Origin: Hormiphora californensis
Lineage: Eukaryota > Animalia > Ctenophora
Reading direction: 5' to 3'
Assembly (NCBI GenBank): GCA_020137815.1
Contig: CM035357.1
Location: forward strand, 3,906,001-3,970,000
DNA: 64,000 bases
Under the pieces are notes generated by a model. It was not told the DNA's origin. It did no database searches and was given only the letters and a program-made list of their open reading frames with translations. A program made the position numbers and the translations under genes. This document shows, in pieces, positions 1 to 64,000 of this stretch (within the stretch, counting starts at the first letter, position 1; each line of letters opens with the position of its first letter).

Positions 1-152
1 CGACTGTACATACTTTCTTTTTATTCTAAGCACGGACATAGTGTCAGGCGACTGAACAATTTTGCTTCTTGTGTTCATGTGCAAAACTCATATATCCAGA
101 CCTAGCATCATTGTCGATTCACTGTTCTAACACAACTGCACATTATTTCCAG

Positions 153-3100
153 GGTTCCTTTATCAGCCCCGACACGGGATACTTCTCCCTCTCGTCCAAG
201 GGTGGCTCTCTGGTTGAAGTCCCTGTGGCCGGATCAGACAGTGCAACTGCAGGTCACACTACGGATCTGATAGTGAAACATGAGGATTTGGACAGGCCAC
301 GTGGTGTTGTGGTGCAGCTGGTTAGAATGGATGTTACTGGTGAGTTAGTTAACTATTAACTGATTAATAAATTAATTAATTAGTTGAATGATGGAGTGAG
401 TTGTGTTTGTTTAGAAAAACCCCCCAACTAAAAAGGCCTTTTTATTGGCTTTGTGGGAGAGATAAGAAGGAGACTTTAAAGTTTGGAGGTCTAGAAGTTA
501 CTATTATTAGTATTATAGGGGAGTATTGCACCACAGCTGGACACCTTGCAAGGCCTTGCTAGTATTATCATATTGTGCAGCTGTTAATCATTACAGCCTC
601 TATCAAAACCAAATGTTATGTCTCCAGAGCATACAATTGGGGGAGGCTGCCGCAAGAATTTCATCGCAAATTTGCCTCATAGATCTCTAAATTTTTGCCC
701 GAAAATCAAACATCTCAAAAATCTCAGCTACCCTAAAAATCGCGAAAGAGGCATGATTTTCTTGCGGCAGCCCCCCCCCCCTCCCCACGATTTTAGAATC
801 TTGACATAATCTAACTATATTCGAGTGACTACTTCCCCGATTGGCTGAGACTGCCTCGACGATTGACGAAGAAGAAGACTACTTCCCCTCTGACAGACTG
901 CTTCATATCATATCGTAGTTTAAAGTGAGAGAGAACAGCAGGGATTTTCACAAAAAGTTATCTGGATACTCCTTGATGGCTAACTAAAACTTTAGTGAAA
1001 ACCGCATGTCTCTAGCATGTTTTTGAAAATCGAGCTAACACATGCGAGACGCACCATTATGGGCATATAATGGGCGTAAATTTATATTGTACATGCAGTT
1101 ACGCCCATTATGTATCCATATAACTTTTTGTGAAAATCCCTGCTGTTCTCTCTCACTTTAACGCAACACGTACAGCAATAAACCACGTTTTACCGTACAC
1201 CTTGATTTACCGTACACAATACACATAAAGGGGGGGGGGGGGGCAAGGCCAAAAAAAGCCAAACCCGCCCTGAAATCCGGGTCTGATCTGGCTTTTTTTG
1301 ATCTGGCTTTTTTTGGCTTTTTTTGATCTGGCTTTTTTTGGCTTTTTTTGATCTGGCTTTTTTGGCCTTTTTTGGCTTTTTTTGATCTGGCTTTTTTTGG
1401 ATCTGGCTTTTTTTGGCCTTTTTTGGCTTTTTTTGATCTGGCTTTTTTTGATTTGGCAGTTCTGATCTGGCTTTTTTTGGCTTTTTTTGATCTGGCTTTT
1501 TTTGATCTGGCTTTTTTTGGCTTTTTTTGATCTGGCTTTTTTTGGCTTTTTTTGATCTGGCTTTTTTTGGCTTTTTTTGATCTGGCTTTTTTAAATCAAT
1601 CTTTTTTCGGTAAAAAAATTATTTCCCTATCGATATAAAATGATAAAACTAGATCAAAGAAGCCATTTTAAAGTGTTTTTAGTGTCATACAGACCATATA
1701 ATGTCAGAATTACATGCCAAAATGACCAAAAAAGTAGGGCCAAAAAAAGCCAAACCCGCCCTAAAATCCGGGATTGATCTGGCTTTTTTTGGCCTTGGCC
1801 CCCCCCCCCCCCCCCCATAAACTCTACCCACATAGGAAATCGAGGGTAGATCGAGGTTTGACCTCAAAAAACTAAAAAAACCTCCTGCAGTCATAGTAGT
1901 CCCTTCTACTACCGCACAGCTGCTACTCGATAGTATTGCTCCCGGACGACTCAGCGATCCAAACCAAACCAAACCTCCTGCAGGATCTCACAAGTGTGGT
2001 ATGATGGCTAGCGTGCCCAGAACCCAGATAATCCGTAATGTAGCATTTCTCGGGGAGGCTACAACTCTAAGTTCATTCTGCCTTGTGCCTGGTGGGAGGT
2101 ATGAGTTGCAAATTGGAGCAGTAAACAGTGGTGAGGAAGTGTCTGTAAAGGAGGTTAGTAGATAGATAGTTTTATGAAGGAGCAACTTTTTTGTATTGGT
2201 GTTCAACAATCAACGCATACCTTGATTCCCCCTTCCCTCCTCCCTAAATTCCATAAAAACCATCTGTAATTTTCTGTTTTCTAAGTCTCTGTGGTAGTAG
2301 GGTGGTTCCCTTCGTGGGGTGACGCTGCCACGTCTCTCTCCTGATCTCCTAAACAACTGTAAATTTTCAGATAGGATCGATCCTTCCGGAAGCTGCCTTC
2401 CCTGACAACACCGAGCTGTCAGCCTATCTGGACAACTACCGTCAGGAGGGATGTACCTTGTATCCGAACGGAGTGGATCCCACCCCGACATGCCTACATT
2501 TGGCAAACCTTATCTCTTATCTCGCTGATCCAGGGCGACAGACAGAAATGGGCAAGTTGATATTACTGGGGTTCTAATTACATATTTTCATGTAATTTTC
2601 ACCCAAGCCGTACAAAACTTGGTATAGTAACTGGTAGCCCCCCTCTCTATCTCTGGGCACTCTCTCATGTATGAGCTGTTGAGAGGGCCATACAGTTCAC
2701 TGTATTTCTATCCACCCACCCCCCATTCAGATTGTAATGTGAGGTTGTGTGAAAAGTCCTCTCCGGTGGCGGAGGTATCGGATGTTAGTGACGGTGTCAC
2801 TATGGATACCCTGGATTCGTCTGTTAGACTACCACCTGGCGCTCAGGTAAACATGGTAACGAGGTTGGGGGAAGGTAACCATGGTAACGAGGTGGGGGAA
2901 GGTAACCATGGTACCAGGGTTGGGGAAGGTAACCATGGTACCAGGGTTGGGGGAGTTAACCATGGTAACAGGGTTGGGGGAGTTAACCATGGTAACGGGG
3001 TGGGGGAAGGTAACCATGGTAACGGGGGGAATTGTCCGCTAAATCACCCCATATATATCACAGTGAAACTCACAAGTTTGGTTTACAAACAATGCGACAC

Positions 3101-6100
3101 AAACATGAGCACAACAATTATAATCACATTGTCTTCTTCTTCTCTACACTATCTGATCAGCAAACACGACGTAGTTACCAGCTATAATATATTGTTTTTA
3201 CCAAAGACTTTGAACTACAGATCAAAGTCATTTGAAATGTTTTTCTCATTTACAAAATATTTTGCATAGTCCAGCTGTGGTCCGGCACCATCCTTTGAAG
3301 ATGAAAGTTCTCACGAATACTTAGTCTTTGGACATAATGCATCTTCTGATGACAGAGTGGCATAATGCTGGGTGGAAATACCCAGATTTCACGAAACAGC
3401 GTATTGTTTGAAATATATGAATCTAGAGTATATCACTAGGGGCGGTATATAATTACCCATGGTAATCTAAAGTACATCACTACAACTGTCCCAGCGGAAG
3501 GTAACGCAATACCAACACGACTTGAACGCCCTCTTCGAGAACTCCCTCATCCTCTTGATCCTCACAAAGTAAACAAAACTGTTCGCCACAGAGTTGAGCA
3601 TCGCCAGGGAGGTTGTGATCTCCAAACCATACAAGTATACCTCCTTACTAAAATGAATGTTGGACATGAACACAACGGATGTGGTGATGATGGGGAGATT
3701 AAGGAACACGCACAAGAGTGTGATTATTAGGATTGTTTTGGTAGCTTTGGCTTTCTGGAGGCTTCTTATTACGGGTGAATTAACACTGGTGCCATACCCG
3801 CTCACTGCGCTGGTCCGGGTAGAGCTGCAGGATGTTGCGGCTGCTGGGTTGCTCTTCCGTTGGACTCTCTTGAGATTCACCACGCAGATCACCCCGGCAA
3901 CCGTTCCCACTAGCAACGGTCCTCCAATCTCACCAAACAGGGTGAAAATGGCAAACAGTAAATGTTGTATCACCTTATCAAAGACCCCGTGGAGACCGTC
4001 AAAGTGGCAGGACAGCCTCTCCGGAAAGTAGATGGAGTGAACGCCAAGAAGCAGGGGCGGGAGAGATTCTTGAATTATTAGCAGGACACCATACCCCGAC
4101 ATTGCAAGAACTATAGACCCCTTGGTACAGGAACGGAATGGATACATCAGGTTAAATGCCCTCATTACGGACAGCACGGCAATTAGGAACATGGAGTACC
4201 GGATGGACACCTCACACAGGATATCCCAGAGGCTACACAGGATGGTGACACCAAACATGCCCGGGGAGCCCTGGAGCAGGAAGGAGATGGAGACGGGCAG
4301 GTTTAGGAGGCATATGACCAGGTCCGTGGCTGATATAACCCGGTACACCAGGGTGCAGGTCTTGTTGCGGTTACGGGAGGTGAAGAAGTAGGCCAGGGCG
4401 AAGGTATTAGAGGGGACACCCACCACCAGACATAGGAGTGAGGCTGTACCGAATATATACATGCTATATAGGGAACATGAGGTTTTGATTAGAATGATAA
4501 GAGAGAAATCCTTATAAATCCCAAAAGCATATATTGTGATGAATCCCTTAAAATAATCGGAGATAAATGTGGCTAGTATTTTAACAGTATAAATTTGAAG
4601 TACAGTCGGACCCCGATTTAGGGGCCCCCGATTTAGTGGCACCCCGATTTAGGGACAGGATTTTTTTCCCTGATATAGGAAATTAACCTTATTTGACCCC
4701 GATTTAGTGGACACCCCGATTTAGTGGACAAGAGCCTTTCCCCCGAGGGTGTCCCTAAATCGGGGCCCGACTGTATAGCAATAAGTGATAAAGGGAACAG
4801 AACTGATTTTGATGAACCTCGTTGAGAATGTTCATTTGTGGCCTAAACGAGTCGAGCTTCATTAAAATTGGGGCTGCTATTCGACGACCGACGAGTATAA
4901 GGCCTATGGAGTAATAAGCATTAAGCTTTCATTGCCTACCAAAAGAATAAGACGAGAGCAGTAAAAAGGGGTGTCAACCTCTCTAACAAGATTGAAAATG
5001 TTGGTGAAAAGCACGCATCACGATCCAATCTCATTTGTGAGACGTGAAGTGTGTGTGTGTGTAATAACCTCAAGGATAAGATAAGGTCAGTTTAAAGAAC
5101 GTCTGTACAAATTAGCAAAATTTTTCAAACAGGCTTATTGATATGAAATCTAATTGTTTAGGCTATTCTTTATGCTTCATCTGGTCAGAAATTAAATAAA
5201 ATATGTTTATCTGAAGGAACGAAGTCAATATCTGTTGTGGAGCCGGAGATATTAGTGCAGACTTTTGTGGAGCACATTTTTTGTGGAGCAGGGCTGTAGT
5301 GACCACATTTTAACTTCAAAAATTCTGGTTTTTTTACTGAAGCATCTAGTTAACAAGGCGAATATTTTCTGATATTTTGTTTTAAAAATGGAGGCCCAAC
5401 TAATGTGGAGCAGGGCTATTTTAACCAAATTTTAGGCTTCAAGCCGGCCCAACCGGGGTGTAACGTTACGATAGAATCATGCGATTTTCACAAGAGTTAA
5501 CCTTATGTAATTTTTGAATTTTTAGACTAATGTTTTATACTCAAAACTGCCCAACCGATGTGGAGCTGGCTTTAGAAAAAGACGGACTAAAATCTAAAGA
5601 TTTATTAATTAATGTATTATTTCAAAAATTGGTCAAAATACCACTATAATGTAAAATATTATCATTTTGTGTCAATAATATTGGAGATGGTGTATGTTTC
5701 CACCTTGTGGAGCATGCTGAAGTGTTATTCGGCCCAACTGTGTGGAGACAAGTGGTTTTTAACGATTCAAAACACTCCACATGGTTGAACATTGAGTTTT
5801 ATTCCCTGAATTCATTATGGGTTGCTCTTATAACCAATTCTGTGCACTTATAATATAATGAGAACCTGAAAATCGGCCCAACTAGTGTGGATCGAACAGT
5901 TATTGAGCACCATGCATGCAGCTCTCTGTATTTGAAATTAACTTCAATTGATTAAACCACGATACAAATCGAGATTTAATCAATTTTAGGTCATTAATTG
6001 GCTTGATAGACAATATCCCAACCATGTGGAGCCTCTTGATATGTCTGTGCCCAACCATGAGGAGCTATAGGGCAATAATTGGTAGGATTTCTCTAAATAA

Positions 6101-9100
6101 ACTTACAGGCCCCTCATAGGCTATTTTTCAGTGCTCCACACGGTTGGGCTTGATATTTCGCATTGTTTACTAGTTCAAATTGTTTATTGCTATACCCTTC
6201 GATGAAACAATGATAAAATATTCGTAAATATGCTTCATTATTATTTCATTTAATAATTTCGAAACTCCTTACTTAAAACTAAGTCTCCACTCTGTTGGGC
6301 CATCCATTTTTAAATGGAAATCATTATTATAGTTAGTAAATAGCAAGTACAACAGTTTTATATGATATTTAGTGACTATAAATTTGAAACAATGGCAATA
6401 AAAATCAATTTTGTAATTTTATTTTCCCTATTGCTTACTTAAAAGTTTGCTCCACACTGGTTGGGCTCGTAAAACTTAAAAATGCTACTAAGTTCAATAA
6501 GTTGAATGTTTTCGAATATATTCCCGTTGTAAGGTCGTAAAAATTTGCTTATTATTTTAGCTAAATATAGCTTCGAAAATCAGTCACTCTTTTCATGATT
6601 GCTCCACATAGGTTGGGCGTCAAAACCGGCCCAACCGGGGGTTTGTGGATTCCTTCATTGATTGCTAATGGATCTGGTTTAAAAAATATGAAAAATATTT
6701 GATAATTATTTCTCTATGGAAATTTCATTAAAGCCTGGTTTCTCCTCGTCATAGGCTCCACATCGGTTGGACCATGAAGTATTTGATCGGTTGAAACTTT
6801 AAAGCATAGTATTTGTGTTATAATACCCAAATTTGGGTGTCTCAATTGCTCCACATGTTGCTGGGCATTGATTTTAGTAATGACAGTCATAAAATTATGA
6901 CTGAGGCACCCCGAAAAGTGTACAGACGTTCTTTAAACTGACCATAAGGAGGATCTTTTATTGACTTTTCCGGACTCTTGATGGAATTTAGGAGAATAAA
7001 ATAAAGTGTTGGGATAGTACTGCAGAGTCCATGAACACTGTGGATTACTATTCCAATTGAACAGCTTTAATGGAGCTAAATCTTTGTTCTATGGCGCTAT
7101 AGTAATGCACTAGGTCATTCAAATAAATAACTATATCGATGGTTATTTATATGAATGACCTGATGGCCATCACGCCTTTTGTCTAGATCACCTGCTTGAA
7201 TGCAAATTAACACGCATAATGGTATAAATGAGGCATAAACTCTGGCCACTGGCACGTTATTTCAGATACCTTTCTCCCAGCGCGCCGCTGGGAGAAGGTA
7301 GCTGTAGTTTATCCGCCAGTGGCGGATAAACTGGTTTAAATCACGACGACGATCCTGAGGCGTAGCCGAGGGAGAGGCGGAGGGGTTTAAACCAATAACG
7401 TGCCATTGGTCAGAGTTTATGGGTTATATACCCTGCTTTAGTTGTTTGTTTCAAGTATTACACACTAACAAGAGAGAGAACACTAATCAAAACACACAAA
7501 GAGAACTGAGAAACAGTCAAAAACATCTCTCAATTGTGTGTATATTGTTTGGTAACAGTTACTAAGGAGAGAGAGAAAGAAATAACAAGATATGGGGCAT
7601 GCCAGACATAACACAGAGGAATTGAGATAGTGAAACAAAAGGGGAGATAAAGAGAGAGAAATTGACGGAATGTGTTGTTTCTTTCTCTCCAATGCAGTGT
7701 GTAACTCTTGCAAACAGTGTTCCCTCTGTATTTCAGTAAGAACTGATCATTTACACACACTTTGAATGTAACATAGGAGTTAATAATAAACAGCCAGCCA
7801 GTGGGAAATAATCTGCCGCTGGACTGGCTGTATATTGAGAGCGCGCCAGTGGGACTTCTCGCCGCTGGCGGGTTATTTAAGTTAGCAGGGTATATAGCTT
7901 TTAAAACTTTTTCTCGCTTTGACGCGTATCACGTAGTTGCATTATATAGGTACGCAGTTTGACTAAAATCTATAGCTAAATGATATCTTTACATCACCTT
8001 TGAAGATATTTTAAATGCTTATAATGGTGGGGGGGGAGGTTGACCAATGGGGGATTGGTATTAAAATTTATATCACACCACAAATATATCACACCACGAT
8101 ATCATTTAGTCGAGTGCATCCAATATCACAGCTTTTATGCAGCGTTAAAATATAAATTCAAGAGTTCCCAAGAATCAAAACACTCGATAACGTTATAACT
8201 GCTGTTAGCTGATCAATTAACCTATTAATTAGTCTACTAATTAGCCTACTAATTAACATATTAACAATTTATAGTTGATTGTCCTTGCCTCGGATATTCT
8301 GATGAAATACAATTTGTATTGAAACATGTGTAAACTGTTGAACTAAAACTTCCTTGTTTTACTTGCATATTAACAATTTAATTATCTTAATCAGGTAACT
8401 CTGCTGGTTTCGGCGATAACAAGTGGACCTAACGATCTAGTAGTGGAGAGAAGTGGAGAGAAGCCCCTGATACAAGTTCGCGTTGCCTATGGGGGAAATG
8501 AAAACTCACGCAACGGTACAATGGGTAACGAAATCACCCCTACCTTGCGTGCCTCGGTTATGGGGGGGGGGGTAATTTATTCACCAATAAAATGACAGGC
8601 TGAGTTAAAATATATAACGCAGTAGCTAGCATATGGGTCATTCTCATGAAATTGACACCAAAATTTCAAACTTGTCCGATTTCGATAAAACTTATATCAT
8701 CTGAAAGCACGTAATGGACTTAGTATTTCTGTATACGTGGACTTCATAATTATTGCATAATTAAATAATTATGAGTAATTAAAGCCGCGTACGTTACGCA
8801 ACGACCGTTACGTGATATATATGGGTCATTCTCATGAAATTGACACCAAAATTTCAAACTTGTCCGATTTCGATAAAACTTATATCATCTGAAAGCACGT
8901 AATGGCTATAGTGTTTCTGTAAACGCGGACGCATAATTATTGCATAATTAAATAATTATGAGTAATTTAAGCCGCGTACGTTACGCAACGACCGTTACGT
9001 GATGGACGTTACAATGCAATTTAATTACAATTGCATGTGAAGTGGTCGTAATGACCATAACGTCTATGGTCGTTACAAATTTAACGACCGTTACGTGATG

Positions 9101-12100
9101 GTCATTATTTCGTAACGTCCATAACGTTACGGACGTTACAGGTGTAATGTCTGTGCAAATAACTTTGTGGCGGAGTCAAATTCATGACCTTATAAGGTCT
9201 GTCACGGTCATTACATCTTGAATTTTGTAATGTCCATAACGTCATGGTCGTTACTTTCGTAGCGACCATAACGTTACGGACGTTACAAATTTAACGACCG
9301 TTACGTTACGGTCGAATGTCACGGTCGTTACAATCATTACATTTTTCACTATCAAAGCAATTTAAATCCAAATTAGTTACAAGTATGCTTTCATATTTCC
9401 CAATCAGACAGATCTTTTTGAGAGCTACCGCTGGATACCCATTTTTACGTCGTACGACAACCATAACTGATTTTATGAGCGATTTTATGAGCGTCACGGT
9501 CGTCATGGTCATTACGTCCACGACAAAAATCGGTCATTTTTAGCATATTATGCGTCATTATTCATTCCTATGATACATAATTGTACTAAGCTGTTCATTT
9601 TTCGTTAATTTAGACATTTTTCTACATTCTGGTACCAAAATTACCAAAGTTGACCAATGTTAAGATGCTCTAAAGGCAGGACCAAAATCTCTCATCTCGA
9701 AGTGTCAATTTTATGAGAATGACCCATATATGGATCTGTCTAACTCGACCGTCTAAAGATTTAAACGCTGTAACTAGATATTTCCTACGTTGCAGACGTA
9801 TGAACAACGGATGAATCTTAATTACCTTTTTTAGAAATCTTTGAATTTCTTGGCCGAAACAAGTTGTGACACACCCCCTGCAGATCTAACTGCACCCCCT
9901 GCAGATCTAACTGCACCCCCTGCAGATCTAACTGCACCCCCGGCCCTGCAGATCCATACTAATTCCCTGCATGCCCCTCCTCAGCGATGATTCCCTGCCG
10001 TGCCTCAGCTACTACAGCCCTCACTGGCGTGGCAGAGTTCACACTGCGTGACCGGTCAGAGGAGTTATGCATGAGCACGGATGGGCTCTATAGGATAACT
10101 GTTACTAACTCCGGAAGCAGACCCGTCACTATTTACAAGGTATTATAAGGCCATCCAGGGCCGGTATATACTATAAATAATACTACTGTTATACTGTTAT
10201 AGAGACATACTACTATATATATATATAAGGGACATGTGCCTCCCACCCACGTCATGTACGGGACTATTATAGATTGACCAGCTGTGGAAATTGAGAGACA
10301 TCAGGGCGTGTGCAGGGTGGAGGATAAATATGCTGAGGATAATTAACCGAGACGATAAAATATAATGGGTTAGATAAAGAGCGAGGGATATGGAAATATC
10401 CATCCGCCTCTCTTATTATCCGGATAAGAAGAGAGACGGATAGTTATAGTTATTGTCAAATTGAAATAATAGTTATGGTTATAGCTAAGGAGTAATACCA
10501 CTATTATAGAAGAGAGGGTGCAGTTATTGCGCCATACAATGTTTCAATATAAGTAACACTTTATAATCATGGTAAGTGCTGTTACTAACAGCACTTATCA
10601 TGATTAAACCTCGATTATAACACTTCTGTACTTCTATAGCTACTACAATATCAACTGCATTAGTTGTCATACTGCAGTATAGTTGTCATACTGCAGTATA
10701 GTTGTCATACTACAGTCATACTACAGCTGTTACAGTCGGACCCCGATTTACCGGGATGGTCGGGGGAAAGGGTTTTGCCCGGTAAATCGGGGTGCCCGGT
10801 ATATCGGGGTGATATTCCATTAATTTCCTAAATCGGGGGAAGTTTTTCCTCCCGGTCAATCGGAGCCCGGTAAATCGGGGTCCGACTGTACATATCGGGA
10901 TCTGATAAGGTTCAAATTTTATATAATCAACAAATAAGGTATATATCTCCACAAGTCTCAGGGTTGTCGATCCTAAAGTTATGGTAAATGTGTCAAAAAT
11001 TTAAAAGATGGCAGCAAATGATATTCCGTTAGAAATTATATTTAAAGTGAAAGTAGGTCGGAACGATGCCGTGGTGCTGATCTCCTATTACGAATGGCGT
11101 TCAACGACGGTCCATTTTTGGTACAGATTTTGGTACAGAGATAATATTATAGCCACGCAACTTATCGAATTAATAAATTTTGTCCCAGGTGTATACAACA
11201 CTCCCACAAAACCCTCTCCTCCCTTCGACCGCCCTCGAGTCTCTGGATACTCTTCGCAACTCGTGTGGCGAACTGGGAGATATTCTGTCCTCAGACTGCT
11301 CCAAAGCGTACCAAGATTTGACTAACTCCATCAACGAACATAACAGGAAATTCCAAGGTGATAATGATTACATGTTGATATATTACAAAACTATTTAACC
11401 TTCAGCGACACCATTGATGTCGATAGTTTGGGGCGATAATTCGTTTAACGGCGGCTTAGAATTGCAAATGATCCATGTCTACTCTATAGCGTAGCAGTAT
11501 TTGTTTCGCAGTATTTGTTTCGAGATTTATAAATCTTACCCTTATAAATCTCGAAACAAATACTGCACATAATTTAGTGCAGCTTGAATCAAGCTTGATC
11601 AATGTGTTTGTTTCTTAGGAAGCGAATAGAAAATTCTAGAATGTCTTTGTATTTGCAGTTCTCAACGAATATATGGCGGTGCATGAGTGCACGATGAAAT
11701 TTTCAACAAAAACATGAAAAAAAGAAAAAAAATGAAAAAGAAAAAAAGAAAAATTTTTTTTAAATGAAAAAAACGATATTTGAAAATTTTGTGTGCACTC
11801 ATGCGCCGCGTGAACGGCTCAAAAGTGCACGGTAAAAAAATTGTTCCATTTTTTTTGACAAATGTTCATTTGACTCAAATGTTGTTTTTAGACGTCGTCC
11901 CACCGTCCGCCAAGCTTGACACGTCGTCTAGACCGAGGCTGTACCTGTCTAGACGTGTTTTACCTCAGATGGGCTTGAGACGGATTCAGATGGGCTTGAA
12001 ACGGGCTAAAACAGGCTCAAACAGGCTCGAAACGGACTTGAAAGAGGCTTGAGACGGGTTGAAATAGGCTAAAGACTTGAGTTTTACGAGTAGCCCGTCT

Positions 12101-15100
12101 CAAGCCCATCTCAAGCCTGTTTCGAGCCCGTTTCAAGTCCATTTCAAGCCCATTTCAAGCCCATTTCAACCCGTCTCAAACCCATTTGACTCCATCTCAA
12201 GCCCATCTGGGGTAAAACACGTCTAGACAGGTACAGCCTCGGTCTAGACGACGTGTCAAGCTTGGCGGACGGTGGGACGACGTCTAAAAACAACATTTGA
12301 GTCAAATGAACATTTGTCAAAAAAATGGAACAATTTTTTTACCGTGCACTTTTGAGCCGTTCACGCGGCGCATGAGTGCACACAAAATTTTCAAATATCG
12401 TTTTTTTCATTTAAAAAAAATTTTTCTTTTTTTCTTTTTCATTTTTTTTCTTTTTTTCATGTTTTTGTTGAAAATTTCATCGTGCACTCATGCACCGCCA
12501 TAGCAGACAGTATAGGTGGTCCAGCGTGGACCAGGTCCACGGAATCGGATTGTTGGTTATGGTTATAGCGAGGTGTGGCGTCCAATTAATTGCCAAAATG
12601 GCAATTATACCATCTCCGTCCATAATGATCAACGTGCTATAAGTTTCTAGAAGAAAACCTTTAGAATGTTTCGAAATATTTAATGCAAGATTTATAGGTC
12701 TCAAAGCTGTGGCCTCATAAAAAAGTCGGACCCAATATACACCTGGCCCCGATTTAATGGGAGAATAAATGAAAAAATTAAAAAAAGTCGAGACCACAAC
12801 CTGTGCAGCATGTGGGATGGAAGACGAGACAATAAAGCATGTACTTACTGAATGCCCCGCCCTTTGGAAACTCCGACAGGAATCCTTTGACAGGCTGGGC
12901 CTCAGCATGTACGAAATTAGACACCATCAACCCCTTAGAAAAACGATATCGTTCTATAAGAAGGCGATGGAGATACTTCACCCCCCTGAAACCACCCCTT
13001 AAAAGGAGGTTTCTCCTGTGACCTGGTATGGCACCAGCTCCCCAAGTCTCCTTGGGCCGAAGCAGTTGGCAACATACCAGCCACACCACCCAGGACGCGG
13101 GGAACGGGAGCCCCATGGCACCCACCCCTTACTGGCTAGTGCTTCGCACTAGCCAGCGTCCTCCCAGAAGAAGAAGAAGAAGACCCCGATATACCGGGCA
13201 AAACCATCCCCCCCCCCAGTAAATCGGGGTCCGGCTATATTTCCCTGATCTGTAACTCCGTATCCAAGTTTTATTTGTCCAGAGCTGAAGTGCGGGCTAC
13301 CATACAAAACATGAATTTCCTGCGCCGCATATATAATTGCACACTCAGTAGATGAGGCCAGTTAGAACTAAAAAAGCCACAATCAACTCGACAACTGGAC
13401 ATGGGAAACAGGCACTTCAACCTCACTACAGGGGGATCCGACCCACCTCACTCCCCTTTTAAACTTATAACACACTGACTAGCCCCTCCCTTTTAGATTA
13501 CTCACTATATGAACTACCCACTATAACTACCCTCTCCCCATTTTGCTTCTTCCCTACCCCCAGTTTGACATAATAGCTGTTTATCTGTCTATCTGATAAC
13601 GTGGTTATACGTAACCCTTCGTAGAATCCCCTAGACTAGGGCGGGTTATAGTGGGCTACCAAACAAATATTAAACCCCCTCCTTAATTCCAAATATGACC
13701 CAATAATTATCTCTCCATTCCAACTAATTAATGAAAGATTAATTAATTAACCATTAACTATATCTCTCAGTTGATTGTTCAGTTGAGCTATGTCTACCGG
13801 AGGGATTGATCTGGAAGGAAGGTGACAGAGTGGGCGGGAGTAATAACGATATCACTGATTCTGGTGCGGTTTCGCTATCTGGTAAGTATAGTTTAAATAA
13901 ACTTAGTGTAAAATAATCATGATGGAAATTTTTTGCAAGGATCCTGGATAACGATTAATATCTACAAATAGTGACTGCATGAAGATTAAATCGAGACATC
14001 AACAATACGGAGTTATATAATATCCCCATGGTGTTACTAATTTAATTGTGTGGCGATCACACCATCATTTTATTTCAAAATGACATCAAAGAGCGTTCGG
14101 TAGAGATCTAAGGCGTCCCATCTGAGTAATGAAGACAGAGTATTATAGAAGACAGATCTATAACATTATCGAATTCTAAGAACTGCTAAAAGGATCTTTC
14201 ATTGGTTATGGGACCCATAATAATAATATGGGTAGCAATTAGAATCTACATTGAATCCAAACTGAGGAACTATAGTTTCAGTTTCAGTATCAGAGAAATT
14301 ACTGTAGTTTCAGTTTTAGTCTCACGTCTACCGCTACGTTATAGATTACCCCTATCTCATATTTACAAATCCCCCCAATCAGGAACTAACTGGTTTGTGG
14401 TTGACTTTGACGGCTCCAAGGTGCCCCGATCTGGTCTTATTTCTCTCATTCTGAGCATTAACAGGCAGGATCAGCAGTATGGACGGAGAATACAAGTTAC
14501 CCTTGTGCCAACGAGCAAAGTCTCAGGTAAAACTCAGCTAAACTAGATTGATGCGGGGAAGTGACGAGAAAAAAACCCAGCTCTATTCTTAGAATATCTT
14601 TCAAAGATTCATTAGTTTAATATACCGGTTAATGAAATATTCTCAAACCCTCTAAATAAGCTATTGCTTTGAAACTTACTTTGTGTGGATCATTATGAGA
14701 AACATTATTAGGATGAATTTTCTAGTTTATCTTGAACCTTACCTCCTGTTAGATCCGGTACAGTGTGGCACAGTATCGTCGGGTAAACAGCAAGTCCTGG
14801 ACAAGGTGATTCCTTGGGGAGTGAGATATGTGGAGGTGGGACCAGTGTGTGTGGACCCCCGGCTATCGTACCAGCTACAAGTCATGTACATGTAAGTTCA
14901 ATTAGTTCACATATATAACTACATCGACCTCTCCCAATTGTTCCAGTTTTTGTCACATCTGTTTGGAGCCTCGACACGACCTCTAAACAGGTGTTACTTT
15001 TTCACAAACTGTTTTCATCTTGGTGTAATCAGCATTTGAAATGTTGCTGATCATAACAAAAACCTAACTATTTTTTTTCAACTTGGGGTAAAACCATGGG

Positions 15101-18100
15101 TGTCAAAAGTTAGGTCTAGGTCCCCTGAGTAACCATCCGGAGACTCTAAGAGATATTTCAAGCCGTTCTCCTGTAATCATTAATCCCGGTGGAGAAAGAA
15201 ATACAATGCGGACGTACGTGAGCGCTGGCAGGCTGTTTACATGTTATTGTATGTCTCTCACTCTCCCTGGAAAAACCGCACGTGCGGTTGCGCCGCGCGA
15301 GATAACTCTTTCTCAAGGGGGAGAAAAGAGAGAGACGCACATTAACGTTATACATTAAAGTTGAGGTTGTAGGCAATTGCACGTACGTCCATACTCAAAT
15401 ATGTGCTCTACCGGGATTAATGATTACAGGAGAACGGCTTGAAATATCTCTTAGAGTCTCCGGATGGTTACTCAGGGGACCTAGACCTAACTTTTGACAC
15501 CCATGGTTTTACCCCAAGTTGAAAAAAAATAGTTAGGTTTTTGTTATGATCAGCAACATTTCAAATGCTGATTACACCAAGATGAAAACAGTTTGTGAAA
15601 AAGTAACACCTGTTTAGAGGTCGTGTCGAGGCTCCAAACAGATGTGACAAAAACTGGAACAATTGGGAGAGGTCGATGTAGTTATCGACTCTACTAACAG
15701 AGCGACTGTGTGAGACAGTGTTAATTATGTTCGTGCCCGAGTAAGCTTGTTTTTTTGTACAGATCATGATTATTTGGGAGACGATTGGGCCATTCCGGCA
15801 TGCTCCCAGGCAGTATTGAGCTAGGAATGCACATCTAGAAAACCCAATTTGGTGAATGTTGTTCAAGACAAATTACGTACATCTCCATTTTTTAGATACC
15901 CTCATTCATGCACATTCCCTCAACCACCTCCCTCTACAATATGAATCGACCCGAAATTCATTCTTTTCAGGGGAGTACAAAAACCAGATTCTGATAAGAT
16001 TTACACCAGCACCTCAGGGTTTAATGTCATAGTGTCACAGGTTAGTACTGACCCATTGCTCGAGTCCCAGTCTCATAAAATAGGGTTTCAAGTTTGAACA
16101 AAACAACCTGGCATACTCTTACCCTCCAAATTTTCCACAATTATTCCCCTTTTTAGATAGACGCAGTGCTGCCACTAGACGCAAGGGAAGCCTTCCCGGG
16201 GAATGCAAAGGCGGCTAAGCTCTGGGATGACTATGTAAAAAACCAATGTCCTCGGCTTTCTACTGGTATTTTAATCTCACATAAATGATTTTATTATACC
16301 CCGCTCAAAACGATGAAGATAAAATATTGCAATCCCTCATTCTCTTTAACGATCTCTTTAACGATCTGACATGCTTACGGCATGACAAAAATTCTTGCTG
16401 CGTATACACGTGGTGGACCACCCGCTGTGTTTTCATTCGCTCTAGAAGCTCTTTAAATTAGGGGAGCTAAGTGACTAAATATGTATTCCTTCTAGATCTT
16501 ATCACATATCTTCTCACAGATCTTTTTTCTGACATTTCCCGGAAATATCACTTTAAATGATATCTCGTGATAATGCCACTATAATTTTGAGAATCGAAAG
16601 ATCATTTTATTTATCGATTACCAACTCATGAGAATTCAGACAGCTTGCTCTTCGTCGTGGGAGGGATCGGGGGGGGGGGGGGGCTCAACACCTAACTGTA
16701 TGACACTCATGACTCTTAGTGGGGTGGTACCCCGGAGGGGTCCGACAGTTAGGCGCTTGCGCCTAACTGTCGATAATCTAATTAACTGGGTACTCTTTTA
16801 GATGATCTACAGTAAAAAATTAGTAAATTTACATCAATTTTAACATCGTATCAGCCAAAAAATTTGCTTTGAGTGCAAAATTCACCCGGAAATCCAGTTT
16901 TGAAGCTTAGTCATCAATTTTACACCCATTTGTGGCAGGGAAACACCGCATTATGAATACATAATCAATAATTATTGTTTAGGTTACTAGTACAATATTA
17001 TGACTGGTCACGTGATTCAGAACCAAGTGATGCACCCGTTCTGGCCTCTGATGGGCTGTTGACTGCAGTCATGTGATGATCATTAACCCATGTTATGACC
17101 ATATATGGTTAATATGTGGTTCACGTGATACGTTTGTTCTGCCGTTATTGGTTCTGAACCTAGTGAGGCACCCGTTCTGGCCTCTGATCGGCTATTGATT
17201 GCAGAGTGCAGGCACGGGATAACTCTGATTGGTTGTTCAGTGTTCACTGCAATCACGTGATGATCATGTGACCCATTCTTTGACCATATATGGTCAAAAT
17301 ATTGTTCACGTGACCTAATATACTGTACACAATATTGTATTTACTCACTAACATTTGGAATTTGGATCAAAATTTGATTGAATTTGGGGTACCTACAGCA
17401 TCTTAACAGTTAGATGTAACGCCTAAGTGTTAATTGAATTAGACAAGGGTGGTACCTAGAGAAATTTGGGAATTTTATACAGTTAGAGTCATGAGTGTCA
17501 TACAGTTAGGTGTTGAGCCCCCCCCCCCCCCCCCCCCCCCCCCCCGGAGGGATCGCTCCCAGCAACGTCGACTGTTGACAGCTTGAGTTTTTGAATTTCC
17601 AAGAAATGACCCATCCAGCTTAAACGGGTTAATAATGACTGAGAATTCAGACAGCTTGCTCTTCGTCGTGGGAGGGATCGCTCCCAGCAGCGTCGACTGT
17701 TGACAGCTTGAGTTTTTGAATTTCCAAGAAATGACCCATCCAGCTTAAACGGGTTAATAATGACTGAGAATTCAGACAGCTTGCTCTTCGTCGTGGGAGG
17801 GATCGCTCCCAGCAGCGTCGACTGTTGACAGCTTGAGTTTTTGAGTTCCTAAAAATGACCCCATCCAGCTTAAACGGGTTAATAAATATATAGTTTCACA
17901 GTTATAAAATGACATAATTTATTCCATTCCAGTTAGATAACGGTTAAAAGTTTTCCAATTTACCCCTATATCACGGGGTGATCGGTTATACGGTGTAAAT
18001 TCTCAGGAACTGTCGTTAAATAATTAAATCATTCTCACAATTTCCCCTTCAAATATATAAATGGCTCATCTATAAAGCGTAATGCTTTGACGTACTATTT

Positions 18101-21100
18101 CTCCCACAATGCCTCCCCCAAACAACCCTCTTCTACTCTTCCTCCTCCCCCAAAAAACCCCCTCCTACTCCCCCTCTTCTCCCACAAACAAGCCTCTTCT
18201 GCTCCCCCTCTCCTATCCTACTTCCCCTCTTCTCCCCCAACAAACCCCCTCTCCTATCCTCCTTCCCCTCTTCTCCCCCAACAAACCCCCTCTCCTATCC
18301 TCCTTCCCCTATCCTCCTCTCATGCTGATGCTGGAACCCAAGTTCTTACAGGATACAGGACGGCAGACCAGAGTTGCAAGGACATTCTAGCGGAGTTGCA
18401 GGGTCTAGTTCGTGATGTTACCAAGGGTCAATGCCAGATGGAGGTGTGTATCAATAACTGGGGATGGTCGCCCACTGACGCCGCTGAGCAGGTATAACTC
18501 CACATTGCCAAGTTAGACTGCCATTTGAACAAAGCAAACTCCACAAACTTAAACAGCTGTAGCTCCGCAAAGCTTCTGTTAAAAGTTGTTATCATTTGGT
18601 CCCCCCCCCCCCCGTTTCTGTTTTAGAATTCTTTGACAGCTCTTGAGGTTCACGGTAACTTTTCTCAATCTCTGGAATTAGAGTCGACTAGACAGTTAAA
18701 TCTGCTGGTTAGGTGTACTCCAGAAACGAAACTTTCCAGACATAAATTCCCTAGATTCCTGTCAACTCTACTTTGAATTTAGAAACAAATAAAGAACAAA
18801 GCTGACCTCTCCCTTCAATAGAACAAAAGATTTCCCTTTGAAGAAGTCTTGCAACAAACCATTTATAATCTATTGTACGGATAGAGAAACTTCAACTAAT
18901 TTGCAAGACTAGACTATTTAAATCGATATTTGCGAAACTTCATCAGAAGTTGTCCAGGAATATCTTTACTTTGAGTTTAATGCATATTTATAGTAAACGG
19001 CTGTCAAGGGCTTGGGCATCAATAAAGAAAGTAGTTAATCTAGCGAGATATTTTAATTCATTTTCCTGTCAACCTCCCAATAACAAATCTATTTATTGAT
19101 GCCCAAGCCCTTGACAGCCGTTTACTATAAATATGCATTAAATTCAAAGTAAAGATATTCCTAGACGACTTCTGATCCTCTGCAACACCCCATAGCTATT
19201 CAGTTCAGCTAAAACTATTTCCACCCCATTAAAATATAATAACCTCGCCGTACCTGACAGTTCAGCTAAAACAATTATCTCCCCCATCCCCATTGAAATC
19301 AAGTGTCTCCCTCCCTGTCAGGATGAAATTCCTCCTCCGCCCCCTTGTGTCTGAACCAGTTTATAATCCCCTCCCTCCTGTCCTACCAGAGCATTGGTCT
19401 GAACCTATTCTAATTTCGCGTGGGAACTGTGGTCAGAGCATTTGCCTGACAGCTCCTGTAAGGAATTTCCCTCTATAATTCTGTCCAAACCAGTTTCCAG
19501 GAATTTTCCTCTATAATTATGTCTAAACCAGTCCCCCCTCCGTCCCCCCCCCTGTCAGGAATTTTCCTCTATGATTCTGTCTAAACCACTTTCTCCCCCT
19601 GCCAGGAGTTTTCCTCCATAATTCTGTCTAAACCAATTCCCCCTCCTCTATAATTCTGTCTCAACCAGTTCCTCCCCCTGTCCTAGGAGTTTAGTGAGGG
19701 TGCTGTCACTGCTGAGGACCAATCAGGGAACAGGGATGGAATTCTCTTTCTACCCGAAGGTAGGCTTCCTAGAATTAGGGGACAGTTTCCTGTCAGTTCA
19801 TTTTCCTAACCCTATTCTGACAGACAGTTTCCAGCATTCTTCCCCTGACTTGATAGATTCATGGCCCCCCGGATTCATCCATTCCACTCTCAATTCCCAC
19901 AGCCACTTCCGATCGTGCTACAATATTTATAAAAAACAACTAAATCATCACCATGTTTATATGTACAAGCTGAAGTCCTAACTCTCAACACGACAACTAT
20001 TTTCCCCACCTTATACAACTGCTCGACAACTATATTTCCCACATGACAGATGGCTCCGTGGTCATTGAGACAGGGAGGAGGGATCCTGTTGCAGCGGACC
20101 ACTTCCCCAGGACTGGATCTAGCGATATTCTCCTCTCACATAAACCCGTACGTCTTTAATCAAAACTTATGATGAAATATTTTACGGAAGCAATTAATTT
20201 TTTTATCAATTACAAATTTCCCCATTTAAGGCCAAACCCGCCCCAGAATCTAGGATTGATAGATGGCTTTTTTATCTTGCCCCCCCCCCCCCCCATATTC
20301 GTATTAATCCTAATCCCTCCCCAGAGTGATAAATCCTGGATAGTAAGAGTTGAAGTTACCCACGTTTCCAGCAAAGGCAACAAAATACCCCAGCCCTACA
20401 CGTGCGGAGACAAAACACATGATCCCTACACTACCCAGACCGTCCAGGGAATAGTTGTTTCCTGTACAACCGAGACCCGGATACCGGGGGCCTGTCTGGA
20501 TGCTGATGCAACCTACACCGTTACCGTGACGGTGGAGAAGAGTATGGTGGGGGTACCGTGCAGTGGGAGGAAGGTGGACACAAGTGACAGTCTGAGAGTT
20601 GACAAGGTAAGGGTTTCTGTCATAGTGACGTGTATTTAATGGGGGCTTTCTGTCACAGTGACGTGTATTTAATGGTAAATGGGGGCTTTCTGTCAGAGTG
20701 ACGTGTATTTTAATCTGTCTGGATTAACCTGCCAGCTGGTCAAATATGTGGCATAATCTTACAATGACGGGTTGGTTGTCTGGTAATCTGTCACTTTTCT
20801 CCAAAAATGCTTTGTCACCCTTTCAAATATCACTGAAAATCTCTACCACTACTTCTCTTCCCCTCTATACTATCACTATACTACTACTATTATACTACTA
20901 CCCTATTATATACTACAGATCACTATCATGACTATACTTCTCAGGTTACCCTATCACTCCCAGCGAGTGCAGCGGAAGCGTTCCCCGACAGTGCCACCCT
21001 CCAAGACCTATACTCTGATTACCTGGATAAACGGTGTTACGAAGTTAGAAACCTTGCTTGTGATGACCTGGATGTCCAGATAATTGTAGGAGAACTGGGA

Positions 21101-21113
21101 AACGATGCAGTTG
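153..21113 (+). CDS. Laminin exons 1-17: at least four tandem LF-like (laminin IV type B) domains
   Basis: Repeating ~190-230 aa units begin C-x4-C (DCNVRLC, DCSVELC, QCQMEVC). Each has C-x6-Y ([36 protein letters not shown]), LP..(EA)FP, and a terminal C...C helical segment. The last unit runs into [16 protein letters not shown], like the LF-LE junction of beta chains. Confidence 0.75.
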
Positions 21114-22644
21114 GTGAGTGTTTCAAGATTCAAAGATTCTAGTGGTAATGAAATTACCCCTCCGCAAAAGCTCACGGATATAATGAAATAATAGGGATGA
21201 CTTCGTAACCAAAAGATTCTGAGTGTCAGTCATGGTGCAAATGTAGTGAAGTTTTCACACCGCTTTCAGTTTTAATCAAATTCAGCTGAGTATGCTCGCG
21301 GTAATCCAGCTAGACTCAAGCTATTCTTGAATAAAGTACCGTGAGTTCGTAGACGTACTAGAAATTTTGCCAAATTATTAGCCGAGATCGGGTATGATAA
21401 ATTCTCCCGACAGGTGGAATTTTTTCAATTAGTGAATATCGCGGAGTTTTTACGTCAGCCGACCCGGAAACCTGATTAAATTTGGCCACCCGCTGGTCTC
21501 AGGGCCTCCAAATATGTCAAAATATGTCTAAATTGTCATTTGTCATAATTTATGTACAAATTTATGAATATCTCAGTAATGACGCATACTAGAGAGAAAT
21601 CAACGGTTCTAACCGACGCAAAATATTCGATTTATATATGGGGGGTCTTACTCGGGACAATTTTCTCTAACTTTTTGTTATATGCGCATAATTATGACAA
21701 TATGCATATCTGAATATCTCAAGTTCTACTTATGATAGCGGCTTTTCATTGGTCGCATTGGACGGAGAATAGTCGATTTATGGGGGGTCGTCCCCCAGAC
21801 AAAAAGTCATATCTTGCACCGTTTAGCCGTTATTTGCATATTTATGCACCGATTCAGAATTTATGCATTTTCTGGATATTTCCACTTCAGCTGGTCCTAG
21901 AAAGTTTTCATGGACATATTTCGACGCAGAATGGTCGATTTATGGGGGGTCGTCCCCCGGACAAAAAGTTGTATCTCCCACCGTTTAGCCGTTATTTGCA
22001 TATATTTATGCGCCGATTCATGATTTAGTGCATATTCTGAATATTTCCACTTTGGCTGGTCCTAGAAAGTTTTCATGGACATATTTCGATACAAAATACT
22101 CGATTTATGGGGGGTCGTCCCCTGGACAAAAAGTTGTATCTCCCACCGTTTAGCCGTTATTTGCATATTTATGCGCCGATTCATGATTTAGTGCATATTC
22201 TGAATATTTCCACTTCAGCTGGTCCTAGAAAGTTTTCATGGAGATATTTCGACGCAGAATGGTCGATTTATGGGGGGTTGTCCCCCGGACAAAAAGTTGT
22301 ATCTCCCACCGTTAAGCTGTTATTTAGATATTTATGCGCCGATTCATGAATTAGTGCATATTCTGAATATTTCCACTTCAGCTGGTCCTAGAAAGTTTTC
22401 ATGGACATATTTCGACGCAGAATGGTCGATTTATGGGGGGTCGTCCCCCGCACAAAAAGTCGTATCTTGCACCGTTTAGCCGTTATTTGCATATTTGTGA
22501 TACCTGTTTACAAAAATCCTGAGAAACTAGACCAAAAAACAAAAGAAATTTGTTTGGAACACCCGTGGCCTTTTGTCGATACTTGACGCTGCGGGAAATG
22601 CACCCTTCGTCAGAGCAAGACGTGTGGAAGAGTGAGAGAGAGAG

Positions 22645-22728
<84 letters not shown>

Positions 22729-25700
22729 TGCGTGTGTTAGAACTTGGAGAGATGGCACAACGATACCTAGTAGCTCAGATTAGGGGTGCATTTCCCGCAG
22801 CGTCAAGTATCGACAAAAGGCCACGGGTGTTCCAAACAAATTTCTTTTGTTTTTTGGTCTAGTATATATATATTATATATATACCTCGACCAAAACGCGG
22901 AGTTTTTACGTCAGCCGACCCGAAACCGGATTAAATTTGGCCACCCGCTGGTCTCAGGGCCTCCAAATATGTCAAAATATGTCTGAATTGTCATTTGGGG
23001 TCATTTAGACCTTTTAATTACATGTAATTACCCTTTAATTACATGTAATTACATTTTAATTACATGTAATTACTTCCAATTACATTCCAATTACTTTAGG
23101 ACCTCGAGAGCTTTCGAACGCACCCTAGAACACCTTTCTACTTCTTATAATTGCCGAGTTCTGTATACCCCTTAGTTTGACTGTTTTTCGCGTCCTACCC
23201 CTTATAGGTTTGGGTATGGCCATCGCCACACCCCCTATACGTCGCGGGACCTCGAGACCTTTCCAACGAGCCATAGAACATCTCTCTACTACTTCAGGGG
23301 GCTTCAAAACTTTCACTCTAAAAATATCTATGGTTTATGGTTTATGGTTATGGTTTTACCTCGACCAAAACGCGGAGTTTTTACGTCAGCCGACCCGAAA
23401 CCGGATTAAATTTGGCCACCCGCTGGTCTCAGGGTCTCAGAACATGTCAAAATATGTTTAAATTATCATTCTGGGTCATTTAGACCTTTTAATTACATGT
23501 AATTACCCTTTAATTACATGTAATTACATTTTAATTACATGTAATTACTTCCAATTACATTCCAATTACTTCAGTACCTCGAGAGCTTTCGAACGCACCC
23601 TAGAACACCTTTCTACTCCTTCTAATTGCCGAGTTCAGCATACCCCTTATTTTGACTGTTTTTCGCGTCCTACCCCTTATAGGTTTGGGTGTCATGGCCA
23701 TCGCCACATCCCCTATACGTCGCGGGACCTCGAGACCTTTCCAACGAGCCATAGAACACCTCTCTACTACTTCAGGGGGCTTCAAAACTTTCACTCTAAA
23801 AATATCTATGGTTTTATGGTTTATGGTTACCTCGACCAAAACGCGGAGTTTTTACGTCAGCCGACCCGAAACCGGATTAAATTTTGCCACCCGCTGGTCT
23901 CAGGGCCTCCAAATGTGTCAAAATATGTCTGAATTGTCATTTGGGGTCATTTAGACCTTTTAATTACATGTAATTACCCTTTAATTACATATAATTACAT
24001 TTTAATTACATGTAATTACTTCCAATTACATTCCAATTACTTCAGCACCTCGAGAGCTTTCGAACGCACCCTAGAACATCTTTCTACTCCTTCTAATTGC
24101 CGAGTTCTGTATACCCCTTATTTTGACTGTTTTTCGCGTCCTACCCCTTATAGGTTTGGGTATGGCCATCGCCACACCCCCTATACGTCGCGGGACCTTG
24201 AGACCTTTCCAACGAGCCATAGAACACCTCTCTACTACTTCAGGGGGCTTCAAAACTTTCACTCTAAAAATATCTATGGTTATGGTTTATGGTTTATGGT
24301 TTTATGGTTTTTTTTCATCTGGTATTAAGGGCCTGTCGGCTCGGCCCCGTTGTTTTAGTTTTAGGGGGGATGTTTTAGGGGGGATGGGTTGAGTTTGGGT
24401 TATATTCGGGTCGGGGGGCCTTGCCAGGCCCCGAATGGTTATGGTTTTTTTTTCATCTGGTATTAAGGGCCTGTCGGCTCGGCCCCGTTGTTTTAGTTTT
24501 AGGGGGGATGTTTTAGGGGGGATGGGTTGAGTTTGGGTTATATTCGGGTCGGGGGGCCTTGCCAGGCCCCGAATATATACATAGTAGGATTTTAGGTTAC
24601 TAACACTCCTTCACTAAAATTGACAATTGTGGCACGCGACTTTTGGCACGTCCTGCTGATCTAATATGTATAACCGCTCCTACTATAATATCAACTGGAC
24701 TCTTCAATATGAACAAAAACCCTTGAACTGTTCGTACTGAGCTGTCTCCGCACTCTTTATAAAAACAAGACGAAATTTAAAAAACCTAAAACTTATCTTC
24801 AGTTTCACTAAATATTGGCTCATATTTGAAGATCTCATAATCAAAAGTATAAATACTATTCAGCCTCTCCTGTTGCGCTCTACTCAACTGTTTTAAGTAC
24901 TCCAACACTTCTGAACCCTTTACAGTTGAAACCCCCGAAGGGTTAGCTTTGGTGTCCATTAACCTGTCCGTATACTGAGTCATATTCAGCTTATCCAACA
25001 AGTAGGGAAGTTCATCTTGTTCGTTTTCTAGTTTGGTAATGATATCCAAATCGTTATAACACACATCAGTTCGGGCGGAATTAGGTTTCCAGTGTTCGTT
25101 GGTGCCCCTCCAATCGCTTTGTGCACGTGCATAGAAAATATACTCAATAAACTCGGGAAATGTCGGCAGAGAAAGATAAGGGTTGGTTGTGTTTGGATCT
25201 GGTTTTAGCGCCCCTGTCAGCAGTCTATCTAACTCGCTCCGGTACTTCTTCTCCTGTGCTGCTGTCCACGATGTTTTATTCCTAGCGTGAACCACGGTGG
25301 GTATTATCCATTCGTCTTTTAACTCTGCCTGATCCTTCTCACTCACCATCGTCTTGCGATAGTGGGATACCAACCGAGATAAGGGATGTCTGATAATGGT
25401 AAATCTGATACTATTAGCTGGCTCCACTGCCCACTTTCGCTTTCTCGGACCAGTCTTGTTAGAAGGTTTTAACTCGTTCTTTTCGTATAGTCTGCTAGGA
25501 AATAGTAAACTAAAACTGGCATGGTTCCCCTTGACATTCGCATCCGGGCCACGAATCTCGTCAATGAAGAACATCTTCCAAGTTGTGCTGGAGGATTTAA
25601 AAACGGGCAACCATGTTACTCCAAACTTCTTAAAATAGTACATATTGTAGGATTTGTGGAACTTAGGATTCTCTCTTTCACACACTTCCCTAATGTAGGA

Positions 25701-28700
25701 CATTCGAGCTTGCACCCTAGAATGAACTTCGGGATATCTCTCTTCTGTAATTTCCTCCAGGTTTCTCTCTTCTGTGGGCAAATCCGTCTGATCATCCTCC
25801 CCATCAGATAAGCCCTCTCTGACCTCGCTCTCCTCTTCTCTCAGATCTTTCTCGGCTTGAACAGCTGGTCTTGGTGTTGCTGGATGGCTCGGCCCAAACA
25901 ATTCTTTAATTTCTGATTCTGCCCCAGTACTGTTAATGGAGGTTTGATCACTGTTGGTCTGATCTGAATTCCAGCCGAATACCACAGGCTGCTGACCACT
26001 GTCTAAGAGATTGATGCCATAATGTGTGACTATCAGGACAAGTGCTAAGGCACAACAATAGATGAAGTATCTCGATGGTCTGCTCATGGTCCCCTGCTAC
26101 CTGTCGTAAAAGTGAAGTTATATAATCAATAAACCCAGGTCTATATGGTGCGGACCTCCCACTAGGGAAACAAAATATCACTCTGTACACTCCCAAGGAC
26201 TCCACAAGGGGTACCCTCAATTGGTGACCTACAACTATGGCTCATGCAACTATGGCTCATAAAATCTATGAGCCATAGATGCATGCAACTATGGCTCATA
26301 GATTTTATGAGCCATAGATGCATACAACTATGGCTCATAGAAATGTGATCTGATTAGGTTCTATGAGCCAAAGCTAGTGAGAGTGAGAGGGACGTGAGTG
26401 ACACGTGAGTGACACGTGAGTGACACGTGAGTGACATGTGAGTGACACGTGAGTTTTCGAATCATGTAATATTAAATGAGCACAAATGTAAACGATTTAC
26501 ATAATGATAAATCTAATATTACATAATTAAAATTACACTATCAGTTCATCTTGGATATAATGGTAAAAGGGGTCCTTCTTTGGACAGTTCATAGAGCATT
26601 TCACGTGAATCAGCAGCTCCTTAACACGATGTTTATTCAAATCTAGGATCGGATAGGTACTAAACAGCCGCCTTGCATTATCACTATCAGGATCCACAGT
26701 AAAAAACTCTCCAACAGGTCTGATTTTCGAGAAAGTAGTACAGTCGGACCCCGATTTAGGGACCCCCGATTTAGGGACACCCCGATTTAGGGACAGGATT
26801 TTTTCCCCCAAAAGTTTTTGAATTTTTTTTGGGAAATTTTTTGTGCAATTTTTCAAAAAGATTCCAGCCATGTCCGAATCGTGTTTCGAATCGGTGCATC
26901 CTTCTGCTAATTAGACGGTTCGGAACGAACCGACACGTGATCCCCATGGTGCCCATTGAATCACAAGTTCACCAAGGTCCAAGCGTCAAAATTTCGATTC
27001 GATGGGGATCACGTTTCGATTCGTTCCGTCTAATTAGCAGCAGGACATGCGATAAGATGCACCGATTCGTAACACGATTCGGACGTGGCAGGTATACCTT
27101 TTAAAAATTTTATAACTTTTTTGCAAAATTTTACAGTACGATTTTCAATGCTTTGATCGGTGCTCCCCAAAAATTTTGAGAGAAAAAGTTGTTTTGAAAT
27201 TTTTATACTTTCTCACCCGCTTAGGGTGCCCCGAATCCCGATTCGGTATGGTATCACGTATCGGTTCGTTTTGAACCCGCTAATTAGACAGGATATCCAG
27301 TAAGTTGCACCGATTCGAAATACAAACCGGACGGGCTGGTATAATTTTCCACTTTTTTTTGAAAAATAATTATTTTATATTTTTCTTTTTCTAATCAGAA
27401 ATGATCATATCATCAATACATGAATATTGCATATAACAGTTAGAGGTGTCTTAAGTCTTAATAATATAGCATTTTGGGCAATAAAATAGGTTTTTTGGGT
27501 CAAATATGGCTCACCCCGATTTAGTGGACACCCCGATTTAGTGGACAAGACCCTTTCCCCCGAGGGTGTCCCTAAATCGGGGTCCGACTGTATAGGTAGG
27601 ATGTTCCAATTATAGCTAGTGAATCCACTAACAAATTCTAATGAGCGGGATGGATATTTGACAGTGTCACATATCCACCCCCCTCACTGACACGATTCTG
27701 GGATGCGTCATTAGCAGAGTGAAACGATACGAGATACGAAACTTATGATTCGGGGGAGCTCATTAGCAGTGTGTGACGATAGGTATATGGAACATGATTC
27801 GGGGAAGCTGATTAAGAGTGCTAGACGATATGAGACACGATTCGGAGAATGTTTTATCGCTCTTTCTATCTATCTCTATCTCTATCTATCTCTTTTTGTC
27901 AATTATCTTGGACTTGAGAACCAGATGAGGTGCCTACCATTATACAGTCGGACCCCGATTTAACGGCCCCCGATTTAGCGGCAGCATAATCTTCCCCCGA
28001 TATGGGAAATTAACATTATTTGACCCCGATTTAGCGGACACCCCGATTTAACGGACAAAATCCTTTCCCCCGAGGGTGCCGTTAAATCGGGGTCCGACTG
28101 TACTATAATGCGAGCTGACGCTACACACTTGGTGAGTTTAGTGCCCTTATTTTTGGTAATAAGAGCCTATCGGCTCGCCTCATTGTTTTTAGGAGGATAT
28201 GTTGTTTTAGATGGAAAGCGTTGGGTTTTTTTTCCGAGTCTTGCCAAACAGACCAAATTCAAACCATTCCATCTAAAACAACAACATATCCCCCTAAAAA
28301 CAACGGGGCTGAGCCGACATCCAGATAAAAAAGGAAAAGGAGTATGGACAAAAATAAGGGCACCAAAGTTTGTAGCTTCCTCGCATTAGTATGAGTAGGT
28401 ATCTCATCTGGTTCTCAAGATAATTGACAAAAAGAAATAGAGATAGATAGAAAGAGCGATAAAACATTCTCCGAATCGTGTCTCATATCGTCTAACACGA
28501 TCCTAATAAGCTTCCCCGAATCATGTTCCATATACCGTATCGTCTCACACTGCTAATGAGCTCCCCCGAATCATAAGTTTCGTATCTCGTATCGTTTCAC
28601 TCTGCTAATGGCGCATCCCAGAATCGTATCAGTGAGGGGGGTGGATATGTGACACTGTCACATATCCATCCCGCTCATTAGAATTTGTTAGTGGATTCAC

Positions 28701-31700
28701 TAGCTATAATTGTTATCGACGTCACGAACAACACTAAAACGTTCAACGAGTACCGGGAGGTTTTGGAAGAGTGTGAAAGATCAGAAACTTTAGCCAGGCA
28801 ATTTCTGGGAACATCCTACCTATACTACTTTCTCGAAAATCAGACCTGTTGGAGAGTTTTTTACTGTGGATCCTGATAGTGATAATGCAAGGCGGCTGTT
28901 TATTACCTATCCGATCATAGATTTGAATAAACATCGTGTTAAGGAGCTGCTGATTCACGTGAAATGCTCTATGAACTGTCCAAAGAAGGACCCCTGTTAC
29001 CATAATATCCAAGATGAACTGATAGTGTACTTTTAATTATGTAATATTAGATTTATCATTATGTAAATCGTTTACATTTGTGCTCATTTAATATTACATG
29101 ATTCGAAAACTCACGTGTCACTCACATGTCACTCACGTGTCACTCACGTGTCACTCACGTGTCACTCACTCTCACTAGCTTTGGCTCATAGAACCTAATC
29201 AGATCACATTTCTATGAGCCATAGTTGTATGCATCTATGGCTCATAAAATCTATGAGCCATAGTTGCATGCATCTATGGCTCATAGATTTTATGAGCCAT
29301 AGTTGCATGAGCCATAGTTGTAGGTAATCCCCTCAATTAACGAGTCCTTTGCGTCACGGCCATGCTACCGTGAAGAAAACCGTAAAAATGAGTAAACACA
29401 CACACACGCATTGAGCAAGCTATTCTCCGCTGGGATGAGGTACTGGCTTGCTCAATGCGTGTGTGTGTGCACACATGTTTACTCATTACCTCCCGGTGCT
29501 ACAACCCCTCTACTAAAACCGTAAAAGCTTACACTGGTGTAAACGCTGTGTAAATACTGAACTTTTTTAGGAATTTATTGTCATATGTCTCTGGTGGGAG
29601 AGATGATGGTTGAAATGTGAGGGAAAGATATGACCACGAAGGGAGGCTCTGTCCTAGCATGTGCCACTCATCTTGGATGAATGATGATGGGATAGTAGTA
29701 TGTAGCCCTTATGCTAGTATGCTAGAAACAAAAGTCAGTTCAACAATCAGCAGCCGGCCCCTGCAATATAAATAGCTCTAAGAAGGGAAATATAGAGGGG
29801 TCTATGTATGTTATTGAAATATCCCTATAGCTAGGCCTATAATATAGATAACCCCGGCTAGTGGAGGGATGAAATTTGATATACCAGCCTGTCAGGCTGG
29901 TATTATATCAAATAGATATCCGCGAGGAGTGAAACGACGAGGGGAATATCGTGTGATAATCCCCTTAGGGGATTATCAAATTTCATCACTTTACTAGCCC
30001 CGGAAATTAAGATTCAAGATTCAGATTAAAAAGTACTTAGTATGCTCAAATTAAAAAGTAGGGTAGCGACTGGCTATTTGAAACAGTTTTTCACTTTTTT
30101 CCCTTGCCTGCCCACAAATCAAGTCGAACCCAAATTTTTTTGACCTTGTGTTACCGAGACAGTCCCTGGGTAGTTTTTTGGGTGGTTGGAGATGTCTCAT
30201 TTTGTCTTCCGGGGTCAGGGTCACGTGATATCTATCCAAATTTGGTGTTTCAATTTACCCGCCTCGGTCTGCTAATTTGAAACACCCATATCTCCCTCAA
30301 TTTCTCCACGAAACCAAAATTTTTGACATTGAATAGTTAGAAAAGGGTTGTGCAGAGCCATTCCATGTCTGAAATCTGAATTTTGTTGAACATGCTTGGT
30401 GCAATGACCTTTTCCAAAAACTGTTTCAAATTAGCAGGAAAACAGTTTTTGCCTCATATTCGGCCAACTTTTGGCGGAAATGACTCAAATCATAGTTTAT
30501 ATCCTGCCTCATGCTCATATTGAACAACAAAAATTTCGACAATCCAATCGGAGAAAATTGTTTCAAATAGCCCTCCTCAGTGTTTCAAGTTACCAGACTC
30601 TCTTCACTGTGCTACAGCACACACACGACACCAGTCAGAGAGCAAATAACGCGCATTTGTTTCAAATAACCAGAGCACGTGTTTCAAGTTATCAGACACT
30701 GTTTCAAGTTAGCAGGCGTTTCAAATTGCCAGTCGCTACCCTACTTAGTATGCTCGCGGTAATCCATCTAGACTCAAGCTATTCTTGAATAAAGTACCGT
30801 GAGTTGGTAGACGTACTAGAAATTTTGCCAAATTATTAGCCGAGAATGGATATGATAAATTCTTGACCGACAAGTGACATTTTTTTCAATTAGTGAATAT
30901 GATCATAAGTCGTAATTTCCCAGGCTATATACCTAACCGACAGACAGTTTTTTTTGACACATTTTATCTCTTGATTTTAAATTATCTAATAATTTTATAG
31001 CTTGATTTTAAATTACTAAGCTAAATTTGAGGTAAAATTCATTTAGTGGGGCGGCATAATTATGTTATAGCATGACCATAATATATTACTCAACATTGTC
31101 AGTTCTCGCCCCTACCCCATTACAACATCAGAATCTCTCACCCCATCCTATTTACTCATCTACCTGTCCCCTTCCTATTTATATCACCTGCACCATGCCC
31201 TGTTTTGATCAGGATCTCCCAGCTCCTATTTTAAATACTCACCCTACCTACCAAGTGTTCCCCCTAGGTTGTGGCTGTTCCACTATTGGTTCCCTGTCCA
31301 ACAGCTGTGAGAGCGTGGGGGGACAGTGTCCCTGCAGGGATGGGTATACAGGGAGGAGGTGCGAGCTGTGCATTCCAGGGTACTTCGGTGGAAAGAATGG
31401 ATTTTGTGAAGGTATTTTTCGATTTTCTTCCCTGTTCAATTCTTTCTCAGATCTCATTGAGAATGATGGCATAAACTACCATACATAAATGTGTGTGACA
31501 TGTTTTAGCTCTAAAAATACCCACAGAATATCTGACTGTAACTATGGTAACCCTTCCCTACTCCCCTCAGCGTGTCAATGTAACGGGTACGGTAGCTACT
31601 CCCAAGTGTGTGACACACTCACTGGGCAGTGCCCCTGTAAACCCGGCCTAGTTACCTCTACTGAACAGCCCGGACTTCTTGATTGCTCACAGTGCATTGA

Positions 31701-34700
31701 TGGTAAGAGCTTGAATTGTTCATATTAATACTTTCTTTTTGTTTTAAAAAGAAGAACGGACACAGTGTGAAGTAAAGCGACTGTAAGAGCTGTTATACTG
31801 GTTACACCTTTTTAGTTTACCCACCCTTAGAAAAAGGGTTGCCAGGTACACCCCCCCCTTTTCTGGCGGTAAGAGTACCCGGTACCCCGAGCGCCATAAA
31901 CATAGGGTATCTTGTTGTTTCTCATATTTGAGGCCCCCTTGGCATGGCGTACAACCCCATTATATGGTGAGATTGCGATGCACTAAAAAATTCCCTCGGT
32001 GTACCTTTATAAGTAATAAAAGTAAGCTTCTTGCCAGGTTTTGTGGGTCTTGAGAACCCCCAGATAGACGGGTGTGTGGCGTGTACTTGTGGAGATGGGG
32101 CAGCATCACCTCATTGCGACCAGAGGTTAGTTATACAGTTGTCGGATAACTTCCTCCGATATTGGGAGATAACAATATTTCATCTCGATATATATCAGGC
32201 ACCCTGATTTACCGGGCTAACATCCCGGTAAATCGGGGTTCGACTGTGATTGCTATGAAGGGACTCTGACACGATTCAGCCAAAAAGTATTGCGGATATG
32301 CTTCATAAAATTGATTTTAGTATGGTGTCCCTCAACTAAGTTACTAAATAGTATCAATAATTTAACTCTTGAACCTCCAACGTTACTTCCCTCTGACGTT
32401 TAAATTATGTGCTGTCAGTCTAGAATTCATATCATCAAATTAGACGGTGCTGGGTATAACCATGAAAATGTCATCTTTATGCCTTTTTTGGCAGGAAACC
32501 TAATTACGATCGAAACCCGTCTGAACTGACGGCAATAAATTGATTATGAACCCATACTACTGAAGCGACCGGGGTATGATGGTGTAATGCATAATGGGGG
32601 GGGGGGAATTGGTTAGTTGGTATCCTGATATCTTTGTTTGAATTACTAGTAGGAGGAAGGGATGGGGGTAAGATGATGCGGTGGTGGTGGTGGTGGTGGT
32701 ACAGATAGGTTATAGCGTGCCAAACTCTGCCCCGTAGGGCAGAACGACATTGCAACCTCGTCATAGCGTCTGTCATCGTGTTGTGGTCAGTTAATATCAT
32801 GGCATTCTTGTGGTGTCAGTGGTATAATGGAGTGTCTTGTGTGGTATGAATGCATTATGATATTATGATATTGTAATACCTGGAGTGCACTATGATATTG
32901 TGCATTATATTGTACATTATGATATTGTGATATTACCTGTAGTAAAGGTTTGAACTTCACAGGAGCAATAAACATTATTTAATGTACACGGATTATCATA
33001 CCACGCCGCTGTATATCTCATAACAGCACATTGTTCCTCTACTCTATTTGGTTCGCTCCCGGTCCATCTATTCCAATCACTATCCAGTAGAGGAGTACCA
33101 TCGGGCCAAATATACTTGTTGTCGGCGTTCGGGGCGTAAATCCCTGCGAAAAATAATAAACATTCAATTAAAGTCGAATTTTTTAATCAAGGGACAGGGG
33201 GCTGCGCATTCAGAGAGGTCGCGCGGCGTTGTATTTGCGCGTGACAATCGAGATCAAGTTCCTGGCAATCTTAAGACTTGAACCCGGAAGCGTTGGAAAG
33301 ATAATTTTAAGAACTTTTCAACGCAACCAAGATCAAGTCTTTATCTTATCAGAAAGAGAAGATATGAGCGAAAACATTTAGCACGCGCAAAAAGACTTTG
33401 TAAATGCGCGGCCCCCTGTCATGTCCCTTGATTAAAAAATTCGACTATAAATAAAGTTATTATGTATATTATATATTAGTTTTTTGTGAATTAAAATATT
33501 AAATAATAAGGTGTCCCAATTTGGCCATCCCTTGACGGGAGTTGGGTTCTACGGATCTGTCTTTTTCGCTGATGTAAGTTGTCTGATATTGTTGTCGACG
33601 AGGGTTAGGGCTTTACTTGAAGGCCCAAGGGTTCCCTAGTAAATAAAATATTGATAAAGGTTGAAAGTAGTCAATACCTAGCCAACTTATAAATTTTCCG
33701 TGATATTTGATCTGCCATTGGAACCTATAGTTTTGCTCTTCATTGAGAATAGTTGGTAGGTCACCATTCAACCCAGAACAGTAGGATTTGCATTCAGAGT
33801 AGATCCTTGTTTTGTCTGGAAACAAAACCAGTGGGTTGGCTGCTCCTGAAATGTGTGAAATGTTTTATTTTCCCAATATTCCATGTCCAAAAGAAAAACG
33901 TTTTTATGTTGACTCAAAGTTTCACACTCGGGGTGGTCTTCAGAATATTCGAATATTCCATGTAGGTAAAACTTTAGGTTTTACTTTTTGCAGCTTACTT
34001 TTAGTTGTGACTGATGATTCCCCACAATCCGGAGTCTCGTGTCCTTGGTTACACTTGACGACCTGTGCTTTCCACCCTTGATCTCCACAGTACAAGTAGA
34101 GAGTGTCTCCTATGGTGACCTTGCCAAAGTCAGTAGTTGGTACGTAGGAAAGTGGTATGCTAGAGGTTGTCAAGGTGCAACCTGAAAAAGAAAATTGTGT
34201 TTAATTTAATGATATTATTGATCATAATGAAAGAGAGAGAGAGAGTGAGAAAGATACAGACAGGCAGGCAGACAGGCTGGGGAGGGGAATGGTCACCTTT
34301 AAAAAAGGTAAAGGCCTTTACGCTTTGCTTTACTTTCCAGTTCATTGATAAAATGTAGACTCTTACCTGTCATGTAGAAGTCCGATGCTGTATCAGTACT
34401 ATATGAAATGAAATCTCCTGCATAACATCACCGCCCCACAGTGAAACACAGTCGCTACGTGAACTATTTGCGAACTGGTAATTAAGCACCTCGACATGGT
34501 TGCATGTGATGATGAAGCCGGTATTTGTTTTGGCAATTGCCCAGATATTTTCCACCTCTAACGGTGGTTGTACTGGCAGGTCTGGCGACCCAATGACACA
34601 GTAGCCTACATGATACTTAATTGTAGAGAAGAACTTCACACGTACATCACTGGCGAAGCCGTTCTTGAAGTACATGAACACCCTAATGATATTCTTACTG

Positions 34701-35830
34701 CCCAGTGTTGCGTTCGTCTTTATCTGGAGAGGTATTGCCTCCAGGTCCCAGGGTATCTTCACATCACGCTCTACAGTTGTCCAGTCTAAAATGCAGTGGA
34801 ATTGACGGATGCTAGGTCTAACGCGGCGGGCCTAAGTCTAATCGAACTCTAAATATAATACTTTTTGCTCAAAATACAGGGAGGACTCTATGTCTACCAA
34901 GTTTAAAACAGGGGGACTCTATGTCTACCAAGTTTAAAACAGGGGGACTCTATGTCTACCAAGTTTAAAACAGGGGGACTCTATGTCTACTAAGTCTAAA
35001 ACAAGGGGACGCTAAATAACGGTATGGTTAATTTACCAAACCGTTATGGTGTTACCTTGGTTGTCATCTGACTCTCCTTGCACTCCCACTGCTAACTGAT
35101 TATTATCATCTGTAAAAATAATTACATCAATTTCAGTATTTACTAAATGATTTAACAGCTGATGAAATAAAAAAGCCCCCATTATCCACACATACCTATC
35201 ACGCTGATAACCAAAACCAGCCATATGAACAGTTTCATCCTTCTCAGAACCATGATCATAACCATGATAAGTACTAACCAGGTACCCAGGGCAGGCAGGA
35301 AACGACCGACACAAGTAAACAACCAACCAGTACTCGTTATCTAGGTCACGTGACTGGTTATCAGCCAATCAGGCACCAGTATTTCCTGATTCGGTCGGTA
35401 CTTAGGGCGGGTAATCCCCGCTCTTCTTCTTTTTGTTGTTCCTCTTCACTAAATTGCTAATGCGGTGTTTGCTGGTTAATGAATTGAACTATTATAGTTT
35501 AACCAGTATGACTTAAAAAAGCGGGAGACATGCATAAGGATCAAACGTAAATATGGTGTAAATCTAAAAATACTGAGGTTGATTTATTTTTAGAATTTTA
35601 GAGCAAAAACAGGGTTTTGAAGGAGCGCGGCTGTGCTGGAACAGAGGGGAGAGCGTTACGAAGAAATACAGCAATGACTATAACTGTGATAAAAAATAGA
35701 GAAGAGTGGATTTTTTCTCTCTCTAGATAGCGAGAAGAACGAGAGAGAGAGAGCGAAGAGAAGAGAGCTCAGAGAGAGAGAGAGAGAGAGCGAGATAGAT
35801 ACGGATAGCGATAGATCTCTATAGATCTCA

Positions 35831-35899
<69 letters not shown>

Positions 35900-36005
35900 T
35901 TACTAACAGTCCAGCTCTCCTGATTCTACAAGTTGTAGATCATCGACGATCGGGATAGCTGGACTGTTTTTAGTAAAGGAGAACATGCTGTTATACAGTA
36001 CAAAA

Positions 36006-36056
<51 letters not shown>

Positions 36057-39000
36057 TTACTAACAGTCCAGCTCTCAAGTTGTAGATCATCGACGATCCG
36101 GAGAGTTTGACTGTTTTTAGTAAAGGAGAGTGCTGTTCTAGTACAAAATCTATCTATCTCCCTCTTTCCCTCTCGCTCTCACTTGCTCTCCCTCGCTCCC
36201 ACCCTTCCTCTCTGGTTTGGTTTAGTAAAGGAGAGTGCTCTCCCTCCCTCCCTCCCTTCCTCTCTGATTTGGTTTAGTAAAAGAGAGTGCTCTCCCTCGC
36301 TCCCTCCCTTCCTCTCTGGTGTGGTTTGGTAAAATAGAGTGCTCTCCCTCGCTCCCTCCCTTCCTCTCTGGTGTGGTTTGGTAAAATAGAGTGCTCTCCC
36401 TCGCTCCCTCCCTTCCTCTCTGGTGTGGTTTGGTAAAAGAGATTGCTCTCCCTCGCTCCCTCCCTTCCTCTCTGGTTTGGTTCGGTAGTACAATAGTATG
36501 TTGGTATGGTATGTACCTACATATTGTACAATTTAGTCGGATCCCAATTTACCAGAACCCCAATTTACCGGGAGGATAAACTACCCCAATATTTACCTGG
36601 CTAGACTGTGTTTCGGGCGCCCCGCCCCCGATTCACAAATGTAAAGGGAGGGTTAGAACATAGAAACCCAATATAATAAGAAGCTGTGACGAGAAGCTGT
36701 GTCCCCTTCTCTCTTTCTCCCCCTTTTTATTGGGAGATGGGAGCCAACGGGTGCACTACTTCAACGGGCTATCTAAGTCGGATAGTTTCTTGTAGAACAA
36801 CCCATGCACTCGTAGAGGAATAACATTTTATACCCGGGCCCCATATATACCATGTTTGAGCGGTGAGCCATTGGTGGCCCCAGCCTGGGATGGTGGTGGC
36901 CAGTGGCTGTAAAACGTGTTTAGAATCGAGATTTTGGTCGTTTTCGCTGAGGCTAAGTGCAGTAGTACAATATTGGTAATTGGACTAATCATTTTCTATT
37001 GGGGGGGGGGGGCGTCACCTTTTTTTTTTGCCCATTGCCCATAATCCCAGCGAATTTTGGTTTTGCCCATATGGGCAAAATGGGCAAAAATGGGCAAAAG
37101 TGGGCAAAAATGGGCAAAATGAAATTATCAGTGTTATATGTCCTTTTTTAAACTCTATACCTTGATGTCATCTCTTAAAAACTCGGTCAGAATGGTCTTT
37201 GGTGTTAGTCGCCACTGCGACAGAGCGCCGCGCACACGAGTAGTGTGTGCACGCCGCGCGATTTATTTCTCAGTTTGGATTTGTGAAATATGTTTTCCAA
37301 TAATGTTTTGTGATAATCACTTCTTCCCGACACCAACAAGATTTGTTTCTCTTCTCTGTTTCCGGACCTTTAACAGTGGTAGCAGGAAGTGGTTCCGATC
37401 CACCGACCTCTGGGTTATGGGCCCAGCACGCTTCCACTGCGCTTCAAACTTTCATCAACTACAACGTAAAACTATTTATTGAGCGTGGGAAAATAATGTT
37501 AGCAGAAAGATAGAACTATGAATAATGATAGCAGACAGGAGATGATGGGTGGATCGGAGCATAAGGATGAGGTGGAGGAGGATAGTTTCGCCTTGAAACA
37601 AATGCAGAAATATGGTTGGAGTGAAGGAAAGGGACTTGGTGCGAAAGAGGGAGGCATAACAGCACCTGTTAAACCGTGTTTAAAGTGTGATAAACACGGT
37701 CTGGGTCACGATATCACCAAAGATATTGGGTTTAACTGGTGGGACAATGTATTCAACAAGGCCCTGAATACTGTGGGGAAGAATGAAGAAGAGCAAAAGA
37801 AAATCAAAGAAAAGGAGAAAAGGGAACAAAGGCTTATAAAAATTTTGTTCAGAAGGGTGAGATAGAGTCGGAAGAAGAGTGTGCTGGAACTAACGGAACA
37901 GACACGTTATCGGTTGCCATGGTGACAGAATGTGAAGGTAGAACAGCACACAAGGGTGCTCGACACGGTGTATACAGTTCAGGGAAACTGGAACGAGTCA
38001 AAAAGGCCGAGGCGGAGTTTCTTGAGAGACGTTCACGTGACAGGGAATCACGGGAAAGTGTGAAAGAGATTACCCGACGGAAACAGAAAGTTAGGACTAA
38101 AAAACATCGGTCTAGAGTTCCATCAGAGTCTAAATAGATAACGAGCGGTGATTATCAGGGAGAAAGAGAGAGAGAAAGAACGATCAACGTATATGTAGAG
38201 AGGAGAAAGAGCTCTCTGATGTGAAAAGGGAGAATTTAAACTCCTGGGGCTCTTCGACGAAACTTTAAACACACTTAATAAATAAGCTCTCTTTAGAGTT
38301 ACACAAGGAAAATTTTTCAGACTTGTCTCGAGAGGGGTGTCGTCGAACGCTTTCCAAAACCACACTTTAGGACCTTGGTGTGAACCACGTGTATACCACG
38401 TGAATCCCCGGATCACCCCTCGTGTATGGGTGTAGAAAACCAATCAGGGGATCGAAAATGGACACGTGATAGGATTTCCATTACATGGGTTTACACAGGC
38501 GTCAATTTGGTCACGTGTAGGGTTCACCAGCCAATAGTGTTAGCGAGATATCACACCAGATTGGGCGTGAAGAAGAAGTTTGACTTCCATTTCTCAAGAT
38601 TCAAGAAATTTCAAATCTTCAAAACTCTGTGTACTCTTACAGTAGCTGGCAATGAATGTTATAGCGGACAAATAGAGATCTAACATTGATTGTTCATTAT
38701 GAAAAATCAATAAACCTATACACTAATAACTTGCAATATTATTTAGGCCGGGTGAGATGAATATATATGCTGCTAGATGAAGAGATAAACAGTGAAAGTA
38801 TAGTAGTAGTTCACTGTTCATCTTGTCCTGCCAGAAGAAAAACAACTGAATTCATCCACATCTTATCTGACTGTGAGAGTCTAATACAGATGGTGTATGC
38901 AGTATGGGCTTGGCTGAAACCCCAAACTAGTGCCTCAATATTGTGGTTGAGTAGAGATAGCTAACTGGGGGACAAGGAGTGCCATTTTATCTTTTTTCTA

Positions 39001-42000
39001 CATGCGAGAAGCAAAATATACACTGTTTTGTTGCATCTTTTACTTGCCAGCGCTGTCTTGTCTACCATTAAGTCTCCTCTGGAGGAGACTTAACAAATCT
39101 CACTTTTCTCGATATTTGAGTGAGATATTGCGTGAACTATGACGTCATTGTCGCTTCAATTTGGCCCAAATCACGTGATTTTACCATGTGATTAGGGGGT
39201 TACGCATGGTTTGGAGAGCTTGTGTAAAACTTCACTTACTACCCCTCAATTTTCACTAAGCAAGATTTCTAAAAAGTTTCGTCGACACAAACCATGCTTA
39301 AGGGGTGTGAAAATCAATTAGAAGGTGTGAAAGGAGAGTTACGCAACGTTTTTAAGTGTGCTTAAAGTTTCGTCGAAGAGCCCCTGGGGCTCTTCGACGA
39401 AACTTTAAGCACACTTAAAAACGTTGCGTAACTCTCCTTTCACACCTTCTGATTGATTTTCACACCCCTTAAGGGTACGCTAACCAAAATTTTTTTTCGA
39501 GTGCAGGGAAATCTCTCACCGTAGGGTTGTAGGCCATGCCAAGGAGACCTCAAATATGCAATTTGAGCTCTCAAGTCGAATTCATATTTTTGCTACAGCT
39601 GCTTGAAAAATGAACTGAAAATAAGTTTTTGGCATCTCAAAAAATTTTTTCAAAGATAGGAGCATGAAAATTTGGGGATTTGAAGAGGACAATGAAGGTG
39701 AATAACCACAAAATTTTTTTTGCAATCCGAGCTGATTTCCGGTCCTGAGATGGATTTCTTTTTTTCCACTTTAACGCCATATTTGGCAAAGTTCCGAAAA
39801 CATGTGAAAGCTGTAAATTGGTGAAAAGTTGCGTCTAACGATTATCTATAGTGGCCATAAATTTTGGGCGTGTCCTTATTTGAGATAAGCTGTACAGAAT
39901 TTTTTTTGTGAAAGCCGTCATTTCAGAAATAAATAAATTCCCTGTATCTCAAAAACGGCTGATCGTAGAGACCTGAGACTATGCTTAAACGATTCAGAAG
40001 GTCCGATTTTGGGGGGGTCTTCTGAGAGACATTTTGCTCCTACTTCAACCGTTTTTGCTGTAATTGCGAAAAACAAATTCTATGAAAAGGGCAAAAGCTA
40101 AACTCCAATATCCTGTAATTAGGGAATTTTAGCTAAGAAAGGACCGAAACTATGGAAAAATGTTTAACAAGCTAATTCCTTCACTATTTGGTCCATATGG
40201 GTCCCTATAATCATCAAAAACAAAATCACAAAAAATCCACGATGGCGAAGATGGGTTATTGTTTTTCGCAATTACAGCAAAAACGGTTGAAGTAGGAGCA
40301 AAATGTCTCTCAGAAGACCCCCCCAAAATCGGACCTTCTGAATCGTTTAAGCATAGTCTCAGGTCTCTACGATCAGCCGTTTTTGAGATACAGGGAATTT
40401 ATTTATTTCTGAAATGACGGCTTTCACAAAAAAAATTATGTACAGCTTATCTCAAATAAGGACACACCCAAAATTTATGGCCACTTAGATAATCGTTAGA
40501 CGCAACTTTTCACCAATTTACAGCTTTCACATGTTTTCGGAACTTTGCCAAATAGGGCGTTAAAGTGGAAAAAAAGAAATCCATCTCAGGACCGGAAATC
40601 AGCTCGGATTGCAAAAAAAATTTTTGTGGTTATTCACCTTCATGTCCTCTTCAAATCCCCAAATTTTCATGCTCCTATCTTTGAAAAAAAATTTTTGAGA
40701 TGCCAAAAACGTATTTTCAGGACATTTTTTAAACAGCTGTAGCAAAAATATGAATTCGACTTAAGGGCTAAAATTGCATATTTGAGGTCTCCTTGGTATA
40801 TGGCCTACAACCCTACGGTGAGAGATTTCCCTGCACTCGAAAAAAATTTTTGGTTAGCGTACCCTTAAGCATGGTTTGTGTCGACGAAACTTTTTAGAAA
40901 TCTTGCTTAGTGAAAATTGAGGGGTAGTAAGTGAAGTTTTACACAAGCTCTCCAAACCTTGCGTAACCCCCTAATTACGTGGTAAAATCACGTGATTTGG
41001 GCCAAATTGAAGCGACAATGACGTCATAGTTCACGCAATATCTCACCCAAGTATCGAGAAAAGTGAGGTTTGTTAAGTCTCCTCCAGAGCAGACTTAATG
41101 GTAGTTAAGACAGCGCTGGCAAGTAAAAGATGCTACAAAACAGTGTATATTTTGCTTTTCGCATGTAGAAAGAAGATAAAATGGCACTCCTTGTCCCCCA
41201 GTTAGCTATCTCTACTCAGCCACAATATTGAGACACTAGTTTGGGGTTTCAGCCAAGCCCATACACCATCAGTATTACTCTCACAGATGTGGATGAATTC
41301 AGTTGTTTTCCTTCTGGCATGACAAGATGAATAGTGAACTACTACTATACTTTCACTGTTTATCTCTTCATCTAGCAGCCTATCTATTCATCTCACCCGG
41401 CCTAAATAATATTGCAAGTTATTAGTGTATAGGTTTATTGATTTTTCATAATGAACAATCAATGTTAGATCTCTATTTGTCCGCTATAACATTCATTGCC
41501 AGCTACTGTAAGAGTACACAGAGTTTTGAAGATTTGAAATTTCTTGAATCTTGAGAAATGGAAGTCAAACTTCTTCTTCACCCCCAATCTGGTGTGATAT
41601 CTCGCTAACACTATTGGCTGGTGAACCCTACACGTGACCAAATTGACGCCTGTGTAAACCCATGTAATGGAAATCCTATCACGTGTCCAGTTTCGATCCC
41701 CTGATTGGTTTTCTACACACATACACGAGGGGTGATCCGGGGCTTCACGTGGTATACACGTGGTTCACACCAAGGACCTAAAGTGAGGTTTTGGAAAGCG
41801 TTCGACGACACCCCTCTCGAGACAAGTCTGAAAAATTTTCCTTGTGTAACTCTAAAGAGAGCTTATTTATTAAGTGTGCTTAAAGTTTCGTCGAAGAGCC
41901 CCAGTTCTGATAAAGGTGTCAAAGAGAGTTATGATAAATGTTTTCGAGAGGAGAAAGAGTTCTCTTGTGATGTGAAAAGGGAGAGTTTAAACTTTAAACT

Positions 42001-45000
42001 CCTGTTGTGTTAAAAATGTTAAAGATAATTGTGTTAAATATTTTCGAGAGGAGAAAGAGCTCTCTGATGTGAGAAGGGAGAATTTAAACTCCTGTTCTGA
42101 TAAAGGTGTCAAAGAGAGTTATGATAAATGTTTTCGAGAGGAGAAAGAGTTCTCTTGTGATGTGAAAAGGGAGAGTTTAAACTCCTGTTGTGTTAAAAAT
42201 ATTAAAGATAATTGTGTTAAATATTTTCAAGAGGAGAAAGAGCTCTCTGGTGATGTGAAGAGGGAGAATTCAAGGTGCAATGAAGATGATCTTGAGAGTG
42301 TGTTAAATTTTCTCAAGAGGAGGTGCGTGGGAGATGTATACGAGAGTAGTTTTAATTTGACCCACACACACATGACGTACAACCACAAGGACATACACAA
42401 CAGACACACTGACGAGTTCCTGTCTGGTGATGAGATGACACAGCAAGAGAGGATGTTTTGTTATACTCCGGATAGGCGGAGGAGGAATTGTAATACTCTG
42501 GCTGAGCAGATTGAACACGTCCAGTTTGAACATCAGTCCTTCCTTGGATCTGAAAACTGGCAGTCAGAGAGTGATATGAATAGTTTCTATGCTGAACCAG
42601 ATATGGGTGATGAGTTGTTACCTGATCCAGCTCCATTTGATGCTGCTGTCACTGCACCAGCATCCCGGGTTGGTACCGTGGCCTCATTGGATGAGGATGA
42701 TAAGTATGTTTCTAAATTTCTTTCAGCTGTTTCTTTTCTGGTGAAGATTAAAAGGAAAATTAAAAGATGGAGAAAGAGGAGCCAGTGACTACTACTGACA
42801 CCTTACTATTTTGTTTTAGTTATTGTTTCTTTCTACTATTAATTATCGTGGTATATGATAGTTTTTGACAGACGATAACAACTCGTTTTTCGTATCAATA
42901 GTTTTCAATTATATATGTTAAATTTACTCTGTCATTTATTTTAGACTGATGACAGTGTATCTGATTCTGGGATGTTTATTTCTTTTCCCTTTCTCCAGTT
43001 CGCGTGTTTATGTCGAGGTCCGCATCCTTCAGCGTTCCCGGCGTATAGCGCGCGAGTTCTGGAAAAGGAAAAGGCCCTGAGTGTTAGTCGCCACTGCGAC
43101 AGATGCAGAGCGCCGCGCACACGAGTAGTGTGTGCGCGCCACGCAATTTATTTCTCAGTTTTGATTTGTGAAATATGTTTTCCAATAATGTTTTGTGATA
43201 ATCACTTCTTCCCGACACCAACAAGATTTGTTTCTCTTCTCTGTTTCCGGACCTTTAACATTTGGTGTCTAATTAGTAGTCAAATTGTTTTTAGTGGTCA
43301 AATCCTTAATTTAGGATTTTTTAGGTTTTTTAGGTTTTTTTTTGGCTTTAATGTGTTTTAGAAACGTCCTAGAACAAAATTAATACAAGCATCTTCTTTA
43401 GCGTGAAATTCTGCTCCGATTATAGTGGCTATAAACCTATCTATGATGTAAGGTGCAGGAGTTTTTTTTGCCCATTTTTGCCCATTTTGCCCAAAGTCCC
43501 ACGATTTTTGAAAATTCACTTTTGCCCATATGGGCAAATATGGGCAAATATGGGCAAAATAAAAGGTGACGCCCCCCCCCCCTTTCTATTATATCCGTTA
43601 ATTTTACAGTTCATTGGCCTCTACAAAAAGTTGTTCTAAATTGCTCAAAGATCATCAAAATCTAATGTATGAAACATGTTAGAAACATGTTATAATATTG
43701 TTATCCCCATTCAGGTCTGGAACGTGTACCTGTCTCCAAGGTGTAGCTGGGCCTCAGTGCAAGGAGTGTAACCCAGGTAAGAAACATCCCCCAAGCTTGG
43801 GTAGTCTCGATGAATATAACTTACCAAGGTTATGCATCGATACTACCTAAATTAACTAGCTAAATGAAACACATGTAGTCATGATACTACAGCTGTCAGA
43901 GCATTGGCCTGTGATCCCTGATTCTCGTTTCTTTGAGTGCAAGAATCGTGGTCAGACACTTGACTTACTTACTTGACAGTGATACTTACTTGACAGTGAT
44001 ACTACTAATACCCTCCCCCGGCGAATAGAAGCTGGTGTAACATGTCTCATTTTGGTAGTTGGGTGGTTCCCTTCGTGGGGTGACTCTGCTTTCCAACTAC
44101 CACAATAAATTACCTGCTCATTCTTCACTATTTGTAACATGTCTCAACTATATTTTGCAGGTTTCTACAACCTAGTCCCTGGGTTCGGGTGCTCTGAATG
44201 CGGGTGTAAGAGTGAGGGAAGTGCCTCCATCGCGTGTGATGGTAGGGGTGCATGTGAGTGCAAAGAGAACGTGGTTGGGAGCAAGTGCAATACTTGTGCT
44301 ATGGGATCATTTGGACTAACTGAGGAAAATCCTTCTGGTAAGATCTAGAATTCAAGCCATCTATATCGAAAATATTGTGTCCCTTACTGTCACAACTGAT
44401 TGAGAGATCACCGAAATGATTTCATTAAGATCATGAATATACATCCAGCTTAAAACCCTAATCCCCCTCCTCCAGGATGTGTGTCGTGTTTCTGTAGTGG
44501 GGTAACGGATCAGTGTGAAAAAGGGTCCGGATGGGCTATCAGAGAGAACAACATCAGGAGGAGATGGAGAGTTAATGACGGGGTTGAAGAACAAAGGTCA
44601 GTAGCCCAGGGAGACTTGGTTACGAAATAACCCCTCTCGCGCTGGCAAGGGAGGGGTTATTTTGTAACCAACAGGGAGACTGGACAGTTTCAAATTTCCC
44701 ACGGTCCTTTGTAAATCGCGCGCCCAAGACGTCAATGATTGAGGTTCATTAGCTTTCCGTCGCGGCGCGTTACGTCATTCACAGTTACACCAACGAACCG
44801 ATTATGAACCCCGTCACATGAAAGACTTTCATCGGCCCATTGCGGCTACGTGGGTGGAACTTTTGACAGATTTTTAGTATCATGAACATCACATGAACCA
44901 TAGTATTGACTCACTGACTCACTGACTTGTTTCCTGGGAAATATCACGACACCCCCTAACCACTACCCCCCTCTCATTAGGAATATCCACCCCTAACCAC

Positions 45001-48000
45001 TACCCCCTAACCACTACCCCCCCCCCCCCCTCATTAGGAACAAGGTCTTGCATCCTCTAACCACGCCGAACCCATCATTATAGGAACAAGATCTGGCTGG
45101 GCGCTGCCCGAGGATCTGAATTCGTATGGCAGAGGGACCACCTGGGTGACATTTACAACTCTTACACTCTCAACATGAAACTGACTCTCTCTGGAACAGA
45201 TGATTTGGAGGTATGATATTTGAATTCTTCTAGTTTTAAATTCTTCTAGATCAAATTTAACCTACATGATCTCTCTCCCCGGATCTCTTTTGCAGATGTC
45301 TCTCTCCGCTTCCTCAAGTATTTATATTATTTACAGGTGCTGATCCGTCTATACAGAGAGGAGAACTACTTAACGGGCTCACTTGTTCCCTCGACCTCAG
45401 ATGAGTTCTCTATCTACCTGCACGAGAGCTCTTTTGAAACTGATAGAGCGAGTTTCCGACATCTACTCAGGAACGTGACATTACTTGAGGTTACAACCAT
45501 TTACCCAACATCTGATCGACACGACCAGAAATTGAGAGGTAAAGATAATCTTGGCGTTGCTTGTACATGGTAAGGACTGGATAACTAGAACATCTAGATT
45601 CTAGATTCTAATGTTCGTTTGACAAGGGCGAACAGTTATAATGGAGTAATGGACTAAGTATATTATTAGTTATGTCACAGCTAAACGTTTTCTAAACCTC
45701 TCAACCCCACCCCTTTCTCGCTCTCTCTCTCTCTCTCTCTAAGAACTACCCCATACGACTCAAACTCTTTTGATCTACCCTACGTCACCCCCTCCCCCTC
45801 AAAATAACCACTGTGCTATGTCACCCCCCCCCTCAAAATTACCACTGCTCTCTCCCAGAGTTCATCGTTGAAGAGGTAGTCAGGGGATCCTCAGCAGGAA
45901 AATCCGCTGATCACGTGGAACAGTGCACGTGTCCAATAGGTTATACAGGTCACTCCTGTGCCACGTGCGATGATGGCTTTGCTCGTGTTGTTACCGGTTC
46001 CAAGGGACAGTTCAGGTAAATAAAAACTAGCTTTTTTTGAAAATCTCAAATCATATTATAATTTCGGGCGTGTATGACATCTCGATGCAGTAGACTTCTG
46101 TTTTAAATTCTAATCTTTCAAATTTTGACAGATTGTCAGTAGTTGATAAAGCAAATTATACATATTTTGAAATGCGTAACCAAATATCGTGAATTCAATA
46201 AAAATTAGATGGTTAGTTTGGAAAGTTGAATGACAATGCAAGCCCAATTTCCAAGTTACCATGACTACCCCTCAAGTTACCATGACTACCCCAATTCTAG
46301 GTGTGAGGCGTGTTCTGTGTTGTGTAACGGGCACAGTGACACATGTGACAGAGAAACTGGAGAATGTGAGGACTGTGGTGGAAATACTGACGGTCCCATG
46401 TGTAACAAGTGTATAGATGGTAAGTTGTAGGATTTTATTATTAAATCTGAAAACTTATATGACGAGACCGAAGGTCGAGTGTTATAAGAAGATCCGAGAC
46501 TGCACAGGTCGAGGCAGATTCTTTTAATTTAGTGCACGAGCCTGCGAGTGCCACTAAGTGTAACTACCTCACGACCCTGCGAGTGATGTAGTTTAACTTT
46601 TTGACCGAGCCTGCGTGTCACTATTTGACACATGATGTCCTCTACACAGGTTTCTACTCGGTGGAAGAGGGAGGTGATTGTCAGTCGTGTCCCTGTTCCC
46701 AGAATACTGCCTCTCCAACCTGCACTGTATCTTCAGGTATAATATTTGAACTCTTGGAAAACGTAACTCTTTTACATTATATTTACATTATACACGGTGC
46801 ACCAGAAGGATCGTCAACCCAAAGTTGAGCCCGCAAAACAAACTTTTGTTGGGGGTGACCCAGGAGGCCTTCCTGAACATCCCCACGGTGAGAAAAGTAT
46901 ATGTTATCGGGTGAAATTTTTGTTAAAATTGAAAAAACTGGTTTTTGGTCCAAATTTGTGCATAACTTACTTGACTGCCGTTTGATGAAATATCTGATTG
47001 ACATAAAATAAGTATACAATACCTATTTTTGCACGAGGAATCGATTGCCGGTGGAGAGAAATCTCTAAAATGACCGAAAAATTGTCAAATATGGGAATTT
47101 TGTCATTTTTTTTGAGGTTTTTGGCCCTTTAACCATTGAAAACGTTGAGATAGGAAGTTGGCAATAGCGCCAATCGTTAAAATGGTCATTTTTCTACGGG
47201 ATCCCAAAATTTCATGTATATCCGATTTATGGTTAGATTTTGGCAAACTATTAAGATGTGCTTACTGAAAAAAGGATAACTTGATTTTCTCGTTTTTTGC
47301 GATTTTTTAACTTTTGACATAATTCTGATTGAAATGGCCAATCAGAGCCATGCTAAAGTTGTTTATGGGACAATTTTCGACCAAAATCCGAGATTTCATG
47401 CAAATCCGATGACAGATCATTGATTTATAGAAAGTTAAAAAAGGCAAAAAAGGCCAATTTTTACCATGAAAATAAAAATTCGCATTTTTTCTTGTCAATT
47501 TCCATCAACAACTGGTACCCTACCTATTTTTTCCCTGCCCGGGTGAATGCCGAAGGCATTCACCCGGATGCCTTTTTACTTTGTAAAAAGGCATAGCAGG
47601 GTTAGAATTCGAAAACGACATTTTGGTATACTAACTAATCGGTAGAGGGACCATTTTGGTCACACTTTTGTTGCGAGGGCAACGGTGTAGCAACTAAAGC
47701 CGCGCACACAGTTACGAGCTGCTCCTTCATAAACCACTTCATTGGCACGTTTTCAGGAAATGTGTGGCGCGCAATGTGGCGGCGTGGCGCGCAATTTAGT
47801 GCTACTAAAACACAAGGATTTGCTCTATACTGTTTGTGTGATATATAGATGATCGGGATTTTGTGTCCCGCTTGCTGCTACAGCGGATCTAGTCATGATT
47901 CCTTTCTTCATAGATTCACATGGCAGGGAAATTCAGCATTATGTTAGAACATAATGCAAATAATTCTTGTTGCACGTAGAATCGATTGCCAGTGGAGTGG

Positions 48001-51000
48001 ATCCTCTTAAATGATTGGAAAGCGGTCGAAATGCCATTTTTTGGAGGTTTTTGGGCCTAAGGTGAGATATATAAAATGGCATTTCGACCGTTTTCCAATC
48101 ATTTAAGAGGATCCACTCCACTGGCAATCGATTCTACGTGCAAAAATAGGTAGGGTACCAGTTGTTGATGGAAATTGACAAGAAAAAATGCGAATTTTTA
48201 TTTTCATGGTAAAAATTGGCCTTTTTTTGCCTTTTTCAACTTTCTATAAATCAATGATTTGTCATTGGATTTTCATGAAATCTTGGATTTTGGTCGAAAA
48301 TTGTCCCATAAACAACTTTAGCATGGCCCTGATTGGCCATTTCAATCAGAATTATGTCAAAAGTTAAAAAATCGCTAGAATTCCGTCACGTGCGGCCACT
48401 GTCATTCAAAAAATTAATTATTTTCCAGAGAAACAAATGACACGAAATTTAGGAGTTATAAAAGTAGTTCGGACAGTAACATTTAAAGTTCAAACTTCAA
48501 TTTATAGGTACATATGGATTTATGCTAAAAAAATGCAAATACACAAAACTAAAAACGGAGTCAGTACCGATACTTATACTAATTTTATATTACTCGATTA
48601 TATGCCATATATGGACATTTATTTGATATCTAAATATATTTAGATATCAAATGAATATCCATATATGGCATACATATATGTACAGTCGGACCCCGATTTA
48701 GGGACCCCCGATTTAGGGACACCCCGATTTAGGGACAGGATTTTTTTCCCCCAAAAATGTTTGAATTTTTTTGGGAAATTTTTTGTGAAATTTTTCAAAA
48801 AGATTCCAGCCATGTCCGAATCGTGTTTCGAATCGGTGCATCTTATCGCATGTCCTTCTGCTAATTAGACGGTTCGGAACGAACCGATACGTGATCCCCA
48901 TGGTGCCCATCGAATCACAAGTTCACCAAGGTCCAAGCGTCAAAATTTCGATTCGATGGGGATCACGTTTCGATTCGTTCCGTCTAATTAGCAGCAGGAC
49001 ATGCGATAAGATGCACCGATTCGAAACACGATTCGGACGTGGCTGGTATACCATTAAAAAATTTTATAACTTTTTTGCAAAATTTTACAGTATGATTGTC
49101 AATGCTTTGATCGGTGCCCCCCATAAATTTTGAGAGAAAAAGTTATTTTGAAATTTTTTATACTTCCTCACCCGCTTAGGGTGCCCCGATTCGGTATGGT
49201 ATCACGTATCGGTTCGTTTTGAACCCGCTAATTAGACAGGATATCCAGTAAGTTGCACCGATTCGAAATACAAACCGGACGGGCTGGTATAACTTGGAAA
49301 ATTTTCCACATTTTTTTGAAAAAGAATTATTTTATATTTTTCTTTTTCTAATCAGAAATGATCATGTCATCAATACATGAATATTGCATATAACAGTTAG
49401 AGGTGTCTTTAGTCTTAATAATATAGCATTTTGGGCAATAAAATAGGTTTTTTTGGGTCAAATATGGCTCACCCCGATTTAGTGGACACCCCGATTTAGT
49501 GGACAAGACCCTTTCCCCCGAGGGTGTCCCTAAATCGGGGTCCGACTGTATATTGTTTTAGTTTATTTCGTTGATCACGATTTCAGCTTAAGAATAATAA
49601 TAACAAAGATACTTATGGAGCGCCCTTGCCTCATAGGGTTAGGGTTAGCTACCCTGGCCCTCATGGTGATCTGACAGCTCTATAAGGTTACTACTGTAGT
49701 ACGCAAGTTAGAAATAACTCAAACAGATCAAGTACTATAGTCTTTTTCCATGGTCATAGCTCCATATGCGCATTTTGAGATAAGAATATTTTAACGATTA
49801 GATATTTCGACCCTATGACCATGGGAAAAGATTTGACCTTCAAGTATTATGTTGGTTAGGTTTCATTTCACACAATTATCAACTAGCTCTAGAATTAACA
49901 GTGCTGCTTGTAGTCGTATTACCGTAATGGAAATACAGTAATGAGACGCGCACGTTGCATAACGCGTGGCAAAAAGTGTATGTGTTCAGCACGTACTAGC
50001 GCCCTGATTGGCCACGGTTGCGCGTCGTCTTACTGTATCTCCGTTTTCCATTACCGTTTTCCCACTACAAGCGACCGTGTGAGTGTCTTATATTCAAGTA
50101 AGTGTCGTTAATTCACACATGCATTACTGCTATTTACTGGCTTGATGTGAGGATTATGAGGTCGAGTCAGATCATGATCTGATACTGATCTGATACTGAT
50201 CTGATATTGATCTGATATTGATCTGATATTGATCTGATATTGATCTGATATTGATCTGATATTGATCTGATATTGATCGATCAATACCCCGGTCCCTTCT
50301 CTTGTTGAGTCCACAACTCTCAACAACTTTCTCCCTAATCTCCGGCCTCTCACTCTGATACCACGGGAGGGTATGTTCCTGCAACGTCCACCTGATTCGA
50401 ATACACATTGCCTCCAGTAGCTGTATCAGGAGGTGGGTAGGCGCCTCCAGCTGTTACATCAGGAGGAGGTGGGTAGGAGCCAGGTGGGTAAGCAGCGCCT
50501 TCTTGGGGCGGTGGGTAAGTACCGGGAGGGTAGGCGGCGGGTGGTGGATACGCAGCCCCTTCGGGTGGAGGGTAGGCGGCACCGGCGGGTGGTGGATACG
50601 CAGAACCTCCTGCCTGGGGTGGATATTGCGTGTAATCAGGAGGTGGCTGGTTTGCGGGATAAGCCCCAGGCGGCGGTGGGTAGCTACCATTTCCATCTGC
50701 ATTTGCATAAAGGTTATCACTAGCAGCCGCATGATCAGGATCCATCTTCTTCTCGTCTTTCATTTCAATGTTTTCAGCTGGAGTTGGATTTACAACCACA
50801 ACATGATTGTCGTTATCGTTGGATTCATTGCATTTCTTGCAACAGCAGTATAGTATAATGAGGGCGAATATTCCACCAACTACACACCCGATAATGATCG
50901 CTGTTTTTTCCGAAACACCTGAAATTAGTGAAAATTAGTGTAATATTTAGTGTTAATTATTGTAATGGAGTGAAAATTAGTTAATATTAGTGTTAATTAT

Positions 51001-54000
51001 GTGGAAATATAACAATAAATCACAAATCAAACAAAATTGACAATATCCATACCTGATCCTGAAGTTGAGCTAGAAGTCCTTCGTCTGCTGCTGTAATCAA
51101 CGGTTCTTCTTCTCGTAGTTGTTGTAGTCCTACGTCGTGAAGCGGCACACAAACATACGAGTAGGATAAGGAGAAGACACAGGGTCCGTTTCATGTTTAC
51201 TAGTTATAGATTGAGTGTTTATTATTACACTTTCCTTTTGAGTTATTTAATACTATAAAATGTAAAAGATACAAAAAGCTTACTGTACTAATATACTAAC
51301 TATAAGTAAGTAACTTCGGCAGGAAACAGTACAATGAAAATCTATAGCTAATACAGCTGTAGCCTGCAGTACATCTAACAGTAATTATAGAGGGAGGCAC
51401 TCAACAAAGATACCACTACTGCAACAAAACGCAAAGGGAGAGAGAGAGCGGGCATAACATTAACATGTATAATAGCACAATAGAAAGAGAAAACTCTAAA
51501 CAGAGAGAGGGGGACTGGGGAGGAGTTCGAGAAACTAAGTGAAAGAGATCACAATAGGAAAAGTTTGAAACTTTTCAACACTACTTTAAACAAATTAATT
51601 TGAGCTGATGATGACGTTAAACGTCGAAACCGTCCCGTATTATCTTTCCTGAAATAAATCTCCGAGTCGTCTACAGTCCTAAATAAACACTATATCATTG
51701 TATAGCAGATATAGAGTTCCTCTTCACACGCAAAACAACACGCAGCTTTCAACACTACTCCATAACGCGATCACGTACACTAGAATTCCTTCACGTGCGG
51801 TCACTGCCATCCAACTAATGCTAAACACTCGACTCTCAATACACACGAGTGAGCTGCTTATACAATCCTTATAATGAGTAGAAATGGCCAACAGTTCTAT
51901 TGGACACTAGTTCTATTTATCGTACCATTCTTTCCCCTCACTTCAATAGCACAAGACATAGCAAGGAAAGGGTGGGTAGTATCCACTGGACACCGCTACG
52001 AACCGGACTAAAGAGTTACACATGAATTCCTTTCACCTCCTCGTGATGAAATCTCCCTCTTGTGGGTAGTGTACGGGAAAGGAGAGGTAGCCCGTTGCCA
52101 ACAGTTACACAAACAATACAATTATACAATGGAAAGAACGTGGACAACTATTTATCCATATACCATTCTTATTATAAGTATAACCAGAAAACCCGTTTAT
52201 TTACAGCGCCCGTTCTCTCAAATGCCCACTCCCCTAGCCCAAGAGCACTGTCCTTCCGCTGTACTTATCTGCACGTGCAGTATAAACCAACCCGCCCCTA
52301 ACAACCTCTTCAATTTGCACGTGCACAAACGGTTGCTAGCGACATTTCCAAATTATAATAGAGACTAGAAAGCCCGTTGAAGTAGAGCACCCGTTGACCC
52401 GAATCCCCACGCTCTCCCTCACCCACAATCACCCCTCTCACCCGCTGCACCAACCCGCACGTGCAGCATTCAATCACCCGCTGCGTAGGGGATATGGCAC
52501 CTCCTTGGCAACCCCCCTCTATTTGCACGTGTGGATAGGTCATCATCCTCACCACGCCACTCATTTGCATGATTTGTCATTGGATTTGCATGAAATCTTG
52601 GATTTTGGTCGAAAATTGTCCCATAAACAACTTTAGCATGGCCCTGATTGGCCATTTCAATCAGAATTATGTCAAAAGTTAAAAAATCGCAAAAAACGAG
52701 AAAATCAAGTTATCCTTTTTTCAGTAAGCACATCTCAATAGTTTGCCAAAATCTAACCATAAATCGGATATACATGAAATTTTGGGATCCCGTAGAAAAA
52801 TGACCATTTTAACGATTGGCGCTATTGCCAACTTCCTATCTCAACGTTTTCAATGGTTAAAGGGCCAAAAACCTCAAAAAAAATGACAAAATTCCCATAT
52901 TTGACCATTTTTCGGTCATTTTAGAGATTTCTCTCCAGCGGCAATCAATTTGTCAATCAGATATTTCATCAAACGGCAGTCAAGTAAGTTATGCACAAAT
53001 TTGGACCAAAAACCAGTTTTTTCAATTTTAACAAAAATTTCACCCGATAACATATACTTTTCTCACCGTGGGGATGTTCAGGAAGGCCTCCTGGGTCACC
53101 CCCAACAAAAGTTTGTTTTGCGGGCTCAACTTTGGGTTGACGATCCTTCTGGTGCACCGTGTATATTTACCCGATATGTAACCCTATTATAACCCTATAA
53201 TATATCTTTTTCTCAATGTGACCCCATCTTTTTCTCGATACTTTCTGGAAACGTGACCCATGATCCCTCTCTCTCCAGGTGGCAACTACCCAATCTGTGA
53301 CTCATGTGAGGAGGGGTACACGGGTGCCAACTGTATGGATTGCTCCCCCGGGTACTGGGGTAAGGATGGACAGTGTACTGCATGTACCTGCTCAGACAAC
53401 ATCGACCTCTCCGACCCGTACAGCTGCAACAAACAGGATGGTGTCTGCCAGAATTGTATGTACAATACAGCAGGGAGACAATGTGAGAGATGCAAGGAGG
53501 GTTACTATGGTAACGCACTCCAATCAGATCTCCCCAAGTGTAGGGAGTGCGGGTGTGATGAGGCTGGGAGTGTGAGGAGTATCTGCGATGACGTCACTGG
53601 TTTCTGTGAGTGCCTCCCTCACGTCAGTGGGAGCAAGTGTGATAAGTGTGTGGCTGGATATTGGAATCTCACCTCCGGAGGGGAGGGATGTGTGGGGTGT
53701 GAGTGTGATATGAGGGGAGCAGCGGGGACAGAGTGTGATATGATCACTGGTCAGTGTGATTGTAAGGCTGGTATATTCGGGTTGAGGTGTGATGAGTGCA
53801 AGCCTGGTTTCTATCACACCAACTCACCCAACTCCTTGGAGTTGGAGTGCCAGGATTGTAGGTGTAACCCCTCTGGGTCCACCTCTCTCCAATGTGATAG
53901 TGACGGACAGTGCCCGTGTAACCCCGGTGTAACCGGTATGCAGTGCGACACCTGTTCTAGAGGTACCACCGGTACCTTCCCGGAGTGTGAACCTTGTGGT

Positions 54001-57000
54001 GAGTGCTACACAGTATGGGAGGCGGAGGTGAATCAACTCGAAGAGGAGGTGTTGGCCCTCGCTGCTGAGGCCCAGAACATCCACCTTGGGGCTGCCAATA
54101 TGACGGAAGCCGAGTTACAGGACTTGTTTAGAGAGCTGAGGAAGAAGTTGCGGGAGGCAGCTGATCTGGCAGGCCAGGCGCCTGATGCTACGGGATCGGA
54201 ACGGGAGAGAATATCACAGGTGTTAGCTGATCTTGGAAGGGAGGTTGAGGCGCGGGAGGAGCAGTTGGAAGAGTTGAGACAGAGGTTAGATGGGGTGGAT
54301 AGAAAGAAAATAAAGACTGACAGGAAACTAAAGGCTCTGGAGGACAAATTGGTGAGGTTTGAGGAGGGTACGGCTGATCTCGCTGAAAAAGCTAAAGCTC
54401 TCTCAGCAGCTAACTTGGATGAAGCCTTGAAGTTGGTCGAGGAGGCGGCTGAGGAGAGTGCCAAAGCGCAGGCTAGGGCCCAGGGAACTGAAGATACGGT
54501 TGCTGATGCAGAGGGTAAGGCTGCACGTGCAGAACGCATTTTAGAGGATGAAATCTTCTCCGACACATCTACCATGGACCAACTCCAAGGTCTAGAGGGC
54601 GACATCTCCGATCTAACCCGGAAACTAGATCAACTGGATAGCCGGGTTTGTGGTGCTGAGGAGGGTACTGGTGATGAGTGTGGACCGTGCGGGGGTAGCC
54701 GGTGTGATTCCTGTGGGGGAGTGGGTTGTGGGGGAGCTGTGGCACTAATATCCGAGATTGGGGAGCTGGGGGAGGAGGCTAAGAGGTGCACAGTGAGGAG
54801 AGAGGATGAGGCAAGCGAGGCTACCTCCAAACTGAGGGAAATGAATAGCCAGGCAGGGGAGATTGAGGGGAAAATCAGTGATCTTGCAGAGGTAAATATA
54901 TAATGAGAGTTTGTTTGTTTGTTTGTTTGTTTGTTTGTTTGTTTGTTTCGTTGCTTGAAAGTTATAGTCTCAATAACAGTTGGACATGTTTGAGACATTT
55001 ATCAAAGTGATCTTTCCCTTTCTTTCCCTTCGATGGTTCTACAGAAGATCTATCTGGAACTGGCATAGGGTAAAGACTTCGAAAGAAAGCTCGACAAACG
55101 CTCATGTCTCTCTTGTCTCTATAAATATAGCACAGAGACACGTGAGAATTTGTCGGTCTTTCTTGACAGATCTTTAATTCCCAAACTTAAGTTTGGGAAT
55201 TAAAGATCTGTCAAGAAAGACCGACAAATTCTCACGTGTCTCTGTGCTATATTTATAGAGACAAGAGAGACATGAGCGTTAAATTCAAAGATATTTTCTA
55301 GGGAACTAATTAGTTCCCTAGAAAATATCTTTGAATTTAAACTCATTTCCCATCTTTCTCTCCCAGCTAAGCAAGGAAACAAAGGCAGCGCTGGATAAAA
55401 AAGAGGGTGATATTAACGCTTTGAAGGATGGGCTAACTGCTGTTGTTGAGGGTGATAGGACATCCACTGATGAGATCGAGAAGATTGTGGAGAAGATAGA
55501 AGCCCTGTCATTGCCACTGTCTCAGTCTGCACTAAACAATCTAGTTGAGGATCTTATAGAGGCGCTGGATGATACACAATTCTTGGATACAGGTAAGTTG
55601 AAATTTAATGGAGCCGTAATACTATCTACCGGGAGGGGGGAGTTAAGAAGGTTGTGGTACTGATCACAGGACCTTGCTCTCAACTAACCCTACAACTAAC
55701 CCTACAGACGCGGCAGTATCGGATGAGGATAAGGCAAGGTTAGCGGACCTGCTTGGGCGTGCCCGGGAAGCCAGTGCCTCAGCCAACCAAACTCTTGATG
55801 ACGTGTCTGGAGCTAATGCGGATCTAGCAGCCTTTGACCGGACACACGAAGAAACAAAGGAGCTGCTGACTGAGACTACTGAGGTTGTTAATGACGGCTG
55901 GAGGGACGTCAACAAGGTACGAGTTTTTGATCTGTAATAAGAGCGGTTACCATGGGCGCGAACCCCTGTTATTGTTAGGGACCCTACGCAGTGGGGCCAA
56001 TCACTTAGTGATACCAGCACCTCTAGACAAGGTGCTTTTAGTATAGAAAACCAGAAAATGGTAGTTTAGTTTAGAGCTTTGATGTTACATCACTTTATTA
56101 CTACTTTTAACATCGCTGCTCCAGGGCACGCCCCATTTAGACCTTTAAAAAAAAGTTCATTTTGTGAATATTATACAAATGACAGCTATCATGATATGAC
56201 TGTCTCGCTCATTCGACAGAATTCCCCTTCATATTCTGAGCTGCCCTATGATATTCTGAGCTGCCATTTCGTTAATTATATGCAGGGTTGCGACAGAATA
56301 ATATATTGGTGTAGATAGAGATACCCATGGACACGGCACTGTTGAAGTTAAGCAGGGTTATCTTTATTGTGCCCAACAGAGAGCGCTTCTGGCCACCCAC
56401 TGGGTTTGTGGTAGCCTAGGCTATCATGAACAGGACTTGTATTAATCGAAACCTGCTTGTTGCCACCAAAACATCTACCTGGATTGAAAATGAAACATTA
56501 GAATCAAGATGGGATGTTGTGGTATATTTAAGGGTACGCTAACCAAAAATTTTTTTCGAGTGCAGGGAAATCTCTCACCGCAGGGTTGTAGGCCATGCCA
56601 AGGAGACCTCAAATATGCAATTTTAACCCTCAAGTCGAATTCATATTTTTGCTACAGCCGTTTTAAAATCGTCTTGAAAATTTCCGAAAAGACGTTTTTG
56701 ACACCCTAAAAATACATTTTCAGGGCTAGAAGCTTAAAATTATGGGGATTTGAAGGGGATAGAAAGGTTTATCGACACAAAAATTTTTATTAAAATCGGT
56801 GATGATTTTCGGTCGTGAGATTGATTTACTTTTTCCCTCTTAAAGGCCCTATTTAGCAAAGTTCCGAAAGTTTGTGAAGGCTGTAAATTGGTGAAAAGTT
56901 GCGTCTAACGATTATCTAAGTGGCCACAAATTTTTGGCGTGTCCTTATTTGAGACAAGTTGTACAGAGCTTTTTTTGTGAAAGCCGTTTTTTTAGAAATA

Positions 57001-60000
57001 ATGAAATAGCCTGTATCTCAAAAACGACTGATTTTAGAGACCTAGGACCAAGCTTAAACGATTCAGAAGGTCCGATTTTGGGGGGTCTTCTGAGAGATAT
57101 TTTTCTCCTACTTCAACGGTTTTCGCTGTAATTGCGAAAAACAAATCCTTTGAAGAGGGCAAAAGAGGAGTTCCGACAGCCTGCTTCGTGCTGCTTTTCC
57201 ACCTTCTTGCTAAATCCTTTTTCGCAATTACAGCAAAAACCGTTGAAGTAGGAGAAAAATGTCTCTCAGAAGACCCCCCCAAAATCGGACCTTCTGAATC
57301 GTTTAAGCTTGGTCTCAGGTCTCTAAAATCAGTCGTTTTTGAGATACAGGCTATTTCATTATTTCTAAAAAAACGGCTTTTACAAAAAAAGCTCTGTACA
57401 ACTTGTCTCAAATAAGGACACGCCAAAAATTTGTGGCCACTTAGATAATCGTTAGACGCAACTTTTCACCAATTTACAGCCTTCACAAACTTTCGGAACT
57501 TTGCTAAATAGGGCCTTTAAGAGGGAAAAAAGTAAATCAATCTCACGACCGAAAATCATCACCGATTTTAATAAAAATTTTTGTGTCGATAAACCTTTCT
57601 ATCCCCTTCAAATCCCCATAATTTTAAGCTTCTAGCCCTGAAAATGTATTTTTAGGGTGTCAAAAACGTCTTTTCAGAAATTTTCAAGACGATTTTAAAA
57701 CGGCTGTAGCAAAAATATGAATTCGACTTGAGGGTTAAAATTGCATATTTGAGGTCTCCTTGGCATGGCCTACAACCCTGCGGTGAGAGATTTCCCTGCA
57801 CTCGAAAAAAATTTTTGGTTAGCGTACCCTTAAAGTGCGTAAGACCCTAATCGTGGGAAACTTCCCGGACCCTGATAGTACTAATCATGGGAAAGATAAT
57901 ACAGTCGGAAACCGGTTTACTGGGATGCTCGAGGAAAGGGTTCTGTCCGGTAAATTGGGGTGCCCGGTATATATATATAACCGAGGTAAATCATTATTAA
58001 TTTCCTATGGGTATAATAGCAGGGCTGGGCTGGGCTGGGCTGGGCTGGGCTGGGCTGGGCTGGGCTGGGCTGGGCTGGGCTGGGCTGGGCTGGGCTGTGT
58101 CAAGATAATAATAACCATACTCAAATACTCAATATTCGTCATACATATATACTGAGATGTTGGTGCAATAAGAATTTTGAGTAGACCATGCCTCGTGATA
58201 CATACTGTTCTGTAAAGGTATAAATGAATAGGAACTCGACAGAGTAGGAACCTGATCTTAGTTTTGTCCTGCATGAGATTAAACATGTGATGAAATGAAT
58301 TCGCATGTCAGTTGTAATAAAGATTGATTTAGTTTTTATTCTAACGTTCCAAAATCACAACTAAAGCCTTTCAACAGCACACGATGAACGATACAAGTGA
58401 AATATACCTGACTACATCCCAAACTATACCCCTTGCAATATATTGCTTCTTTGTCACCTTCTTCGGTCTCACTGGTAATGGACTGGTCCTATACTCCTCT
58501 CTACGCTATGATGCCATCAAACTTGACCAAGTCTCCCTAGAGTTCGTTAGAAACCTAGCTCTGGCGGACATTCTCTATACCATCTGCATTGTCCTACCCC
58601 AGTTTGTAACCTTCGCTGCTCGTCGCTGGGTCTTGGGACCGGTTAACTGTGTGTTGCAGGGTGAGATTGTAATGGTACCTAGTTCTCTCAACACCCTCAC
58701 CGTCTTTGCGATATCATGTTACCGACTCAAACTGGTCATCTCGCCCTTCCACCAGATCTCACTGCGATCAGCCCGGATCTTGATTGGTTTTATTTGGCTA
58801 CTGGCACTAACCCCACTTGTCGTGATAGAGTCCTACCAACTAGGGACACACTTCGACCCGAACATTGCGAGGTGTGTCGGGGACATTTACGACCATGACG
58901 AGGCCAGGGGACCTCTGATGATCTTGGTAGGGATCATCGTCTTTATACCTTTGTTTGGAATTGTCGGTATCAATTTTGGCCTATTGGGGGTCGCTCTCCG
59001 TCTCCAAAGCTCCAGAAACAGCGGTCCAAGTCGTGGAATTAACTTTAAAGGTCCTCTGGACATCCTGGCTCTGTCTGGTCTGCTCATGTTCAGCTGGGGT
59101 CCCTACCTCGTCTACACTTTCATCAAGATCAAAACACCCGAGGTCTCTCAACAGTTCACCCTAGTGGTTTTCAATTTCCTTCTCCTCAACGTCTTTGGTA
59201 ATCCCTTTCTCTACACGATTACCAATAGAAGATTCGGCCGATATGTCCGCAGTTTGCTCTGTGGCTTGCTAGGAAAAAGGCAGACTATTATAGGGAGTCA
59301 GGCTACCACTAGCGGGACAAATGGAAACGAAATCACCAGGGAACGGAACCACCAGGGAACAATCACTGACGCCTGACTGTAACTAAGCCCTGCTAATTAG
59401 AACATTTTTTCCTGTAAAAGGTTTTAGGATGGAGTCAGCAGAGATACTGATATAGCTGCCTAGTGTCTGATTCTTTGATTAATCACTTGAACTTGTCCCC
59501 GAATTGGCGATGAGTAACAGTAATTCAGACTTTTTGAGATAGCAAGAATATTTTTCGGAGAAATGAACCATAATGCTCCATAAACAAGAAAGCACTGAAT
59601 CACTTATTTAGTTACAATCATGTTGGCCGCCCAGGAAGCAGTGCACGACCTTCAAGACGGGCGAAAAAATCAAAAAATGTTATTGTTAGCGGACTGCGTC
59701 TTGGAAGTAGTGGACCGTGCAGTTATAGTGGGCAACGGTTTATATGTGGGCGGCCAATATGACGAAGAATATGATTTGATGAGTAAACACACACACGTGC
59801 ACACACATTGATCAAGCTCAATTTTTGCTAGCGAAAAAGTAGAAAATTGCTGAAAATTATTTGCGAGAAAAGCTCTGGACAAGCAAAACTATTATGTAAT
59901 TTGTTTTTCGGACAACCCGGTCAAAATACATGACCTAGGACCGATCTCCACAATACAGCCGGACTCCGATTTACCGGGATCCTCGGGGCGGGAAAGGGTT

Positions 60001-60422
60001 TTGCCCGGTAAATCGGGGTCAAATACTGTTGATTTCCTATATCGGGGGAAGTTTATCCTCCTGTTAAATTGGGGTTCCGGTAAATCGGGGCCCGGTAAAT
60101 CGGGGTCCGACTGTAGTATAATATCTAGTCGAGGTTTCGTCATCTTTTACAATATCCCATGATGTTTCCATAACCCTCTCTCTCTCCATACACAGGTTCT
60201 AGAAAACCTTGATGAAGGTGAAGCAGCCCGGGATACCCTTGAAACAGACCTAGCAGCCCTTGAGGACGAACTAGAGAAGTTACTTGCTGAGGTCAGCGCT
60301 GCCCAGGGCCTCAGTAGTCAGGCAGATGAACAGATTGAGATGGCCAGTAGACAGATTAAGGAAAATGAGGAGGAAAGTGACAGGTGAGATGACAAACAAA
60401 CAGACAGACAGACAGACAGACG

Positions 60423-60486
<64 letters not shown>

Positions 60487-61711
60487 GGTGAGATGAAAAA
60501 CAAACAAACAGACAGGTGAGATGACAAACAAACAGACAGACAGACATACAGACAGGTGAGATGACAAACAAACAGACAGACAGACAGACAGACAGGTGAG
60601 ATGACAAACAAACAGACAGACAGACAGACAGGTGAGATGATAAACAAACAAATAGACAGACATACAGACAGGTGAGATGACAAACAAACAAATAGACAGA
60701 CAGACAGGTGAGAGATATTGGAGCTATTACAATAACACCCACCTCTCAATTTTTCTCGAACTATGGATCTACTAAGATCATAGTTTAAGTTACAACGTTT
60801 CCCATGGCGTATAATATGACCGAGTTTTTTTTTTCGTTCTTCTGCTATAATCAGTTAACTTGTTAGACAAGTAAACCCTGTCAGAGCATTGGCCTGACCC
60901 ATTCTCGGAGCGCGCGAGAACTGTGGTCAGAGCATTGGCCTGACAGAGTAAACCGGCACCCAGAAAACCCCAGTTCCCATGCTTCTAAAACCAAATAATG
61001 ACGACACTCCTCTCTCAGGTTGTCGGAGTTATACGACAAGGTAGCGGATGAGGTATCGGATTTGGAGGATCAGGTGTCGGATCAGATCACAGAGACTTCA
61101 GAGGGTGCACAACTTAGCAAAGAGGTGGAAGAGGCCGTTAGGGCAAAGATAGAGAAAGTGGAAGATCTGGCTGAAACGTAGGTGTTACCTGATTTGGCCA
61201 CATTGATACCTGAGTGAGATCGACGTCGCGTGCGACTGAGATCGATCTCGCATAGGTTGCAATGGAGCCAATTACCTGATTACATCACATCTAGATTCCA
61301 TATCCAGATCACATATCGATATTCGATAGCATATAGCGATGAATTTTTATGAATATCCCCCCAAAAACATATCGAGATTACGTTATTTCCGAATTCCCAA
61401 AAACACAATATTAATTATATTTTTTGACAGTTAACCCTTTCAGCGCGATAAAGCATGTTATATGACACATTTGACATTTCATTTCTAAATAATTAGATCT
61501 GAGGAAGAATTTCATTTCATTTGTGGTGTTCCAATTTCACTAACATTTCTCTGATCTTTCCCTATATTCCAGGTTTATCGCTCAACAGGATCTACTAATT
61601 GATCTGAGTGGGGAGCTAGTTGAGGTGGAGAAAACACTGGATGACGTGCTAGAGAAGATCGAGATTAAAAGCAGATGGCACGCAAACTGCGCTAATGACA
61701 TCCCTGCATAA
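153..61711 (+). CDS. Laminin chain, beta-like/beta-gamma-like, 5' part outside the window; 34 exons, about 2130 aa in window
   Basis: Exons rebuilt manually; all phases are consistent and the frame is open: 153-339, 1984-2153, 2371-2551 (GC donor), 2731-2846, 8395-8524, 9985-10139, 11189-11357, 13771-13881, 14383-14526, 14753-14891, 15971-16040, 16157-16265, 18352-18491, 19687-19759, 20050-20147, 20325-20606, 20945-21113, 31268-31411, 31571-31702, 32038-32125, 43715-43776, 44161-44337, 44476-44596, 45084-45210, 45337-45538, 45859-46015, 46301-46419, 46650-46736, 53279-54891, 55367-55592, 55708-55916, 60196-60383, 61019-61177, 61573-61711 (TAA). Has 8-Cys laminin EGF repeats, a heptad coiled coil and a Cys/Gly knob, and ends [12 protein letters not shown]. 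Confidence 0.92.
639..782. mobile_element. Small poly-G/poly-C-ended MITE
   Basis: GGGGGAGGCTGCCGCAAGAA / TTCTTGCGGCAGCCCCCC inverted termini. Confidence 0.6.
924..1157. mobile_element. TTAA MITE (Kolobok-like)
   Basis: TTAA|AGTGAGAGAGAACAGCAGGGATTTTCACAAAAAGTTAT inverted at both ends|TTAA. Confidence 0.8.
1230..1816. mobile_element. Poly-G/poly-C-ended MITE with internal GATCTGGC(T)n tandem array
   Basis: GGG..GCAAGGCCAAAAAAAGCC / GGCTTTTTTTGGCCTTGGCCCC termini. Confidence 0.75.
2847..3030 (+). repeat. 27-bp minisatellite starting at a splice donor
   Basis: GTAA(A/C)CATGGTA...GGGGAAG units, about 6.5 copies. Confidence 0.85.
3467..4462 (-). CDS. Rhodopsin-like 7TM receptor (GPCR), nested antisense in laminin intron 2847-8394
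   Basis: Seven hydrophobic segments, GxxxN in TM1, D in TM2, VMRA at the DRY position, NSFVY in TM7. Likely start is ATG 4462; the ORF extension to 4642 runs into a MITE. Confidence 0.85.
   Translation of the reverse strand: MYIFGTASLLCLVVGVPSNTFALAYFFTSRNRNKTCTLVYRVISATDLVICLLNLPVSISFLLQGSPGMFGVTILCSLWDILCEVSIRYSMFLIAVLSVMRAFNLMYPFRSCTKGSIVLAMSGYGVLLIIQESLPPLLLGVHSIYFPERLSCHFDGLHGVFDKVIQHLLFAIFTLFGEIGGPLLVGTVAGVICVVNLKRVQRKSNPAAATSCSSTRTSAVSGYGTSVNSPVIRSLQKAKATKTILIITLLCVFLNLPIITTSVVFMSNIHFSKEVYLYGLEITTSLAMLNSVANSFVYFVRIKRMREFSKRAFKSCWYCVTFRWDSCSDVL
4603..4773. mobile_element. CAGTCGGACCCCG-family MITE, short form
   Basis: TIRs and TA TSD. Confidence 0.85.
5085..6943. mobile_element. Non-autonomous TIR element with 4-bp ATAA TSD and iterated internal motifs
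   Basis: 25-bp TIR GGTCAGTTTAAAGAACGTCTGTACA; many GCCCAAC..TGTGGAGC motifs that change orientation mid-element. Confidence 0.78.
8634..9726. mobile_element. TA-flanked TIR element with a tandemly duplicated left end
   Basis: TGGGTCATTCTCAT(G/A)AAATTGACAC TIRs; 8634-8813 repeated at 8822-9002; internal CGTTAC iterations. Confidence 0.75.
10733..10888. mobile_element. CAGTCGGACCCCG-family MITE, short form
   Basis: TIRs and TA TSD. Confidence 0.85.
11674..12500. mobile_element. Palindromic TA-flanked MITE
   Basis: TGGCGGTGCATGAGTGCACG termini; ~300-bp near-perfect arms. Confidence 0.85.
12757..13183 (+). mobile_element. 5'-truncated non-LTR retrotransposon 3' end, inserted in a degenerate MITE
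   Basis: CCHC knuckle [18 protein letters not shown], 3' UTR, (AGA)n tail, CCCCGAT duplicated at both ends. Confidence 0.75.
14915..15685. mobile_element. Palindromic MITE
   Basis: ~280-bp perfect inverted arms starting ATAACTACATCGACCTCTCCC. Confidence 0.8.
16669..17545. mobile_element. Poly-G-ended MULE-like MITE with 9-bp TSD
   Basis: GGGCTCAACACCTAACTGTATGACACTCATGACTCT TIRs; GGAGGGATC duplicated; inserted in a tandem-repeat unit. Confidence 0.85.
17546..17884. repeat. ~125-bp tandem repeat (3 units; first unit split by the MITE, starting 16629)
   Basis: TGAGAATTCAGACAGCTTGCTCTTCGTCG...TAAACGGGTTAATAA repeated. Confidence 0.85.
18942..19176. repeat. Inverted repeat (hairpin MITE)
   Basis: ~85-bp arms ATCAGAAGTTGTCCAGGAATATC...GGGCATCAATAAA. 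Confidence 0.75.
21770..22497. repeat. ~161-bp tandem repeats
   Basis: CGATTTATGGGGGGTCGTCCCC..ACAAAAAGT units, about 4.5 copies. Confidence 0.8.
22528..22861. mobile_element. Palindromic MITE (TAG termini, Academ-like) with a (GA)n core
   Basis: TAGACCAAAAAACAAAAGAAATTTG...; ~75-bp arms. Confidence 0.7.
22882..24300. repeat. ~473-bp tandem repeat, 3 copies
   Basis: Units start TACCTCGACCAAAACGCGG at 22882, 23357 and 23828. Confidence 0.88.
24786..26087 (-). CDS. Golgi type II carbohydrate sulfotransferase (Sulfotransfer_2, CHST8-14-like), nested antisense in intron 21114-31267
   Basis: 433-aa single-exon ORF with an N-terminal TM and acidic stem. Contains the 5'-PSB-like [11 protein letters not shown], the 3'-PB-like [20 protein letters not shown], and [11 protein letters not shown]. 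Confidence 0.88.
   Translation of the reverse strand: MSRPSRYFIYCCALALVLIVTHYGINLLDSGQQPVVFGWNSDQTNSDQTSINSTGAESEIKELFGPSHPATPRPAVQAEKDLREEESEVREGLSDGEDDQTDLPTEERNLEEITEERYPEVHSRVQARMSYIREVCERENPKFHKSYNMYYFKKFGVTWLPVFKSSSTTWKMFFIDEIRGPDANVKGNHASFSLLFPSRLYEKNELKPSNKTGPRKRKWAVEPANSIRFTIIRHPLSRLVSHYRKTMVSEKDQAELKDEWIIPTVVHARNKTSWTAAQEKKYRSELDRLLTGALKPDPNTTNPYLSLPTFPEFIEYIFYARAQSDWRGTNEHWKPNSARTDVCYNDLDIITKLENEQDELPYLLDKLNMTQYTDRLMDTKANPSGVSTVKGSEVLEYLKQLSRAQQERLNSIYTFDYEIFKYEPIFSETEDKF
26741..27590. mobile_element. CAGTCGGACCCCG-family MITE, long form, TA TSD (Tc1/pogo-like)
   Basis: TA|CAGTCGGACCCCGATTTA...TAAATCGGGGTCCGACTG|TA; near-identical to 48683-49548. Confidence 0.85.
27945..28100. mobile_element. 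CAGTCGGACCCCG-family MITE, short form
   Basis: TIRs and TA TSD. Confidence 0.85.
30061..30741. mobile_element. TA-flanked TIR element
   Basis: GGGTAGCGACTGGC(T/A)ATTTGAAAC TIRs; internal TTTCAAAT iterations. Confidence 0.8.
31268..46736 (+). CDS. Laminin exons 18-28: LE repeats interrupted by an L4 (laminin IV type A) domain
   Basis: LE motifs such as [18 protein letters not shown]. An LE is split after [14 protein letters not shown], contains HLGDIYNSY...IYLHESSF...LLRNVTLL, and resumes at [15 protein letters not shown], the typical L4 insertion pattern. Confidence 0.85.
33172..33446. mobile_element. Small TIR MITE
   Basis: AGTCGAATTTTTTAATCAAGGGACA inverted at both ends. Confidence 0.72.
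33613..35265 (-). pseudogene. Secreted multidomain gene (signal peptide, ~140-aa beta-rich domain, partial C-type lectin) with a frameshift, nested antisense in intron 32126-43714
   Basis: Exons 35265-35196 ([14 protein letters not shown]), 35109-35056, 34785-34367, 34181-33999 and 33845-33613. The 419-nt exon needs one more base near 34400 to read DTASDFYMT and keep phase. The lectin-like [24 protein letters not shown]...WLG is truncated. Confidence 0.6.
35720..36482. repeat. (GA/CT)n microsatellites and a ~52-bp minisatellite
   Basis: GTGCTCTCCCTCGCTCCCTCCCTTCCTCTCTGGT units. Confidence 0.8.
37377..37442 (-). tRNA. Initiator tRNA-Met copy (positions ~10-76 including CCA) forming an extended PBS; not a functional tRNA gene
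   Basis: The minus strand reads GCGCAGTGGAAGCGTGCTGGGCCCATAACCCAGAGGTCGGTGGATCGGAACCACTTCCTGCTACCA: eukaryotic iMet with CAT anticodon, the 5' acceptor strand missing, and CCA encoded. Confidence 0.88.
37518..38137 (+). pseudogene. GPATCH4: Intronless GPATCH4-like G-patch protein copy inside the LTR element, 1-nt frameshift near 37835
   Basis: G-patch [29 protein letters not shown]...HGLGHD...WWDNVFNKA, plus C-terminal [13 protein letters not shown]...[13 protein letters not shown], both as I recall them in GPATCH4. The two halves are in different frames. Confidence 0.75.
38247..39383. mobile_element. Non-autonomous TIR element, PIF/Harbinger-like, copy 1
   Basis: TIR GGGCTCTTCGACGAAACTTTAA at both ends, flanked by CTG/CTG. 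Confidence 0.75.
39387..41901. mobile_element. Same Harbinger-like element, inverted copy 2, containing a nested TTAA element
   Basis: Reverse complement of copy 1, flanked by CTG and CAG. Confidence 0.75.
39473..40864. mobile_element. Long-palindrome TTAA element (Kolobok-like)
   Basis: TTAA|GGGTACGCTAACC...GGTTAGCGTACCC|TTAA with ~600-bp inverted arms. Confidence 0.8.
42069..42788 (+). other. Unknown 239-aa ORF in the LTR-element interior, with Cys/Lys/Glu-rich tandem repeats
   Basis: ORF track; the repeat unit [20 protein letters not shown] also occurs at ~38198-38246, on the far side of the Harbinger-like insertion. Confidence 0.4.
48683..49548. mobile_element. CAGTCGGACCCCG-family MITE, long form
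   Basis: Same TIRs and TA TSD; paralog of 26741-27590. Confidence 0.85.
50177..50280. repeat. 11-bp tandem repeat (GATCTGATATT)n in the 3' UTR region of the PY-rich gene
   Basis: Direct reading. Confidence 0.85.
50350..51194 (-). CDS. Two-exon type I single-pass membrane protein with a Pro/Tyr-rich tail (WBP1/Shisa-like tail), nested antisense in intron 46737-53278
   Basis: Exon 1 is 51194-51053 ([18 protein letters not shown], then Arg/Thr/Ser-rich). A phase-1 GT-AG intron follows. Exon 2 is 50918-50350, with [26 protein letters not shown], many YPPP repeats and PPDY. Confidence 0.82.
53279..54891 (+). CDS. Laminin large exon: LE repeats, coiled coil and L-beta knob
   Basis: ORF 53260..54903, AG at 53277-78, GT at 54892. 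CEPCGECY marks the coiled-coil start; [30 protein letters not shown] is the knob. Confidence 0.93.
55097..55280. repeat. Near-perfect hairpin
   Basis: AACGCTCATGTCTCTC...CTTAAG...GAGAGACATGAGCGTT. Confidence 0.8.
56532..57829. mobile_element. Long-palindrome TTAA element (Kolobok-like), related to 39473-40864
   Basis: Same termini and TTAA TSD; near-perfect ~610-bp arms. Confidence 0.82.
58022..58097. repeat. (GGGCT)n pentanucleotide repeat upstream of the same-strand GPCR; G-quadruplex-capable
   Basis: About 15 copies. Confidence 0.9.
58384..59376 (+). CDS. Rhodopsin-like 7TM receptor (GPCR), nested on the same strand in intron 55917-60195
   Basis: 330-aa single-exon ORF with [16 protein letters not shown]...C, CYR, SWGP and NPFLY. 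Confidence 0.9.
   Translation: MNDTSEIYLTTSQTIPLAIYCFFVTFFGLTGNGLVLYSSLRYDAIKLDQVSLEFVRNLALADILYTICIVLPQFVTFAARRWVLGPVNCVLQGEIVMVPSSLNTLTVFAISCYRLKLVISPFHQISLRSARILIGFIWLLALTPLVVIESYQLGTHFDPNIARCVGDIYDHDEARGPLMILVGIIVFIPLFGIVGINFGLLGVALRLQSSRNSGPSRGINFKGPLDILALSGLLMFSWGPYLVYTFIKIKTPEVSQQFTLVVFNFLLLNVFGNPFLYTITNRRFGRYVRSLLCGLLGKRQTIIGSQATTSGTNGNEITRERNHQGTITDA
59956..60113. mobile_element. CAGTCGGACCCCG-family MITE, short form
   Basis: TIRs and TA TSD. Confidence 0.8.
60384..60715 (+). repeat. (CAGA)n/(CAAA)n compound repeat with recurring CAG|GTGAGA
   Basis: About 8 CAGGTGAGA copies; the first is the true donor. Confidence 0.85.
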
Positions 61712-62582
61712 GAAGAAGAAGATTCCCGCATGGATATATATTCTGTGTGAAAAGACACTTTGAGCTGGGACTCGTCACGGTCTTTATTGATCAAGAGATA
61801 GAGAGAGAGAAAGATAAAGAGAGAAAGATAGAAAGAGATAGAGAGAGAGAGAGAGAGAGAGATAAAGAGAGAAAGATAGAGAGAGAAAGAGAGTTTTATA
61901 TTTACATGTGCGGAGCACCATGTGTTTTTATCAGACAGACCTGGAAATTATAGTATGGTAGAAGGGTCACAAGCTACAGTTGTAACGAAAACTGTATTGT
62001 TTAGTGGTATAGTATGAAAGATTTTGTAAACTATAGTTCAGTAGAAAGTACAGATACCTATGTGATTAATTTTATAGATTAGGGTGATTCATCATTCATG
62101 GGGAATGACAGAGAGTTGATTTATACTATTCATACATCCACTAAAATGTTTCTACTAATGTATAATATGTAATTGATTGAATATATCTATTAACTTTCTC
62201 AAATTAATATCATAGAGGGGTATCACTGCACAGTGAGAGAAGTAATGCAGTAGTGGTGATTTGACTGTTAGTGTTAATTGCTGACGAGGGAATTAACTTG
62301 GGCATATAATGACGATATGACCCTCTAATATTCGGTTGACGAGAGATTTATTAAAGCCTTTATATTGTAGAAAACAGATGGATTTATTCTTTTTACAAAA
62401 AAAATTCCGTGTTTTGGGCTCGTACCATTTAGAAAAATGTTGAACCGATCAAAAACGCGCAAAATCGAGAAAATCGTTCAACGTTTTTAGATCCATGGCC
62501 ATGAAACTTTGTCAATCTCAATTCTCGATCTCATGGATTGAAGAAAGCCGATCAGGCAACGACCAACCCTGAACCCTCCCCC

Positions 62583-62602
62583 CTCTCTTTCTCTCTCTCT
62601 CA

Positions 62603-62669
<67 letters not shown>

Positions 62670-62675
62670 TCTCTT
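62583..62675. repeat. (CT)n microsatellite
   Basis: Direct reading. Confidence 0.9.
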
Positions 62676-63246
62676 CCTGGATTCCCAGGCAATGAACCTG
62701 TCCCCACCCAGCACCAGCACCGCACGAACAGAGCTAAGCTGATTAGCCGCACCCATACATGTTTTCCCTGGCCCAATTTGCGAGTGATTTGGTAGAGAGT
62801 GAGGTAGAGAAGGAGAGAGTAAGAAAGAGAGAGAGATAGAATTATAAAGAGAGACGTAGAGAGTTAGAGTGAAATAGTAGGCCTCAGTACGAGAGAAAGA
62901 GAGAAAAAGAAGGAAATAAAGAAGCAAAAAAAGAAACAAGACTGGCTGCCGTTTTCCTGCTATACTTACACGACGCGTACTATCACGTAGTTGCCAGTTT
63001 CTCTCACTTTGCTCTCACTTTGTGCAGTAATTGCATTGCTCTCTCATCAGCCAGAATTCTCTTCTTAGTTAAAGTAACGATCTCTCCTACTCTCATCATC
63101 AATCCCTGGCCTGCTCTTGAACTAGCAGGAAATTAGTGCGAGAGAGAGAAATCTCATATTCCTGACACATTGTAACAAGCTTGTCTCGTGGCACATAAAT
63201 TGCTCTCTTTCTATCTCCGCTCCATTGTCATTCAGCTGCTGCCAAA

Positions 63247-63843
63247 ATGTCAACAACGACAACCTCATGTCCCTCGACAAGGAAACAGCCCTTGGCAACA
63301 TCTTGTGATGTCGAGGGGAGGTGCTGTTTAGATAAAGCCTCTTGTAGCAGCGACAGGTTAGAGTTCACACACCATATATGGGCATCACGTGACTTACAAA
63401 AAAGCCACACACAAGCCAGGACCGTCCCTGACTGTATATTTTATAACCTCTAGTCAGGCCAAATATGCTCTGACCACAGTTCTCATGCGCTCCGCCAATT
63501 GCAATGCTCTGACTGTATAACCTCCTCTAGGTTCCTCTGCATCAATTATCTGTCTGTCTGTGAGGATGGTTATTGCGGAGTCAGTAATTACACATCATCA
63601 GTCTGCTGTCCCACCTCCTCACAGGTAGTAACTAGTAAAATTCAGATCTGTTTTATCGATCTTAGCATCGCTAAAAAGCGTGTGACTTTACCACCTACCC
63701 CTACTTAGTGTTGTGTATCGGATGGGCGGTTATCATGCTGTGTTGAGACAGATATTTGGTGGAAATGGCCTGCTATCATCGCCAGCTCATCCTTCCTCTT
63801 TCTCACCCTCATTCTCCTCGCCATAACCTTTAGACATACTCGG
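63247..63843 (+). CDS. Partial gene: Cys-rich ectodomain plus one TM helix; continues beyond the window
   Basis: Exons 63236/63247-63356, 63531-63624 and 63709-63843 join in frame across GT-AG introns: ...GRCCLDKASCSSDRFLCINYLSVCEDGYCGVSNYTSSVCCPTSSQCCVSDGRLSCCVETDIWWKWPAIIASSSFLFLTLILLAITFRHTR. The start codon is uncertain. Confidence 0.65.
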
Positions 63844-64000
63844 GTAATGAACGTTTATTGTTTGTTTATCGTAGGGCGTATGTTTGTAGGGCGTATGTTT
63901 GTAGGGCGTATGTTTGTTTATCGTAGGGCGTTTTATATTAGGAAACAGTTTGAAGTTGACTTGTTGACAAAAACGATGACACGCTTTTTTTCTTTGCTCA

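Follow-up and report, generated by a model that had tools for sequence, protein, structure and literature searches.

How does a retrotransposon come to carry the complement of almost an entire transfer RNA beside its long terminal repeat (LTR)? The question is raised by a locus of the ctenophore Hormiphora californensis, in a 64,000-nt stretch of DNA which was analyzed as a whole and is here called the window. Next to the 5' LTR of an element in this window, the usual primer-binding site (PBS) is prolonged into a far longer complement of the initiator tRNA-Met (tRNA-iMet). The original prediction proposed that reverse transcriptase (RT) had copied the primer tRNA beyond its normal stop, misreading one methylated base and halting at another.

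The element that contains the tRNA complement

The tRNA complement lies in a complete non-autonomous LTR element, together with a copy of the host gene GPATCH4. The parts of the element that frame them are as follows.

37198–37202, + strand: left copy of the target-site duplication TTTGG, 5 bp
37203–37375, + strand: 5' LTR, 173 bp, TG...CA
38198–42273, + strand: tandem repeat array with a unit of about 93 nt, split by a later insertion
38244–41904, no strand: nested foldback insertion with long inverted arms, presumably later than the element
41991–42788, + strand: open frame of 265 codons in the older internal region, holding a piece of a host gene with a UBA domain
43061–43074, + strand: polypurine tract (PPT), which ends 7 nt before the 3' LTR
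43082–43260, + strand: 3' LTR, 179 bp
43261–43265, + strand: right copy of the target-site duplication TTTGG, 5 bp

This is the structure of an LTR retrotransposon, with direct LTRs that begin with TG and end with CA, a duplication in the range of 4–6 bp, and the PBS and PPT at the expected places. The two LTRs differ by 4 substitutions (of 173 sites) and one 6-nt indel. The four differences are clustered within 26 nt, and they may represent recombination between variants, not age.

Four of 22 runs (X1, X5, X10, and X11) were examined; the share is below 0.2 in 16 of the 22, and X10 and X11 are among these. In X1 and X5, empty-site contigs connect the left and the right flank with a single TTTGG between them, which indicates that the LTR element entered as a single insertion unit, with the reservation that the flank itself is repeated and these contigs may be paralogues.

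The element lacks the coding capacity that makes an LTR retrotransposon autonomous. None of the Pfam families of gag, protease, RT, and integrase was found in any of the three ORFs of at least 120 aa that begin inside it (the scan took in 16 of the 36 window ORFs of this size). The element ORF has one full-length relative, P0005 (73%), in which none of these families was found either. P0005 has 110 residues before the aligned part, and there is room here for only about 44 codons of repeat. No relative of P0005 was seen in viral_contigs and no usable match in the Atlas. Neither viral_contigs nor genome_contigs yielded an exact match to the LTR start. Inside the older ORF, at about 42540–42668, is a piece of a UBA-domain host protein, which we take to be p47/NSFL1C-like; its parent appears as loose-ended contigs in X1 and X5. 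Further host-like pieces are seen near 42788–42821 and 42854–42896.

The foldback insertion is 3.7 kb long and is placed within the internal repeat array. Its ends are CTG/GGG...CCC/CAG and are reminiscent of Harbinger-type elements. It has 1-kb inverted arms with inner palindromes, and related arms are present at 56527–57840.

Extent and end point of the tRNA complement

The complement itself is divided as follows.

37377–37394, + strand: canonical 18-nt PBS, complementary to tRNA-iMet 76–59 including CCA, 1 nt after the LTR
37395–37442, + strand: 48-nt extension of the PBS, complementary to tRNA-iMet 58 to 10, which stops one base short of G9
37395, + strand: tRNA position 58 as G (C on the + strand), a putative misincorporation at m1A58

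As had been predicted, a complement of about 66 nt starts 1 nt after the 5' LTR. One G separates it from the LTR end (37375), and its 66 nt (37377–37442) cover the tRNA from the CCA end at position 76 to position 10, without position 17. The match was expected to end at 9/10, and its last base is exactly position 10; A and A follow at 9 and 8.

The 35-nt stretch of positions 23–57 was used as the query for comparator genes, so that agreement in this part is by construction. It has 71 exact matches in 69 metagenome loci, whose genes are not known to be those of the host. All 71 of these metagenomic iMet matches, which may therefore come from other organisms, have A58, and the claim that the window departs from the ordinary T-loop with G at this position is borne out against them. 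The clean set of comparators consists of 68 genes of 72 nt, after L043, L055, and L061 were dropped as rearranged or cut. Positions 8–15 are invariant in this set; U8, G9, and G10-C11-G12-C13 are each found in 68 of 68, and the window agrees with them from 10 on. CCA after position 73 is seen in only one of the 68 genes, while the window has CCA.

The acceptor 3' strand in the window (66–72; 37381–37387) has a form that is present in none of the 68 comparators, with 66 and 67 swapped relative to the commonest form (57 of 68). If this acceptor form is that of the host, the animal has an unusual initiator acceptor stem. If mutations have since altered these two positions, G58 would be one among three changes, and much weaker as a scar. 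By chance, the sole change in the extension would fall on 58 about 1 time in 48, and the end would fall on 10 about 1 time in 57. The two together are unlikely to be accidental, provided that 66 and 67 reflect the host gene.

The Rfam tRNA model gives the 66-nt complement 28.6 bits (E 0.0024), just below the gathering score of 29. The acceptor 5' strand is unpaired in this match, and the acceptor stem has 2 of 7 pairs. No tRNA gene was called by ARAGORN over the whole window. A functional tRNA gene is rejected based on the absence of an ARAGORN call, the 2 of 7 acceptor pairs, and the aberrant positions 8, 9, and 58. The cloverleaf, the A and B boxes, and the duplication or tail of its own by which a functional tRNA gene or a tRNA-derived SINE is recognized are not combined here.

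Sequences beyond the junction

Two further features follow the tRNA complement directly.

37443–37483, + strand: spliced-leader-like stretch, 41 nt, which ends with TTGAG and begins 4 nt into the published ctenophore leader
37484–38197, + strand: GPATCH4 copy with 5' UTR, whole CDS, and partial 3' UTR, no poly(A); the right boundary is approximate

The letters past the 5' joint do not continue the tRNA; the joint leads from tRNA to leader. The orientations are opposed: the tRNA is antisense, and GPATCH4 and the leader-like stretch are sense. The original prediction described the tRNA half of the junction accurately and missed the leader-like stretch and the GPATCH4 mRNA copy, the half that explains how the read-through could come about and persist.

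The major leader of H. californensis is 44 nt long, ends with TGAG, and is found on 56% of full-length reads, with a class defined by >90% identity (PMC8527503). The 41-nt stretch shares 33 of 43 columns (77%) with the published leader, a score which none of 20,000 shuffles reaches, and it falls short of the >90% identity to the major leader. With 41 nt, the end TTGAG, and the place ahead of the GPATCH4 5' UTR, it has the length (35–48 nt), the TGAG end, and the position at an mRNA 5' end of ctenophore leaders, where the test of the end motif was designed after the match had been seen. When the published leader is compared with the window, the 41-nt stretch is the best site after a near-exact copy (37 versus 33 for the next). 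With the stretch as the query, its best non-self match in the whole window is this leader copy at 51561 (33 versus 26), and 20 of 10,000 dinucleotide shuffles reach its score against the copy. The two leader regions aligned poorly with each other in a multiple alignment, which was left out of the results.

The near-exact copy (42 of 44) occupies 51561–51604 and is followed by CT, not by a GT donor. It may be a leader gene, a pseudogene, or another retroposed leader. A partial leader-like piece is seen near 51746. Ctenophores reportedly have several diverse leaders, as Derelle et al. are said to have described in 2010. The 41-nt stretch is probably a spliced leader, and it would at best represent a second leader class or a diverged leader.

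The closest named relative of the GPATCH4 copy is from another ctenophore, Bolinopsis microptera. The start codon is at 37518 or at 37542/37545, the stop codon is at 38135–38137, and the CDS is in two frames with one frameshift between 37778 and 37835. The CDS is contiguous in the window, and P0004 departs from the GPATCH4 alignment just past NFVQ, a point beyond which the window continues, as if an intron had been lost in the copy. A G-patch domain native to the element was considered and rejected because motifs outside the G-patch also match GPATCH4. A host mRNA is enclosed by both LTRs of one insertion, which characterizes LTR-mediated retrocopies. The GPATCH4 part appears nearly identical to the host gene (X5 contains 0.48 of its words and no LTR). 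As the 3' internal region is matched in organism B at about 90–94%, the 5' module looks recent.

tRNA modifications at positions 58 and 9

m1G9 blocks pairing. Eight modifications are listed for human iMet, namely m1G9, m2G10, m2G26, t6A37, m7G46, D47, m5C48, and m1A58. Methylation of G9 is nearly complete, and RT-based methods are blind to m2G (PMC7293042). The two breaks, at 58 and 9, coincide with the two sites where human iMet bears a methyl group on its pairing face.

Plus-strand strong-stop DNA terminates at m1A58, which prevents pairing, and plus strands that extend far past 58 are held to be unusable for transfer or integration (PMC8599865, PMC13191261). A special rescue is needed for this reason. 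Where an A follows m1A, few C reads result (PMC4787781, section 27), so that G or T is the expected misread at 58. A second stop, m5Um54, is known from HIV-1, but iMet, with A54, does not offer it. The RT of a group II intron mostly reads through position-9 methylations (PMC11770116), and the stop at 9 thus depends on the enzyme. PMC7986045, PMC4824033, and PMC3747384 served as background only. No tRNA modification data for ctenophores were returned by the literature searches.

By analogy with the human tRNA, G58 is likely a modification scar. The proposed sequence of plus-strand read-through, misreading of 58, and stop at 9 is the best account of the tRNA half, and it is a putative one in which the modifications of the host iMet are taken from human.

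A proposed single faulty round of reverse transcription

It is moderately probable that a single faulty round of reverse transcription joined two run-off ends, the copy of the tRNA and the copy of a leader-headed GPATCH4 mRNA. The minus strand would have started on element RNA, switched near 38198 to a co-packaged, trans-spliced GPATCH4 mRNA, and run to within about 4 nt of the 5' end of this mRNA, so that no PBS was copied. The plus strand from the PPT would have extended through the LTR and 18 nt into the primer, and would have found no complementary PBS for the transfer. RT would then have continued, misincorporated at m1A58, traversed the remainder of iMet, and halted at m1G9. The end of the plus strand would have jumped to the end of the minus strand with little or no homology, and both strands would have been completed. 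Integrase supplied in trans would have inserted the joined product. Since then the extension would have been inherited as plain internal sequence, and the foldback element, the frameshift, and small deletions would have hit the window copy later.

The opposed orientations fit this sequence of events because the tRNA part is a plus-strand product and the mRNA part is a minus-strand product. The contrasting orientations, the positions at which the two copies end, and the missing 5' internal sequence of the family would all follow from this single event. It can be speculated, with considerable doubt, that the rescue is a recurring one: whenever the minus strand runs off at an mRNA 5' end, primer read-through to m1G9 might yield a full-length retrocopy, and the 66-nt complement might make the daughters tolerate renewed read-through and keep them mobile.

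Other copies and the origin of G58

The runs were compared over the 3' LTR region, not over the tRNA stretch. Among the X1 contigs listed, one crosses the LTR end. It has 46 loose letters, of which 30 were compared and 29 are identical to 37374–37402, including G58. The compared letters reach tRNA position 51, and the contig ends at tRNA position 35. The X1 element differs from that of the window in 5 of 275 and in 5 of about 560 letters, in addition to indels, and is thus about 1–2% diverged. An assembly error at 58 is rejected because this diverged copy also has G58 and the extension.

The sharing of G58 means that it is older than the split of the window and X1 copies, and an element copy with the extension may have spread. 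The alternative of a single-copy fossil, which had been considered, is accordingly too narrow. Among the X1 contigs listed, a set beyond which there are 33 further pieces and in which part of the LTR depth has no continuation, none joins an LTR end to the flank of the window, and the X1 copy may be an allele or another insertion. X1 was taken to be DNA as a guess, and depth was not used as copy number, since the repeat-to-gene depth ratio and the falling LTR depth also fit RNA. In X5, only 6 of 30 bins have depth and none of these is over the LTR, a gap in coverage that proves nothing. Two LTR variants are present in X1 at 43090–43172 (1 and 5 differences). The 3' internal region and the LTR start recur at about 90–94% in organism B (X10) and in the RNA run X11, which indicates that the element family is older than the window copy.

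A58 is a part of the Pol III B box, and a working gene should keep it. This bears on an unlikely variant of the proposed event, in which the same read-through and joining took place but G58 was already encoded by a variant iMet gene or a pseudogene of the genome, or arose by ordinary mutation in the ancestor that the window and X1 copies share. The acceptor strand, which is unlike those of all 68 comparators, would agree with such an origin, and the difference of the LTRs at 4 of 173 sites means that some change has accumulated. The end of the X1 contig at position 35 would not be predicted from a simple merge with A58 genes, and a second G58-bearing sequence could explain the break. A G58 gene that is identical through the acceptor strand, however, would be expected to break the contig about 9 nt earlier, given overlaps of k=31. 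The uniform A58 of the 71 matches, the constraint by the B box, and the location of the only change in the 48-nt extension on the very site that was predicted (about 1 in 48 by chance) further argue against this variant.

It is improbable that the 66-nt complement is a working trait of the family, either to bind the whole unfolded iMet for priming or as a very long version of the primer over-extension sequence, of which lentiviruses keep a short one. In its favor, the extension is present in the one listed X1 contig across the LTR end (1 of 1), in a copy about 1–2% diverged, and no listed X1 contig joins an LTR end to the window flank. However, the same G58 in both copies points to one inherited event, and the 5' module looks recent compared with the 3' internal region and its counterpart in organism B. 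The X1 contig set is also visibly incomplete, and the type of X1 is a guess.

Two improbable routes that would separate the tRNA from the mRNA

The joining of the two ends in one round can also be replaced by two steps, which is quite improbable. Here an earlier element would have captured GPATCH4, its transcript would have been trans-spliced with the loss of R-U5-PBS, and tRNA read-through would have rescued the next round. At least 56% of H. californensis transcripts bear a leader, and the junction would look identical. This route needs one event more, plus an RNA from which a PBS was still available in the same particle, and no intermediate copy was seen. A separate tRNA retropseudogene of the LINE type (tailless or twin-primed) beside the LTR, or a tRNA that served as a passenger template of the minus strand, is highly improbable: antisense tRNA pieces are known from human tRNA/LINE-1 chimeras, which are mostly tRNA halves (bioRxiv 10.1101/2025.02.02.635956), but here the CCA end is exactly at the PBS position with no other PBS, the sequence shows neither a duplication nor a poly(A) that belongs to the tRNA piece, and a minus-strand switch onto the tRNA would yield the sense orientation.

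Comparison with known systems

The element resembles LTR-mediated retrocopies (Tan et al. 2016, PMC5131818), in which a host mRNA lies between LTRs and replaces the internal region. Pieces of more than one host gene are found in them too, and they can be mobile again as non-autonomous elements. Both of their switch points join mRNA to element over a short sequence common to the two, and as a rule only part of the mRNA is present. In the window element, by contrast, the 5' joint connects the cDNA of the primer tRNA to the likely 5' end of the mRNA, and there is no 5' internal sequence of its own. The word PBS is absent from the main text of PMC5131818.

Over-extended plus-strand strong-stop DNA of HIV-1 and other lentiviruses is similar in that RT is able to get past m1A58 and to copy the primer further. 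Its usable products stop at 58, 55, or 54 (PMC8599865, PMC13191261), whereas the product in the window reaches position 10 and is integrated in the germ line.

Likewise, tRNA/LINE-1 chimeras and tailless tRNA retropseudogenes have tRNA cDNA fixed in the genome, often antisense to the partner. They differ in the LINE machinery and in being mostly tRNA halves, and they lack LTR/PBS geometry.

Some aberrant retroviral products also contain copies of the primer tRNA beyond the PBS. Inserts of tRNA or cellular sequence beside the LTR in circular or unintegrated retroviral DNA were reportedly found by Colicelli and Goff in 1986 and by Dunn, Olsen, and Swanstrom in 1992. Unlike the window element, these DNAs are dead-end laboratory intermediates, which are not known to be inherited or to be joined to a full mRNA copy. 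Ty1 and Ty3 have extended contacts with the primer, and copia and Ty5 are primed by half tRNAs. They resemble the window element in the use of an iMet primer with more than the plain PBS contact, but they have short separate boxes or a tRNA fragment instead of a continuous 66-nt complement. A search of the literature by titles and the starts of abstracts, with older subscription papers mostly outside its coverage, returned no description of an inherited whole-tRNA PBS.

In the retroviral view, a plus strand leads nowhere once it has copied a long part of the primer. The present insertion suggests that such a strand can be completed and inherited if the partner strand has no PBS. It would be a route to full-length retrocopies which needs template homology at one joint only. 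Up to four steps of RNA processing would, moreover, be recorded in DNA at the junction: CCA addition, m1A58, m1G9, and trans-splicing of the leader. If the recurring route is true, genomes hold junctions of the order LTR, tRNA (76 to 10), and mRNA 5' end, which can be searched for and would record tRNA methylation sites. The pattern is simple enough for screening in any genome.

Surroundings of the element

The flanks at 37002–37119 and 43466–43582 are alike as inverted repeats, and the element appears to be inside a MITE-like repeat. The whole window contains 352 pairs of inverted repeats of at least 40 nt, several of them hundreds of bases long. Host ORFs are present at 24786–26096, 31060–31488, 53257–54903, and 58345–59376; they correspond to a sulfotransferase, two sets of laminin EGF repeats, and a rhodopsin-type receptor. 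The element lies between the two laminin-like ORFs and is possibly intronic.
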